Below, in pieces: positions 1 to 64,000 of a stretch of 64,000 bases of DNA (positions within the stretch are counted from its first letter, which is position 1; the number at the start of each line of letters is the position of its first letter). Source of the stretch: Botryllus schlosseri (Eukaryota); contig CM119380.1 in NCBI GenBank assembly GCA_051294905.1, forward strand, positions 2,604,001-2,668,000, read 5' to 3'. The notes under the pieces are model-generated. The model saw only the letters and a program-made list of their open reading frames with translations, was not told where the DNA came from and ran no database searches. The position numbers and the translations under genes were made by a program.

Positions 1-159
1 ACACGATCCAGAGTGCAGTTAAATAAAAGACCACGAGACAACAGAACACAGGGAATAAATACGAAGCACGACACACGAGGAAATAATGATTGGCGGTAAT
101 TACTAATCCTAGATAAATAAGAAACAAACGATACCAACGTAAAATGCACGAACATAACA
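1..159 (-). repeat. Partial 3' LTR of a decayed Ty3/Gypsy element (runs off the window start)
   Basis: On the minus strand the purine tract AGGGGAGGA (161-169) is followed by C then TGTTATGTT, just downstream of the integrase stop at 193. Confidence 0.7.
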
Positions 160-192
160 GTCCTCCCCTGTAAGTTAAGAGTACAAGGTGAT

Positions 193-833
193 CTACGTTG
201 GCCGATAGAAATCAGTTTGTTTTCTAATTCTAAGCGGATAACGTCTGCCCGACGATCGAGCAGGACTAGCTGCAGGGCGTTGTGCCCTATTCCTGACCAA
301 TGGTTGCTCAGCTTGGGACTGTTGAGGCTGAGCAACTTCCTGTGTGGCTGTATCATTACTTGTGGAAATCAAGCGTGGTTGGAGTTGGTTTTTATGCCTT
401 CTCCAATACCCATGATCTGTTTTTATAATGTACACAACACGCCCCAGTATTTCCGTCACCACGCCAGCAACCAACCTTGGTCCGCTTCGGTAACTGCGAG
501 CGTAAACCGAGCAACCAATCTCGAAATGAGTGACTGATTGTCCAGGCGTAACGGGTTTCGATTTGTCGAAGGGCAGGCACAAACTTAACAAATTGCGCTG
601 CTGTCGAGCATGTAAGATCTCGGCAGGCGTTTTCCAGTCTATGCCCGGGTGCGGTGCACATCGGTACGAGAAGTGTTTGGAGCGCGAAGTTGAGATCTTC
701 TCCCCCGTCGCAATTTTTTATCAATCCAGCTTTCAAAGTCTGGCCGAAACGCTCCGCTTCCCCGTTAGAGGCAGGGTGAAAAGACGGTGATACGATATGG
801 CTGATTGCCAAATTAGAACAAAACGTATCGAAT
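193..833 (-). pseudogene. Ty3/Gypsy pol remnant: integrase core C-half and C-terminal domain, frameshifted
   Basis: FDTFCSNLAISHIVSPSFHPASNGEAERF (integrase core E motif), and in another frame GVVTEILGRVVYIIKTDHGYWRRHKNQLQPR. Joins in frame to 13183-13715. Confidence 0.85.
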
Positions 834-859
834 GGACCAGTGCTTTTCAACCTGTGTGA

Positions 860-1012
860 CGGTTCGCACTTGTGCGAATGAAAAAATTTGCAGTGCGAAT
901 GACGAACATGGTGCGAACGGTGCGAATGAAAATCCCGGATGAGTGCGAATGACGAAGGTGGTGCGAACGGTGCGAATGAAAATCCTGGATGAGTGCGAAT
1001 GAAAATCGTGAA
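860..1012. repeat. Subterminal short tandem repeats (GTGCGAATGA core) of the hAT element
   Basis: Repeated gtgcgaatga / gtgcgaacg motifs; these explain the HSHxSHH low-complexity ORFs. Confidence 0.8.
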
Positions 1013-1548
1013 TAATAATTGCTTTTCAAATAAACATAATACGAAATTCAAGGGCAGTGTAACTTTAGTTGTTGCGACGCAACTGTAAAAACTTGTTTAA
1101 CTTACGACGCACCACTAGTCGTAGCTCTCACAAGCCGTATAGTGAATTGATGTTTTCGCACTATAATTATTACGTAACCAAAAGTTTGGTTTGGAAGCTG
1201 GTGTAGTGACAGACATATAGCAGCCCGTCTGAGGCTGGGAAGATGACGTTAAATTCACTTTCTGCTTACTTTCGCTAAACAATCATCAATACTTCCGTAA
1301 TACCTGTTCGATTAGTGCTAGGCACGAGAACAGTAGTAAATATACTATCATTACAGACTGCCATTTGCAAGTTGCAGTAACGTAAATTTTACCCTTTCAG
1401 GGGTTATTGAAGTATAGACCGCAAAGGGTATAATTTTGGGTCGACACAGTGCCAGGACTATCTATGTGTTCGGCGTAGCCAGCCGATAAAATGGGTGGGT
1501 GGTTGAAAGAAAAGAGCGGGTTCGATTTTTACCGAATTTAGTAATATG

Positions 1549-2254
1549 CAGGGCCGTAAAAGCACTTCGTCAGCCCCCCCCCCCCAAAAAAAAACGTTGG
1601 TCCTCGGCCCCCATATGGTGATAAACCGAACTTCAGTGAGCCAGCGCTAAGCGCGAAAATTTTCGATAATTCATGATAAAATCGGTCAATAAGATCGGGA
1701 ATTGCATATATATTGCTATCAATGTCTTGTCCTCTCTGCTCACGTAATGAGTTTTACCGGTAGAGCTGAGTGAGATGTCTTTGAAACTGTACAGTCCGTA
1801 AATAATGATTGAACATCTTCGGGCGGGCGGACTCGTTGGTATGACTTCGTTACATGATGTTATTTCGTGACCTCCTGTCTGCTATATCAAAAATATAGAA
1901 TCACTCAAACGTACTAGACTGAAAGATCACACGGTTTCGGATTGGTATTTCTTCACTGGCATATAATTTTTTCTTACAGGATGATATTTGTCTTGTATGT
2001 TTGTCTCGCTGCGATCGTTCTGGCACACTTCTTGGAGTCGCATGTTTCATGGCCTAAAACGTTATATGTCTTTGTGCTTCGTGCCGCGGTAATGGCCAAC
2101 GACGATATGCCAATTTCTATAAATCTTGCCTATTTTTCTTGGGGGTAAAGCACCCAATAATCAAGATATTTGGCGACTTGAAATTGCGCCTAGCGCGAAA
2201 TATTTTTGAAAATATTGCATAAATTGGGTTTGGGGTGCGGCAGTTACGGCCCTG
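1549..2254. mobile_element. hAT-like MITE (CAGGGCCGTAA family)
   Basis: TIR CAGGGCCGTAA / TTACGGCCCTG; imperfect 8-bp TSD GTAATATG/GTTATATA; homologous to 62950-64000. Confidence 0.65.
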
Positions 2255-2534
2255 GTTATATAGCATCAATTCATTAGGGTTAAGTACATGCGTAAATGAC
2301 GATTATACAACATCCTTGTGTTGACGATTATACGCGTATGATAAGCTTGTCGACGAGTCCGAAAGAGCTGTTAATTAGCGACTCCCTGATCTGTCGTGAA
2401 CAATTGAATACGCGCGCTTATCAAGGCATCGAACAATAAAATACGCGCGCTGACCAATGCGTCTTACGTAGCCCCGGCCAAAGTATGGTAGGCCCAAGAC
2501 GCGGTAGTTAGGCTAGCAATATCTTTCGTATACT

Positions 2535-2715
2535 AGGCCTATTGCAGATGCGATTGTGCAGGCCAGCGATGATATCGTGCGCAACAAGCCAATGCAGATG
2601 CGATTGTGTAGACCAGCGATGATATCGGGCACACAGGGCCAATTGCAGATGCGATTATTCAAGCCAGCGGAACTAGGCTTGTTGGAGACGCGATAAATCA
2701 GGCTAGCGACGATTG
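2535..2715. repeat. ~50-bp tandem repeat, 3-4 degenerate copies
   Basis: GCAGATGCGATT recurs at about 2544, 2594 and 2645. Confidence 0.65.
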
Positions 2716-2782
2716 CCTAACGCGTGGCAATAAATGACCTGATTTCGCAATTATCTCAGCGGGAGATCGTGTCACGTTACAT

Positions 2783-3109
2783 TAGGCTTACCATACCAAG
2801 GTCATATTTCCCGCTCAGAGCTCAAAATACCGTTTTTCACTCCACTTTGCCAGGTGCATGACTAAAAAACAGGTCATCTTTTCGCTCAGACCTAAAATCA
2901 CCGTTTTTCACTCCGAGATACACGCCGGAGCTTCACTTCTGTGCTAATTTGCGGCATATCACTCGCAATTTGCTCTAAATCTGACTTAAATTTTCAAAAA
3001 AGAGGACAAAATCTCAAACAAGAGGACAAAAGGCCGTCCTCCGAGGACACTTTCAAAAAAGCCAAAAAAGAGGACCAATCCTCTTAAAAGAGGACGTATG
3101 GTAAGCCTA
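2783..3109. mobile_element. hAT-type MITE
   Basis: TIR TAGGCTTACCATAC / GTATGGTAAGCCTA; perfect TSD CGTTACAT. Confidence 0.9.
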
Positions 3110-3651
3110 CGTTACATTTGCAGTGCAATGCGCAATGACGAATCTCGCTAATTGGTATCACTCCTTTCGTTATTTGGCCGCGCGCAACACTGATAATACG
3201 ACTTATTGAATTGCAACCGAGTATTAGGGTCTGAAGGGCCATTTCGAAAGGATGGGGTTTCACGTTTAAGGAGGGGGTTTCGCGTTTCTAAAGGGAGAAT
3301 AGCACATTTTGAACAACGTCGACAATATTTTTTCAACAGAAATGAATTTCAGTACTGGGCGTTCTTCTGAAAACAGATCCCGGACCGCAAAATATGACAT
3401 CTCGGGCCTCATGCGACCCGCGGGTCGCGTGTTAGTGACCCCTGCTTTAAGACCTGACCATCCAAGCAGTAGTTAACTAGTAGAAGAAGACCTGACCATC
3501 CAAGCACTAGTTAACTAGTAGAAGGGTTTTTAGTGAAATAGCTGAAATCAAAACGAGCGAAAATAGTAGCATTTTTCATGAGACACTTGATAGCTTAAGA
3601 TACATAGTAGCCAATTTGTTGCACATCTGAGCAAATAAATGTTGTATTTTC

Positions 3652-4564
3652 TAGGGATGGTGTGAACCTCTGAAAGATTCAGGTTCGTGTGAACGCGAAC
3701 CTTTTTGAAAGGTTCTGTGTGAACGCGAACGTGAACCTCATGACGTCACGTGACGTCACACTGCTAATTCCAACTCCATATTTCAGTGAAGTGATAGCCT
3801 TGCGATACCTTATCGACGACTCGGCCACATAATGCAACAATGCTGAAGTACATATAGACGTTTTAAACGTCTACAGATATATCAACTGGGGCAATCAATT
3901 GATATAATCATCCCAGAAAATCAATATCTCCCGTCGCTTTGTCAACAATTTCGACGAGGACTTGCAAGGGCAGATAGGCTTACGCCGTAACGGTCTAGGC
4001 CAGACCGGACAATGTATTCGGCGTCTATACTTGCTACCAATATTGTCGCATTAACAAGTTATGCGGCAGTAGCCAATACCCCAATCGCATGGATTTGGTT
4101 TTTATGATAAAGTGATATAATACAATGATACAAGATTGACCCCGTACGCTTGCTAGATTTTTTACATCAGACAACGATATCATTTTCATTGATTGGTTGA
4201 ATAAGCATAATTCGCTGACTACCTACATGTAGTGTATTTCGTTCTTGATGTCGTGTGATTGCGGGTCAAGCTCACAGCCGAGAGTCACTAAATAGGCCTA
4301 TTTACAAACGGAAAGCTGGATATTCCGAGCAAACTTTTGTAACAAAGTAAGTAAAATATTTGAGATTGACACGGTGCATGCTCGTTTAGTGATGATTTTT
4401 ATACTGCCAGCGCCATGCACCGAGTGGCCCGCAGTTGAAATGCAATAAATTTCAACCAAAGATGTTATAATGAAGTGTAAATTGTAATATATGAAAAAGG
4501 TTCACAGTGCAGAACCTACCAAGGTTCGTTTGTGAACGTGAACCTCACGTTCACACCATCCCTA
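3652..4564. mobile_element. hAT-type non-autonomous element (TAGGGATGGTGTGAAC family)
   Basis: TIR TAGGGATGGTGTGAAC / GTTCACACCATCCCTA; perfect TSD GTATTTTC; right half homologous to 42340-42784. Confidence 0.9.
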
Positions 4565-5205
4565 GTATTTTCATCTTCTTTTTGTATATCAATATTCGGT
4601 TAGTTTGTGCGAATGAAATTTATTTTACAAAAAAAGTGCGAATGAAGCTCAAAAAGGTTGAAAAGCACTGGAATGGACGATTCTCACCGCTTCAGCGCCC
4701 CTTTCTCACCGCTTCAGCGCCCCTTGTGGATGGTTGGCCAGAGTGATTTCGCCTCCATAAGGCTAGCATTGTCAGCAAAAGGCAATCTCATTATTTTGCC
4801 CTTCTGGCGACGCTTTAATGCGAGCGTATGAGTTCTTAGTTATTGCTACAGCCCTTATGACTGATTTCATGTCATTGCTAGCAAAATCAGGGTGGTCATT
4901 GCTAGCAAAATCAGAACCCTATTTCTTCACTAGTTGTTTGAGAATCCTTATCCGTTGAACTGCATTTTGCCAAAATGCACTGATGCCAATGTTTATCTCC
5001 AATGTCACAAATGGCAGGAACATTTTAGACAGTACTCGTACCGATAGTATGTAACTAGCATATTCTGAGTTGTTGACGGGTTTACCCACGTTAAGTTTTG
5101 CTGATGTAGACAGGATTGCCAGTGAATTTTTTTTGCCTCTCGCTGCCGTCAATGCGTGATATTGGTGTGTGAGAGAGAGAGTCTTTATTTTCATCAAACC
5201 AAAAT

Positions 5206-7306
5206 CAGTGGCGGCTCGTGACAATATCGTGTGGTGGGGCAAGGGGTGTACGCGATTTTAATTGTCTAAATGACGTCACAATAGTGTATTGCGACGTGAA
5301 AATGTGACTTCGTGATGGCCACACACAATTTGAATGGGGTATAGACATTAGACATGGTTAACAATGATTAAGCATTTCAAATTATTCGAGAGAAAATATG
5401 AAGTACAGTATAGTTCATACATGCACATTTTAACGTTCGTAACAGTAGGCCTATTGCGCGCGGCGTGATTTCATAGTTGAAAAATGTTCAACGACGAGTT
5501 CATTGAAATCTGGAATACCCAGAATGAGAGCGTAAGAATCGTGAGCACATCTAACGCATCGAGCCTAATCACTGCAGCAAAGTTGATAAAAAGCGATTTT
5601 TCAACTATGGGAATTTTACAAGTTCACTAGTGGTTACTACTTCGGAAAAAGATGTATTGGAATATAAACAAGTCAACTCGAGTTGAGCAATGTCGACCAT
5701 CGGGTAATATCGAGACACCGTTTGCTGTAGCCCGCATGGTTCAGATCACGTTACCCAATTTCGGTCGCACTAGAGACACTGTCCCCTTGTACCAGCAGTG
5801 TAAAAGTGTATAACAAGGCGTCCTTATCCTCGCTTATACGTCAGCCTTTCATTTTTTTATCGAAGTACGTTGGGAAAAGGGTAAGAGTGCGCTTTCCTTC
5901 CGTGTACGGTTAGATCAATGGATAATTTCCAGGCTGATAATGGCCGAGTCTTGCGTAAAAACACCGATTTTAGCGTAAAATATACTGAGGAATAGACTGA
6001 TCAAGCGATCAGCTGTTAGCCGTCATCGAAAACGAACTATAGCTACCGCGCTTGACATAGTGATGTCAGCAAATGGCTTGAAGGCCACTATTTCACGGTA
6101 AAATTGACATTGGAGAATATAAAATAAAGTAAAGATTTGAATGCAAACCGCGAATCTTAGTAACCTCTTTTATGAGATCATCATCTCTTCACCTATCTCA
6201 GTATGAAACACAGTTAAAATTAGCACATACCAACACAGGCTTTTGCGTGAAATCCGCAATGCGGTAATTAGTATTAGGCCATGTGTCAGATCAGTACCCA
6301 TCTCTACTACACCCATCTCTACTATACTTGACCTCGATGACGAAATTAGTGCCCAAATCATTGAGTGTCAACCTCGGGACTTGGCACAACGTTCGATACT
6401 GAAATCAAGACATACCGTTCAAAAGCTCAAGACCGATCTAGGTATGGAGCATCGTTAAAATCGATAGAGACCAATACCGGTTTTGCGTAAAATCTGTTAG
6501 TCATAAATGGCGAGTCAGCTCTCACTCGACTTAGGAGACGAAATTACCACCCACATAGTTCCGTGATAAACTTTAAACTTGGTACGGCGTTCGATACTAA
6601 CACTATGACTAACTATGCCAAATGTCATGACCGATCTGGGTATGAAACATCGTCAAAATCAATGGAGACCAATGCCCGCTTTTAAGTAAAATCTGTTTGC
6701 GATACATGACGGATTAGCACACTGTCAACGTTGGAAACGAAATTACTACCCTACACTTTAATTAACAACCCTGAAACTTGGAGCGGTGTTAAATACCACC
6801 ATCACGAAATAACATACCAAGTTTCAACAATTTTCAATGTGCGAAACATCGCAAATATCGTCCAATACCAGCTAAGGTCGACTCAACGCGTGTGCCGGTA
6901 ACCGAGTTGAGATATAGATACGATTGTTACATCACACTTTAGGGGCAACCAGGCAAGTTGCCCTACTTGCTCGGTAATTTTATGAATAGGAGAGAGTAAA
7001 TCACCGTTTCTTTATTGTGCGCGGATTTCAGAGAATAGACAGTGAAAGCTTGTTATGAGCGCTACCGGGGCAAGCCCCGGCTAGGCATTCACAAAGCGAA
7101 AACACAGAAGAGAATTCGATTTTCGCAGAGACTGCGCGAGCTATGGGCTTGGGCATTTACAAGCGAAAGCACAAGAAGAATGCGGGTTTCGCTGTGATAT
7201 CGGTATATATTGTTTGCTGTGCGTCTATAAATGGTAAATGATTGTTATTGAACAGAATTTTAGGTGGGGCAATGCCCCAGTTGCCCTATAGGACGAGCCG
7301 CCACTG
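5206..7306. mobile_element. Non-autonomous hAT element (CAGTGGCGGCTCG family), copy 1
   Basis: TIR CAGTGGCGGCTCGT / ACGAGCCGCCACTG; perfect TSD ACCAAAAT; internal degenerate ~200-bp repeats; sister copy at 54296-56128. Confidence 0.9.
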
Positions 7307-7508
7307 ACCAAAATACATAACACACGGCAGTGGTCGCGGTGCAGAAAATATGCATGCACAGTATTCGGTATTAGATAGGAATGATCGATAAGACCGTGAA
7401 GGTCATCTAGTCTGATCACACCAGCATCAAACAGGTACACTTGACTCTAAACAGTCTGGCTGTAAAAAATGTTACAGTAGTTAAAAAAATAGAATAGAAG
7501 AAAAATTA

Positions 7509-10500
7509 GGGGGGAGGGTACTGCTAGACTCACAAAATTTTCAAATTGCGATATTTCATAACCAATTGATGCTGGATTCCTAAAAATTGGTGTGTGAGCT
7601 ATTTAGACTCAACTTCATATACTGCAAGAATTTCAGCATTTTACGATGACTCCTTGGGCCCAAATTGGGGGGGAGATTGGCGAATCGAACAAGTAGCACG
7701 GGAAAACGCCTGTCTCATCGATGGATGCTGAGAGATTCTAAGCAATGCTTTATAAAGTGTCCCGAGGCCTATAAGAACCTGCTGAAACGCTTGAAACTTC
7801 CGATATCAAAAAGAAAATTACGGAATATTCGTTTGGTGCTAGTGAGGTGCTGAATTTTCGATTTTTTTTCGTAAAATTCAGATTATAAGTAGCATAGTGC
7901 GTATACTAAATGTCAGGTAGCAAAAACAATAGTTTCAGCAGGTAGAGCAGTCCTACCGCTACTACTAACCCAAGTTTGATCAGGATTGAAGGTCTTTTGA
8001 TATAAAAATTTCTTGTCCTCGTGACCCCATATTACCAAAAACTAAAAATGAGAGAAAATCAACTTTGAAAATTGAAAAATATTTTGGTGAAAAAGTAGAG
8101 CAGGTATTTGAAATCTGTTGCCTTTAAATGTTGTAGGCATGCTTTAATGAGTATATAGCCAAATTTGAAGGAAATTGAATGATCCTAAATGCGAAATAAA
8201 AGATACAAATTTTGTGCGATTTGATGATTTTTCACTCAAAATTGCTATACCAAATTTGAAAATTTTCTAAATCCTAAATCAGACATCAGTTAGATGTTGT
8301 ATAGACGAAATAACATATTGTGAATACTGCAACATTGTCAATACCGATCGCATTTGGTACGAGGGAAGATATTACACCCACATTTACCTCCCGAGATCTT
8401 TCAAACAAGCAAATTTTCGGCATCAAATGTAATAAAAAAAAACGAAACAAACAATATCGAACGTTGCAACAGTGAGGAAAGAATCAATGATGCAGCACTA
8501 ATATAATCAAAATTTTCCTGCACTGTAAGTAGTGCCTTCGTGTCTCTCAGACTCTCTATCCTTGGATAAATCATCCAATCTTTTACGTTTCCGTTCCCGC
8601 GTTGTGTCAGCCTGAGTGTGAGATCGTTTAATTCTGATGGCATCGTCTCTAGATGCCGCATCTTTGACGCGGGGACTCATTGGAACTCCTGCAGAATTGC
8701 ACACATTGAACAAACCTTTTGCACCATTGTTCCATCGTATAACTGCAAGAGCCACCACAAATTCCATGTAGTCTTTACCAAAAAAAGATTCCTTGGAGCA
8801 TCGCTTCCATAATGTGCTGTGGAGGCACTCATTCGCATTTTGAGTTTGCAGTTTCATGCACCTAGAAAGCAAATCTAAACTTGCAAGATCTTGAAATACA
8901 GGTTTTACTGCTTGGAACATTTGAGGTGTCAGTGGATGGTACTTGCTTTTTGGTAGTGGTATCGGATCACTAGCTCCTTCCCGTTTAGCTTTTTTGTAAA
9001 AACACCACGCCTCATCACAATAACCATGAGTGGGTTTTTCCGGGGTTGAACAATTGTGCAACAGTATTGCCCAAACTTTTTTTGAGGCTTCTTTTGCATC
9101 GGGTGCACTATTCACAATGGCATTGTGGTAGTACTGACTCCACTTTTTTATTCTGGGAATACTCAATTTGCCGACCCCTCCCATTTTACGTTTTTTTAGT
9201 TTTTCCGTCTGTACGACCTTTGTTAATCTGGTGTACATTCTTTTATTGACGTGGTTGATGCACTCCTCCTTTACCACAGCGATGGACCTATAGGGTTTTG
9301 ATTCTTTCAGCATTGCCATCACTGAGGAATCTCCATCTGAAATCATTGTAGTGTAACGAAATCCTATTTCTGCAGAACGATGCCAAAGAATTTTGGCTAT
9401 ATCTCTCTCCGTGGCCCCCGATGATCCCTCGTGGTTTTTATAGCATACTGGCTGGTGTTCCTCTCTCCACTTTTTCAATGCTTCATCCTTGTACCTTTTT
9501 TCGTTGGTATCGCAAACACGCCAATATTTAGATTTTACTTCATAGTCGAGCACAAAACCTGTGCTCGGCTCTATGACGAAGCCGATGCCATATTTACTGA
9601 CATGCCCCCTTTTTTGCCAGGTTCCGTCATAGGACACACTGATATTGGTCAGGCCATTTTCATCACTTTGATCATATATATTTTTTACAGACTGTCTGGA
9701 TGAATCAATGGAATCTTTCAGAGTAGATTTGGTCCTGTTATAGATTAGAGCTGAAATTTTTTCGAATGATTTTTTGGAAATGCCCTTTTCAATACCCATC
9801 ATTTCTGTGAACGAATTCAGCTTAGCCAAGTGCATAGAATTTTGCAGAGCAGAGAACACAGCTCTTGTGTTTATTTGGTGATGGGAATGATTCTTACCGT
9901 CGAGTTCTACGATATCTTTCATTTCGGAGGTGTATTGTCGAAAAATTTCTTTTTTGCAGCATGATACTCCGATAATAATTTGAGTTGCAAATCCTTTATG
10001 CTGTATGCAGTTCCAATAGCCTTTGTCAGTTGAGCCACAGTCGGGGCAATTCACAATTTTTTGAACAACTGAATCAAAAAATGCAAAACTTGCGAGGAAA
10101 AACGTCTCTGCAGAATCTGAACCACCACTTCCAGATGTTGAGGGCGATAAAAGGTCCAATCTTTTCTCAAAAGATTTCTTAGGAACTACCGGTACTTTTC
10201 CGCGATTATAGCATTTTCTTTTCCTGTTGCCAAATGCCTTCTTAGTGGTTATCTTTGTCCTCATAATCAATACAACGATTAGCAATCAATAATCTACCAA
10301 TGCAATCTTGAAAATTTCCCAATATGATAAACAAAACACAGAAAATGGATAACTTTCACCTCTTCTCTTGTGAGCGAACAGCTGATCGCAATCCAGGAGT
10401 AGTAGGATTACAATGTTTTGAACGTCACGCTTAATCGATTACAGATATGGCTCTTCTACTCACTGTATGAAATGATGATTACTGATTGTTTACAGACAAT

Positions 10501-10699
10501 TTTGAGCTTGTTTGAAAATGAGAGGAGGGGGGGGGGTATTTATACGAAAACATGAGATTTCAAATATCATTTTAACAAACTTCTAATTACAAATCAGGCA
10601 AGGTAAGCATATTTTTTGAAAGAGCTAGTTTTATACATTTGGATTCTGCAATAAAAAAAAAAATGAAATTTTTTCCGAGTCCAGCAGTACCCTCCCCCC
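7509..10699 (-). mobile_element. Kolobok-type DNA transposon, apparently full length
   Basis: TIR GGGGGGAGGGTACTGCTAGACTC / GAGTCCAGCAGTACCTCCCCCCC; TTAA on the right and TTA on the left, at the LINE site AAAAATTAAACG; purine-purine start. Confidence 0.85.
8507..10285 (-). CDS. Kolobok-type DDE transposase (592-codon ORF; first ATG at 10264)
   Basis: CPDC, SYDGTWQKRGH, ISDGDSS, KEECINHVNKR, CxxxWC and TQNANECLH motifs in order, with no internal stop. Confidence 0.9.
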   Translation of the reverse strand: MLIVVLIMRTKITTKKAFGNRKRKCYNRGKVPVVPKKSFEKRLDLLSPSTSGSGGSDSAETFFLASFAFFDSVVQKIVNCPDCGSTDKGYWNCIQHKGFATQIIIGVSCCKKEIFRQYTSEMKDIVELDGKNHSHHQINTRAVFSALQNSMHLAKLNSFTEMMGIEKGISKKSFEKISALIYNRTKSTLKDSIDSSRQSVKNIYDQSDENGLTNISVSYDGTWQKRGHVSKYGIGFVIEPSTGFVLDYEVKSKYWRVCDTNEKRYKDEALKKWREEHQPVCYKNHEGSSGATERDIAKILWHRSAEIGFRYTTMISDGDSSVMAMLKESKPYRSIAVVKEECINHVNKRMYTRLTKVVQTEKLKKRKMGGVGKLSIPRIKKWSQYYHNAIVNSAPDAKEASKKVWAILLHNCSTPEKPTHGYCDEAWCFYKKAKREGASDPIPLPKSKYHPLTPQMFQAVKPVFQDLASLDLLSRCMKLQTQNANECLHSTLWKRCSKESFFGKDYMEFVVALAVIRWNNGAKGLFNVCNSAGVPMSPRVKDAASRDDAIRIKRSHTQADTTRERKRKRLDDLSKDRESERHEGTTYSAGKF

Positions 10700-11644
10700 T
10701 TAAACGATGGTAGCAAATGATCAATGAAGCAATGTCCGGGCAAGGTAGGGCAACAGTGTTAGTGTAGCGATAAGAGGTGATCAAGTAGGGCTTTTTTGAA
10801 TCTATTAAAGGGCAATTCGCGGATATGTGGTGGTAATGCATTCCAGATGATAGGTCCCGAGTAGTCGATGGACCTCTTAGTTAAGTTGCTATTGGGTGGG
10901 GGTAGGTCGATATTTCCTTTAGACGAGGATCTCGTGTAATGGGAGTGGACATTTTTAGCAGGCATGAAAAAGTCATGGAAAAATATTTGTGAATGACTTT
11001 TGATACTTCGAAGCGATATAGGTCGTCAACTTGCAAAATTCGGTGCTTACGGTAGTAAGGTAAAGCAATAACTTGTAAAGCGAAGTATAAGCAGTTAAAT
11101 TTTTCCTAAATAATAACGAATTATACGAAGCTTTAAATACGAGTACAAAATGCTGCCGCACATTCCTATTTTCCAGGTGCAGATGTGCCATATTGACCAA
11201 CCACAACGCCGTGGACCATGGAACGATGGACATTATTTCAAGATCTGATGACGAACTGCCTAGAATAGTCAGTGACACCAAACCCATTTGCTGGATATGA
11301 AAGGGTCATGGCGAACCGGAGATCATTATTTTAACCGGGTTTATACTTTGGTCTCCATGGTGTTCTCATGTACCAAACCCATCACTTCCAGTTGTGCCCC
11401 AGATAGCTCTGCATAACTGGCTGGTTTCTAGCAAATGGCCAATACATTGTCAATAACTCGTCCATTGTCTACGCGCCTAATTTGTCACTATAAACACACA
11501 CAGAACTGTCGAAAGTTGATTATTTATTGAACAGATGGGAAATGCAAGGATTGCATGCTATGGTAGAATAGCAGTCAACCATGCCTCAAGACTTGTGTGT
11601 ATCCTCCCTTCAGTGTGCTAGATTATTTGTTAATGTACGCATCG

Positions 11645-12600
11645 TCATTGAACCGTTATTGAACCTTCACTCAAATCCTGTATTCGTTCCTTTGCTTTAC
11701 ATAACTCTTCGGAAAGGGGTAAATCTTCTTTACAATAGCTGTGATCCAACAATGGCTCTTGCAGGTGTGTGATCTGATCAGTGCTGCTTGAACCCGGCAT
11801 TTCTTCTGGAGTGTCATGTCCATGTCCACTGCAAATACAGTTATGCAAAAATTAATGACATGTAACCAATGGCGGAACATGCCACGTGACAGAAATTAAA
11901 GTATGCACAACTACGCCATGGAATTAAGCAAATATGGCAGTTTATGAAATAGGTCTAAATTTACTTACTTGAAGTAATCGAGCTTTGACTCAATAATTAG
12001 TCCCAGTGATGTAACCAAAAAATATCAAACAATTATAAAATTGGTCAAATCATAAATGAGTCGGATTACATAACATGTCAGTAAGCTTGCTACAGATTGA
12101 TGGGAATGATTTTCGCTACTCATATATATGTTGCAATTGTAATCTGTTGTAAATTGATAATTTATTTATTCTTGTCACCTCTGATGCCTGAGCAACATCT
12201 TTCTTGGTGCTCTTGACTTCGTCCACTCAAAAATGCCAGGAACCGCTCCCATTTTCAAAAAGTGACGTCCGCTAGAAATTAGTCTATAGTTCTTTTCATG
12301 AAAATGCTCGCCAGAAACCCGCGTATTTACAGTTATCTATACAAATGTCAAGAGTTATCTCTGGACAGAACATATGAGAGACTGAAACAGTTGTGATGAT
12401 TTCCTTACTTTAAAATTTGGCCCAACTTCACGTCGAATGTTTTGTACCCAATTTTTCCTTGTTTCTTCTTTAACAGGAAACCAGTGAAAAGATAAATTCA
12501 TCGTCATTCTTGAGTCATTGTTGCATTTTGGAACGCAGCAGTGCAAATGGGATCTTCCTTTCACAGTCCGCGGTCCCTTATCTGCATTCATATCCGATTT
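11645..12600 (-). pseudogene. THAP-domain N-terminus of the ISL2EU-like transposase, decayed
   Basis: HCCVPKCNNDSR...LSFHWFPVKEETRKNWVQNIRRE (THAP), then LLDHSYC plus a coiled-coil-like stretch in ORF 11645-11848. Confidence 0.7.
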
Positions 12601-13180
12601 CCTATAAGCTATATAAAATAGGCTTATAGATTTTTTGTTAACGGTACTTTGCAAATCAACCTGTACACATAAAACATAATGATTATTAGTCGAATAAATT
12701 CACTACTTTATATGCGTTATGATCAACTATTTCACAGATAGGGTTATGCTATGGCCTCAAAGTCTATCTGGTATTACTTTTTGATCCTGTGGATATACGG
12801 CCGTCGAGTCATCAGAAAATCATGACTAGTGTCATTACCGCCCTGGCTGTGGTACAGCTGATACTTGAGTGATGCAGCTGCATATCCACAGGGCCTTACT
12901 TGTTCCCCGACTTTTGTGAGTGAAAAGTTGTCACACACCGGCACAAGAAAGCTTTGTAAAACGACTGTAAACCAGCTCGTTTTTTCGCTCAAAAACATTG
13001 TATAGTATTGATGAGTATGTTATCAATACTTATTTTGCACCAAAACGCGGAACCACCATAAAGCGAAGGCTTTAACGTAATCAACTCCAAAACAGCCACC
13101 TGCGCCTATGAAGCTCGATTCAGCTCTGGCCAACCATAGGCCAAGATGGCGGCGCCCGAGAGCAAAAATGAAAATCGTCC

Positions 13181-13715
13181 ATTCATTCGATGTGAATTGC
13201 GGCCCGCCATCCGTGACAATTGTTATGGGCAAGCCTTCGATAGAGAAGACTTCCCTCAAAGCATTGACCACACACAAGGTTGTGGTAGAACCGACATACA
13301 TTACTTTAACGAAAGGATATTTCGAATCCGCATCGACGATGACAAGAAACATTTTATTGTTTATTGGACCTGCGAAATCCAAGTGAATTCGTTCAAAGCT
13401 TTCAGAAGTTTTGGGCCATTCGCGATATTGACGATCAGGCGCTTTCATTACTTTGCGGCAAGCGTCGCAACTCTTTACGAGATTTTCAATGTCGCGATTA
13501 ATGGAAGGCCATGCGATGTAACGTCGAGCCATCTGCTTCATTTTCGCGATACCCCAATGTCCTTCGTGCAACAATGATAAGACTCGCGAGCGAAGTGACT
13601 GCGGAATTACTACGCACTGAAAACCATCAATATTGAGCATGACTATGTCTTCGTGCAGAGAAAACGAATGTTTGCGAGTCGAAAACCAAGAAAAATCATC
13701 AATGTGCGGAACTTG
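13181..13715 (-). pseudogene. Ty3/Gypsy pol remnant: integrase zinc-binding region and core N-half
   Basis: LHEGHWG...CDAC (HHCC), RIHLDFAGP, IVTDGGPQFTSNE; continues into 833-193. Confidence 0.9.
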
Positions 13716-13998
13716 ATTTGCTGAAACCTGTGATGTGATCGTCGATTTTAGTGGTGTTAGTGGTAGTTAGTTCGAACTGACTGGTTTTCCTTCGTCGTTT
13801 CAATATAATGGCTGAAGCACCGTCGACTTCAAGTGGATTACCCACAAAGAGGCAGAAAAAGATTGATGCTGCTTGCTGCATGATAATAATGGCCAGTATA
13901 CTGGGTTTGCGAGGTGTCAAAAATGCAATGTTCGGCTAAAGCATCACAAGTTGACAAGTGGTACGTCGCATCTTCGAAGACATATCGAAGCGTGTATA

Positions 13999-14915
13999 GG
14001 CTGCTGCACACTGGCTTTGCGACACGACTAAAACAGGTAATTCCCAGATCATGTCGCGCTCATAATCGCGGTAGTTGCGTTCTACTGCACACTGGGACAC
14101 CGAGTCATAACGTAGGCATATCTGTTCTGTACCAACTTAATGATTTCGTAACAGTATAGATTCTTGATGGTTATTACTATTGAAGAACACATCAAGATAC
14201 TTCCTACACATATGTGTTTTCTATCTGTACAGACAGCATTTTGCTGATGCTCCGAATTTTGATAAGGGATACACTGTAATGCCACTAAGATATTCTCAAA
14301 TTCGAAAACTCAGTTTTTTATTTCAACTCAAGACGCATATGCACAATATGCAGTACCCAAGATACAAAGAATATAAACAAGAAGGTGTCTAATCGTTGAA
14401 ACGCCCTGACATAGTCAATCAATCATACATTTTATATATAGGCCTACTCTTCTTGGCCTACCGGTACTTTCGTAATGTCAGTGGCATTGGCGGGCTAGCG
14501 GTCATGTTATGTTCTGTTATTCATCTTGTATTGTGAACATATAGTAATCTAATTATCAAATATATCTTCATTTCGTTCTTCCAACTTTAAGTTATCAACT
14601 TGAGGCTCAATCATTCTTTTTCGGGGGTTGTTGGATACCATACAGCGCACTGCGTCAATCCCGCACAGCCTTCACCGTGTAACCCAAGATAAATTACGCA
14701 TCTGGTAAAAGAGAATGTTAGATAGGAAGTTGAACGATTAGTGATTGCAACAGCACCGTCGAAAGAGCGCGTGCTTATTTTCTACTGCGACTGAGTGCGC
14801 AGCCCACTCGCCGACGCTTTGTTGCGTAGTCTGGCGACGCGGTGTACATGGTTTTGTCACAGACAGGCGCGATTCTCTCGTTTTGTCGTGTCGCGAGAGC
14901 CAGTGTGCAGCAGCC
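13999..14915. mobile_element. MITE with ~37-bp TIR, PIF/Harbinger-like
   Basis: GGCTGCTGCACACTGGCTTTGCGACACGAC vs inverted GTCGTGTCGCGAGAGCCAGTGTGCAGCAGCC; flanks ATA/TTA (imperfect 3-bp TSD). Confidence 0.7.
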
Positions 14916-15292
14916 TTAAAAAGAATGGATCGCAGTTGAAGAAAGTTCCTTTCTTTCTCCCAACAAAAAAGTAAGCGAGAAATCAAAGGAGAAGGTTTGC
15001 CGTTGTGTTGTCTCCTTTGTAGCCCATGATATGAGACCACTGAGCTCTGTTGAGGGGAAGGGCCTTAAGCAGGTGGCTGATGCCTTGATCGAAACAATGC
15101 ATGGCAAATTGAGTGCAGAAGACGTTTTGCCATCCAGATTTACGGTGAAACGTAAGTTGGATGAGGAGGCTTTATGTTTCAAGCAGAAGCTGTCAGAGGA
15201 CTAAGAGTTGCTATCAAGTCTTATGGGCTGTCTGGCATCACCACAGATATGTGGACCGATCTGAAGGGTCGCAGTTTTATTAGCATGACTAT

Positions 15293-15855
15293 TAGAGGTC
15301 GACCGATATTGATTTTTACAGGCCGATACCGATACCGATATATCGGCCACTCAGAAGGCCGATACCGATATCATAGGCCGATATTAATATGGAAGGAGCA
15401 GAGAACAATTTCACCAAAAATATTATATATTAGGCAAGATGGCACTTGTTCATGCCACAGAAAGCTGAACAACAAACGAGAAAACTGAAATTGAAAAGAA
15501 TTATTGCTTAATTGTGCACATTCGATGAAATTTGGGATAACCCAAAAAGCAAAATATGATACAGAATTGCAGATCAATTCAGAAAAGATAGATTGTAATG
15601 CAGGAAGCTAGTTTCTCTGCATGCTCACCCAGCTAAACTCGTCCTGCAATGGTAAATCTGTCATATATCACCCTTTGCGTCGTCGATTTCTTGAGATTGA
15701 AAACACGGAGCATTGAATTTCCAAAATTTTCGAATGTTTTTTATATATAAAATATCGGCCGCGATATCGGCCTTCATAGGCCGATACCGATAATCGGGAA
15801 AGCTCTAAATATCGGCCCTCGATAATCGGCCATGTCGATAATCGGTCGACCTCTA
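15293..15855. mobile_element. hAT-type MITE
   Basis: TIR TAGAGGTCGACCGAT / ATCGGTCGACCTCTA; perfect TSD ATGACTAT; CCGATA subterminal repeats. Confidence 0.9.
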
Positions 15856-16019
15856 ATGACTATCCATGTTGTCGGAGAAAACTGAACTCTCAGAAGTAAT
15901 GTTGCGACTGTTCGGCAATTGACGGATACTAAAAAACTGGTCTGAATATCAGACAGGCTATCGAAAACATCGATTGGGATTCTTCGACAATGTTTTTGAA
16001 TAACTACCGATATGGATGT

Positions 16020-16156
16020 TTCGGAGACTGGACAAGATTCTTCGGGTTATCTCGGAGTCTGGGATTGAGATCCTCGGAGTCGGAGGGACTTTGCCTCAGA
16101 GACCAAAGTTGTCGGAGGGACTCGGAGTTTTGAAAAGCAGACTCCGCTCATCACTG
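16020..16156. mobile_element. Orphan right end of a hAT-like MITE
   Basis: Ends GACTCCGCTCATCACTG with CGGAG repeats; resembles the terminus of 34307-34720; left end not found. Confidence 0.4.
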
Positions 16157-16934
16157 ATAGGTATGCACAGGGCTAAAGCACCACACATTCAACGCTTTTG
16201 GCATCGCACCATCAAGCTTGGAACTGTACTGTTAACTCTCGTACACTCCTACACTATATCACTCGCGTATACTAAGACGGTGCGTGCATTAAATCGATTG
16301 GCGTTTGTTTGACGAACTGGCGACGGTCAACAACTACACCAATCACGTAAAGTCAATTACGATCCAGGATCGGAAAAGTAATAATACAAGTTTATGGACA
16401 TGTCACACCACACCAAACACGTCAGAGCAAGGGCCGTAGATCAGGTCTGTTCATATGCACGAGTATCGTGCACGTTACTGCCTCGTAAAACATAGGTGTG
16501 TCGCATGTGCCGATGCAATATTTCAACTTATCGCGTCTCATGTGTGTCGTAGCGTAAACGAGCGTGTCCACTGTCCGGGTATGCAACTGCGCAGATTGAT
16601 ATAAGCACTGCACCAAAACAATGCACCAAAACAAGAAACAAGCTGAGTTGACCACCAACCTCACAACGCATATCTAGGAATTTGTCCACCTCGAATAACC
16701 GCCACTTTATGTCCACCATGAATAACCGCCACTTTACAGACAGCTGAAGTAGTGACTTAACTCTATTTCTACTATATTGTTCCTGCATTATAGGTGCAAA
16801 GTTGAACTTAGACGTCCCTTGTTGTACGTCCCTTGTTGTAATTGGACTTACCAAGCACTATACTTAACTACATTCGGACCTGCTATTCATAATCATTATT
16901 GGTTACTATGATATCAGTACAGCAGGCATACTTC

Positions 16935-16997
16935 GAAATCCAAAATGCCGTCGCGGGGCGCACAAAATTGTCTCGCGGGCCGCGTTTGAGACCTCTG
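16935..16997. mobile_element. Orphan MITE end (CAGAGGTCTCAAAC family)
   Basis: Reverse complement of the end starting at 52225. Confidence 0.5.
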
Positions 16998-17039
16998 GTT
17001 TAGGTGGTGAAAATTGAATGGTTTAGGTGGTGAAAATTG

Positions 17040-18174
17040 AATTTCCTGAGTGCCTCTCTGTCCGAAGTTACTTCATCTACGCTGCCTTCTAACACGCATT
17101 TTGTGAGCTTTTTTGGAGTGGTCACTTCCGTAGCCAGGGTCTCCATGTCCCCGGGCTTGCCTTCTTCCACCCATGCCTCGTATCTCCGAATCAATCGCTT
17201 GCCAAAGCGATCATTCGGATAATTTTCTTTACCGGGTATATACCAGTTGAAGAGAAGCCAGATATAACATTACTTTTTGACAGACCCAAACTCCAAATCT
17301 TTCCCAATTGGTCAGCGAAGTTTGCCCGCCTCACTTGTACCATGAATATTCACCCAGCTGTTTAGAACGTTCTCCCGGTGTTTTTTCAATGGTCCAAAAC
17401 ACGCTACGTCGAGCGGTTGCAGTACATCCGTCACGTGCGGTGGTAATTTGAGTAGGATTATATTTTCCTTCATGGCGCAATCGATCACTTTCAGTGATAC
17501 GTGGCTCAGATGGCCATCGAAAATCAACAAAAGTGGTCGTCGCTTCGCCACGTTCCTACTAAAATTTTCAAACCAGCCGGCAAATATCTCGCTGGTTACC
17601 CAGCAGTTGTCACTTACGGCATATTGCGTCCCTGGTAAAGCATCAGGACCGCGCCAGGTGCTTTGTAAATTTTTTCCGCTATATACGATGAGCGGGGGCA
17701 TGGCGGTGCTATCCGCACAACAGCAGGCCAATACCGTAGTGTTAAGGCGACCTGCGCCGCAAGTATTTTTATAGGCGACTTAACCCGATTCGTCGCAATT
17801 CCAAATTTGACTTGCCGACAACTTATTTTTATCCACAATCCTGCCCAGTGATTCATAAAAATCCAATATTATGAATGGATTGGAAGTAACTGATTTCCTT
17901 GCGGAACTTGGACCAGATCCAATAGCTCCGTGTGCTTAATGCTGAAACCAGCTTTGCAAAGAGTGTCGATGAAATTTGCCAGGCTTAGCTCCACGTCGCT
18001 GCTGAAAACTGGCTTTCGTCCTGGTTTTCGCCGCGGTAACTCGGAGCATTTTGCCATTCGGCTTCGCAACGTGCTAACGGCGATCCCGTATTTTCTTGCG
18101 ACTTCCCTTGCGCATTGTTCCTGGTGTGCCACTTCATTTAAAGCAAATTCCATATCCGACTCACTCCACTCCAT
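17040..18174 (-). pseudogene. pogo/Tigger-like (HTH_psq + CENP-B HTH + DDE_1) transposase, frameshifted
   Basis: AREVARKYGIAVSTLRSR, PGRKPVFS, IWNCDESG, LLIFDGHLSH, LPPHVTDVLQPLDVACFGPLK and ISGFSSTGIYP, spread over several frames. Confidence 0.85.
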
Positions 18175-18709
18175 CTTAATATTCCTAATCTCCTCTATCT
18201 TAGTCTAAATCTCACCCTCAGGACTCTACAAGCCTACGAGTTTTATGTAAGACGGAGCCTCGTTATGTCGTCATAATACAATCGGTATAACGCGTTATCA
18301 TATAACAATGGATTGAGTTGTGTATACGGCAGCCTGCGGAACGCTGGTTATCGTTCAATTCACCATGACTTCGATCTGCAGGGGTTATAGGCGATTCGGG
18401 CTGAGGAACATTACCGGAAAAAGATATCGTAATCTCCCTTCAACGTTTGTTGGTGGTCATAACACAGTACAAAGCAAGCCTAGGATTGACATTCGTGCAC
18501 GCCGATGGTAGCAAAGTTGCGGCTGCCGCTACTCAATTTTTTTTTTCGTCGGAAATAACAGGGCATAGAAGATCGCTTGTAGGTACAACTATGAACGAAA
18601 GCAATGGCAAATTAGTACTTGTTTGTGTAGTACATTTCTCTTGTTATAAATTTGATATATTTTGAATTCGACCTTCACCCATTACCCTGGAATTCGGAAA
18701 ATCGTTCTT

Positions 18710-19350
18710 TGCCCCAAGTTACTATATCAAAGTCGTGTGTCCGAATCCAATGGATTCAGAGCGTTGCCAAAGAACTTTGGCTATATCTCGCTCCATAGAC
18801 CCCGATGAACCCACATGATTTCTTCTATATGATGCTGGATCACGTTCCTCGCACTTTGTCAATTGTCCCTCATCTGTATACTTTTTTGATTGATAGTACA
18901 AACACGGCTATATTTTGTCTCTACTTTATAATCGAGAACAATTCCTGTGCTCGGTTCCATCACAAATCCAATTCCATACTTGTTAACATGTCCCCTTTTC
19001 TGCCATGTACCATCGTATGACACACTGATATCCGTCAAGGTCGTACTCTCAGTTGGATCGTAGATATTTTTCAGTGACAGCCGTCCTGAATTCAAGGAAT
19101 CCTTCAGAGATCTTTTTGTCTCATCAAATATTAGATTTGATTTTTTTCATGCGAATTCTTTCCAATCCCTTTCTCCACGCCCATCATTCAAGTGAATGAA
19201 TTCAGCTTACGAAGGTGCAACTGATTCTGCATTGCTGAGAACACTGGTGTTTATCTGGTGATGAGAATGCCTCATCCCCTTTTCCACGTTGTTATTGTCT
19301 GCAGAGGTGTGTAATGACGAAAAATTTCTTTGCTACAACACGATACTCCA
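18710..19350 (-). pseudogene. Second Kolobok-type transposase copy, middle part
   Basis: IGVSCCSKEIFRHYTS and DISVSYDGTWQKRGHVNKYGIGFVMEPSTGIVLDY; colinear with about 9340-9990. Confidence 0.85.
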
Positions 19351-20415
19351 ATGTTGCAACGAACAACACATTCATATTCGCAATTTATTCACTATAAGCT
19401 TTTCAACTGACCCTCATCGGTAGTGGCCGTCAGTATAATATGGAGATTGCAATTCGAAATGTAAAGATGAAATAGGTAGTGTAACGAAAGAATGGTATAA
19501 CAACAACAACGGGAGATTTGACAAAACGAGAGCGTTAAAGGTCAACTGCATCTTCAAAAAGACTTTGCATCTTCAAAAAGACTTTCCCTTATTTCGTACA
19601 TTATGTGGTTAGGAACATGGATAAAATAATAAAAATTGCGAATACTCAATAGTTTGGTCGTAATTTAATTTACAAATAGAAAAGCCATAAAACGGAAACG
19701 AAATCACTCAACCATGAAATGACGTCATGTAACTGACACGACAAGTCCTGGTAAACAGAAAGGTATACATTTTGGTCAGTTATAGGGATTGAGTATACAC
19801 TTTTTGCTGTGAATTTGGGTCTTTTAGCGTGGTCATGAAAGCTGTAAAGAAGATCAGCAGGCGTCGAGGTAGATGTCATGTAGCGTATGGTTGATACTCT
19901 CACACGTACTGCCGGTTCTCCAACAGGGGTTAAACCCGCTTAAACGCCAACACGCCAAACGCCACCCTGCGGCTGAGTCTCTACGTGGCGTCTGGCGTCT
20001 GAACGTGTTGAAACGCGGACTGGCGGCTGAATCGCTACATGGCGTCGGGCGTGTGAACGTGTTGAAACGCAGACTGGCGGCTGAATTGCTACATGGCGTC
20101 TGGCGTGTGAACGTGTTGTGACGCAGACTGGCGGATGAAGTGCTATATGGCGTCCAACATTTTAGGACGCTGTACTGCAACATGGCGTTCGGGAATTTTG
20201 TGACGCCGCGTTAGATATCGGAATTAATCATGAACTGAACCACAATTTCGTATTTCTTTCTAATTAGAGATATCATTCTATTGCCAGGATTTACGAAATC
20301 AGTAATCCTAATAATTAAAAACAACTGCATAGCTCCGGTTACCCCTGGCTAGTCTCTGCTGCCCCTCCTTACACTCGCATGGAGATGAACGAGTATTCAA
20401 GTAACTATATTCAAA

Positions 20416-21196
20416 TTATTCTGCAGTGAAACAAGCACAAGAAAAATGACCAGTTTGTAGCTGTTGCCCTGGGTAACAACAATCCTGGTATGTCCGCGGG
20501 TCCCAGCCGTCACATGCAACCTATAAAATACTTGGATCATTATACTGGACAAATCAACTTTTCAAATCCATACCCAATCCGTGATCATTGCATTTGACTT
20601 CTTCATTTATTGCAATAATTTGCCAATTCTCCGTCATCTGTACAGAAAATAGCTTGAAATTATTATTATTTTGCATGTGATATGGAGTAACATACCGGTC
20701 TCATCAAGTAGAAGTTGGCCATAGTACTTTCGGTACTCTTCACAAGCTCGTGCAGAATGATCGAACTGTAGATCTATATCAGGAATTGATGCCCCACTTG
20801 TGCAGTAGAGTTCAGCAGCCTAGTGAGAGTAGGGTACAAATCATTTATTTGATTCGAGCCATACTACATAATTATACATGAAAGTATCAAATACCTTCAA
20901 AGCAAGTACTCCACAATTATATCCATCTTTTTGTACATCAGTCCTGTCCAATTCAGTCCTTGGACTTGTCACAAACTTTCTTTTGGAGTACTTGCGTTGA
21001 AATTGGCTGAGTAAAATAGAAATGAGATACGACCCGTGAATAGCATCACACTAACTCACCGAAACTTCGTTAAAATATCCTTGTACCAGTGCTCCTGGCC
21101 TATTAAAATGTCAAACTCCGAATTGAGAGGGCAAAGGATACCCCTGAACTTAGTATTTCAAGGATACCCCTGAACTTAGTATTTCATCCACACATG
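20416..21196 (-). pseudogene. Spliced Ulp1/SENP-like (C48) protease C-terminal region plus PHD-like finger, decayed
   Basis: Exons 21196-21060, 21006-20895, 20819-20696, 20637-20574 and 20520-20416 joined by GT-AG introns give ...DVQKDGYNCGVLALK|AAELYC...LLLDET|DDGELANYCNK(frameshift)...TDW|VACDG...HFSCAC. The catalytic His motif is not recognisable. Confidence 0.65.
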
Positions 21197-21289
21197 CTGC
21201 AAATACAATTACAATTACTTTAAGAAGAAGAATTTCAAACTGAGTATTGGATAAATTGATATTTTGGCGTTTGCCATCTGCTGCAGTGG

Positions 21290-21770
21290 ATGTAACGGGG
21301 TGCATCTAACTTGTATATGTCGATGCGTGGCGTCGGGTATATCAGCTATGCAGCCGCCACGGGCTGCGTCTAATTTGTGCATGTCGATTGTCGCCGTTTC
21401 GAGTCTGTATGTATATCGTCTGTCCTCTATCGAGATTCCACAGGATGCATCTAATTTGTACATTCCGACGCTTTGCGTCTGGAATATCAACTATTCAGAA
21501 GCCACGGGGGCATCTAACTTGTATATGTCGACGCGTGGCGTCGGATATATCAGCTATGCAGCCGCCACGGGCTGCGTCTAATTTGTGCATGTCGATTGTC
21601 GCCGTTACGAGTCTGTATGTATATCGTCTATCCTCTTTCGAGATTCCATAGGATGCATCTAATTTCTACATTCCGACGCTTTGCGTCTGGTATATCAACT
21701 TGGCGTCGGACATATCAACTAGGCAGACGCCACGGGCTGCGTCTAATTTGTACGTGCTGACGTCTTGCGT
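21290..21770. repeat. 208-bp tandem repeat (~2.3 units) built from 60-80-bp subunits
   Basis: GCATCTAACTTGTATATGTCGA at 21302 and 21510; internal GC(A/G)TCTAA subunits. Confidence 0.85.
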
Positions 21771-21894
21771 CTGATGTAATCTACGTAACTACGTCGCTAG
21801 CCAGCTACGTCATGAGATTATGAATAAAAAGGCTAGTTCTACGAAGTGCGAAGGACGGTATGCAAGTAGGCTCTAAAGCAAAATCTCGACAAAC

Positions 21895-22079
21895 CTTGTA
21901 AATCTGGCCGGACGGTATGTTCTACAATCTACACGGTTAGCCCAGTGTACTACCTCAATATGATCATGTAGCTTTTGCACAGTTTCAAAACTGATGTCGC
22001 ATGGACTGCAACTATTTTCTTCAACTGTAACGATTTTGATAAGGTTCGTCAAGTCCTCAGCTAAAGTCATTTCTGCCAT
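21895..22079 (-). CDS. Putative first exon with a single C2H2 zinc finger
   Basis: MAEMTLAED...CSPCDISFETVQKLHDHIEVVH, ending at a GT donor (ACAAG|GTTTGT). Its link to the Ulp1 exons is inferred. Confidence 0.45.
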
Positions 22080-22459
22080 TGCTACGAGGAAACTCATCCA
22101 GTAACCAAACAAATAACTGTAGCAGCATAGTGTCGATCTCATTTCGCCAGACAGCATTGTTGCGTCACTATGTCACTCTGCAAAACAATTAAAAATTCGA
22201 GGCTTATTATGGGGGTTCCGGGGCAACGAACGAAATATAATTTATATTTTTGTAATCAGTGCAGCGTCAGCTTTCAATTGATACCCGTTTCATCAAATTG
22301 AATGGTCAGCAAGCCAGTCAAAAATCGCCGTCAATTTGCCTTTGACTAAATGTAACTAAAGTATGACGTAGACCGATTTCATTGAGCCGTGAGATTTACT
22401 TGTGTCGACGCCACTGAGCTATATAAACGGTCCGTGGACATATTAGCATGCGACACAAT

Positions 22460-22555
22460 AGCATGCTCATGTGTCCCCATGCTCATGTGTCCCTACGCTC
22501 ATGTGTTACCATGCTAATGTGTCCCCATGCTGTAGCGTCGCATGCTCAACTGTCG
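22460..22555. repeat. 16-bp minisatellite (CATGCTCATGTGTCCC)
   Basis: 4-5 degenerate tandem copies. Confidence 0.65.
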
Positions 22556-24038
22556 TTTTGCATTGTGTCGCATGCTCATATGTCGGGCAACCATATAAAC
22601 ACCATATAGGACACTATGGTACCAGACATTATTCCTCCATCGAGCAAGATAATATTGCAGCGATAAATCACTTTGATTCACCAGCACCCCCTTCCATCTC
22701 GATGAGTAACTTTGCCTATAAATCATATCCTATACACCGGACGCTATGCAACTGGCTATCTACACACGGCACAGCGTCTCGAAATTGCCAGACGCCGAAC
22801 GCCATGTCGCAGTACGGTGTCCTAAAATGTTGGACGCCAGTCGCCATATAGCACTTCATCCGCCAGTCTGTGTTTCAAGCCAATCACACTCCAGACGCCA
22901 TGGAGCAATTCAACCGCCAGTCTACGTTTCAACCACTGAGCTATATAAACCTGGCAATAGAATTATATCTCTAATTAGAAAGAAATACAAAATTGTGGTT
23001 CAGTTCATGATTCCGATATCTAACGCGGCGTCACAAAATTGCCGAACGCTATGTTGCAGTACAGCGTCCTAAAATGTTGGACGCCATATAGCACTTCATC
23101 CGCCAGTCTGCGTCACAACACGTTAACACGCCAGACGCCATGTAGCAATTCAGCCGCCAGTCTGCGTTTCAACACGTTCACACGCCAGACGCCATGTAGC
23201 GATCCAGCCGCCAGTCTGCGTTTCAACACGTTCAGACGCCAGACGCCAAGTAGAGACTCAGCCGCAGGGTGGTGTTTGGCGTGTGGCGGGTTGGCGTCTA
23301 GCGGGTTTAACTACAGAGACTGTAGGATGGAGTGACGACTGATTTAAATGCCTAATTAATATTCATCCGAAACATATTTTGTTTTCATGGTTTTGCAGCA
23401 ATTATCTTGTAAAAATGAATATTTATGGTATTATTGCCCATATTACTATAAATATTTTATATTATACTGGTATTAGTGCATTGATATACCGAAATATCTA
23501 TATAAGTTGAACTACTCTATTTACACTGCGCGCAATAATATTTTCAACTCCCTTTAGATCGGTCACGCTCCGCTTTGCGTAGGGAGCTACCCATTGTTAC
23601 GTATACCACTATTAATCCAACATGGAATTCAGACGGTGGAAAGTTGAATTTTTGTTGGTTTAATGCATGGTTGTCGATGGGAGTGGGTCGGAGTATTGGA
23701 GGATGAATACTTATAACGGACTCTGTTACTAATTGGACGTCCTAATATGTTTGGCCGGATTAGCGAATATCTTGGATACTTGCGTGACGGTCTTGCGTTT
23801 GTTGCCGTACGAAGCGATGAATATGCCGGTATATCGCTGAGCAATGCGCCCGGTCGGTGAATACCAGCGATGATTTATGATATAATAGCTATTATAGTGG
23901 CGTATTATATGATGATAGAAGATAACAATAAAAGGGCAGGCGATGAAAATGAAACGGAAAAACGGAAATAAAATTCCGAGTATTATGCTTTCACAGAAAT
24001 TTTGATTCCTTTATAACCGATACTTTTTCGTAAAAGTT

Positions 24039-24566
24039 ATGGCCGAAGAATCATTGTGGGAGGATTGGGAATCCATCACCGAGGAGGAAATTTCCCAATG
24101 CTTTGAAGGATTGGATGAGTGGAGTGGAATAAGTTGTGACGTCTGTGAAGCCATATTTCCCACTGTAAGGGAACTCAAGAAGCACGGGAAAGTGCATAAG
24201 CTCCCGTCACCAACTGAGCAAATTGACATCGACCGAGTAATCAACATTTTGAAGATTGCTTGCCGTAATTGTCATTCTATTTCCAGGTGTGGACCACGAT
24301 TTGAGGAATTGGATTTAAATCTTATTGTTCCACTTGTCAAACGCTTGAATGCTGCGTTCTGTGACGTTGGTACTGATGGTATTTATCAATACTACTCCAA
24401 CATTTGCCAGCAGGGAAGCAAACTTCTTGGACTGCAGCATCAGCTTCTTGCTGCATCTTTGCTCGTGAAGATTGTTGATGCACTTGTTCAAGCTGAGGAA
24501 AAAGTTTCCACTGCAAGAATGTCTGGTATCAATAGGAGGGAATGGTATAATATGCAATTCTGTTGA
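24039..24566 (+). CDS. 175-aa protein: acidic N-terminus, one C2H2 finger, helical remainder; probably a truncated transposon accessory protein
   Basis: ATG-started ORF; CDVCEAIFPTVRELKKHGKVH; lies inside the TTAA element. Confidence 0.6.
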   Translation: MAEESLWEDWESITEEEISQCFEGLDEWSGISCDVCEAIFPTVRELKKHGKVHKLPSPTEQIDIDRVINILKIACRNCHSISRCGPRFEELDLNLIVPLVKRLNAAFCDVGTDGIYQYYSNICQQGSKLLGLQHQLLAASLLVKIVDALVQAEEKVSTARMSGINRREWYNMQFC

Positions 24567-24604
24567 ATGTGTGGTGTTAATAATGAAATTTAACAGCATA
24601 CCAA

Positions 24605-25100
24605 TCAATATTCTAGTTCCGTGTGCCGACCTTCTATATGAATAAATATATCAATTGGAATCGTTTGGTGCATTGGTTTCTTGATCTGAGTGAGAGATAC
24701 CCCGCATACCTTTATGATTGTGCTACATCTTTCAGGCAAATTTAGCTTAGGCAGAGCTCCCACTTTGAGTTGCTTTCTGGTTTTGAGCTGAATGATATTG
24801 CTCTCCTCAAAATGATTTTCGCACATTGCGGCTCTATTATAAATTAAACTGTTAATTCTGTTGAAGTTGAGACAGCTGCTTTATTTACGTCTCCTTATGG
24901 AGCAACGTCTTGATACGATCTCCTTTTGAGGGGTCCCTGGTGGAAAGAAGGAGGCTGGCCATTGCTGCGTGCTGCTTCTGGGCCGCTTCATTCCTTAATA
25001 GCTCTGGTCTTCGTACCGTGAATAAGGATCTCTTACAAGATTGGTCACTACGCGGATTGTTCACATAGGTACATCCAGGGATGGCGCAGTTGTTGACCAT
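24605..25100 (-). CDS. Spliced THAP-domain gene (short or truncated)
   Basis: Exon 25100-24889 (MVNNCAIPGC...HKE), phase-2 GT-AG intron 24888-24834 (55 bp), then in-frame AAMCENHFEE...GALPKLNLP, completing the C2CH and AVP-like box. Confidence 0.75.
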
Positions 25101-25780
25101 AATTGCCGTGGCGGTTCTATTATTTTTACTGCTAAAGACGCGAAATGTGCAACTGGATATAAGACAATGCGATTTAGCCTAGTGAACAGAAAAGAAACAA
25201 GTACAGTCTTCCAATGTAACATAGGCCTAATGCCCGATGAAACAGTGTACGATATTGATCTTTTGAATGTATTGATAATCTTTTCGTCGCTATTTTTCAT
25301 CCGCTTTACGTGTAGGCTATTCGTTTTTTCATCGGTTGCTTATGCACAGAAAATAGTTTGGTATCGGTATCAGCGGCTTTCAACGGCCACTCAATTATTA
25401 CCGCATAAAGCCTTATCAATTATAGCATTGTCTACGTGTTTACGGGATTCGGCCGCGGAGAACTTGTCACTGATTAAGGCATTGCGGGAAATTAATTTTA
25501 AACGTGTTCTGGGTGGAGGACAGTTGTGAAATTTTTTTAGTGAGAACATATTGATGCTTCCTCGTAACATGCGAAATTTGAACCGTCTAGCCAGAATATT
25601 TCCACCCTTTTTCGGCACTCAAATTCGTCCATGCATTTCCGAAATCGCCTATACTTTTACATGTAAAATAGGACAATCGGACTTTCGCGAATGGAATTTT
25701 ACTACGCAAAGTCAAGCGTGACGGATCTAAACTTAGAACAATGGGTCGTCGCTCCATCCTACAGTCTCTATAGTTTAACC

Positions 25781-26981
25781 CAGTGTTGCCAATTTAGCGA
25801 TTTTCGCGCTAGATCTAGCGATTTTTCATCTGGTTTAGCGCCAAAAAATATGGATCTAGCGCTTAGCGATAAATCTAGCGATTTTTGAAAAAGTATTTGG
25901 CGATTTTTTAGCGCTTTTTTACCGAAAATAACCAATAAAGATCAGTTTTGGCTGACATAACTTCAAGTTGTGGAGCATTTCTTGCTCCATAAAAATACTT
26001 TCGGACGATTTGTCATAGTTGAGTGACTTTGGATAGTAGAGATACGCAACTCCTGGCGGTTACGCATGGGCAAACAGTGTATCTCTTCTTGCTGAGTAGC
26101 ATAATTGGCAGTGAAATTTAATATAATTGACCACGATCGAAAGATAGTTTTTCGCAGTGATTTCGAAAATACAAAATAAAGTCTTGTCCGGACAATGGAA
26201 CCATGCACCCCGAAACAGCCTTCAAAGTTTGAAAACCGGCGTTGCTCCAACAATGGCACCGCTGCAACACAATGAACATAACAATGACCAATTTCGTCCA
26301 GCGATTGTTCTGATTAATGCCGATTTTCAGGTCGTTCCATTGTCTTGACATGAATTTAATTCGTATTGTTGGAATCAGTGTGACACGAGCTTTCGTTTAG
26401 GACCAGAGTAATTACATTTCATACCCCGGGTTGGTCCTCAGATTTTTTTCATAATGTCTCTATACTTATAGTGGCTGGCAAACCCGGTTCATGTCGTGTT
26501 GTGTCGGGTCAAGTCGCATGTCGTGTGCACGTGTGTCAAGTCGCATGTCGTGTTCAAGTACTCCAACACAGTTTAGAAAAGAAGTCAAGAGCATTTCCGC
26601 GGTACATCGCATCACGTATTTACGAGCAAGGCGCGCGCTTATATAGTGAGCGGGTATGCCTGCACACCTGGTCATCAGTCACGTATAGCGATCATTGCGC
26701 AAAGCGATCTGCTTTATCGAAATGCACTGCACGTTTTGTCCCGCTTAGAGATGACTATTATTACTTATTTTGAACTAGAAATATGTTAAGTGACTTTGGT
26801 CCTAGACGAGTGAAATATAGCTGAGAAGAATGCATTGAAATAATGGTTCAATTTAACACCTTTAGCAATTAATGTAGATTTAGCGCTATTTTTTAGCGCT
26901 TTTTTTTCAATATTTAGCGATATCTAGCGATTTTTGACATCAGTTTTAGCGATTTTCTTCCATCCGGAGTTGGCAACACTG
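25781..26981. mobile_element. hAT-type non-autonomous element
   Basis: TIR CAGTGTTGCCAA / TTGGCAACACTG; perfect TSD GTTTAACC; TAGCGA subterminal repeats. Confidence 0.9.
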
Positions 26982-29359
26982 GTTTAACCCCGTCATATTC
27001 TTGCAACAAAGAAATTATGGAAAGAAGATGTCAGAGGAATGCTATAAACCTACTAAGTGTCTGGAATCGTTAAGTGGAAATGTATTGTGTCGGCCAGTAT
27101 TGTAAGAGTGTAACTAACCGTTTCTTCTTGTACTTATATTGTTTTCACTCGAGTACATGTAGAAACAATTATGCCTTGAAAAACTTATGAAGTATAAGTG
27201 TACTAGTCTGAAATAAATCCACTTCACTGATTGAAAAAGTAGGGGCTTTACTTACTGAAAATGGAGTCTATGACCACTGACCAGCCTACTTCAGAACGGT
27301 TACGTGGCTAACCAGCTTTTTATGGAAAAGGTATACTCTTAGTTTTGAAAATGAAATTCTGTTTGTTTAGTCGTATAAGTCATTTTATTTACTGAATGGG
27401 GAGTGTCAGATATCCCTGACTGAACACCTCTGGTAGTCATTACTAGCACTACATCGATTTAGGCTTTATCTTCGAAAACTAGGCTTTATCTTCGAAAACA
27501 AGTTTTCAAGGAAGAACAAAAGGTGGTACACGGAAGAGATACACGTTCTCAAACTCAAAATCATTCACTGATGAAGCTGTTTGAGCCGGAAAGCCTGCAT
27601 GTCATGTCGGCAGCAAAAGTTAAGAGGATAATATCGATGATCCATTAATATATCGTAATCTGTGTAGTTGTAGGCTTACCTCTCAATATGTTGACTTGTA
27701 GGCATACCTCTCAATATGTTGACATCTCAGTAGAGATGAAAAGGTACCGCTATCACCATAACAGTTTGAATGTTAGGTACTGTGTAATATTATGGCTGTT
27801 CAAAACAACCCTTATCAGATTTCATATGCATTTTTGTAGGATGCAGTTGGCAATCCTTCATTCTAATGAATCATTAAGATACAACATTTGGTACACTGCC
27901 TTCAATCTGACAACATTTGGTATACTGGCTTCAATCTGACTGTTACCAAAACTTTGTAATATACTTTTACCTGTTCTAGATTACTTCAATGAAAAAGTTG
28001 AAGCACTCATCAAAACAAGATCAGGGACGGCGGAGTTGCCCAATTCTATTAAGATTGTTCATCCTCATGCGACTACTGACGTCTTCAAAATTAGCTGGGA
28101 CAAAGCTATTGCCAAACACAAGACCTGATATATATTTCTCTCCCTGACACAGTAGTCAGTAGTGGTCCTGATGGATTAGTTATGTTGCATGTATTATTTT
28201 CAATAAAACTATTCATTCACAAGGAAGCATTGCAAAATTGAAATCTCTTCATCAAAGTATTGGATGAGAATTTTGATCAGATGGCGGTAACAACGCGCGC
28301 AGTAAGGATTCTTCGTTTCGTTGTTTTTACGTGGGATCCACAAGGCCAGCGAACAAAATTTCTCTACGCAGTGTTTCGCAGCTTCCTGAAAAGTGTAATT
28401 GTTGCGTTAGGAAATTATTTGGCAGCTCACTCGACGTTTCATTTGAATTAAACTCATTTACTCATGCATCGAATGAGGTGTAATAATTCTGTGGCCATAT
28501 TCCTGTTGATATCCACAGTAAGTCATGTCCAATGCATCAACATCAGGACACACTGATTGAAATGCTGTGATGCATTCTTCTGTCACTTACTCGGGGGGAC
28601 CTTCTTGCTGCATAAACTCTCCCTAATATTTATCATAAGCTGACAACCTCCATAGTCCATACTGACACCTGTAATTGATAATACCAAGATTCCTAACTGT
28701 AAAGAGGTGATGCACTAACTCACAAATACCACTATAGACAAGCGGCTTACGTTGAACAAGCTATAGGCTGATCATACTATTGATTACTAACCTTCTTCGG
28801 TTAGTAATGTATAATCACACGCAAAAGACCTATCGTTATACGAAGCTGCTAGGGGTTCCACTGATGTTAGATGGAGCGAATCAACACCAGAAACGCGTCT
28901 GCATTTCCACATTATTTTCGTAGGTAAGTGCAAAAGGTATACTTACATTCGACATCTGAGAACTCAGACTCATTTTCAATATCCCTTGACGAATCCGTTA
29001 CAAGCAAAACCTCCGCCATCAACTAAAATAATCGCCCTGCGATTGGGAGTACACAAACATCTGCGGTGGTGAGAAGAGATGTCATGTACCTGACGTCACA
29101 ATGCACATTCTGCTTTTTCGATAAACAACCCAATATTGAGACTTTCAGTCCAAATTACGGCCATTTCCGATTAGTTTGAAATACGTAAAGTCGGCAATTT
29201 CGGTATAAAAAATAATTCTGAACATGATTCCGCAAAGTTGTCTATGAAGATGCAGTTGACCTTTAAGCAAAAATGCAATTAGTGCAATACAAATAAGCTA
29301 TAATATATAGCCAGACACGCAACACTAATGAAATACACGGAGAGAATAGAGTCGGTCCA

Positions 29360-29645
29360 TATCTGCAGCAAAACCATTTTGCTGATTTATACTCCAATAG
29401 CCCGTGCCTGTTGAGCCACATTCCCGGCAAGTCACTATATTTTTTATCATACTATCAAAAAAAAACGCATGACTTGTCAGTAAAAAAGTCTCATCCGAGC
29501 CCCGACTTGCACTGGCATGTGAACCTGATGAAAGTTCCAATCTTTTTCTCAAAGGATCTTTTCGACTTCGAGGCTTTTTTTTGTCGTATTATTTTTTTCC
29601 TTCTGCCAAATGCCTGCCGTGTCGACATCTTCACTCCCACCATCA
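29360..29645 (-). pseudogene. Second Kolobok-type transposase copy, N-terminal part
   Basis: KRLELSSG...ETFLLTSHAFFFDSMIKNIVTCRECGSTGTGYW...GFA aligns to the N-terminus of ORF 8507-10285. Confidence 0.8.
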
Positions 29646-29869
29646 CTAAATAACTATTCCGAATCTCACAATTATATTCTTGGGAACAATTAAAAGTTCA
29701 AATATCACACTCTCATAAAATAGTTCGCTACTGGCACTGATCTGAACTAACACAAACACGTGTATTTCCAGATATTTAGACAAAAGTCAATAGCAACATT
29801 AGCACGACAGAACAGGAGGGAGTATGGTCGGATTGAAACACTTCTGGTAATTTACTCACTTCAAAATTC

Positions 29870-30519
29870 TACCCGACTACAGATCTAATTTTGTATATCC
29901 TTTTCTTCATGTGAAAAGATAGATTCATGGCCTTTCTTGGGTCGTTGTTGCATTTCAGAACACAACAATCATAGTGTGATCTTCCTGTCACAGTCCACGA
30001 TCCCGCATCTGCATTCATGTCTGTTATCTCACAGGCAATACAGTATAATAATATATAGTTTATCGTAAAAGTTATTTGCAAGAAATCAACCTGTCCATAG
30101 TGTCCATATCAAACATAAAACTGTATTACAGGAATATATTCACTGGAATATATTCACTAACTTAAATTACATAAATATATCCGTTATGAACAGCCATTTT
30201 ACAAATATATATGCACCATTATCTTTGATATGCCATGATGTTCTCGACTTCTCGCGAGTTGTCACAAACAAGTACCGAAAAACTTCGAAAAACGGCTGGA
30301 ATCGGCTGTTTTGCGCTAAAAAAGATTCCAAGCTAATAATAAACATGCTATTCATCTTAATTTAGCATCGATACCCTGAACTGCATCATATCGACAACCC
30401 ACGGAGATAAACAGCGAAACCAACTCCAAAACTGCCATCTGCGCGCACGAAGCAAGATTCACCGACCGCCATCCCTTGACCATAATGGAGGCACTCGTGA
30501 GCAAAAATGAAAATCGTGC
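29870..30519 (-). mobile_element. Second copy of the ISL2EU-like family: THAP remnant and right terminus
   Basis: GRSHYDCCVLKCNNDPRKAMNLSFH matches the 12.4-12.6 kb THAP; terminus AGCAAAAATGAAAATCGTGC|AT matches 13161-13182. Confidence 0.65.
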
Positions 30520-30569
30520 ATTGCCTGACCATGACCATTGACAATCCCAATATTTTGAAAGCTACGCTT

Positions 30570-33500
30570 CAACGATTACAGATAAGGCTCCTTTTATTAC
30601 TGTTCCAATTAGTATGACAGGGTCTTGAGTGGCTATTTTAGGCGAGTATTCAAACATATCTAGGGGGTGGTAATTTTTATTATAAATGGATGGTTTCAAA
30701 CGTCATTTTCGCATACTTCCAGCTTGAAGTCAGTAAAAATGAATACAGGTACGGAAAGAGCTAGTCTCATACTTCACATTTCCGTGATTGGATGCGTCCA
30801 GGGGGTCCTCCTACAGCATTAAACGCGCCATTTGTCGGGGTGTTTTGGTGGGTTGATGCCATCTATAACAAACTATTGAACCGGGAGCTACTTATCTGGC
30901 CGTATCGTAATTGTCGACGACTCCAACGGTTTTTCTCCTACTAAGGCTGTGATCAGCTCACGGAATCTGCACGCATTTTGTTTGCAGCCGACAGAGCTTT
31001 CGTAATTTCTAACATGTAGCTGAAGATTTTCCGATATCAAATATTGAATTACTATCAACATCTTCTATGCATGTTACAGATGTTGTCGTTGTATTGTCTG
31101 GTCGATAAAGTATCAACATCAAGGTCATTTAGTATAACGGTTATCGTACCAGCTGTATCACCACACGTCGTCACACATCAGCCAGTCCACGCCGCCTCGT
31201 TGAGCTTTTCCGGTCCCAGTTTATCTCAGAATGAGTTTTCATATTACTCAGTAGTATAGTAGTTCAAATAATCGACTCTTCTCCATTCATAGCTACGTTA
31301 AATTGTGGTATGTGATAGCTACTTGCATTGCATTGTCGTTGTTTGTGGCCTTTATGCTGTGTTCGAATGCAATAGCTATAAAACTATAACATAGCCTGCG
31401 TTATCGTTGTTTGTGGTCGTTATAGTGTTTTCAACTGCAATAGTTATTTACACCAGGTCAATATTCTGTTTTGATTGTAAGCTGCCGAAGGCAGCAAAGC
31501 GGTGAAAGCTTTAAAAATGCGCCCGCAAGGTTGCAGTCTAGGGCTTCCGCGAATGGATCCACCAGATTCCTTGTCTGGCTTTAAAGTGAATGTCGCACAA
31601 CAATTTTATAAACAAGACGTTCTGGTGTTTAACGATAGGATCTTCCTCGGTAAGATGTCATAGGCGGGCTTGACTCTTCCGACAAGAATTCGAAAACTGG
31701 ATGTTTGGGTGGATATCATGTAACATAAAATCTGGAAATATATCCGATAGAATGTTTTAACAATAATGAAGTACATTACAATATAGCCTCTACCGAATGT
31801 AATTAGAAGAATAATCACGTAACATAAAATCTGGAGGCGTTGAGCCGATCGAATGTAAGAGTCACGAAGCAAATTATGATATATTCTGGATGTGATTGAA
31901 GGAATAATAATACTATGAACGTAACAGTTAAACGAAGAAAAGTAATATAGCACTATGGATATGACTCAGTAAGCAATTCTACCATAGCACCTCACGTCGT
32001 CAGGGGTAGTGAAGGTGTGTGTAGGGCGTTAGCCTCTCCTTTTCTGCAGCGTCTCCTGTTCCGACCACAATTTCCGATTTGCTGCTAGAGAGATAGTCAT
32101 CAAGCGATTTTACCAACTGCTCGTTTGTAGTTTTCTGTCAAGCTTTGAGCAACGCCGAATATGAATATTGCATCTGTCAAAGAAAAATGCAAAGGTGTGG
32201 GGATCGAAAACACATTAACCAGGCAACCTAAAACTACACTCATTCATGCGACAGACTGCCGTAATTGGTCATTTTCATGCAGAATCGATTGGAATTTGGC
32301 GGTGAGACTAAACGGAACGAGTAACAAAAATGGATTATGGATTAAGTCCCTAAAATTTTCTAAGTTATCCAAGTATTTAGTACGACATACATAACACGAC
32401 TCTGGGTATATTGCGAATGAGGTTTGGATATGGTCGAATTAAATATATTGGAGATTGGGAGCGAAACGGGTTTTAGGAAAGGTAAGTTATGTACTGCACG
32501 GGTGATTTCATTTTTTAATTTATCTGGAGATCGAAATTATTGGTTGGGTATAAAGGAGGGGCGTAAACCTAAGATATCAGACAGAGTGGAATCAGGAGTG
32601 TATGTTGTGAAATTGTGAAAAGCAGTGCGAGGTTTATCGAATTTTTCCGTGGTATTATGGTGTGTGGTAGTGAGGAGGTCATGTATGTCTTGGTAGTAGA
32701 GGGTAATTTATTTAGTTGATTTGCTGGACAATTTTGGGTTCTTATATTTTAAATTTAGTATGGTGTCGTGTTTTTCACGAGCCAAATTCAAGTTTTGGTT
32801 AGGTTTGTAATATAGAGTAAACGTGATGGGTTGGAGATTTCGAAGGAGTTTTGTTGGTGGGCTGTGGTAATGTCGGTATCGGAATAGGTAAGAAGCAGTG
32901 AAATGAAATTAATATAAGTGGGTATGGATAGTTCCGAATAGCTTCTTGATAGTTTTCTTTTCCAAGTTGAGAGTAGAAGACGAAATAGCTTTAGCTTGCG
33001 ATCACTCTAATGTGAGGGTGGATGTGGGAGGGTCAGGATCGGCTGGGTTTACCAGTGAGAAGGGGAGTGGTGTCGGTTTGGCAAGGGTGTTTGGTTGGCT
33101 AGGGCGCACGGTGGCGGAGGCTTCAGAAGTGAGGGTTTTGTAGGGCAAGGGTGATGGTGGGAGAATCGGTATGGTTGTCAAATATATAACTTTGTGTGTT
33201 GGTGCCCGTAAATTAAAAAAAATTGTTCTTGTTTTCAGAATATCAGCAGTTGCTTGTATCAGGAAGTGGTGCGCGTGAAAGTCATCTTCTTCGATCTTTT
33301 TCGAGTATTCGTTCCGTTGATTGTGTTCAAAAAATTCTTTCAGATTGCCCCAGGTCTCATAAATTTCTTTGCTTGCGTATTTCTATTTGTACGAATTGTA
33401 GTTGATCAACAACAGCGTTAAAACATGCTCCGTCTCTTGGCGCAAGCATATTTCTATTTGTACGAATTGTAGTTGATCAACAACAGCGTTAAAACATGCT

Positions 33501-33830
33501 CCGTCTCTTGGCGCGAAGTGAGTTAAGAACGTGTCTTGTTCCAGATAAAGCTCCTGTCCATTGCTGTGAATAATCTGTAGTATGAATAAGGTTTCAGCGT
33601 TTTTTATTCAGTCGTTCTTCGCGCCAATATAATAGTTATCATGCATTGTCGTAAGGAATTTTGTGGTGAGGGTAGAGATATAATTGTAGATGAGTAGTTT
33701 ACTGGAATGCATGCAGAACGTGCAAGAAGAATAACTTCTTTTATGAGGAAGGTAGCAGGACAATAGTAGGAACTTGACAGACAAGATTTTGTATGTTATC
33801 CGTTGGGCTAGTTAGTTAGCCAAGCTAAGA
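30570..33830 (-). mobile_element. Highly decayed retroelement, probably Penelope-like (PLE)
   Basis: FHNFTTYTPDSTLSDILGLRPSFIP (32545-32620) resembles the PLE pre-RT motif; compositionally skewed ORF-like tract with many stops. No clear catalytic DD found; boundaries approximate. Confidence 0.4.
33378..33514. repeat. 71-bp tandem duplication
   Basis: TATTTCTATTTGTACG...TCTCTTGGCGC starts at 33378 and 33449. Confidence 0.85.
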
Positions 33831-34306
33831 ATTGCACAGACTTCTGGGGCTTTTGTACGACACCTCTACTCGGAACCGATGAGGAATCGCATCAGTGGTG
33901 GCGCTAGGCGAAACTTCCGGGGGGGCATTTATCCATAAACGCAGCTTCTTGGGTTTTATATATCTTGCATGTGAACCGACTCGGTCAAAATTTTGGGAAT
34001 GTTTATGCTGTATGTAACTGTTTACTATAATTACTGTTTACTATACAGTCAATCAAAGTCAACAGCCAACTATGTCATTCAAGATGTGATTTTCATGCGT
34101 GAAAGTTGTCACAAATAGATTGGCAATGGAAACTCAAAAGGAAAAACTTCATACTTTATGAAGTAAACGTTGACAGGATTGCAATGATTCGAGTCGTGAT
34201 ATTTTGGTGACTCGACTTAGCTCAGATCAAAATATAAAAATAGGATTGACATTTTACTCAATTACAACCCTGAATGAGGACCAAGAGCTAATCGATCACT
34301 AAGGTG

Positions 34307-34720
34307 CAGAGATGAGCATGGACTAGGATTAGGTTTTGAAAAAACAGGATTTGTGAAATTTAGTCGGATTTGGATTGGATTAGACATTTTTTTCAGAACG
34401 GATTAGGATTTGGATTGGATTTATGTATTTTCTGGGAGATTGAAATGACGTGTCGCAAATGGCGACAAACTTTATTCAGACCAGTTATTAATGTACTTAT
34501 AGTTACTAGGTTATCCTGAATCAAGTGAATCGTTGGTTGTGAAAGAAAATTTTCGAATCCCTCCATTGCATAAATTAGTTTTTTTCTGAATTTCCAGTTG
34601 GAATCGGATTAGGATTGGACATGAACTTGAATATGAAAAAGTTATGGATTTGGATTTGGATTTGAAGGTTCGGATTTGGATTGGATTAGGACATAGAAAT
34701 TTCAAATCCGCTCATCTCTG
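34307..34720. mobile_element. hAT-type MITE with GGATT repeats
   Basis: TIR CAGAGATGAGC / GCTCATCTCTG; perfect TSD CTAAGGTG. Confidence 0.9.
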
Positions 34721-35396
34721 CTAAGGTGACCACTGACCAAACAATGAATTTGGAATGAAGACGGAAGTAACGTAAATCAATACAAAAATAACATTAAGAC
34801 GTCAGTAACGCAAATCAATCCAGAATTATGATACGAGAGCCTTCCGTATCGTCGAAATATGATAAGATAAACACTACGACAGGAAGTTCCAAGTAAATAA
34901 ATTTGATCGATAATTAAATATTATTTCTTTTTCATCATTGGGGTGGAGATTGAGTTTGCATATTAGTGATATTGTTCGAGGTAACCAAGAGTAGATGAAG
35001 GATATGTACCAACTGATATCAAATTTGAATGGCCAATTTCGAAACATATCCGACTTGCTACGTAGTTAATAATGAATATGAAATATGTTGATACTGTACG
35101 CCACCAGTCGATTGAATCATGAGGAAGAAGTAAATGTTACAAAAACTTGGTGAAGATGTGACTAAGTGAATTTTCAACACACATAGTCATATAATTCGTA
35201 TCTAAACGTCGTTGGATTGCTATTACATTATTCCCGACATTTAGGGGCCGGTTCCGTATCGCATTAGAAAACAGATTCGCGCAATTCAGTAGGGCAAAGG
35301 TTGAATACAGCGGCCTTCCATTTTGCTTGAAAATTTCTCTCTACTGTTCGTGGTAGAAATATGCTCGCTTCGTTAGGTGAAATACAAAAAGACTTT

Positions 35397-35460
35397 GTTT
35401 CTTCAACGTTGTGGTTGTTGTTTCTTCAACGTTGTGGTTGTTTTTTCAACGTTGTGGTTG
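35397..35460. repeat. ~20-bp tandem repeat x3
   Basis: TTCAACGTTGTGGTTG three times. Confidence 0.7.
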
Positions 35461-36159
35461 ACGGCCAGTGTTCCATGCTGTTGTTTTTCTATTTCTATAG
35501 TGCATATTTTTGCCTTGCTGTTATGTTGTTCGCCGCCAAATGTGTCATTCCTTCCACATTAATTACTTCATAATCCGGTTCTGATGTTTCCTTATCATTT
35601 GGATTGCTTGGATATTTTTCATCGTATTTGTTAGGCGCGTTCAAGACTCCAATCGTGTCTTTAAACCCCTTGCATTCGGAATCGCGGGATTTTTTGTCTA
35701 GCTTGGGCATTACGTTATGGTATTTCAATACGTTACTTTAACCAGTAAAATCTGTTGAAACAAAGGGTATTGTAACCATACAATGACTTGACATAAAATT
35801 GAAGTATTGCATTACGTATTATATTAGTCTCTTCAAAATTATGTCAAATCTTATTCTAATGAAATGTGTATCTCCAATCATGTATCTCACCCTGATTTTT
35901 CACAGGCTGGTGTCTAACCATTCAAGTTTGATACAAGTGAATGACATTTCAAGTTTTGTTGATCGAAAACAGAAACGCAGTGAATAAACAGGACGCTTGT
36001 TGCTGCTCTCCTTCGTCGCAGAGGCGTCAGGCGAGTCAAGCACACTGCTGCGATCTATTTATGTTAGTGTTTTGCTCGTTGTAGCTCCAAAAATAAAAGA
36101 GGAGTATATATATCCTAGAGCTTCGGAATTTCTCAAATCTGGAGCTTCAGCAATTAAGT

Positions 36160-36520
36160 GATCAGCAACGGAAGACCAACGCCGCAACTAAAAGATTTGC
36201 TTCAAAATATGGGAAAGAAGAAAATGCGCAGTTTTCAATCGGATTGGTATACCCGAAAGCGTGGCTGCGGTTTAAAAAAACTTCTTTACTGCATTCGCTG
36301 CCTTCTGTTCTGCTTTCAACTTGTAACAATGTCTGGACAACCACGGAATATTGTGACTTGAAAAATTTGCCACGAAGTCTTAGCATCAGCATACATGAGA
36401 GATCGACAACTCATATTAAAAGCACGATTTCGGCAAAATATTCGGGTAACTCCAGAATCGATTTGGTTTTGAACGAACAGCGAAGAAAAAATATTTGCAT
36501 TGTATTAGCATCCGCAATGC
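36160..36520 (+). pseudogene. hAT transposase N-terminal TTF-type zinc finger remnant
   Basis: MRSFQSDWY...LLYCIRCLLF, then in another frame VWTTTEYCDLKNL...HERSTTHI. Confidence 0.7.
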
Positions 36521-36699
36521 CACGGTAACGTCACCGGGCCAATCTTGGCGCATAGAATCGTTCTTCGGCGGTAATTGCATTGCAATTCAGTAAAGTCGCA
36601 CCTCAAAATCGGTCCTGTGTATTAGATTCACCATAGTAAAACACAGCTCGCGATTTTCCATCGGTGGATGGCAAGTTTGCTGTGCTGAGCTCGTCCGTT

Positions 36700-36870
36700 G
36701 AAACATGTAGCGTGGATCTTCATATGAACTTTGAGGTTACTCTTGAGAATAAAGGATTTTCCACACACAGCCACATTCATGATTTTTGACGCCAGCATGC
36801 ATCTCCATATGAACCTTCAGCTGACTCTTATAAGTAAACAACTTCCCGCATAAAGCACATTCATGATTTT
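36700..36870 (-). pseudogene. Two tandem classical C2H2 zinc fingers with one frameshift
   Basis: HECALCGKLFTYKSQLKVHMEMHAGVKNHEC-(frameshift)-VCGKSFILKSNLKVHMKIH. Confidence 0.7.
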
Positions 36871-38269
36871 TCGAATTCGATTTTTCGATTCGAATTTTCA
36901 ATGTGTACCGAATTCGAATTTTCAATGTGTACAACAGATGTGTACAAATGTGTATATTTTATACTACCACAAAGAACATAGTGCGTGTATATTTTATACT
37001 ACCACAAATAACATAGTGCAAGTTTTACATCACATTACGCGAAAATACTGACCAGTATAGAGCCACAGAACGGTTGGTCAAATTCAAATTAGTTAATTCA
37101 GATTCGATTATTGCACCAGTTCTACTGAAGAGTGATGCCAAGCAATGGAGGTGGAGCAAAATTTGTCGACGAAAATTGAAGACCGAACTGTCAGACCGGG
37201 CGGTTATTCGAAATAGCGTGACCAGGCGGTTCTTCAAAATAGCGTGTCATCCAATGCCAGGTTATTCTGACAAAATACCCAAAATGTTTTTTTACATGTA
37301 CTTCATCATTTTTGCAGCATGTAATTCTTAAGCCATACCTTGCATTCTCCTCTTCAATGCAATTTTCATATTTTTACAACCATTTTGATTTCGACATATT
37401 TCAAATGTAGGTCTTCTTAGCCTTTGCCAATGCCAGTATATACCACCTACAATAAGTTGGTTGAAAAGAATCTGGAAATGAAGTAATCAGCAGGGAAAGT
37501 TTTTGCAACTTTGCTTCGTGCTACCTACCTGCTACCATTCAATATCTTTATCTGATCAATGAAAAAATACTACTACGGTTCATACTGAGAACCAACAGTT
37601 TTGACGCGTTTTCTCCGCTGACTAGAATAAGCTCTTTTCATCCTTCGCTTTGGATTTTTCTACAGGTTCTGAATTTGACCAACCGGTCACCAGTATTTGT
37701 GGCTCTCCATACTGTTCCAAACACTGTCTGCCAGGCTTCCTTTTTTGTTTTGTGGCGACACCGTCCGTTTTCAATGATATACAGGTTTTCTTCAAGTTAT
37801 ATGACTTTATAATCTCTGTGGACCGATGATACAATAGCCAAATCAAGCAAAATAATCAAGCATACTAATCATGAAACAAGTGAAACATGCCTGCCTACGT
37901 ACAGAAAATCTTTATGTAATAATTGCATATGACGTTTTATCGTTATAACGAGGTATTTGGAAGTCACACTGTCGATTTTCGGGCAATATGTATGTACCCG
38001 CAAATTCATAAGTTCGAGCCTAAATCGAAACGTGAGTTTATGACAACATTTGAGTTAATATTCATTCTATTTTTTGACGGTTGCGACAAAACATTATTCT
38101 TTGGCTTGCTGTAGCTTAGATTATAATACTGAGCAAGAAAAGTTGTCACGTTTGAGTTTTTTAGGGTATATGTGTCATAGGTCCCCGGGTCGTGTGCCAT
38201 TGGACCCACCGGTTGGGGACCGATGATACGTTCTTGTCCATACCTGTGATCATCAGGATTTATTTTTCA

Positions 38270-38700
38270 GATGTAGATGAAAATGTCCAATATCGACAAG
38301 CCATAATAGAACGCAACAGACCGTGCACTGATGGACGTGGATGTTACTATGTCTGATGTTAAAGAACCTGAAACTGTCACTGACACCCAACCCATTTGCT
38401 GGATATGAAGGGTCATGGCTATCTTTCATGTTAACCGTGTTTATACTTTGGTATCTGCGTCTTCATCTATCCAGCTGTGCCCCGAATAGCTTTGCAGAAC
38501 TGGCAGGCATCTAGCATGTTGTTGATTAATTGACAAGATTCCTTCTAATTCGTCAATATACAATCCTGTACAATGCACATGAATATTGAGAGTAGTTTAT
38601 TTATTGAATAGATGAAAAATTAGAGGCTTACAAACATATAAATAGCAGTCAACAATATCTCGGATTTTAGTGTTCATAACGTTCCTTAATGACCGTGCAA
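38270..38700 (-). mobile_element. Third fragment of the ISL2EU-like family (internal region)
   Basis: Colinear with about 11170-11640 (e.g. AACCCATTTGCTGGATATGAA..GGGTCATGGC). Confidence 0.55.
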
Positions 38701-39639
38701 TAACTGATAACAATCATTAGATGCGCAGGGAGACAGTCAATAGGGCAGATAGAATGTGTTAATCTGAAAATAATACAAGATAATATTAGAAACTACGAAG
38801 TGTCGAGAGCATAATAAAAATCAATATGACGTTCAATAAGAACTAGCTGCCGGTAGTGCTATGCAGATGCGCTAACAGTATATATAAACAATTGCAGGCT
38901 CGGCGCAGTCGAATAATAACTTATAAATCGTTATCTGTATTTCTATCTATTCAACTTAGGCTACTTCGTTCAACTTAGGCTACTTCGATTGGATATAGAT
39001 AGAAGTCGCTTAAAAATACTGATATATGTTTCTACATTTTTGATTGATTTTGTTTAATCTAGGGAAGGAAGTTGACGAGCTACTACGCACATAATATAGT
39101 CGCCAGCTTCACTGGCCTTTTTTAGTAACCAGCACGCCAAATTGAGAGGTGGGGTCGCGACTATAAAAAGTTTGGGAACTCCTGGTCTAGATGCTAGCGA
39201 CATAATTAAACACTATCCTGTATAGATGGATCAAAAGTGATCGGAGTTGGTATAAGCTGGTCGGATAACCAATTCCTATACAATTTATGATGCAATTCAA
39301 ACAGGTAGCATTGCAGCCTAAATACTACACATCGTACCGCACTATAGCATATTAGAAACTACAAAGGACACTGGAGTCGATGATCAACTTGATAGCGACG
39401 TACAGTCATTATAACTACATGGAAATTATTTAGACTAGTCACGATAACGATAATAATGACACTTACTTAACCCGATGTATGGCTGTTACGTAAGCCGTAG
39501 CATCACAGCAAACCACCAAAACATTCTGGGTTGATAGATTGTTATCTACTGATTGTTATTCAACCGTAAATGATTGACAGGCCACGCAGTTACCGTTCTA
39601 TCCCATTCAGTTTTCCATGCCGAGAATGATATGATGTTC

Positions 39640-39927
39640 ATGCTTCAATGATTACAGATATGGCTCTTTCTTATAATTATCAAAATCATGAGGACAGGGT
39701 ATTTAGTCACAGTTTTGAGCTGGTTAAAAAATATGGGGGGGCTCTCGAATTTTTACTGAAATGAGTCATTTTAAATGGAATTTTACTCTACTTATAGTTT
39801 GAAATCACACAAGATGATTACATTTTTGGAAAGAGCCAGTCTCATACTTTGTAATTCTGCAATAATGTAATTCTGCAATAAAAAAATATGGAAAATTTTG
39901 ATTATCTGGGTGTATACCTTCCCCCCC
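39640..39927. mobile_element. Right terminus of a Kolobok-family copy
   Basis: Homologous to about 10430-10699; ends CCTTCCCCCCC|TTAA. Confidence 0.75.
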
Positions 39928-40499
39928 TTAAACCTCAAGTCTAGCAAACGATCGCTGTCCCAACAACCCATAGCCACAGACGCGTAATACCATTCCCCGA
40001 TATCCAGCCTGGGTAAAAAGATACGATGACGACAGGAAAGAAATCAGTCGTGAAAACATCTGTCAACTCATTTAGCGGATCACCGGATCGTTGAGGTAAC
40101 CTCGCAGCCGGGGGACACCGAAATACGCTGTCTCATTCTTGATGTTCATTCCCTTGGCTGATAATTTTCAGTTTTGTGACACGAGTAAGCGTAACACTGT
40201 ATTGCAAACTATAGCAACATACAACGACACTGAGCATTCACTTGCAGAAAATTACCACAAAGAATGGAAACACGACCATATGCACATTGCATATGGCTAC
40301 CAGTACTTGCTGACAGAAAATCAAAATAGCAGAAGATTTCCACCACGCGTAAATATCATATAATGCAAATCGAAACTTGCAGCGGTATTTAAAGTACCAC
40401 TATAAATACAACAATGTACATGTTGTATATGTTCCTGCTGGTAGTATAGGCACAATTGCTGCAAGTGAACAGTGCATTTATATAAACTCGATTTTCGTT

Positions 40500-41990
40500 C
40501 GTTACAACTCAACGAACTTTGTTCAACGAATTTTTCTTTTACATTTAGTTTCTCCTGGTTTGCTGCCACTTCGTTTCGAAAGATTACGTGATATCAACTG
40601 CCCATCAGTGGAGACTGGAGAGTGATAATAATCGTGACAGCTTACAGGCTGCCGGGCGGGGAAATCCATTAACTGCTGAAATGAACGGTCTTGCTCGTTT
40701 TCTGGCATGTCGTTCCAATCCCAAGGAGATACCAAATACTTTTTACAGTTCTTGGCGAGGGTTAAAGTACCACGGCCTGTGATACGCTTTCGTATATCCA
40801 AGTATTGCGATCGCTGATTTGAGTATATTAATTAATTAGATCTGGTGAATTTTTCTTTTACCAATTTGTCAATCGCGTGAGAGCATGGTTCATTCTCTCG
40901 CAGTTGTTATCGGTGAGCCATTCGTGATCGGCGCCTATAACGCTACGCATACGCCTGACCTTTTTCGCAACAAAGGTAACAATCTATTTTGTAAGTATGG
41001 GAACAGCATTGGGCTTATGCTATGGCACCTAGTGAATAGGTCTTCTTCTCTTCGATTAAATTCAATTTCGTACTTGCTATCCAACAGATGACTTGGTTTA
41101 CCAGACAATTCTCGAATGCTTGTCTTTAAATGATTGACACAGAGAACGTACTTGCAGTTTTTGAACGAATTTTCTATTGTTGAGTGTAGCGCAATTTCAT
41201 CATCTGTGCCCACGATAAGCCCATCGCAAGTAAGTGCCTCCTAAAATGGAGCTAAGATGATTGAAGAAGTCGGTAAATGTCCTTTGATCTGACCTATGGT
41301 GGATATATATATATGGGAACCGATGAAAATCTCATTTTCTCGAGTTCTGGTGCTAACCATATTCGCGTTTTTGACAACTGCTACAATAGCGTACACATTG
41401 CCTATGTTGTGTATGTCTTATCAATTCCAAGTACAGTTTTTCCAGTACAACACTTCTTTTTAATGTCCGTTATTTGGTCGTCGGTGTATATAATTATGCT
41501 GGATGCTTTTGCTGGGGAATGGATGACTCTTCTCACAAACTTTTCCGTGTGCATCCTATGAGAGAGAATGGGTATAATTATGAAACATTCCAAACAATTA
41601 GTGAATGGCCTAAATGCGTACCACTGAGACTGCTTCAACATTGCACAAAAACTAGATTTTCTCAAAATGTGAAAAATGAACGTAAGCTGCTCAATTACAC
41701 AGCGACAAAATAGATAACTTTTGAGATTTTGAAAGGATTGATAAGCTACTGCCCGGTCGCACCAAATTTTTCATTTGCATTCGAATTAGTTCGGGCATAT
41801 CTGTTCTAGAGCTTGATTGTCACCAATCGCGTGTCTTAATCTTAAGCCGACCATCGCTTCCATGGGAAAAATGACGTTTTTAGTCACCGGGCTGCATTTT
41901 GTTGAGGCCGAAATTTGGCTGAAGGGGCCGTAAAGATGAAAAATGTTGGGACCACTGTATTGTAGATTTTTATTGTGAAACACCAGAAAG
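40500..41990 (-). pseudogene. MULE/MuDR transposase remnant
   Basis: IIIYTDDQITDIKKKCC...VLGIDKTY; GTDDEIAL...F...VLCVNHLK (D and CxxH); WLTDNNCERMNH (E). Boundaries approximate. Confidence 0.75.
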
Positions 41991-42199
41991 ATACCAAGTC
42001 CAGCTGTAGAAGAGAGATTTACTTACCCTTGAAGCAGCAACAAAACGAACCACTCAGGGAGACTTCAGCAACGCGCAAACCACGCAATCATGTTTCAGGC
42101 ATCACTCAGGTAGAGCATGTATCACGTCTAGACCAGTGATTCCCAACCGCGGCCCCCAAAATTATTAAGACAAAATAAAAGTTATATTTATTTGTGCTT

Positions 42200-42784
42200 T
42201 TCATCAATGGCTGAGCGGCTGTTCAGCTCTGCTGGGAATATTGTTTCACCTCTGCGCAACAGTCTCACTCCGAAGAACGTTCAAGTCCTGACATTTCTAC
42301 ATGTGAACTTGCACAAGCTGGACTTTTTGAATTAGAAAACTTACCTTATTTGTATCAATTTCGTTGATGTCAATAATTGAGTGAGCACCATTCACCGACT
42401 AGCTTCATGCGAGTGTATTTCGTTCTTGATTTATGTGATTACCGGCCATGCCCTCAGCAAAGAGTTGCTAAATATTAAAAACGGAGAGCTCAATATTTTG
42501 GTCTAACGTTTGTAACAAAGCAAATAAAGTGTTTGAAATCGGCAAGGTGTATGCTCATTTAATGCAGAGTCACTTTTTGTGCTGCCAACTCCACACAGAG
42601 AGTGGCCCGAAGTTGAAATAGGAAGACTTTCAACCACAGCCGTTCAAGTGCCGTAAAAAATGTAATTTTGAAAAAGGTTCACAGTGCAGAACCTACCAAG
42701 GTTCTGTTGTGAAAGCGAACCTCTAAATTTTCGAGGTTCACACACAGAACGCGAACGAGAACCTCACGTTCACACCATCCCTAG
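42200..42784 (+). mobile_element. 3' end of a hAT element with the transposase dimerisation-domain tail
   Basis: SMAERLFSSAGNIVSPLRNSLTPKNVQVLTFLHVNL, followed by sequence matching 4100-4564 and ending in the TIR GTTCACACCATCCCTA. Confidence 0.8.
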
Positions 42785-44520
42785 TTGCTATATCTATGCA
42801 ACATCCATGTTCTCTAACTTGAAATCGAAAGAAGTAACATCTAGTGGGTTATGATTAGTTGATTGAGATAACCTTCGCCCGAAGAAATCATTACTGTTGC
42901 TATATCTTTGCAACGTCCATGTTCTCTAACCTGAAATCGAAAGAAACATCCAGCTCTTGAGTTCTCCTCAATGCACCATTGAGACGGCATTGGTATTCCT
43001 TCCCGTGGTCGAAGGGTATCTACGACGTACTCCAGCGTAAGTTCCAAGTCTACAAACCCCTGATTGTCGGCGTTGGCTGACCCTGACAGGTCTGATGCGT
43101 TCGTTGGCCACAAGAATCCCATTTTCGTCATACCCGACATTAAGAAGTGCACCCTGTAATGTTATGCATGGATTTTGTAATATAAACCATACCAGCCGCC
43201 TGCAGTCGGGCGGCATTCGGCGACCTGTAAATTACAAATGAAATATTGTACCAATTCACGAAGTTGCAAATTTGATAAGTGCTGATACTCATGACTCCTA
43301 ACTATCAAAACCTTTTATATGACCTTTTGTCAAACTTATTGCTACCCTCACCAATCTGCTGAATCAACTATATTTGCATATACCTGAGTTGTTACGTAAG
43401 AAAACTTTTGCACGTTTCCTTGTCCGACCTCCTTTTTTAAGTAGCGAATGGAATTTTTAAATGTTCCGATGCTTTTCTCAAACTTATACCTTTCTCATAT
43501 ACTTTTTCGTGAGGCGTCATTCAAGTCCTCTTTAGATAATGAAGCTCTCTTAGTTTTATATTTTTTCGAAAGTTGGCTTAATCTAGAGACTCAATGATTG
43601 ACTCTGTACTGACAAAAATATTATCCAGTTTTCTATGAGCATATCTGACTCAATAATTGACTCTGTACTGACTAAAATATCCAAGAATCTCTTTTGCCAT
43701 GATAGAAAAACTGCAGCTCATGTTTAAAAAAGTTTTATGTAACCATGACGTTTTTAGGGCGCTGTATCATCGGCTTCCTAACACAAAAATTTCTGAATTC
43801 AGAAGAATTCTTCACTTTTTGATCCAATATTGCTGGAAGTTCTCGCTAAAATGGAACCTAATATGACCTTTAAATTCGCTACAAAAATCGTAAGTGGCCA
43901 CTTCATCATATTAAATGACAAATTTTACCGTAACTAAATTTACTTACTATTGACCCAAAAAAACATAAAACAGCTAATAAATCTACATGACGTGTAACGA
44001 CAACGTGATCATAGAAAACTATCGATCGCTGTATTTTCGGAACCAGTGATTCATCGGTACCACATATCCCCTACTCCAGAAAATGGTAATGGTAAAATGG
44101 TTATGGTAAGTGTGTCCGAGATTTAATGAACACTTGTGCACAGTCACTTGAAGCGCAAGTAACATCTTTATTTTAGTGGGTTGTCATTAGTTGATTGAGA
44201 TTACCTTCGCCCAAGGAAATCATTACTGTTGCTATATCTATGCAACATCCATGTTCTCTAACCCGAAATCGGAAGATGCGCACTCAGCTCTTGATTTCTC
44301 CCCAATGCACCATTGAGACGGCATTGGCCACAAGAATCCATTTTAGTCATACCTGACATTAGGAAGGGCACCCTGTAATGTTACAAATAGATTTTGTAAT
44401 ATGAAACATACCAGCCAATGGGGTACGGCTTGCTGCCTGCAGTCGGGCGGCATTCGGCAATTTCTTGAAGCATTTCGTTCTCGCTTAGTACAACTGGAAT
44501 ATCGTTGGCTTCGACGGCAG
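42785..44520 (-). other. Tandemly duplicated, unrecognised coding-like fragment (copies ~42785-43230 and ~44170-44520)
   Basis: Two diverged copies encode AECRPTAG..GW|V(H/P)FLMSGMTKM across a candidate 39-bp GT-AG intron; substitutions are mostly synonymous in this frame. Confidence 0.45.
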
Positions 44521-47128
44521 GAGTAGCTGTCAAATAGAATCAAGGATATGACGAGAAATTGAATAATACATTCATATTTAAAGAAACCCGAATATTTTCG
44601 GCTGACACTAGTCGGGGGTCATTGTCACAAAGGATGGAATTGGAAAGCACATTCTATTGTAGATTAACAAAGGTATTACCAAATATAACGGGAAATGATA
44701 GTGTAATGGTGATGCATCCGGCTTCTTGATCAGCTTACTATCCGACAATTATCAAAGAAAAGCTCAGCGGAGTTATTTGAGTCAAATTTGTTCTGCATCG
44801 TTTCTGAAGATAGTGCAACAAATCTCATGGGGTTGCCAGAAACAATTTTTTTCGCATTTTCGGGTGAATTCAAAATTCTTAGCCAGTACGAAATTTGCGA
44901 TGACCGGTCGGAACGAATTCAAATTTCGTGTGCGTCGGGGTTCAAGGCCACCGAACGATTTAATCACGTAGCCAGAAAGATTCTGGAAAAAAGTGTTTTT
45001 TGAACAGTTCTTGTGTGTAGCTAGTCCGATCAAGGTATGAAGGCTTCTGCGTTGCGAGGAAAACACTTGAAAATCATTGATAATACAGTCTTTGGTGGAC
45101 GGGAGTGAAAATCATTTCTCACTACACGACACGATAATGCTCGATTCGGATCCTAGCGCTCGAATCATAGAATAAAATAAGGAACCCATTTTCGAAGAAA
45201 TTATACGGACAGCACGTTTTCTACAAGTATACGCCAGTGACGTGCGGTCAAATGAGGCAAGTGAAGTGCCTCACCTGTCGTTAGGGGGAGTAAGAGAAAC
45301 TTGTGAAACCCTCGATGATTATTGATATTTTCCATCGATGTTCATAAATAACTGAAGTTGAACAATTTCTTCACCCAACATCTTCAATATGCATAATTAT
45401 ATAAAAAAAAATGCAGCGCGAAATGAGATGCGAGGCACGGGTTGGTCGTGCCTCACCTGCGACAATGCAATTCATCATAAACAACTCGGAATTCATAATA
45501 GCTGTTATCAATTAAAAGCTACCGTCGCGCTGATTCTAAAAATCTAAATATTAACAATGTCAGAGCACCAGAACTCCGTCAAAATCGCCAAGGAAAGTTA
45601 CGTTCGGCTTTAGGCTTTATTATGGAGAATGCCATCGCAGGTAAACAATAGCCAGGTGAGGCACAAACGGTCCACCCATATAGGTAGGGTTGCCATACCG
45701 TCCTTATTTCCAAGATTTGTCCCTATTTTCAAGAGCTACGTCTTAGAAAATTCGACTGTCCTCATTTCTAAGAAATGCCCTTCTTTTCTACTTGCGTCCT
45801 TATTTTGTCTTATTGTCTTTCTCTGGTATCTGTGTTGCATAACATTCCGAAATTATGATTCTACGTCGAGATTTTATGACATCATAAATGAAAGGAACTC
45901 CCGTGGGCCGTGGCGTACACACCACAGGATTTGACTTCTATGTGGTGAGGTAGTAAGGGCAATGAGTGGTATAGAAGTTTCAACTGTACCAAGCTATCGC
46001 AGCGGGCGTCAATTTAGTAGTAAACAGCAGCTACAGGTGTCTGCCGTCTAGTCAGCAGAATAAGCTGTGCGGAAGCCAACATTTATTGAGTACTGGAAAA
46101 GGGCGCAGTGCATGCCGTCGACACTTGGGCTAAAAAGTAGTAAAACTATTAATCACTGACAAATTTAACTAAATCATACTGCACATATTCGATTGTTTTT
46201 ACATATAGACTGTATTCCCTTTTGATTACTTTGCTTTTCATGATTGTTGTAGAATATTGCATATTTGGCATAAAATGCAGTGACTGAATTTTCATTGACG
46301 TGCCGCGATAAGTCTCTAAGCAAAAGACCGGACGTGGCTATGAGTTTTGGAAAAAATATCGACATCAATTTTTCCATAAAATTGTCGGAGAAATATGCAT
46401 TTTACTCGGGGAATTTTTCTTTACAATTTCCATTTCTGTATGATTCATTGTGCTTGAATTCGTTGATCATTTTCTCATAGCGTAAATGGAAGGGGGACTT
46501 GAGCTCCTGTTTTTTGTCCAGCGACGGAACATTCGTAAAAAATCTTCATCATTGCCGAAATCGTCAGTCTCCTTCTTCAGACGTCAAGTCGCGTGATTTG
46601 TTAATACTTTTGAGTACTTGTAGACGTCGATAGCACGATACCACATCTGGAGTATTCTGCCTCGAAAGGAGGATAGTGCATAAGTATTGTCAAGTCCAAC
46701 TTGTCCATATTGGTGGCCATAAACAAACTGATCCAGTGCATTGCATCCTTATGTACAATTTACATGCTTCTTGTAATGTTTATGACACATCCGTGACGCA
46801 GCCTTCGTGCAGTGACTCAAACAATTTAAAACGAAACTGCGATCAAGATCGTGCTCCTGGGCATTGCCAGTCGCAATTCGGTACAACATTTCATAATATT
46901 GTAACCTGGTTTCCCTGCAATACACCCATAACACTGAATGCCACAGTGCACGAGCCCCATCGATCAAAAATAGTCTAGGATTCGATTTTGGGGGAGCAGC
47001 ATCCTTTAAGCGCTGTAAAAATGTTACAATACTTGTGGCCGTGTGTGATGCTGTTACAAAAGTAGCAACAGGAAATCCAGGATAACCCTGATATGGACAT
47101 CGCACAAGAATTGAATAAATTTGGTATG

Positions 47129-47325
47129 TGTTGTGGAATTACTTTGCGATTGTCGATAATGACTCGTGCTCGTTGATTGTTTTCCTGTGTTCCTACCGTC
47201 GTTAGTATTTCGTGTGTCGTAGTTCTGTTAAGGTTTGGTCGTGAATAAACGTGGTCGTGCTTGTACTGCATCGGTATAGCCTTCTTTGGTATATGATCAA
47301 GAAATAGTTTAAGAGGAACACAACA
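47129..47325 (+). repeat. 5' LTR
   Basis: TGTTGTG...CACAACA, 197 bp, contains AATAAA; identical by eye to 51703-51899. Confidence 0.97.
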
Positions 47326-47334
47326 AAGCGTTTC

Positions 47335-47352
47335 TGGCGACGAGGATGGGAT
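47335..47352 (+). promoter_or_regulatory. Primer binding site complementary to the 3' end of tRNA-Ser(GCT)
   Basis: TGGCGACGAGGATGGGAT is the complement of ATCCCATCCTCGTCG+CCA, which I recall as the animal tRNA-Ser(GCT) 3' end. Confidence 0.8.
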
Positions 47353-47467
47353 CCTGTGATATATATGGGATCTGAGCTATTTCAACATTTCCAAGAAGAG
47401 GTTGCAGTGCGACTAAGTTTTATTCGTGAGACGTACATACTTCAAGTGCGTGACTACCACACCCAAC

Positions 47468-50400
47468 ATGTCCGAAGAACTCGTTAACGTTCTTAAGGAA
47501 CAGTTAGAACAGCAGCGTAAAGAGATGGACGAGCAGAGGGCACATAACGAACAGCAGATGAAAGCATGGATGGAGACACTGCGTCAAATATCTTGTCAGG
47601 CGGTCTCCACTGCGCCGGTCAGCAATGTGTTAGTTCAGCCATTTGCGCCATTTGACTCGACAATAGAACTCTGGACCGATTATTGGGAACGCTTCAGTAC
47701 ATTCGTGAGCGCACACTCCGTGCCGAATGATAAAGTGGCCCATGTATTCCTTACGAATCAAAGTCCAGTGGTCTACAAGATGTTGCAGAACATAGCTGCG
47801 CAGCAGGCCGATCCTAAGAAGATTAATGATCTTTCCATTGAAGAAATTAACGCTTTTATGAAAGAGCACTATGATCCGAAGCAATTTGTGATTAGAGAAC
47901 GCTACAAATTTTGGAGTGACATGAAGCGCAAACCTGGTGAAACCATACCACAATTAGCTGCTCGTATCAGGCAAGACGCGATCACATGTGACTTTTCTTC
48001 AATTAAAAATCCGTTGGACGAAGCGATGTCCACGCGATTTATGTGTTCGGCGGGAAATGAAGCTGTTCTAAAGGCAGTATTTAAACTGAAAAGCGATTCT
48101 TTGAACTTCGAGACTGTTGTCAAAACAGCAACTGATACGGAAGATGCCGCCAAGGTAGCAAAAGAAACCGTTTATGGTGCAAAATCCGAAAACCCGTTTC
48201 AAACTAACGTGGTTAAGTCTTCTTATACAAAGAAAAGTAAAGGAGACGCCCAGAACTCCAAGAGTCGAGTTGCTGGATATGAAGGGGAAGGAAGAAACCT
48301 CTCTGAAAAGGCGTGTTTTCGATGTGACAAGTGCGGACACTCTCCTGATGAATGTAAATATGTAGATGCTGTCTGTCATTACTGCGACAAAAGAGGTCAC
48401 ATTCAACCAGCATGTCGTATCAAAAAGAAAGATAGGTTGACGGAGAAATGTGTTCGTAAGAACCGTCGCGTTAGAAGTGTTAAACATACACGATCGTATC
48501 CAGAAATCGAAATCGACGTGTATATCAATGAAGACATCCAGTCATTTGAGTTGGATACTGGCGCGAGAGAAAATTTCATGTCCAAAGACAGATGGATCGC
48601 TCTGGGAAGACCTGCTTTGCTAAAGGTGAATGCTGAGTTCGAATCTGCATCCTTGCATAAACTGAACACTCTAGGTACATTCACACCTAAGAATGTTTCA
48701 CTGACAGATGTGAACAATCGGTCAGAAATATCCGATTTCTCATTTATAGTTACCGATATACCGAATTTGAACTTGATAGGCCGTAGTGGAATATTGAAGT
48801 TAGGAATTTCAATCGATGCTCTGCTATACGGTAACAGTGTTGTAAAATCACTTTCCAATGTTGATTTTTCGGAATTGGCCAAACGCTGCGAGGATATCAG
48901 TAACGAATTCCCAGAACTTTTCAAATCTGAATTGGGTTGTTTAAAGGATGTTAAGCTAGACATTCGATTTAAAAATGATGCGAAACCTATTTTCTGTAAA
49001 TATCGCCCAGTACCGTTTGCTATCCGTGATGAGTTATCCCAAGCGTATGATGTAGGGATAGCCAAAGGTGTGTGGCAACCTGTCGATTTTAATGATTATG
49101 GTACGCCTGTTGTTCCAATTCGTAAACGATCGCTTCCTGGTAGTAAATCGGGAAAGATTCGTGTGTGCGGCGATTATTCTGTTACAGTTAATTCGCAACT
49201 TGAAACGCATAGACAACCTATTCCACTCGCGGAAGAGCTCATGCAGAAATTGGGCGGTGGATATGGTTTTACGAAGATTGACTTGGCTGATGCCTATAAC
49301 CAAGTTCAACTGAGTGAAGAGAGTCAAAAGAGACTTGCTCTCAGCACACATCGTGGGGTCTTGCTGCAAATGAGGTTACCGTTCGGAATCTCTTCAGCAC
49401 CAGGTTATTTCACTGAAATCATGAATCAGCTGACTGCCGACTTGAAAGGTGTAGCTGTTTACCTGGATGACATTTTGGTCAGCGGCGTCGACGCCGCCGA
49501 TCACATGAATAATCTCCGTGCGTTATTGAAGAGACTTCAAGACAAAGGTCTCCGATGCCGAAGAGAAAAGTGCACATTCGCACAACCGTCAGTCGAATAC
49601 CTAGGTCACAAATTATCAAGTGCCGGTATTTCCAAAGGTTCGAAAGTGGAGGCAGTGTTGAAAATGCCTGCTCCATCTAACGTTTCTGGTCTCAAATCAT
49701 TTCTGGGCCAAGTACAATTCTACAGTAAATTTTTACCCAATCTGTCAGCGGTGACGGAACCGTTACACCGTCTTACAAGAAAGGGAATCCCGTGGTTTTG
49801 GGGTAAAGATGCGCAAGATTCATTCGAAGAATTGAAGAAAATGCTATGTGCAGATTTGCTCCTGGTTCACTTTGATCCAACAAAGAAGTTAGGATTATCA
49901 TGTGACGCTTCGGAAGTAGGAATTGGTTGCGTACTTTTTCACCGTTCTGAAGATGGTTCTGAGAAGCCAATTTCCTACATGTCCAAAACGTTGACGGAAA
50001 CTCAACGAAAGTATAGCCAGATTCACAAAGAAGCTTTGGCTATCATTTTTGCTCTCCAGAAGTATCATCAATACTTGTATGGAAGAAAGTTTATATTGGT
50101 TACTGACCATAAACCTCTACTGGCATTGTTTGGACCAAGCAAAGCGATACCGGCCCTCGCAGCAAATCGTCTGGCAAGATGGGCACTGACTTTGAACCAA
50201 TACGATTATGATATTGAATATCGTAATACAAAGCAACACGGTAATGCTGATGCATTGAGTCGACTCCCGTTCAGTCATGACTCCGTATTTGATAAAGGGG
50301 AGGAAGAGGACAATATGAACATTGTTAGCACAGTACGTACTGTGAGCCAACAGATTAATCCTTCTGATCCTGGTATATTGGCAAAAGAATCCAGCAAAGA

Positions 50401-51679
50401 TCCTGTCATTTCTGCTGTGATGAGATACACCAGAGTGGGCTGGCCAGAAAATGTTGTCAGCACCAAAGATCAAGGATATTCGGTTGAAGATTTTCGTAAG
50501 ATATCCACATGTTTATCTGTTGAAAACGGATGTTTGTTTTCTGGAGCGAGAATCGTAATTCCCTCGAGTCTGCAAAGAAAGGTGTTGGATATTCTTCATT
50601 TGGGACATTTTGGAATGCAACGTATGAAGCAACTTGCTCGTAGTGCTGTGTATTGGCCGCGAATGGACAATGATATTGTGGACACGTGTCACAGATGTGT
50701 TTCATGCTGCGAAAATCAGAACGCTCCTAAGAAGGCAAGCATCCATCCTTGGATGTTACCTGAGAAGCCGTGGATGAGAGTTCATGTCGACCATGCAATC
50801 GAATTCATGGGAACCAATTGGCTCGTATTGACGGACTCGTATTCTAAATATCCTTGCATCCACCCGACCAATTCCGTTTCAAGCAAGGAAACGATCGGAT
50901 TACTTGAACAGGACTTTGCACATTTTGGATATCCGTTTACCATTGTGTCTGACAATGCAAGTACGTTCAAGTCTGAAGAGTTTCAGAAATGGTGTAAAGA
51001 AAGAGGAATTATCCACCTTTCAGGTGCACCGTATCACCCATCTACGAATGGCGCCGCAGAAAAGCTGGTCGACTCATTCAAACGCGCACTACGCAAATCA
51101 AGTTTGCCGGCTAAGGCCGCATTACAGGAATTCCTCATGTTGTACAGGAGAACGCCGCTTGCAAGTGGATTATCTCCGAGTCAGCTTCTCAATGGCAGAC
51201 AAATTCGAACAATGATTGATACGCTACTGCCATCTCCAGCTCATGCAGCTCAAGGCAAGCAAGTGAGAGAAGTTGAGAAGCAAGTAAAGGCTTCAGTCAA
51301 TCGATTCACGGTTGGCACACCTTGTTATGCTCTGTATTATGGGCCGAAGAAGAATAAAAAGCCCAAATGGGTACCTGCGACAGTTACCAAGGTATTTGGT
51401 TCTCGCAGCGTCAATGTTATGGTTCATCCGCGTGGTCCTACGTGGAGAAGACACATTGATCAACTTCGACCAAGGTATGGAATTGAAGAAGACAGCGAGC
51501 CTGGCATCACACCTGATGTACCTGCTTTTAATTATCGAAGGGTAGTAAGCCCTCCGAGAAACAATATCGTGGCAATGCGTCATGCCTCTCCCGAAGTCCA
51601 TGAATTACCGGAATATGGACCTCATAACCCGAGACGTTCGAAACGAACTCGTAAACCGAGAGTTATTCTTGATTTGTAA
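47468..51679 (+). CDS. Gag-Pol polyprotein (1403 aa from the first ATG): Gag, 2 CCHC knuckles, protease, RT, RNase H, integrase
   Basis: CFRCDKCGHSPDEC, CHYCDKRGHIQPAC, LDTGA, YLDDIL, CDASEVG, HLGH...CVSC, HVDHA...SDNA...GAAE; PR-RT-RH-IN order. Confidence 0.97.
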   Translation: MSEELVNVLKEQLEQQRKEMDEQRAHNEQQMKAWMETLRQISCQAVSTAPVSNVLVQPFAPFDSTIELWTDYWERFSTFVSAHSVPNDKVAHVFLTNQSPVVYKMLQNIAAQQADPKKINDLSIEEINAFMKEHYDPKQFVIRERYKFWSDMKRKPGETIPQLAARIRQDAITCDFSSIKNPLDEAMSTRFMCSAGNEAVLKAVFKLKSDSLNFETVVKTATDTEDAAKVAKETVYGAKSENPFQTNVVKSSYTKKSKGDAQNSKSRVAGYEGEGRNLSEKACFRCDKCGHSPDECKYVDAVCHYCDKRGHIQPACRIKKKDRLTEKCVRKNRRVRSVKHTRSYPEIEIDVYINEDIQSFELDTGARENFMSKDRWIALGRPALLKVNAEFESASLHKLNTLGTFTPKNVSLTDVNNRSEISDFSFIVTDIPNLNLIGRSGILKLGISIDALLYGNSVVKSLSNVDFSELAKRCEDISNEFPELFKSELGCLKDVKLDIRFKNDAKPIFCKYRPVPFAIRDELSQAYDVGIAKGVWQPVDFNDYGTPVVPIRKRSLPGSKSGKIRVCGDYSVTVNSQLETHRQPIPLAEELMQKLGGGYGFTKIDLADAYNQVQLSEESQKRLALSTHRGVLLQMRLPFGISSAPGYFTEIMNQLTADLKGVAVYLDDILVSGVDAADHMNNLRALLKRLQDKGLRCRREKCTFAQPSVEYLGHKLSSAGISKGSKVEAVLKMPAPSNVSGLKSFLGQVQFYSKFLPNLSAVTEPLHRLTRKGIPWFWGKDAQDSFEELKKMLCADLLLVHFDPTKKLGLSCDASEVGIGCVLFHRSEDGSEKPISYMSKTLTETQRKYSQIHKEALAIIFALQKYHQYLYGRKFILVTDHKPLLALFGPSKAIPALAANRLARWALTLNQYDYDIEYRNTKQHGNADALSRLPFSHDSVFDKGEEEDNMNIVSTVRTVSQQINPSDPGILAKESSKDPVISAVMRYTRVGWPENVVSTKDQGYSVEDFRKISTCLSVENGCLFSGARIVIPSSLQRKVLDILHLGHFGMQRMKQLARSAVYWPRMDNDIVDTCHRCVSCCENQNAPKKASIHPWMLPEKPWMRVHVDHAIEFMGTNWLVLTDSYSKYPCIHPTNSVSSKETIGLLEQDFAHFGYPFTIVSDNASTFKSEEFQKWCKERGIIHLSGAPYHPSTNGAAEKLVDSFKRALRKSSLPAKAALQEFLMLYRRTPLASGLSPSQLLNGRQIRTMIDTLLPSPAHAAQGKQVREVEKQVKASVNRFTVGTPCYALYYGPKKNKKPKWVPATVTKVFGSRSVNVMVHPRGPTWRRHIDQLRPRYGIEEDSEPGITPDVPAFNYRRVVSPPRNNIVAMRHASPEVHELPEYGPHNPRRSKRTRKPRVILDL

Positions 51680-51692
51680 TAACTCTCAAATT

Positions 51693-51702
51693 AGAAGGGA
51701 GG
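51693..51702 (+). promoter_or_regulatory. Polypurine tract
   Basis: AGAAGGGAGG immediately 5' of the 3' LTR. Confidence 0.9.
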
Positions 51703-51899
51703 TGTTGTGGAATTACTTTGCGATTGTCGATAATGACTCGTGCTCGTTGATTGTTTTCCTGTGTTCCTACCGTCGTTAGTATTTCGTGTGTCGTAGTTCT
51801 GTTAAGGTTTGGTCGTGAATAAACGTGGTCGTGCTTGTACTGCATCGGTATAGCCTTCTTTGGTATATGATCAAGAAATAGTTTAAGAGGAACACAACA
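51703..51899 (+). repeat. 3' LTR
   Basis: 197-bp direct repeat of 47129-47325, followed by GTATG. Confidence 0.97.
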
Positions 51900-52224
51900 G
51901 TATGCAGGGTGACCGGAGCGAGAGGAAGTTATACCAGATGGGCTGTCAAAATAAACTCCGTCCTTCCAACATAAGTCCGCGAATAGTTCTAACTGCGCTT
52001 CGCTGAATAGCGTTGCCCCTGGTTCTAGAAATCATTCCCATTGACGCAAAAAGTTAGAACCGTCGTTTTTATATTCCTCGGCCAGAATTCTAATATTTTG
52101 GAAGTCATCACGTGTCCAGTTCTCAGGCAGTCCAATACTACTCTTTACTCTCTGAGAACAGGTGCAGAAGAACTTTTGTATTCGAGCCACAAATTCTCGC
52201 AGTTTCTGACAATTGACCTTGAAT

Positions 52225-52320
52225 CAGAGGTCTCAAACACGCGGCCCGCGAGACCTTTTCGTGCGGCCCGCGACGGCATTTCGAATTTTCAAGTATTCGA
52301 CAATATTTAACTGCAAAATA
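52225..52320. mobile_element. Orphan left end of a hAT-like MITE (CAGAGGTCTCAAAC)
   Basis: Inverse of 16935-16997; GCGGCCCGCG subterminal motifs. Confidence 0.5.
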
Positions 52321-52640
52321 TATATTTTTTATTTGAGAACTGGAAATTTGTTCTAAAACTACTCCAGAAGCCTGAAACTACTCATCAAACTTAACTATTA
52401 CATCATTTTCAAAAGTTACCACGCAGTAGAAGAGCAATTACTACGTTACACGACTTGTTTATGATGGTAAAACATGACCCGCTGATGAATCGTGAGTGAA
52501 AATTGAGATTAGGACTTGGGCGCGAATGTTTGTAGAATTACTCGATCCCGGACACAATGTGTGATAAAATAAAAATGAGTTGAGTCGGGCCAAACGTTAT
52601 AAGCAGGGAAGGAATTATTATGAATCAGAACCCCTGGACT

Positions 52641-52723
52641 TTAGCACAACCACCGACGCAACAAACTTAGCACATCCACCGACGCAACAAACTTAGTTTA
52701 GCACAACCACCGACGCAACAAAC
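52641..52723. repeat. 26-bp tandem repeat x3
   Basis: TTAGCACAACCACCGACGCAACAAAC. Confidence 0.85.
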
Positions 52724-52749
52724 TATCAAACTGGTATGGAGAATGGTTA

Positions 52750-55700
52750 TCAAAAGGTACAAATACAAATATCACATCTGCATCTGATCTCAAACAGGTA
52801 GAGACTAGTATCGGACTGCCTCAGAACTGTACACATGTTGTCAATAACGCAGAGCGAATGTTTGTAATTGTATAATTGACTCCAGAAGACTGCGTTTACA
52901 ATACGCTGCGTGTTCCCTTGTGTTCGACGACCGGCGTAACCACGCCGTACGGCCTTGTTGGCTGACGTACCACGACCTGTCTATTGCACACGTATTCGAT
53001 GGATCACAATTGTTTCTGTCTTCACGACTTGTAACTTTATTGAATCACGTACGCGTACGGCAATGCTACGGACTTCCGAATCAGCGAATAATCATGAATG
53101 AATAAATATCTCTACATAGTATTACCTACGCATATCTCTCCTAGCAACGAAGGAGAGTACATGCACAAAACATCGTGCGATTTCATATTTTGTTATCTAC
53201 GTTCACACGACAAAATATACGACTAAGATGGGTCTTATCGGGTCTCAGTTCAGGGAATTGGGTAAGGTTTACCAACTCCTTATTGAATATTATTAAAATG
53301 GCGTTATACCAATATATTTCGTTAAATTGTCTTCCAAAATCTTAATATTCTGGCCGAGGATTATAAAAACGACGGTTCTAACTTTTTGCGTCACTGGCAA
53401 GGATTTCCCGAACCAGGGGCAACGCTCTTCAGCGAAGCGCAGTTGGAACTATTCGCCGACTTATGTCGGAAGGGCGGAGTTTATTTTGACGGCACATCGA
53501 GTGTAATTCGCTCTCGCTGCGGCCACCCTGCATGCCAAATTTGTCCATTGGTTATGCGATATCCATATGAGGGTTATCCTGGCTTGCCTGTTGCTACTTT
53601 TGTAACAGCATCACACGCGACTATAGGTATTGTAACATTTTTACTGCGTTTCAAGGATGCTGCTCCCCCAAAAGCGAATCCTGGACTATTTTTGATCGAT
53701 GTGGCTCTTACTCTGTGGAATTCAGTGTTATAGCTCTATAGCAGGGAAACCAGGTTACCATATACCGAACGAGATAGTGTCGTGGCGATATGTCCGGTTT
53801 CTTAATCGGTATCCTCTTATCAAGACAAAACATTCCAGAAGTGGTTATCGTGCTATCGACGTCTACAAGAACACAAAAGTATTGACAGATCACGCGACTT
53901 GACGTCTGAAGAATATTAATCTGAAGAATATTAATCTGACGATTCCGGCAATTATGGAGATTTTTTCTACAATGATGCGTCGCTGGACAGAAAACCGGAG
54001 CTCAAGTCGCCTTTTATTTACGATATGACAAAATGATCAACGAACTCAAGCACAGTGAATCATACAGAAACGGAAATGGTAAAGAAAAATTATCCGAGGA
54101 AAATGCATACTTCCCCGACATTTTTATGGAAAATTGATGTCGAAACTCGCAGAAACATCCCGCCTTTTACTTGGTGATTTATCGCAACATGTCATTGAAA
54201 ATTCTGTGACTGCTTTCTATGCAAAATATTCCAATTTCTACAACAATCTCGAAAAGCAAAGCAATGATAAGGTAATACAGTGTATATGTAAAAACCAGTG
54301 GCGGCTCGTGACAATATCGGGTGGTGGGGCAAGGGCTGCGAGCGACTTTTATCAACATGACGTCACAATGGCGTTTTCCAATGTAAAACAGTAACTTTAT
54401 GATGGTCACATGAATTTCCCAACAACAAGTGATTTTAACGTAGGTGCCGCGAGAGGTTTGCCGGTGAGCCGTGACTTGAAGTGTGGAACAAATGTTTTAT
54501 TCATTTTTTTTTTAATCAAAGGATTATTTTACAAAATGTACGTGAACTAAGAATCGTCCCTGTGCCACGAATCAATTATCAGGTCATCCTTAGTAGCATG
54601 CGTTATGATTTCATGGTAGAGTTAGGGCCTATCGATTTGCAAAATCTCTAATTTTTCTAAGCCCGTCCGAGAGTGTTTCGTACACGATCCTGGTGTGTTA
54701 CGACCACTGAGCTGGTGGTTACGACCAGGTGATAGGCAACCAAAGCGGAGGCACCCGGCGTACGATTGGATCAATGGACTGGACAACTTAGACCTCTAAT
54801 TTTCGCTCAAAAGGCAACTGCGTAAACTACGTACGGAGCAAAGATTCAATACGATCAATGTTCGCACTTGACTTGACCTGACTAATTCCAGTGACTAGAA
54901 CTCGAGAGATTGCGTAAGCCTAACTGGAAAGGTCAACGAGTTCGGACACATACGCAATTGTTATCTCATAGATTGGGCCTGTCATATTGAATCCAGATGA
55001 TCAATTTGAATGGTCTTTGAAGAACTAAGGACAGCAGCCTCGGAACTTCGGTCTCGGAACAACATAGGACATTTTGGGCTTGAAACTGGAGACTGTGACA
55101 CAACACATACGGTTTACCGTCTATAAGTCTGCTGCGAAATCGCCGTTGGAAAATATATTAATCAATAAATACATGAATGAAAGCCGCAAACTTAGTATAC
55201 TGTTACAAGAAATCATCAAGAAGTAGCATAGGCCTACGCAGTCTCATACATAACCCATTCCGGCATGGTACACTGTCAAAATCAATACAAACAAACGAAC
55301 ACCAAACGGCTTTTGCGTAAATCTGTTAGCGATAAATGAAGAGTCAGCTCTCACTCGACTTTGGAAACGAAATTAGCACCAACATAGTCCAGTGACAAAC
55401 TTAAAACTTGTTTGTTACAGCGGTCGATACTAACATTAAGACTTACCGTACCAAACTGCCAAATGTCATGACCGATCTCGGTATGCAACATCGTCAAAAT
55501 CAATGGAGGCCAATACCGGCTTTTGAGTAAAATCTGTTTGCTGTACAATGTACGATTGTACATGATAGATCAGCACACACTATACTTCGGAAACGAAATT
55601 ACTACCCTTATCTTTAAGTAGCAAGCCTGAAACGTGGACCAGTGTTAAATACTACCTTCACGACATATCATACCAAGTTTCAAGAATTATCATGGTGCGA

Positions 55701-56450
55701 AACACCATCAAAATCGACCTATACCAGCAAAGGCCGACTCAACGCATATTACGGTAACCGAGTTCAGATATAGATGCGATTGTTACATCACACCTTAGGG
55801 GCGACAAGGCATATTCGCCCCGGTTGCTCGGCCATTTTACGAATAGGAGAGAGTAAATCACCGTTTCTTTATTGTGCGCGGCTTTGAGAGAATAGATAGT
55901 GAAAGCTTGTTATGAGCGCCACAAAGCGAAAACACAGAAGAGAATTCTATTTTCGCAGATACTTCGCTATGTATGGGCATTTGCAAGCGAAAGCACAAGA
56001 AGAACGCGGGTTTCGCTGTGATCTCGGTATATATTGTGCGCTGTGCGTCTATAAATGGTTAAATTGTTATTGAACAGAATTTTAGGTGGGGCAATGCCCC
56101 AGTTGCCCTATAGGACGAGCCGCCACTGGTAAAAACATTCGAACCCAAGGAATAGTTGAAGAACATTTTTTCCAATTTCAAAAATATTTACTTTGAACAT
56201 ACCTCATCGAAATGCTCACTGGAATAAATTTATCCTAACATATCGCAACGAAGTGTCAAGGACTTGTGAGAGATGTTGCGATACAGTTTTCCATACAAAG
56301 TATAAACGGTAAATCAAATAAAACGCAAAAAATGTTTCAGAGATCGTCTTCATCGAAAGCTAAAACTTCCGATCCAAATCACCAACTCATCAAATCAGTA
56401 TTCAAGAAACGAAACAAGATAGGGAAAGTGTTGAAGCAGGTAGATAACAG
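52750..56450 (+). pseudogene. NOF-like MULE transposase remnant, copy 2 (split by a hAT insertion)
   Basis: LFSEAQLELF...YFDGTSSV...GLPVATFVTASH (53386-53733); inverted homolog of copy 1; reading resumes after 56136 (TQGIVEEHF). Confidence 0.7.
54296..56128. mobile_element. Non-autonomous hAT element (CAGTGGCGGCTCG family), copy 2
   Basis: Same TIRs as 5206-7306; perfect TSD GTAAAAAC. Confidence 0.9.
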
Positions 56451-56489
56451 CAGCTGCGGGGTTTGCATTCGCCTTGTCGCTGGGTGATA

Positions 56490-57523
56490 TGCTCCGCAGG
56501 AACCGTCAAATACCCAATGGACCAAACACATTTACACCACTGGATATCCGTTATAATATCATTACGTGCATCCCTATTTCTTGAAAAAATATCCATTTTC
56601 AAAATATTCTGCTGGGTTCCCTATTGTGTTCCGAAAGCTGAAATATTTTTTGGGGTAATGTTGGGGTAGTTATTTCGACTTGTAGCGAGGAGTGGATCTG
56701 CCCTTGGGGTCGCAGAGGGGTGGATATGAATTTTTGAATATCTGTTGTGATATCATCACCGGCATATTTATTTCTTGAAATATTATCCATCTTCAAAAGA
56801 TTCTGCTGGGTCGCCTATTGTGTTCCGAAAGCTGAAATATTTTGGGGGGTAATGTTGGGATAGTCATTTCGACTTGTAGTAAAGGGTGGACCTGCCCTTG
56901 GGGTCACGGAGGGGTGAAAATGATTTTTTTTTAAATATCCGTTATAATATCATTACGGGCACCCTTATTTCTTGAAATAATATCCATTTTTAAAAGATTC
57001 TGCTGGGTCCCCTATTATGTTCCGAAGGCTGAAAAATTTCTGGGGTAATGTTGGGATAGTCATTTCGACTTGTAGCAAGGAGTGGATCTGCCCTTGGGGT
57101 CGCAAAGGGGTGAATATGAATTTTTAAATATACGTTATGATATCATTACGGGCATATTCATTTCTTGAAATATTATCCATTTTCAAAAGATTCTGCTAGG
57201 TTCCCTATTGTGTTCCCAAGACTGAAATATTTTTGGGGTAATGTTGGGATAGTCATTTCGACTTGTAGCAAAGAGTGGACCCGACCTTGGGGTCGCAGAG
57301 GGGTGAATATGAATTTTTAAATATACGTTATGATATCACTACGGGCATATTTATTTCTTGAAATATTATCCATTTTCAAAAGATTCTGCTGGGTCCCTAT
57401 TGTGTTCCCAAGACTGAAATATCTTTTGGGGTAATGTTTGGATAGTCATTTTCGACTTGTAGCAAGGAGTGGATCTGCCCTTGAGGTCGTAGAGGGGTGA
57501 ATATGAATTTTTAAATATCCGTT
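56490..57523. repeat. ~194-bp tandem array, left part (~5 units)
   Basis: ATCCAT anchor at 56591, 56785, 56982, 57175 and 57368. Confidence 0.92.
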
Positions 57524-57597
57524 GGAGTATTTGGTTGTATTAAGGTTTAAAGTAATCTAGGCTATAACCTAGGCTATAGATCCATCCAAGAAACAAA

Positions 57598-58440
57598 ATG
57601 ACAAAGTCTGGAACACATGAAGATGCCATCCTGGCGAGACTGAAGAAGATGGACAGTAAACTGGAAGATACGCTCAGTGAAGTCAAAGGTTTGACACAGC
57701 TGAATATAACACTGCAAAAGCAATATGAAATATTGCAATCTGAGCTTGATAAGACCAACCTAGAGGTTAGGAAACTAAAGGAAGAGAACAAGGAACTCCG
57801 GAAAGAGATAGAAACTTGCAAGACTGGAATGGAATTCATGAATGCAGAATTTGAGAGCAACAAAGAAAATCTAAAACGAGCCTCGCAAGAAACCATGCTC
57901 AAGGAACACGACAAATTTGAATCAACTATGAGTATCCTGAACAAAAAAATATCTGGCCTAGTACGCACCAATGACAACCTGGAGCAGCAATCTCGAAACA
58001 ACAACCTGGAATTTCATGGTGTTCCCTACTCCAAAAAAGAAGATCTGCCGGAGACCATCATGAAAATAGCTAACGCCTTGAAAGCTGACATCACTGCGCC
58101 ACAGCTTGTGCACTGCTATAGAGTGCGCTTCAAAAATCCAGACAAAACAGGACCCATTGTAGCTAAATTCTCTTCGGACCAACCAAAAAAAGAATTCCTC
58201 AAAGTGAGAAAGGCCAAAAAGGATATCAAGGACTTCGGTGTTGAAGGAATGGAACAACTCTTCCTAAACGAAAATTTAACAAATTACAGAAGAGATGTCT
58301 TCTTTGAAGCGCGAGCTGCGAAAAAAGAAAAAAGCTTCAAATACCTCTGGACTGCAAATGGGAATATCTACATAAAAAAGAATGATGGCGCACCCAGAAT
58401 CCACATTGAGTCAAAGGATGACCTCAATAAACTCAAATAG
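57598..58440 (+). CDS. LINE ORF1 protein (coiled coil, RRM-like region, C-terminal KYLWTANG domain)
   Basis: Heptad-rich N-half; LEQQSRNNNLEFHGVP; FLNENLT; FKYLWTANGNIYIKK. Confidence 0.9.
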   Translation: MTKSGTHEDAILARLKKMDSKLEDTLSEVKGLTQLNITLQKQYEILQSELDKTNLEVRKLKEENKELRKEIETCKTGMEFMNAEFESNKENLKRASQETMLKEHDKFESTMSILNKKISGLVRTNDNLEQQSRNNNLEFHGVPYSKKEDLPETIMKIANALKADITAPQLVHCYRVRFKNPDKTGPIVAKFSSDQPKKEFLKVRKAKKDIKDFGVEGMEQLFLNENLTNYRRDVFFEARAAKKEKSFKYLWTANGNIYIKKNDGAPRIHIESKDDLNKLK

Positions 58441-58487
58441 AAGCTGCTATACTGCTCTCTCACTGCAACCGCAACCCACACTAAAAA

Positions 58488-61402
58488 ATGGCTCAAAACT
58501 TTTTCAACATGAGCAACTGCAGATCTATCAATTCAACGAATAGTAGTGACATCCCATCATCTCAAGGAATTTTACTTGCACACTTAAACACAAGATCCCT
58601 CCAAGCTCATCTAGATGAAATTCCCCCCTGTTTGAGATGTTTAATTGCTCACCAACCATCATCGGAATCTCTGAGACCAAGTTGAAAGAACATCCAACAA
58701 CTAATGTTAACCTGACAGGTTTCAACTTTTTACACTCGCCATCTAAAACGAACGCTGGAGGTGTTGGACTATACATCAACGAAGGTGTGAGATATGACAT
58801 GATGCCCGACGTAAAATTTGAAACCGAAGGCGTAGAATATATATTTGTCAGAGTGCATGTACAAAAAGCTCTCACAGTGGCAGTCATCTACAAACACCCA
58901 GGAACAAAGCAAGAGACTTTTCTTGACGAATTCTCAAATATACTGGAAACGTTAACGGCAGCTAACGAACAAATATTTATTATGGGAGACATAAATATTG
59001 ATTTGCTGAAGACCACCAACTTCAACACAAGGTACCGTGAAATGCTTGATTCTTATGGAATAGCTCAGATAATTACTGAACCCACAAGAATAGCTGACCA
59101 ATCCAAAACTCTACTAGATCACTTCTACTGCAACACTCATCAATATCACCTGTCCCCTTTTGTGCTCCAACACAGTATGACTGATCACTATCCCATCATC
59201 TGCCACATGAAATTGGTCCTGCCACAATGTGCTAAAGAATTTGAATCTCGAACGCCCTTGAACCCACGCGGTATTGAGGAGTATATTGAAATTGTCAGCA
59301 ATACCTTCAACAACTACAAAACTCCTCCACTCACAATTGACAACTACAATCGCCACTTTGAAAAATTTATTGAGGAACTGCGGGCAGCCCTCGACACATC
59401 TTTCCCAATTAGGAAAGTCAACCGCAATGCAAGGCGCTTGAAATCGAAACCCTGGATTGGTCATGACATACTAGTTGCGATCAAAACAAGGGATTGGATG
59501 CATAAACACTACTATCTGCAAGGCACAAGTGAAGGCAAAAAAGTGTACAAAAAATATGCAAACCAAGTGACGCATATGAAAGAAAATGCCAAAAAGGCAT
59601 ACTTCCAAAAAAGATTCGAAGAGTGCTCCAAGGATCCCAAGAACACATGGAAAACCATTGGAGAAATTATCAACCTAACTAAAGGTAATGCTCCCAAGAG
59701 TGCTGCTGACATCGAGCTACTTGAGAATGGCAACATGATCAAAGACCAGCTTGCAGTAGCAGAAAAGTTCAATCAGTATTTTTGCAACATTGGTCCGGAT
59801 CTTGCAGCTTCAATACCAAACTCCTCCGATGACTTTCTCTCGTACTTAAGTCCTGGCCCTCAGAAATCCATTTTTCTTGAGCCGACAAGTGAAGGAGAAG
59901 TTGCCATCATACTATCTGAAATGAAAAGTAGCAAAGCAGTAGGACCCGATCTCATCCCAACGCACTTTCTGAAGCTAGTCTTTAATATTATTGGTGATGT
60001 TATATGCATTTTCTTTAATGAGTCGATACGTCTGGGCATTTTCCCAGATGCACTGAAAACTGCCAGAGTAATGCCAGTGTTTAAGAAAGGCTGTAAAAAG
60101 CTAATTTCTAACTACCGACCAATATCTGTTCTGCCAAATCTTGCCACGGTTTTTGAAAAACTGATTGACTGCCGACTCAAAAAATTTTTTGAATTGAATG
60201 CAGTACTGTCTCCAACCCAGCATGGATTCAGATCAAACCACAACACCAACCATGCAATACTATCAATTGTAACGGACTATTACAAAACCATCAAGCAAAA
60301 AAAAAGTGGCTGCAGCATTTTTATCGACCTCCGCAAAGCTTTCGACACAGTTAACCACAGAATCTTAAGATACAAGCTAGAACACTATGGAATCAGGGGT
60401 ATTGCAGCAACTCTACTTGAAAGCTACCTGGCAAATCGCAAACAATTTGTTAAACTGGGGACATTAAGATCGACTACCAGAGATATAACTTGTGGATTCC
60501 CACAAGGCTCAGTCCTTGGACCGACTTTTTTCCTCATTTATATTAACGACATTGTTAATGCATCTTTATTCCGCACAACCCTATTTGCTGATGATACTCA
60601 CCTCTTCATAACCTCCAACACTGGCAATGATTTGCATGCATCCGTGAATAGGGAACTCCCAAAAGTGTCGAGATGGCTCCAAGCAAACAAACTAAGCTTG
60701 AATGCAGATAAGACCGAGATGCTCCTTTTAAATAATGTCAATCATAGTTTCACTGTGAACATCAATCATAAACAAATCTCCATATGTGACTCAGCAAAAT
60801 ATCTCGGTGTCACTATTGATGCTAAAATGTCTTGGAAGCAGCATATTGAATGCACAATATCAAAACTAGCTCGGTGTGTGGGAATAATGACCCGTCTGCA
60901 ATCTTTGGTTTCCAGATCAATACTACGAACCATATATTTTTCTCTTTTCCACTCTCACCTGCAATATGGAATCGTAGTATGGGGAAGTGCATGCAAAACA
61001 TTTCTGTGCAGAATTCGAACCCTGCAAAACCGTGCGATACGGCTGATCTCATCTGTACCTTTACGTACCAATTTATCGCCTTACTACCGTAAGCATCGAA
61101 TTTTGCGAGTTGATGAGCTATATCGCTTCGAAGTATCAAAAGTTGTTCACAAATATTTTTCCAATAGTCTGCCTCCTGTGTTTGATGACTTTTTCATACC
61201 TGCTAAAAATGTCCATTCCCATTACACGAGATCCTCGTCAAAGGGGAATATCTACTTACCCCCACCCAATAGCAACCTAACTAAGAGATCTATCGACTAC
61301 TCGGGACCTATCATTTGGAATGCATTACCGCCACATATCCGTGAATTGCCTTATGATAGATTCAAAAAAGCCCTACTTGATCACCTCTTATCGCTACACT
61401 AA
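58488..61402 (+). CDS. LINE ORF2 (APE endonuclease + reverse transcriptase) with one frameshift near 58620-58630
   Basis: HLNTRSL in frame 58488; GISETKL, GDINID, DHYP, YRPISVL, FIDLRKAFDTVNH, PQGSVLGP and LFADDT in frame 58637. Confidence 0.93.
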
Positions 61403-61694
61403 CACTGTTGCCCTACCTCGCCCAGACATTGCTTCATTGATCATTTGCTACCATCGTTTAATTTTTCTTCTATTTTATTTTTTTAACTACTGTAACTTTT
61501 TTTACAGCCAGACTGTTTAGAGTCAAGTGTACCTGTTTGATGCTGGTGTGATCAGACTAGATGACCCTCACGGTCTTATCGATCATTCCTATCTAATACC
61601 GAATACTGTGCATGCATATTTTCTGTACCACTACCACTGCCGTGTGTTATGTATTTTGGTTTGATGAAAAATAAAGACTCTCTCTCTCTCTCTC

Positions 61695-62090
61695 GTTATG
61701 ATATCATTACGGACATATTTATTTCTTGAAATATTATCCATTTTCAAAAGATTCTACTGGGTCCCCTATTGTTCCTAAAGCTGAAATATTTTTTGGGGTA
61801 ATGTTGGGATAGTCATTTCCGACTTGTAGCAAAGAGTGGACCTGCCCTTGGGGTCGCAGAGGGGTGAAAATGATTTTTTAAATATACGTTATAATATCAT
61901 TACAGGCATATCTATCTATTTCTTGAAAAAATATCCATTTTCAAAAGATTCTGCTAGGTTCCCTATTGTGTTCCGAAGACTGAAATATCTATTGGGGTAA
62001 AGTTGGGATAGTCATTTCGACTTGTAGCAAGGAGTGGATCTGCCCTTGGGATCGCAGTGCGGTGAATATGATTTTTTAAATATCCGTTAT
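61695..62090. repeat. ~194-bp tandem array, right part (~2 units)
   Basis: Resumes at the exact phase where the LINE interrupts it (ATATCC-GTT|ATGATATC); anchors at 61736 and 61933. Confidence 0.92.
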
Positions 62091-62092
62091 GA

Positions 62093-63229
62093 CAGGGGCG
62101 GGCAACTTCTCCAGTCGGCGGGCCGGATATAGGAAAATTAAATACTTGGCGGGCCGGATTGCTGAATCGAAACAATATTCGCCCATTTATCCACATACAC
62201 AAGGAATAAACCGTATTTAATGAATGTATTTTAATAGTGACGGATGTATTTTAATAGTGACGAAGACAATGTGGTGGTTTTTTTCTCTCTGATCGATCAA
62301 CACGATTCCATCCCTAATTAAGATTTGAAGGCGTTCGATGAGCCCGGTATCAAAAATTCACCAAGATATCTCTTCATTAGAATTTAGTACAGGGGTTGCC
62401 AACCTTTTTGCCATTCATGGCCGCATTTCGACTACTCATGTAGCCTACGGCCGCATTCCAGGCATAGTCATAATGAACTATCTGGACGCCAAATACACAT
62501 GCTAAAGTGTCCATTGAAGCGAGAGCTCCGTTTATTGCGAGCGAAGTTAGTAACTGGCCAGTAAACGCATCAACATGCATGCATTGAAAAGCGACGCGCA
62601 AACATTCACAAATTGGCAATCAAATAATCAGACGATTGACGAGCGTGCCTTGTAGAGTCGCTACACCATCCCCCTCCAGCGGCGGGGATCCTCAGGAACC
62701 GTAGCGAGATGGAGGATGCCTGTTGCGTTACGATCTTCTTGCATTTTGAAAATCGCGCGGTTGCTCGATCTCACTTGGTTGCCGCGGTGGTCTGCCCCGT
62801 TTTGCAGGTTGTGCTACTTCCACTGGTTCGTTTAGATCAGTGGTTCTTAACCTTTTTTCCTCCAGCGCCCCCTTTCAAAAATTATCGTGCTCCAGCGCCC
62901 CCCAAACTTCATAATGTAAGGAATGTAATAAAGACAATGAGTAAGAGGGAGGGCCGTAACAGCACTTCGTCAACCCCCTAAAAACGATTGCCTTGCGCAC
63001 CCACGCCCTTCGCCCCCACGAACCCCCTATCGTGATTTCGATGGTCAGCAAAGTTTGTGTGGCCTGGTCACCCTAGGTACCAAAATTTTCTATAATGCAT
63101 GAATGAATAGGTGGCAATTACATATATACGTCGCGATAAACTGAGTGAGCTGTTGTATGGGAAGATAAAGGGCATGTAATTAATAATCAAACATATTCGG
63201 GCGTGCCCGCAGGCACAATTATTCGTCAC
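62093..63229. mobile_element. Series of hAT-like left termini with no right end in the window
   Basis: CAGGGGCGGGCAAC (62093), CAGGGGTTGCCAAC (62390), CAGTGGTTCTTAACC (62838), AGGGCCGTAAC (62950). Confidence 0.5.
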
Positions 63230-64000
63230 CAGGGCCGTTACAGCACTTCGCCAGCCCCCCCCCCCAAACAAAGAACGTTGGTCCTGGACGTCCATCGGGT
63301 GATTAACCAAGCTTCCGGGGGACTTCACTCCCAGACCCCCATTAGGCTGTCCTCTATTTGCTGAAAGCCTGTTAGGTATCTACATTGGGTGTCCATTCAC
63401 TGAGGCAGCTACTGTCGCCTAGTCGCGCGAAGCGCGAAAAATTTCACTAATTAATGATTAAATTGGTCAATATCATCGGAAATTGCATGTAAATTGAGAA
63501 TAATTTTTATCCTCTCTCTGCTCACGTAAACACATTTACCGGTAGAGCTGAGGGAGGTGCAATGTTCCCTCTAAGCTGCGCACGTGCGCAGTGCTGACAC
63601 GGTCTCTGCGCACAGAAAATCTACGTTGCGCACAACAAATCCGAAGTTATTACCGTTTTTTAGTCGATACGCACTGTTGTCCACGGGTCAGGGCAGTGAG
63701 TTGTTGAGTGTGCGCAGACTCATCAAAACTTGAAGCGAACATTGTGAGGTTTCTTGGAAACTGTAGGGCCCGTTACTAATAATTAAACATATTCGGGCGG
63801 GCGAACCCGTTGGTATGACTTCGTTGCATGATGTTATTTCGTGACCCCCTGTCTGCAATATCAAAAAATATAGAATCACTCAATGGGGATATCGCCCAAC
63901 AGGAATATCCCTGTCGCCCAATCGTACTAAACTAAAAGACGCACACGATTTCAGATTGGTATTTCTTCACTGACATATAATTTTTCCCTGCCAGATGGAA
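63230..64000. mobile_element. CAGGGCCGT-family MITE, truncated by the window end
   Basis: Colinear with 1549-1980. Confidence 0.75.
63560..63744. mobile_element. 185-bp hAT-like MITE inserted in the preceding element
   Basis: TIR CAATGTTC / GAACATTG; absent from the homologous site at ~1765; degenerate TSD. Confidence 0.6.

Follow-up and report, generated by a model that had tools for sequence, protein, structure and literature searches.

A TTAA-flanked block of Botryllus schlosseri as a probable nest of four DNA transposons, including a deletion derivative of a two-gene P-superfamily family

Organization of the 9.7-kb block

In the window (the whole stretch of 64,000 nucleotides of B. schlosseri DNA that was analysed), a decayed Mutator-like transposase gene is split by a block of about 10 kb, which comparison with an intact Mutator-like copy identifies as an insertion. 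The TTAA-flanked 9.7 kb very probably consists of four nested DNA transposons, the shell O, the foldback element F, the element X and the MITE M, X being an internal-deletion derivative of a two-gene family of the P superfamily. A clean TTAA empty site for O was not obtained against the intact Mutator-like copy, because about 283 bp of filler lies between O and the gene halves. A search of the window against Rfam gave no match. The features are listed below in the order of their position.

18726-19352, minus strand: downstream half of the decayed Mutator-like transposase gene interrupted by the whole block
19535-19538, no strand: TTAA, left target-site copy of shell O
19539-19556, plus strand: left 18-bp terminal inverted repeat of O, AGGTCAACTGCATCTTCA (AGGTCAACTG...)
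19539-19933, no strand: left arm of O, non-coding
19934-23306, no strand: F, nested foldback element of 3.4 kb, with inverted repeats and flanking TTAA
23312-25772, no strand: X, non-autonomous, internally deleted element assigned to the P superfamily (inverted repeats and flanks)
24039-24543, plus strand: exon 1 of the C2H2 partner gene, the reading frame extending to 24566 into the intron
24544-24631, plus strand: putative remnant of intron 1 of the partner gene (weak)
24632-24709, minus strand: remnant of transposase intron 2, from the GTATGC donor at 24709
24833-24710, minus strand: transposase exon 2, with C-x2-H and the AVPTIF-like half of a THAP-like domain, followed by the GTATGC donor
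24888-24834, minus strand: transposase intron of 55 bp, GT..AG (GTAAAT...AG), phase 2
25100-24889, minus strand: transposase exon 1, with the start codon and C-x4-C
25781-26981, no strand: M, nested hAT-like MITE, inverted repeat CAGTGTTGCCAA
26989-29262, no strand: right arm of O, non-coding, with the right 18-bp inverted repeat at its end (29245-29262)
29263-29266, no strand: TTAA, right target-site copy of O
29368-29615, minus strand: upstream half of the same decayed Mutator-like transposase gene

X is the only part of the block that carries the reported genes. The preliminary description had assigned the THAP and C2H2 genes to the TTAA/AGG element as a whole; both lie inside X, which is bounded by its own 37-bp inverted repeats (TAYAGAGACTGTAGGATGGAG..., at 23312-23348 and 25736-25772) and its own 7-bp flanks. 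The same description was right to separate the gene pair from the 8.5-kb transposase, which is Mutator-like.

The THAP-like domain would be completed, as proposed beforehand, by splicing of the 55-bp intron: the frame is kept across GT..AG, with the C-x4-C in exon 1 and the C-x2-H in exon 2. In the diverged relative L004, the intron lies at the identical codon position and phase (71 bp, GTAAGT...CAG), and most other host copies of X carry GTAAGT at the exon 1 donor (24884 T>C relative to GTAAAT in the window). When the exons were searched singly, Pfam THAP (PF05485) matched the exon 2 half only, with a score under the threshold (18.6 bits, cutoff 23.9; E 0.003), and exon 1 alone gave no match in family searches. 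The Cys-to-Cys spacing is about 64 residues, against 35-53 in the usual THAP consensus, and the conserved P and W are apparently replaced. Neither the transposase fragment nor the two THAP exons gave anything relevant in a sequence search of the PDB, and in RNA reads of the host no joint spanning either intron was found. The P-type catalytic part is deleted from the window copy.

The convergent reading frame (24039-24566, plus strand) encodes, as described before, a protein of 175 amino acids that is acidic at its N-terminus and has a single canonical C-x2-C-x12-H-x3-H finger. The two frames end at 24566 and 24605 as reported, both running past their splice donors into intron sequence; these ends do not mark the breakpoint. 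The deletion junction is probably located at 24631/24632, inside the intron remnants, as placed by a weak similarity, within the range of shuffled sequences, taken together with read break points. Further deletion forms were detected in host reads, with joints at 24237>24674, 24241>24632 and 24250>24635. A single internal deletion would have removed the region from partner intron 1 through transposase intron 2, sparing the promoter-proximal heads of both genes, which adjoin the inverted repeats. Internal deletion is the usual outcome of interrupted gap repair following excision. Such a copy would be immobile alone and mobilised only by a full-length relative. The window copy is also decayed, with the GTAAAT donor, a private Ile-to-Met change and a loss of 2 nt just before the partner donor relative to contig L001.

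Relatives of X and the convergent C2H2 gene

Based on its relatives, X is assigned to the P superfamily and not to Kolobok, because those found in public contigs share its repeats, are without TTAA flanks, and join THAP exons to a P-element-type (TNP-like) transposase. L004 carries inverted repeats homologous to those of X, flanked by CTGTCAC and CTGTAAC (6/7); the flanks of X match equally well (GGTTAAC on the left, 19928-19933 plus C23311; GTTTAAC on the right, 25773-25779), the chance of a match of at least 6/7 being 0.0013 for each of the two. Over 1,977 bp, L004 and L005 share 98.99% identity, their flanks being different, and elements of the L004 type are present at several sites with about 99% identity. 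Two metagenome copies show a poor match between their 7-bp flanks (L005, 3/7; L008, 4/7), possibly as chimeras of short-read assembly. The flanks of L004, L005 and L008 are all without TTAA, and all eight heptamers of X, L004, L005 and L008 end in AC.

Exon 1 of the window is 44% identical to that of L004 (E 2e-19), and in L004 the frame of THAP exon 2 (AAICEHHF) continues into a C-terminal part that shares 71% identity with P0002, one gene joining a THAP-like head to a P-type catalytic body. P0002 and P0012 are located on L002, L006 and L007, and a minus-strand fragment of L001 is 59% identical to P0002. PF21788 was detected in L007 (7e-15, 55.9 bits against a cutoff of 24.8) and in L002 (7e-11), while PF12017 (22.0/23), PF21787 (23.8/24.6) and PF21789 were each just below cutoff in L007. 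The P-type combination of an RNase H domain split by a GTP-binding insertion domain with a P-type HTH was found in the relatives only. No contig placement was found for the Ciona relative P0003.

In four loci from four separate samples, the window, L001, L004 and L006, the C2H2 gene is convergent with the transposase gene or with its remains. Both partner exons and the transposase 3' exons are present in L001, the partner gene lies inside the inverted repeats in L004 and L005, and the partner C-terminal motif is located in L006 on the opposite strand, about 100 bp beyond the transposase stop. As judged from these relatives, full-length members would have a pair of convergent genes enclosed by 37-bp inverted repeats, an architecture pieced together from overlapping fragments of different samples, no single copy with both repeats and both intact genes having been recovered. 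The first gene would be a multi-exon transposase with a THAP-like N-terminus, a P-type HTH and an RNase H interrupted by a GTP-binding insertion domain, and the second would encode, in two exons, a protein of about 330 amino acids that is acidic at its N-terminus and bears one C2H2 finger. The preliminary reading of the pair as remains of a two-gene transposon after internal deletion is thereby supported, with the P superfamily in place of Kolobok.

Could the C2H2 reading frame be a passenger, a captured fragment of a host gene or a chance frame without a role in the element? No family or structural match pointed to a function, and only one weak finger was detected: Pfam and NCBIfam searches with both exons gave no match, and the AlphaFold models (pLDDT 43.5 for exon 1 and 46.3 for exon 2) were too poor for a fold search. 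When exon 1 was used in a profile search of the whole library (1.84 billion representatives), two family members were retrieved, along with four matches to the finger only, some of them multi-finger proteins. Word-based searches gave one relative for exon 1 and two for the transposase fragment; for exon 2 they retrieved nothing beyond the gene of the query itself. Against a passenger, however, stand the recurrence of the convergent arrangement in the window, L001, L004/L005 and L006, the conservation of exons 1 and 2 at 45-55% identity in L003, the conserved exon boundary, and a dN/dS of 0.16 between exon 1 of the window and that of L001, so that we regard this explanation as unlikely. The partner evolves under purifying selection, and we infer that it is a functional accessory factor of the X family. 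By analogy with other two-gene transposons, it would most likely be a DNA-binding helper or regulator of transposition.

Domestication is a further explanation, by which L001, L003, L006 and L007 would represent a host gene pair (THAP9-like plus neighbour), and X and L004 unrelated relics. No inverted repeats are present within these four contigs, and L006 and L007 resemble spliced transcripts. L001, L003 and L006 are, however, limited by contig ends and not by element ends, both genes are enclosed by homologous inverted repeats in X as well as in L004/L005, and the multiple, nearly identical L004-type copies also make a domesticated pair quite improbable.

Boundaries and order of insertion

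In the foldback element F, which is flanked by TTAA at 19930-19933 and 23307-23310, the inverted repeats are about 370 bp long and 93-97% paired, and contain 54-bp tandem sub-repeats. Read break points at 25781 and 26981 define the ends of M. On either side of it stands one copy of a perfect 8-bp duplication, GTTTAACC (25773-25780 and 26982-26989), of the length characteristic of hAT. Contig breaks or loose ends in host reads at 23311, 25773/4, 25781 and 26981 support the nesting, as does the read depth in the host, which was 10,000-45,000 for M, about 2000-3000 for X and about 280 for the shell, X being about ten times as abundant as the shell. As in hAT-type MITEs, M combines a perfect 8-bp duplication and short CAG... 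inverted repeats with no coding capacity and very high copy number; its assignment relies on duplication length and terminal bases, no transposase relative having been identified.

A different reading takes X itself as TTAA-specific, of the piggyBac or Kolobok type, with F, X and M as three tandem TTAA insertions at a hot spot. The window copy of X is also flanked by TTAA and, taken alone, is compatible with such targeting, and every boundary can be written as TTAA (19930-33, 23307-10, 25775-78 and 26984-87). This reading was dropped for M, because its read break points give the perfect GTTTAACC duplication, and for X, because with TTAA as the flank its two repeats are one base out of register and its relatives L004, L005 and L008 are without TTAA. 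In addition, the contig of another X copy diverges from the window directly after 25774 and not after a TTAA. Altogether it is very improbable. An identity with piggyBac was also rejected for O, F and X, the CCC...GGG termini being missing (O starts with AGG, F with ACCCGC and X with TAYAGAG).

That one TTAA-flanked Kolobok element (19539-29262) carried its own THAP transposase and C2H2 partner, truncated together, is hardly tenable: the outer repeats and TTAA do exist and agree with the Kolobok signature (PMC6004289), and THAP domains are present in Kolobok transposases, but the genes are bounded by a second pair of inverted repeats with its own flanks, X is far more abundant than the shell, and its relatives are found at sites without TTAA and have TNP-like instead of Kolobok domains.

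What stands of the Kolobok assignment concerns the shell. The perfect 18-bp repeat starting with AGG, with TTAA on both sides, was confirmed, the right copy being the exact reverse complement of AGGTCAACTGCATCTTCA; allowing up to 3 mismatches, this 18-mer occurs in the window only at the two termini (chance expectation, 0.03 matches). Imperfect pairing extends the repeat to about 35 bp, and at 19547-19584 there are two tandem copies of a 19-bp unit. Without the nested insertions O is about 2.7 kb long and non-coding, and a family search with its arms gave no match. By signature (TTAA duplication and AGG... termini) O would be Kolobok-like, either Kolobok or a T2-MITE. Kolobok-type termini begin with RR (AG), and those of T2-MITEs with AGGRR (PMC6004289). 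Like these elements, including Xenopus XKol (PMC6004289), O has the TTAA duplication and AG/AGG ends and is non-coding as a MITE is, though long; in contrast to them, its bases 4-5 are TC and not RR (AGGTC...), and it is without transposase. A Kolobok transposase with DDE, THAP and H2CH was found neither in O nor among the genes of X.

The boundaries show O to have been hit by other transposons at a palindromic site, GGGGTTAACCCC. X was inserted into O at this site first, followed by F into the TTAA of the left X flank and by M at GTTTAACC on the right X flank.

Implications and comparison with known systems

The P element is the textbook example of a cut-and-paste transposon with a single gene, and THAP9 is its domesticated human relative. 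It is conceivable, and we put it forward tentatively, that X belongs to a marine-invertebrate lineage of the P superfamily with a conserved convergent second gene, encoding an acidic single-C2H2 protein with no detectable relatives outside the family, that is needed for or regulates transposition. If so, the X family would be the first two-component P-type element, enlarging the small set of two-component eukaryotic transposons by a P-type family in which a second protein is obligatory or regulatory, and providing a new handle on the targeting or restraint of P-type transposases. No description of a P-superfamily element with a second gene was found in the searchable literature, nor anything useful on terminal motifs. 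The window copy itself is dead, its sole functional consequence being the disruption of an already mobile Mutator-like gene. For annotation, the locus carries two warnings: the palindromic GGTTAACC target gave three unrelated insertions a TTAA-flanked appearance, and the outer repeat pair made four elements resemble one.

PIF/Harbinger combines a DDE transposase with a Myb-like DNA-binding partner, and ISL2EU a THAP-DDE transposase with a YqaJ nuclease. The X family likewise pairs a transposase with a second conserved gene inside the repeats, its partner also having a putative DNA-binding module. It differs from both in the transposase superfamily and in the partner, which is unrelated (C2H2 plus a helical region, no family match).

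With the P superfamily (P element, 1360/Hoppel, Galileo and human THAP9), the relatives of X share a P-type HTH and an RNase H split by the GTP-binding insertion domain; further resemblances are a putative THAP-like N-terminus, a multi-exon gene with small introns, and common internally deleted, non-autonomous copies. Target-site duplications in this superfamily are 7-9 bp, and the Galileo target is GTANTAC; the putative 7-bp flanking repeat, with GT..AC-like ends, would resemble those of Galileo and 1360 (PMC3698922, PMC4168063). In contrast to the known members, the inverted repeats of the X family also enclose a second gene, which converges on the first and encodes a C2H2 protein; the family has an atypical THAP-like domain with a long spacer, in which the conserved P and W are not evident, and its hosts are marine or invertebrate samples and not Drosophila.

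Nested organization of the block

Based on read depth, which was about 2000-3000 for X, about 280 for O, 10,000-45,000 for M and about 7000 for the repeats of F, the four components of the block (19539-29262) can be separated as distinct elements.

Elements and termini of the block
19535-19538: left TTAA of O (outer TTAA/AGG shell), followed by the terminal inverted repeat (TIR) AGGTCAACTGCATCTTCA at 19539-19556
19934-23306: F, a foldback with inverted repeats of about 370 bp (93-97% paired) composed of 54-bp sub-repeats
23312-25772: X, the element with both genes; terminal repeat pair, TACAGAGACTGTAGGATGGAG... on the left and its TAT... counterpart on the right
25781-26981: M, a 1.2-kb hAT-like MITE; repeat CAGTGTTGCCAA
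29245-29262: right TIR of O, exact reverse complement of AGGTCAACTGCATCTTCA, followed by TTAA at 29263-29266

The 18-bp perfect TIR with TTAA on both sides, noted in the preliminary description, was found at 19535-19556 and 29245-29266. With three mismatches allowed, the 18-mer matched only these two termini in 64 kb (0.03 expected), and imperfect pairing of the termini reaches about 35 bp. O itself (19539-19933 plus 26989-29262, about 2.7 kb) gave no family match in any frame and lacks a transposase. Since TTAA together with AG.. termini is the signature of Kolobok/T2-MITE elements (PMC6004289), O fits this type, as judged by its ends.

M showed by far the deepest read coverage of the region, which marks it as one of the major repeat families of this genome. 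Its ends, set by reads that break at 25781 and 26981, give a perfect 8-bp duplication, GTTTAACC, at 25773-25780 and 26982-26989; its interior contains AGCGATTTTT-type repeats. F is bordered by TTAA on either side, a reading preferred over Galileo-like 7-bp flanks (AACAGGG/TACAGAG, 5/7). For the interior ORFs of F, Pfam gave only a weak C2H2 match (21876-22172). A short ORF of F (20844-21050, minus strand) includes a ...DGYNCGV... motif that could fit a Ulp1-like protein.

The window is rich in transposons, including a Mutator-like ORF, a Gypsy-type polyprotein, a LINE, and pogo-like and integrase fragments. The intact Mutator-like gene (8507-10285; 592-aa ORF, PF20700) aligned on either side of the block with a copy of about 70% DNA identity that the 10-kb block as a whole divides in two, indicating that the block interrupts a second, decayed Mutator-like gene.

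Surroundings of the block
18726-19352, minus strand: decayed Mutator-like gene, piece 1, matching reference 9342-9973
29368-29615, minus strand: decayed Mutator-like gene, piece 2, matching reference 9987-10239
19353-19534 and 29267-29367: filler pieces between the Mutator-like halves and the TTAA ends of O
47426-51679: Gypsy-type element; 1417-aa pol ORF, intact-looking, between 200-bp direct repeats
57598-61402: LINE with endonuclease and RT; its upstream ORF carries a baculovirus-FP-like domain
17312-17731: pogo-type DDE_1 fragment
13023-13640: integrase fragment

The insert within the Mutator-like gene (about 19353-29367) exceeds the TIR-bounded element by about 283 bp, which precludes a clean empty-site comparison for O. 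This filler showed neither inverted repeats nor an obvious duplication, lacked GT..AG intron signals, and may be an older insertion into which O landed.

Genes and deletion state of X

Genes of X
24039-24566, plus strand: ORF of the partner (C2H2-finger gene), 175 aa, acidic N-terminus, one canonical C2H2 finger
25100 (ATG) to 24889, minus strand: exon 1 of the transposase with a THAP-like head, carrying C-x4-C

The convergent acidic/C2H2 ORF was present as first described, and the THAP frame proposed to be completed by splicing a 55-bp intron was borne out in donor (AC/GTAAAT at 24889/24888, minus strand), acceptor (...AATAG/A at 24834/24833) and the reading frame kept across the splice. Exon 2 reads ...AAMCENHF...GALPKLNLP...IIK up to a second donor, GTATGC, at 24709. 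Pfam THAP aligned with the exon-2 half alone and below the cutoff (E 0.003, 18.6 bits vs 23.9), while exon 1 searched singly gave no match. In most host copies the first donor is GTAAGT and positions 24826-24824 are ATC instead of ATG, so that the start codon of the 73-aa ORF is a private mutation of the window copy. Single-cell RNA reads (about 3% of the run sampled) covered the partner exon at depths of up to about 22, hardly reached the THAP exons and included no splice joint.

X retains partner exon 1, transposase exons 1-2 and the upstream regions of each; partner exon 2 is missing, as is the part of the transposase gene that encodes all of its catalytic region. A cluster of read break points lies at 24632, and a weak colinear match, alone not significant, places partner intron 1 remnants up to 24631; together these put the deletion junction most likely at 24631/24632. 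Both ORFs read through into intron remnants, where they end at 24566 and 24605. Other deletion forms were detected in the host (24237>24674, 24241>24632 and 24250>24635).

Relatives carrying both genes

A word search with the C2H2 ORF yielded one relative in its length range, P0001 on the 2.5-kb Logan contig L001, which aligns to 23966-24543 only (87%). This match comprises the 5' leader and exon 1, with a dN/dS of 0.16 for exon 1, and breaks off at the exon's donor. In L001, an intron of about 130 bp leads to partner exon 2 (start ...ILEYIGGVLL..., end ...ALRDELKSLRT), and transposase exons lie on the opposite strand, convergent with the partner. The profile search of the whole library with exon 1 yielded two family members only, P0004 and P0006; the remaining four matches covered nothing but the C2H2 finger, and multi-finger proteins were among them. 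The partner protein, for which there was no family match and predicted structure models were too poor to use, is a putative DNA-binding accessory or regulatory factor.

The transposase fragment of L001 is 59% identical to P0002, which, with its cluster-mate P0012, is located on contigs L002, L006 and L007. These contigs match the PF21788 GTP-binding insertion domain (7e-15, 55.9 bits), PF12017 (P-type HTH), and PF21787 and PF21789 (RNase H halves). Blocks adjoining in L006 are separated by about 60 extra bases in L001, indicating small introns in the transposase gene; L006 and L007 look like processed transcripts. About 100 bp beyond the transposase stop of L006, the opposite strand carries the partner C-terminal motif ...KSLREELKSKS....

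P0006 sits on L004, a 2.1-kb contig representing a complete small derivative whose 37-bp inverted repeats pair at 95% and are homologous to those of X. Its plus strand carries a decayed partner gene with remnants of exons 1 and 2; on its minus strand lies a THAP exon 1 sharing 44% identity with its counterpart in the window (E 2e-19). The L004 intron (71 bp, GTAAGT...CAG) has the same codon position and phase as in the window, and exon 2 (AAICEHHF...) leads, without a frame change, into a C-terminal part that shares 71% identity with P0002. This arrangement unites a THAP-like head, a P-type body and a convergent C2H2 gene in one element family, an architecture composed from fragments, with no full-length copy recovered.

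Thus the two-gene deletion derivative of the preliminary description stands, X having lost the catalytic part and partner exon 2 while relatives carry both genes. Its Kolobok assignment of the pair falls, since the relatives encode P-type domains, and so does its placement of the genes in the TTAA element, since both lie inside X with its own terminal repeats and relatives occupy non-TTAA sites. By sequence relationships, X is best classed as a non-autonomous P-superfamily element. The literature searched (Repbase lying outside the search) gave no description of P-type elements with an additional conserved gene, and this feature may be new.

Boundaries and target site of X

The terminal repeats of X (motif TAYAGAGACTGTAGGATGGAG) pair at 34 of 37 bases, and the motif did not occur elsewhere in the window (0.01 matches expected). 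After F and M were excised in silico, each with one duplication copy, the sequence next to X read GGTTAAC at its left end and GTTTAAC at its right end, agreeing at 6/7 positions (chance of 6/7 or better, 0.0013). X had inserted into the palindrome GGGGTTAACCCC, which explains why TTAA can also be seen at each boundary. TTAA flanks were rejected for X, as the two terminal repeats would then be one base out of register. The contig of another X copy diverges from the window directly after 25774, not after TTAA.

Additional insertions of the L004-type derivative were found on L005, L008, L010 and L011. Over 1,977 bp, L004 and L005 share 98.99% identity, and their flanks differ from each other and are not TTAA. 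The left flanks of L004 (1-57) and L005 (1-79) are partly similar (ACGAA..CTCCAA..), though these are different insertions; this may reflect either a preference of the derivative for landing in a different repeat or chimeric contigs. The 7-bp flanks agree at 6/7 positions in L004, 3/7 in L005 and 4/7 in L008, L005 and L008 being short-read metagenome contigs that span a 2-kb repeat and whose flanks may mix different insertions. The heptamers end with AC in 8/8 cases and mostly start with (G/C)T.

Target duplications of the P superfamily are 7-9 bp (PMC3698922), and the heptamer flanks of this family recall the 7-bp GTANTAC target of Galileo (PMC4168063). X also contains a 30-nt sub-terminal inverted repeat (23553-23582 and 25702-25731, 87% paired). 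Its two copies, located about 240 bp and 40 bp from the respective ends of X, are comparable to sub-terminal repeats in P elements and are candidates for transposase binding.

What the first reader, a model, noticed from the sequence alone, without database searches (positions are those of the whole stretch)
20416..22079. Cryptic spliced Ulp1-like protease + PHD (+C2H2) gene inside a foldback transposon
Seen: four GT-AG introns (53, 75, 58 and 53 bp) join exons reading KFR|QFQRK...QKDGYNCGVLALK|AAELYC...RKYYGQLLLDET|D...YCNK...TDW|VACDG...FSCAC. The first three junctions keep frame. Lesions are a 26-bp tandem duplication (21130-21185) and a 1-bp loss in the PHD. An upstream C2H2 exon lies on the same strand. 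Known: QxDxxxCG is the catalytic Cys motif of C48 SUMO proteases, and TE-borne Ulp1 and PHD domains occur in MULE-type elements and relatives, but those make ~9-bp TSDs; this one is flanked by TTAA (or TA). Inference: a possibly undescribed DNA-transposon lineage carrying a chromatin-reading deSUMOylase, a plausible counter to SUMO-dependent silencing. The gene is invisible in the ORF track. This is my best candidate for novelty in the window.
Basis: partly seen in the sequence, partly recalled or inferred. Interest (0 to 1): 0.8.

Follow-up and report, generated by a model that had tools for sequence, protein, structure and literature searches.

The report
Dead Ulp1-like relic in TTAA foldback transposon
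A 3.4-kb jumping gene with long inverted arms, inserted at a TTAA site in a sea-squirt genome, carries the broken, intron-containing tail of a SUMO-protease-like gene of the sort many DNA transposons carry; it is dead, has no transposase of its own, and is a modest curiosity, not a demonstrated new transposon lineage.

Summary
The sequence facts hold. They are four GT-AG introns of 53, 75, 58 and 53 bp, the stated exon peptides, an exact 26-bp tandem duplication, a 1-nt frameshift, an upstream C2H2-like ORF, 360-bp inverted arms built of 54-bp subrepeats, and TTAA on both sides.

The protease label is probable, not proven. Pfam gives Peptidase_C48 only at noise level (E 0.13). A protein-language-model search placed 71 of its 100 nearest clusters in the set whose listed clusters carry PF02902. 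The Gln/Cys motif occurs once in the window. No catalytic His or Asp was found. No tool supports the PHD label.

A 9-bp MULE-type duplication is excluded, because the right flank is the end of a neighbouring element. Three elements sit in tandem, separated by TTAA, inside a Kolobok-like element.

The element has no transposase relic, no second copy in the window and no relatives in any collection searched. It is a dead non-autonomous element.

Whether the Ulp1 tail is its own lineage's gene or second-hand remains open. Ulp1(+PHD) tails are already known in Mutator and Ginger1 transposases. Earlier scan notes (not re-tested) report intact foldback/NOF and KDZ elements with Ulp1-PHD elsewhere in this genome, but not this TTAA-flanked family.

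The parts
19930..19933 (.). TTAA, left target-site copy
   Evidence: Arm identity stops here
19934..20291 (+). Left inverted arm (starts ACCCGC), with 3.4 copies of a 54-bp subrepeat at 19969-20154
   Evidence: 95-97% identical to the right arm
20416..20520 (-). Exon E: Cys-rich tail (VACDGW...FSCAC) plus stop codon; degenerate PHD-like second half
   Evidence: no Pfam or Atlas support
20521..20573 (-). Intron 4, 53 bp, GTATGG..TAG
   Evidence: 28% GC
20574..20637 (-). Exon D, with an internal 1-nt frame change (DDGELANYCNK, then ..KKSNAMITDW)
20638..20695 (-). Intron 3, 58 bp, GTATGT..CAG, phase 1
   Evidence: 28% GC
20696..20819 (-). Exon C (AAELYC...GQLLLDET): expected C-terminal helices of a C48 domain
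   Evidence: no family hit when searched alone
20820..20894 (-). Intron 2, 75 bp, GTATTT..TAG; holds two in-frame stops
20895..21006 (-). Exon B with the Gln/Cys motif VQKDGYNCGVL; also holds a 21-nt inverted repeat (20896-20916 / 20981-21001)
   Evidence: Pfam PF02902 E 0.13; Atlas 71/100 hits in the Peptidase_C48 set; motif unique in window; inverted repeat
21007..21059 (-). Intron 1, 53 bp, GTGAGT..CAG
21060..21157 (-). Exon A (..RGILCPLNSEFD..ILTKFR); upstream limit uncertain; Cys where the catalytic Asp would be expected
21134..21185 (.). Exact 26-bp tandem duplication (frameshift); TGA at 21186-21184 just upstream in the reading direction
21295..21780 (.). Internal minisatellite (208-bp unit x1.9 plus related 56-63-bp units) carrying the arm motif TGGCGTC
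21873..22157 (-). 94-aa ATG-started ORF with one C2H2-like finger (possible first exon)
   Evidence: Pfam zf-C2H2_4 E 0.02
22437..22584 (.). 23-nt inverted repeat (96%) around a 16-bp x4.4 microsatellite
22794..22933 (.). Extra partial inner copy of the right arm
   Evidence: families D1, D6; pairs I4, I5, I9
22947..23307 (-). Right inverted arm (ends GCGGGT), with 54-bp subrepeats at 23080-23265
23308..23311 (.). TTAA, right target-site copy, shared with the left flank of the next element

Best explanation
This is a dead, non-autonomous cut-and-paste DNA transposon of 3,374 bp (19934-23307) with foldback-like architecture. It has 360-bp inverted arms made of 54-bp subrepeats rich in TGGCGTC. 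It inserted at a TTAA.

It encodes no transposase, so it could move only in trans. The inferred driver is a TTAA-specific transposase of piggyBac or Kolobok type that binds the repeated arm motif.

Its interior holds a 5'-truncated, multiply broken, four-intron remnant of the C-terminal tail of a transposon-type gene. That tail is the second half of a Ulp1/C48 cysteine-protease domain followed by a degenerate Cys-rich, PHD-like end. An isolated C2H2-like first exon lies on the same strand.

The relic makes no working protein.

Its origin is unresolved. About 45%: the fragment is second-hand, from one of the Ulp1-PHD-bearing transposase genes (Mutator/NOF/Rehavkus or KDZ type) that scan notes report in this genome. 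About 35%: it is the vestige of this family's own autonomous ancestor after an internal deletion.

Shown: anatomy, introns, lesions, TTAA flanks and absence of a transposase. Inferred: C48 ancestry, PHD ancestry, trans-mobilisation and the binding role of the motif.
For: Anatomy and arms.

TTAA at both ends, and reconstruction of a single GGGG-TTAA-CCCC empty site after removing three tandem elements each bounded by TTAA.

The right flank CTACAGAGA... is the terminal repeat of the neighbouring element, whose mate lies at 25740-25772. It therefore cannot be a 9-bp duplication.

Introns and exons.

C48: PF02902 is the only Pfam hit of the exon-B piece (E 0.13, profile 133-189 of 217). The Atlas feature search placed 71 of 100 hits in the set whose two listed clusters carry PF02902 in 16-37% of members; top scores are 0.95, with 189-199 shared features and recognition 2850. 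The Gln/Cys motif is unique in the window.

Lesions.

No transposase family in any of 74 stop-free pieces of the interior.

TGGCGTC/GACGCCA occurs 18 times in the element against 0.14 expected from the rest of the window.

Literature: Ulp1 and Ulp1+PHD C-terminal domains in Ginger1 and Mutator transposases (PMC2836005); C48 in Cryptons (PMC3212892); TTAA targeting and internal tandem repeats in Kolobok T2-MITEs (PMC6004289).
Against: The Pfam C48 hit is at noise level. Among 74 pieces of the interior, 15 unrelated families score E 0.015-0.24.

Pfam and the Atlas may both lean on the same short motif. Exons A and C, and the PHD piece, give no family signal on their own.

Catalytic His and Asp were not found.

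TTAA is a palindrome, so with a single copy and no empty site it could formally be part of the terminal repeat. The termini fit neither the piggyBac CCC...GGG rule exactly (here ACCC...GGGT) nor the Kolobok AG/RR rule.

No second copy or relative was found anywhere, so mobility as a family is inferred from structure alone.
Confidence: 0.62

Rival explanations
1. The relic is the vestige of an autonomous, so far undescribed TTAA-inserting DNA-transposon lineage. Its own gene would run C2H2 finger, transposase, Ulp1 protease, PHD finger, and this copy would have lost the transposase core by internal deletion.
For: The layout fits an internally deleted autonomous element. An ATG-started C2H2 exon lies near one arm (22157). 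The stop codon is only 125 bp from the other arm (20416 against 20291). Both are on the same strand, with a minisatellite at the presumed deletion site. TTAA flanks exclude MULE, Zisupton and Ginger1 target sites (PMC6446971, PMC12730594, PMC2836005). Accessory chromatin-enzyme genes are known to have spread among many DNA-transposon superfamilies, for example TET/JBP in fungi (PMC12730594).
Against: There is no transposase trace in the interior. No other copy or relative was found. The relic is heavily decayed and 5'-truncated. Ulp1-PHD donors are reported as common in this genome (scan notes, untested here), so a second-hand fragment is at least as likely.
Confidence: 0.3
2. It is an ordinary deleted member of the Foldback/NOF/Rehavkus branch of Mutator, which carries Ulp1-PHD in this genome. 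Its 9-bp duplication would be obscured.
For: It has foldback arms with tandem subrepeats, an internal minisatellite and a Ulp1 plus PHD-like tail. These match the features listed for Rehavkus (PMC6446971) and the scan notes s1-300845, s1-234232 and s1-286523.
Against: No 8-10-bp direct repeat exists at any boundary parse. The 6/9 resemblance of CAACAGGGG to CTACAGAGA is explained by the neighbour's terminal repeat. No such repeat follows the two downstream elements either. No Mutator-type domain is present in the interior. The PF20700 Mutator fragments nearby lie outside the arms, and relatives of that family carry no C48 domain.
Confidence: 0.06
3. The protease resemblance is chance. The interior would be non-coding filler in which short open stretches, GT/AG dinucleotides and a Cys-Gly motif happen to line up.
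For: The Pfam hit is indistinguishable from noise. The bare motif turns up in about 8% of simulated windows. Full-library phmmer of the exon-B piece found only spurious repeat proteins. PDB and NCBIfam gave nothing. Part of exon B is a 21-nt inverted repeat, which could have created some of the reading.
Against: The Atlas result is strong by its own calibration: score 0.95, 189-199 shared features, 71 of 100 hits in one family set. It names the same family as the only Pfam hit out of 24,736 models. Four consecutive breaks in the reading frame each coincide with a strong donor, a pyrimidine-rich YAG acceptor and a 53-75-bp spacing; three of the four gaps are AT-rich. Residues outside the inverted-repeat arm (Q, D, G and N before the Cys) also fit the C48 motif.
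Confidence: 0.12

Closest known systems
Foldback/NOF/Rehavkus elements (Mutator superfamily)
   Same: Long inverted arms built of tandem subrepeats, an internal minisatellite and a PHD-type tail (PMC6446971). According to scan notes for this genome, these elements also carry a Ulp1 domain.
   Different: They make 9-bp duplications; this element is flanked by TTAA. No Mutator-type transposase trace is present. The minisatellite lies upstream of the protease relic, not before the 3' arm.
Ginger1 transposons with a Ulp1 or Ulp1+PHD C-terminal domain (e.g. Ginger1-9_HM)
   Same: The Ulp1-then-PHD order at the C-terminus of a spliced transposon gene, and a 4-bp target duplication (PMC2836005).
   Different: Ginger1 targets CCGG/CCGT and has TGTNR termini and an integrase-like transposase. 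None of these is seen here.
Non-autonomous TTAA-targeting elements: piggyBac-like MITEs and Kolobok T2-MITEs
   Same: TTAA flanks. Internal tandem-repeat expansion is known in Kolobok MITEs (PMC6004289). The element sits in a nest with a CCC...-ended piggyBac-like MITE and an AGG...-ended Kolobok-like element.
   Different: The termini read ACCC...GGGT, which is neither canonical CCC/GGG nor AG/RR. No paper in the searched library links Ulp1 with Kolobok, and the two piggyBac+Ulp1 hits that were opened do not place Ulp1 in piggyBac elements.
Zisupton / KDZ transposons
   Same: From my own knowledge, Zisupton transposases carry a SUMO-protease domain. A scan note reports a KDZ-Ulp1-PHD element 735 kb away in this genome.
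   Different: Zisupton makes 8-bp duplications (PMC12730594). No KDZ-type domain was found here.
Plant KI-MULEs / ULP-like gene fragments carried by transposons (Hoen et al. 2006, cited in PMC2836005)
   Same: A mobile element that carries a Ulp-like gene or fragment without a transposase.
   Different: Those are plant Mutator elements with 9-bp duplications. The relic here is decayed and intron-bearing, in an animal TTAA element.

Membership tests
Peptidase_C48 (Ulp1/SENP) | Pfam PF02902 match at or above the gathering score (20.7 bits) | tested here: not met
   12.5 bits, E 0.13, for the exon-B piece only, which is noise level among 74 pieces. The spliced product could not be submitted because it has no reference.
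Peptidase_C48 (Ulp1/SENP) | Oxyanion Gln and catalytic Cys in the Q-x-[DN]-x-x-[DN]-C-G context | tested here: met
   VQKDGYNCGVL in exon B. It is the only such motif in the window. Atlas: 71 of 100 hits fall in the set whose listed clusters carry PF02902.
Peptidase_C48 (Ulp1/SENP) | Catalytic His and Asp upstream of the Cys | tested here: not met
   No HW or Asp motif in any frame upstream. The expected Asp position reads Cys (ILCPLNS). The region is cut by a TGA, the 26-bp duplication and then a minisatellite.
PHD finger | C4-H-C3 zinc ligands with canonical spacing, and a Pfam PHD match | tested here: not met
   Four to five of eight ligands. Trp sits at ligand 4, Gln at the His position, and the last pair is C-x-C, with one frameshift. 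No Pfam or Atlas support.
Mutator / Rehavkus / NOF | 8-11-bp (Rehavkus: 9-bp) target-site duplication | tested here: not met
   No direct repeat of 8-10 bp at any boundary parse. The right flank is the neighbour's terminal repeat.
Mutator / Rehavkus / NOF | Mutator-type DDE transposase, or a remnant of one | tested here: not met
   No transposase family among 74 interior pieces at E up to 1.
Foldback-type architecture | Long terminal inverted repeats composed of tandem subrepeats | tested here: met
   Arms of about 360 bp, 95-97% identical, each with 3.4 copies of a 54-bp unit.
piggyBac superfamily (non-autonomous) | TTAA target duplication | tested here: met
   TTAA directly abuts both arm ends. 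The nest collapses to one TTAA. This rests on a single copy; no empty site was available.
piggyBac superfamily (non-autonomous) | CCC...GGG termini and a cognate DDE_Tnp_1_7 transposase | tested here: inconclusive
   Termini are ACCC...GGGT, one base off. No transposase in the element. The rest of the genome is not searchable here.
Kolobok superfamily (non-autonomous) | TTAA duplication with AG/RR termini (PMC6004289) | tested here: not met
   TTAA is met, but the terminus is AC, not AG/RR. The enclosing 9.7-kb element does start AGGTCAAC.

The most novel reading that the evidence does not exclude
The element is a decayed member of a TTAA-inserting foldback family whose autonomous copies encode a C2H2-transposase-Ulp1-PHD protein. 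This would extend the Ulp1-PHD accessory module from Mutator, Ginger1, Zisupton and Crypton to a piggyBac- or Kolobok-type (or unclassified) superfamily. It would also show that the module has been passed repeatedly between transposon superfamilies within one genome.
Probability: 0.28. Interest if true: 0.5.

Novelty: new member of a known kind. Interest (0 to 1): 0.3.

Why it matters
Ulp1/SUMO-protease tails recur on unrelated DNA transposases and their function has never been tested. If the same module also belongs to a TTAA-inserting family, that would argue it is a transferable accessory that helps transposition or escape from silencing.

This copy cannot answer that question. It is dead, truncated and unique in the data available. 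Its practical value is as a marker sequence, using the arms and the TGGCGTC motif, for finding intact relatives in the full genome.

Tried and rejected
- Full-library phmmer with the 69-aa exon-B piece gave four hits. All are repetitive bacterial or low-complexity proteins without C48, so they are spurious.
- Word-indexed protein search with the exon-B piece and with the C2H2 ORF found no candidates.
- The same search with the neighbouring 592-aa Mutator-like ORF, done to reach multi-domain relatives with Ulp1, returned PF20700 only among the 120 best hits listed. None carried C48 or PHD, and the best identity was 40%.
- PDB sequence search and NCBIfam gave nothing.
- Exact-protein look-up of the C2H2 ORF found nothing on record.
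- Metagenome scans with the exon-B piece and with a 27-nt arm pattern found no relatives.
- blastn and tblastx of the element, its interior and the three neighbouring elements against the rest of the window found no other copy and no empty site.
- The scan's own index, queried by sequence, was blank.
- A link between the element's C2H2 ORF and the C2H2 ORF of the next element shows only generic finger similarity.
- The 9-bp duplication CAACAGGGG / CTACAGAGA was rejected.
- I left out one step. The spliced exons were not sent to Pfam, HHpred or structure prediction, because a spliced sequence has no reference and I did not type it.

Full report
**Observation**

| Intron | Coordinates | Length | Ends |
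|---|---|---|---|
| 1 | 21059-21007 | 53 bp | GTGAGT..CAG |
| 2 | 20894-20820 | 75 bp | GTATTT..TAG |
| 3 | 20695-20638 | 58 bp | GTATGT..CAG |
| 4 | 20573-20521 | 53 bp | GTATGG..TAG |

- The introns join the stated peptides.
- Three of the four introns are 28-31% GC, against 36-49% for the exons. All acceptors are preceded by pyrimidine-rich tracts.
- The exact 26-bp tandem duplication is at 21134-21185.
- Exon D needs a 1-nt frame change.
- A 94-aa ATG-started ORF with one C-x2-C-x12-H-x4-H pattern lies upstream on the same strand, at 21873-22157.
- The largest plain ORF across the relic is about 50 aa, so the gene is indeed invisible in an ORF list.

**The element**

- Two arms, 19934-20291 and 22947-23307, are 95-97% identical in inverted orientation. 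Each holds 3.4 copies of a 54-bp unit.
- A partial extra arm copy lies at 22794-22933.
- The heptamer TGGCGTC/GACGCCA occurs 18 times in the element against 0.14 expected from the rest of the window. It lies in both arms and in an internal 208-bp minisatellite at 21295-21780. I read it as a candidate transposase-binding motif, which is inference.

**Target site**

- Arm identity ends at TTAA on both sides: GGGG-TTAA-ACCCGC... and ...GCGGGT-TTAA-CTACAG.
- The bases right of the element, CTACAGAGACTGTAGG..., are the terminal repeat of a second element. Its mate lies at 25740-25772.
- That second element is followed, after (T)TTAA, by a third, 1.2-kb element with piggyBac-like ends (CCCAGTGTTGCCAA), itself followed by TTAA.
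- Removing all three leaves GGGG-TTAA-CCCC.
- The trio lies inside a 9.7-kb element with perfect 18-bp ends, TTAA-AGGTCAACTGCATCTTCA, at 19535-19556 and 29245-29266. Its AGG terminus and TTAA flanks fit Kolobok (PMC6004289).
- Fragments of a PF20700 Mutator-like gene lie on both sides of that outer element.
- A 9-bp MULE-type duplication is therefore excluded for the foldback element. The 6/9 match of CAACAGGGG to CTACAGAGA belongs to the neighbour, and no such repeat follows the downstream elements.
- Caveat: TTAA is palindromic, and I have one copy and no empty site.

**Is it a Ulp1 protease relic?**

For:
- Peptidase_C48 is the only Pfam hit of the stop-free piece that holds exon B (E 0.13, 12.5 bits, profile 133-189 of 217).
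- The ESM Atlas feature search of the same piece placed 71 of its 100 nearest clusters in one family set. The two listed clusters of that set carry PF02902 in 37% and 16% of members. Top scores are 0.95, with 189-199 shared features and recognition 2850. The tool's own calibration says such values are rare for shuffled sequences.
- The motif Q.[DN]..[DN]CG occurs only here in the six-frame translation of the window. It appears in about 8% of simulated windows, and its extension by two hydrophobic residues in 0 of 60.

Against:
- When all 74 stop-free pieces of the interior are scanned, 15 unrelated families score E 0.015-0.24. The Pfam hit alone is therefore noise.
- Exons A and C give nothing alone.
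- Full-library phmmer, PDB and NCBIfam gave nothing real.

By eye, the order of segments fits a C48 domain from the Asp strand to the C-terminus. The segments run ..ILCPLNS.., a basic helix, the Gln/Cys motif, then ..LKAAELY.. and ..DLQFDHS..YRKYYGQLLL. That judgement rests on my recollection of SENP/Ulp1 sequences and is a lead only.

The catalytic His and Asp are not recognisable. The expected Asp reads Cys. A TGA at 21186-21184 precedes exon A even with one duplication copy removed. Upstream, the sequence runs into the minisatellite.

I put C48 ancestry at about 85-88%.

**PHD**

- The last two exons give a D-W-V-x-C-D-G-W ... C-C ... C-x-C pattern, with at most five of eight ligands in place and one frameshift.
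- Neither Pfam nor the Atlas supports it.
- It is plausible only because Ulp1 followed by PHD is a known transposon tail (PMC2836005, Fig. 1e legend and Table 1).

**What the element lacks**

- No transposase family appears in any frame of the interior.
- No similarity links the interior to anything else in the window.
- No other copy of it or of its neighbours exists in the window.
- No relative was found in the protein collections, the exact-protein index or the metagenome contigs.
- The nearby intact 592-aa Mutator-like ORF belongs to PF20700. Its 120 best listed relatives carry no C48 or PHD.

**Explanation**

- The element is a non-autonomous, TTAA-inserting foldback-like transposon. It carries a dead, 5'-truncated tail of a transposon-type Ulp1 (+PHD-like) gene.
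- It could move only in trans.
- The protease relic does nothing now.

Two origins remain open.
- Own lineage, about 35%. The layout suits an internally deleted autonomous ancestor: a start exon near one arm, a stop codon 125 bp from the other arm, both on one strand, and a minisatellite between them.
- Second-hand fragment, about 45%. Scan notes report that Ulp1-PHD-bearing foldback/NOF and KDZ elements are common in this sea-squirt genome. I did not test those notes. No transposase trace is present in this element.

**Comparison with known systems**

| System | Target site / duplication | Source |
|---|---|---|
| Rehavkus/MULE | 9 bp | PMC6446971 |
| Ginger1 | CCGG | PMC2836005 |
| Zisupton | 8 bp | PMC12730594 |
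| This element | TTAA | |

- The known Ulp1(+PHD) carriers in the table therefore differ from this element in target site.
- TTAA-type superfamilies (piggyBac, Kolobok) share the target site. No paper in the searched library links Ulp1 with Kolobok. The two piggyBac+Ulp1 hits I opened mention Ulp1 only for Polinton-type and Crypton elements.
- Spread of an accessory chromatin-enzyme gene across many transposon superfamilies has a precedent in fungal TET/JBP genes (PMC12730594).

**Verdict**

The protease ancestry is probable. The PHD label is unproven. The 'new lineage with a deSUMOylase' idea is not demonstrated.

The scan has already described Ulp1-PHD foldback and KDZ transposons elsewhere in this genome, but not this TTAA-flanked family.

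Interest is modest. The decisive tests are a whole-genome copy census and a Pfam or fold test of the spliced product, and neither could be run here.

Noticed in passing
window 19535-29266: A 9.7-kb element with perfect 18-bp inverted ends (AGGTCAACTGCATCTTCA) flanked by TTAA, Kolobok-like by its terminus. It encloses the foldback element and two further elements. PF20700 Mutator-like gene fragments lie on both sides of it (18725-19352 and 29235-29579, minus strand).
   Followed up: partly
window 23308-26987: Three unrelated elements sit head to tail, separated only by TTAA or TTTAA. They are the foldback element; a 2.46-kb element (23312-25772, ends CTACAGAGACTGTAGG) with a spliced THAP-like gene and a C2H2 ORF; and a 1.2-kb piggyBac-like MITE (25779-26983, ends CCCAGTGTTGCCAA). 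This looks like repeated insertion into the TTAA copies left by earlier insertions. The middle element has TTTAA on both sides.
   Followed up: partly
window 20896-20916 / 20981-21001: A 21-nt inverted repeat (19/21 complementary, 64-nt loop) lies inside exon B. Its two arms encode FQRKYSK and CGVLALK. Only two short-range inverted repeats of 90% or better exist in the whole 64-kb window, and both lie in this element. It may be a template-switch (quasi-palindrome) lesion in a decaying gene.
   Followed up: partly
window 22437-22584: A 23-nt inverted repeat (96% complementary) brackets a 16-bp x4.4 microsatellite inside the foldback element. No flanking duplication is visible.
   Followed up: no
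window 8510-10285 (minus strand): An intact 592-aa Mutator-like transposase ORF (PF20700, E 2e-47). Its best public relatives are only 34-40% identical, from arthropods, molluscs and unnamed assemblies, and none carries C48 or PHD.
   Followed up: partly
window 17315-18174 (minus strand): A pogo/Tigger-type relic: a DDE_1 domain ORF (17315-17731, E 2e-24) preceded by a helix-turn-helix-like ORF (17869-18174).
   Followed up: no
window 47426-51679 and 58637-61402 (plus strand): A 1417-aa LTR-retrotransposon pol ORF (RT, RNase H, integrase) and a 921-aa LINE ORF (endonuclease plus RT), both apparently intact.
   Followed up: no
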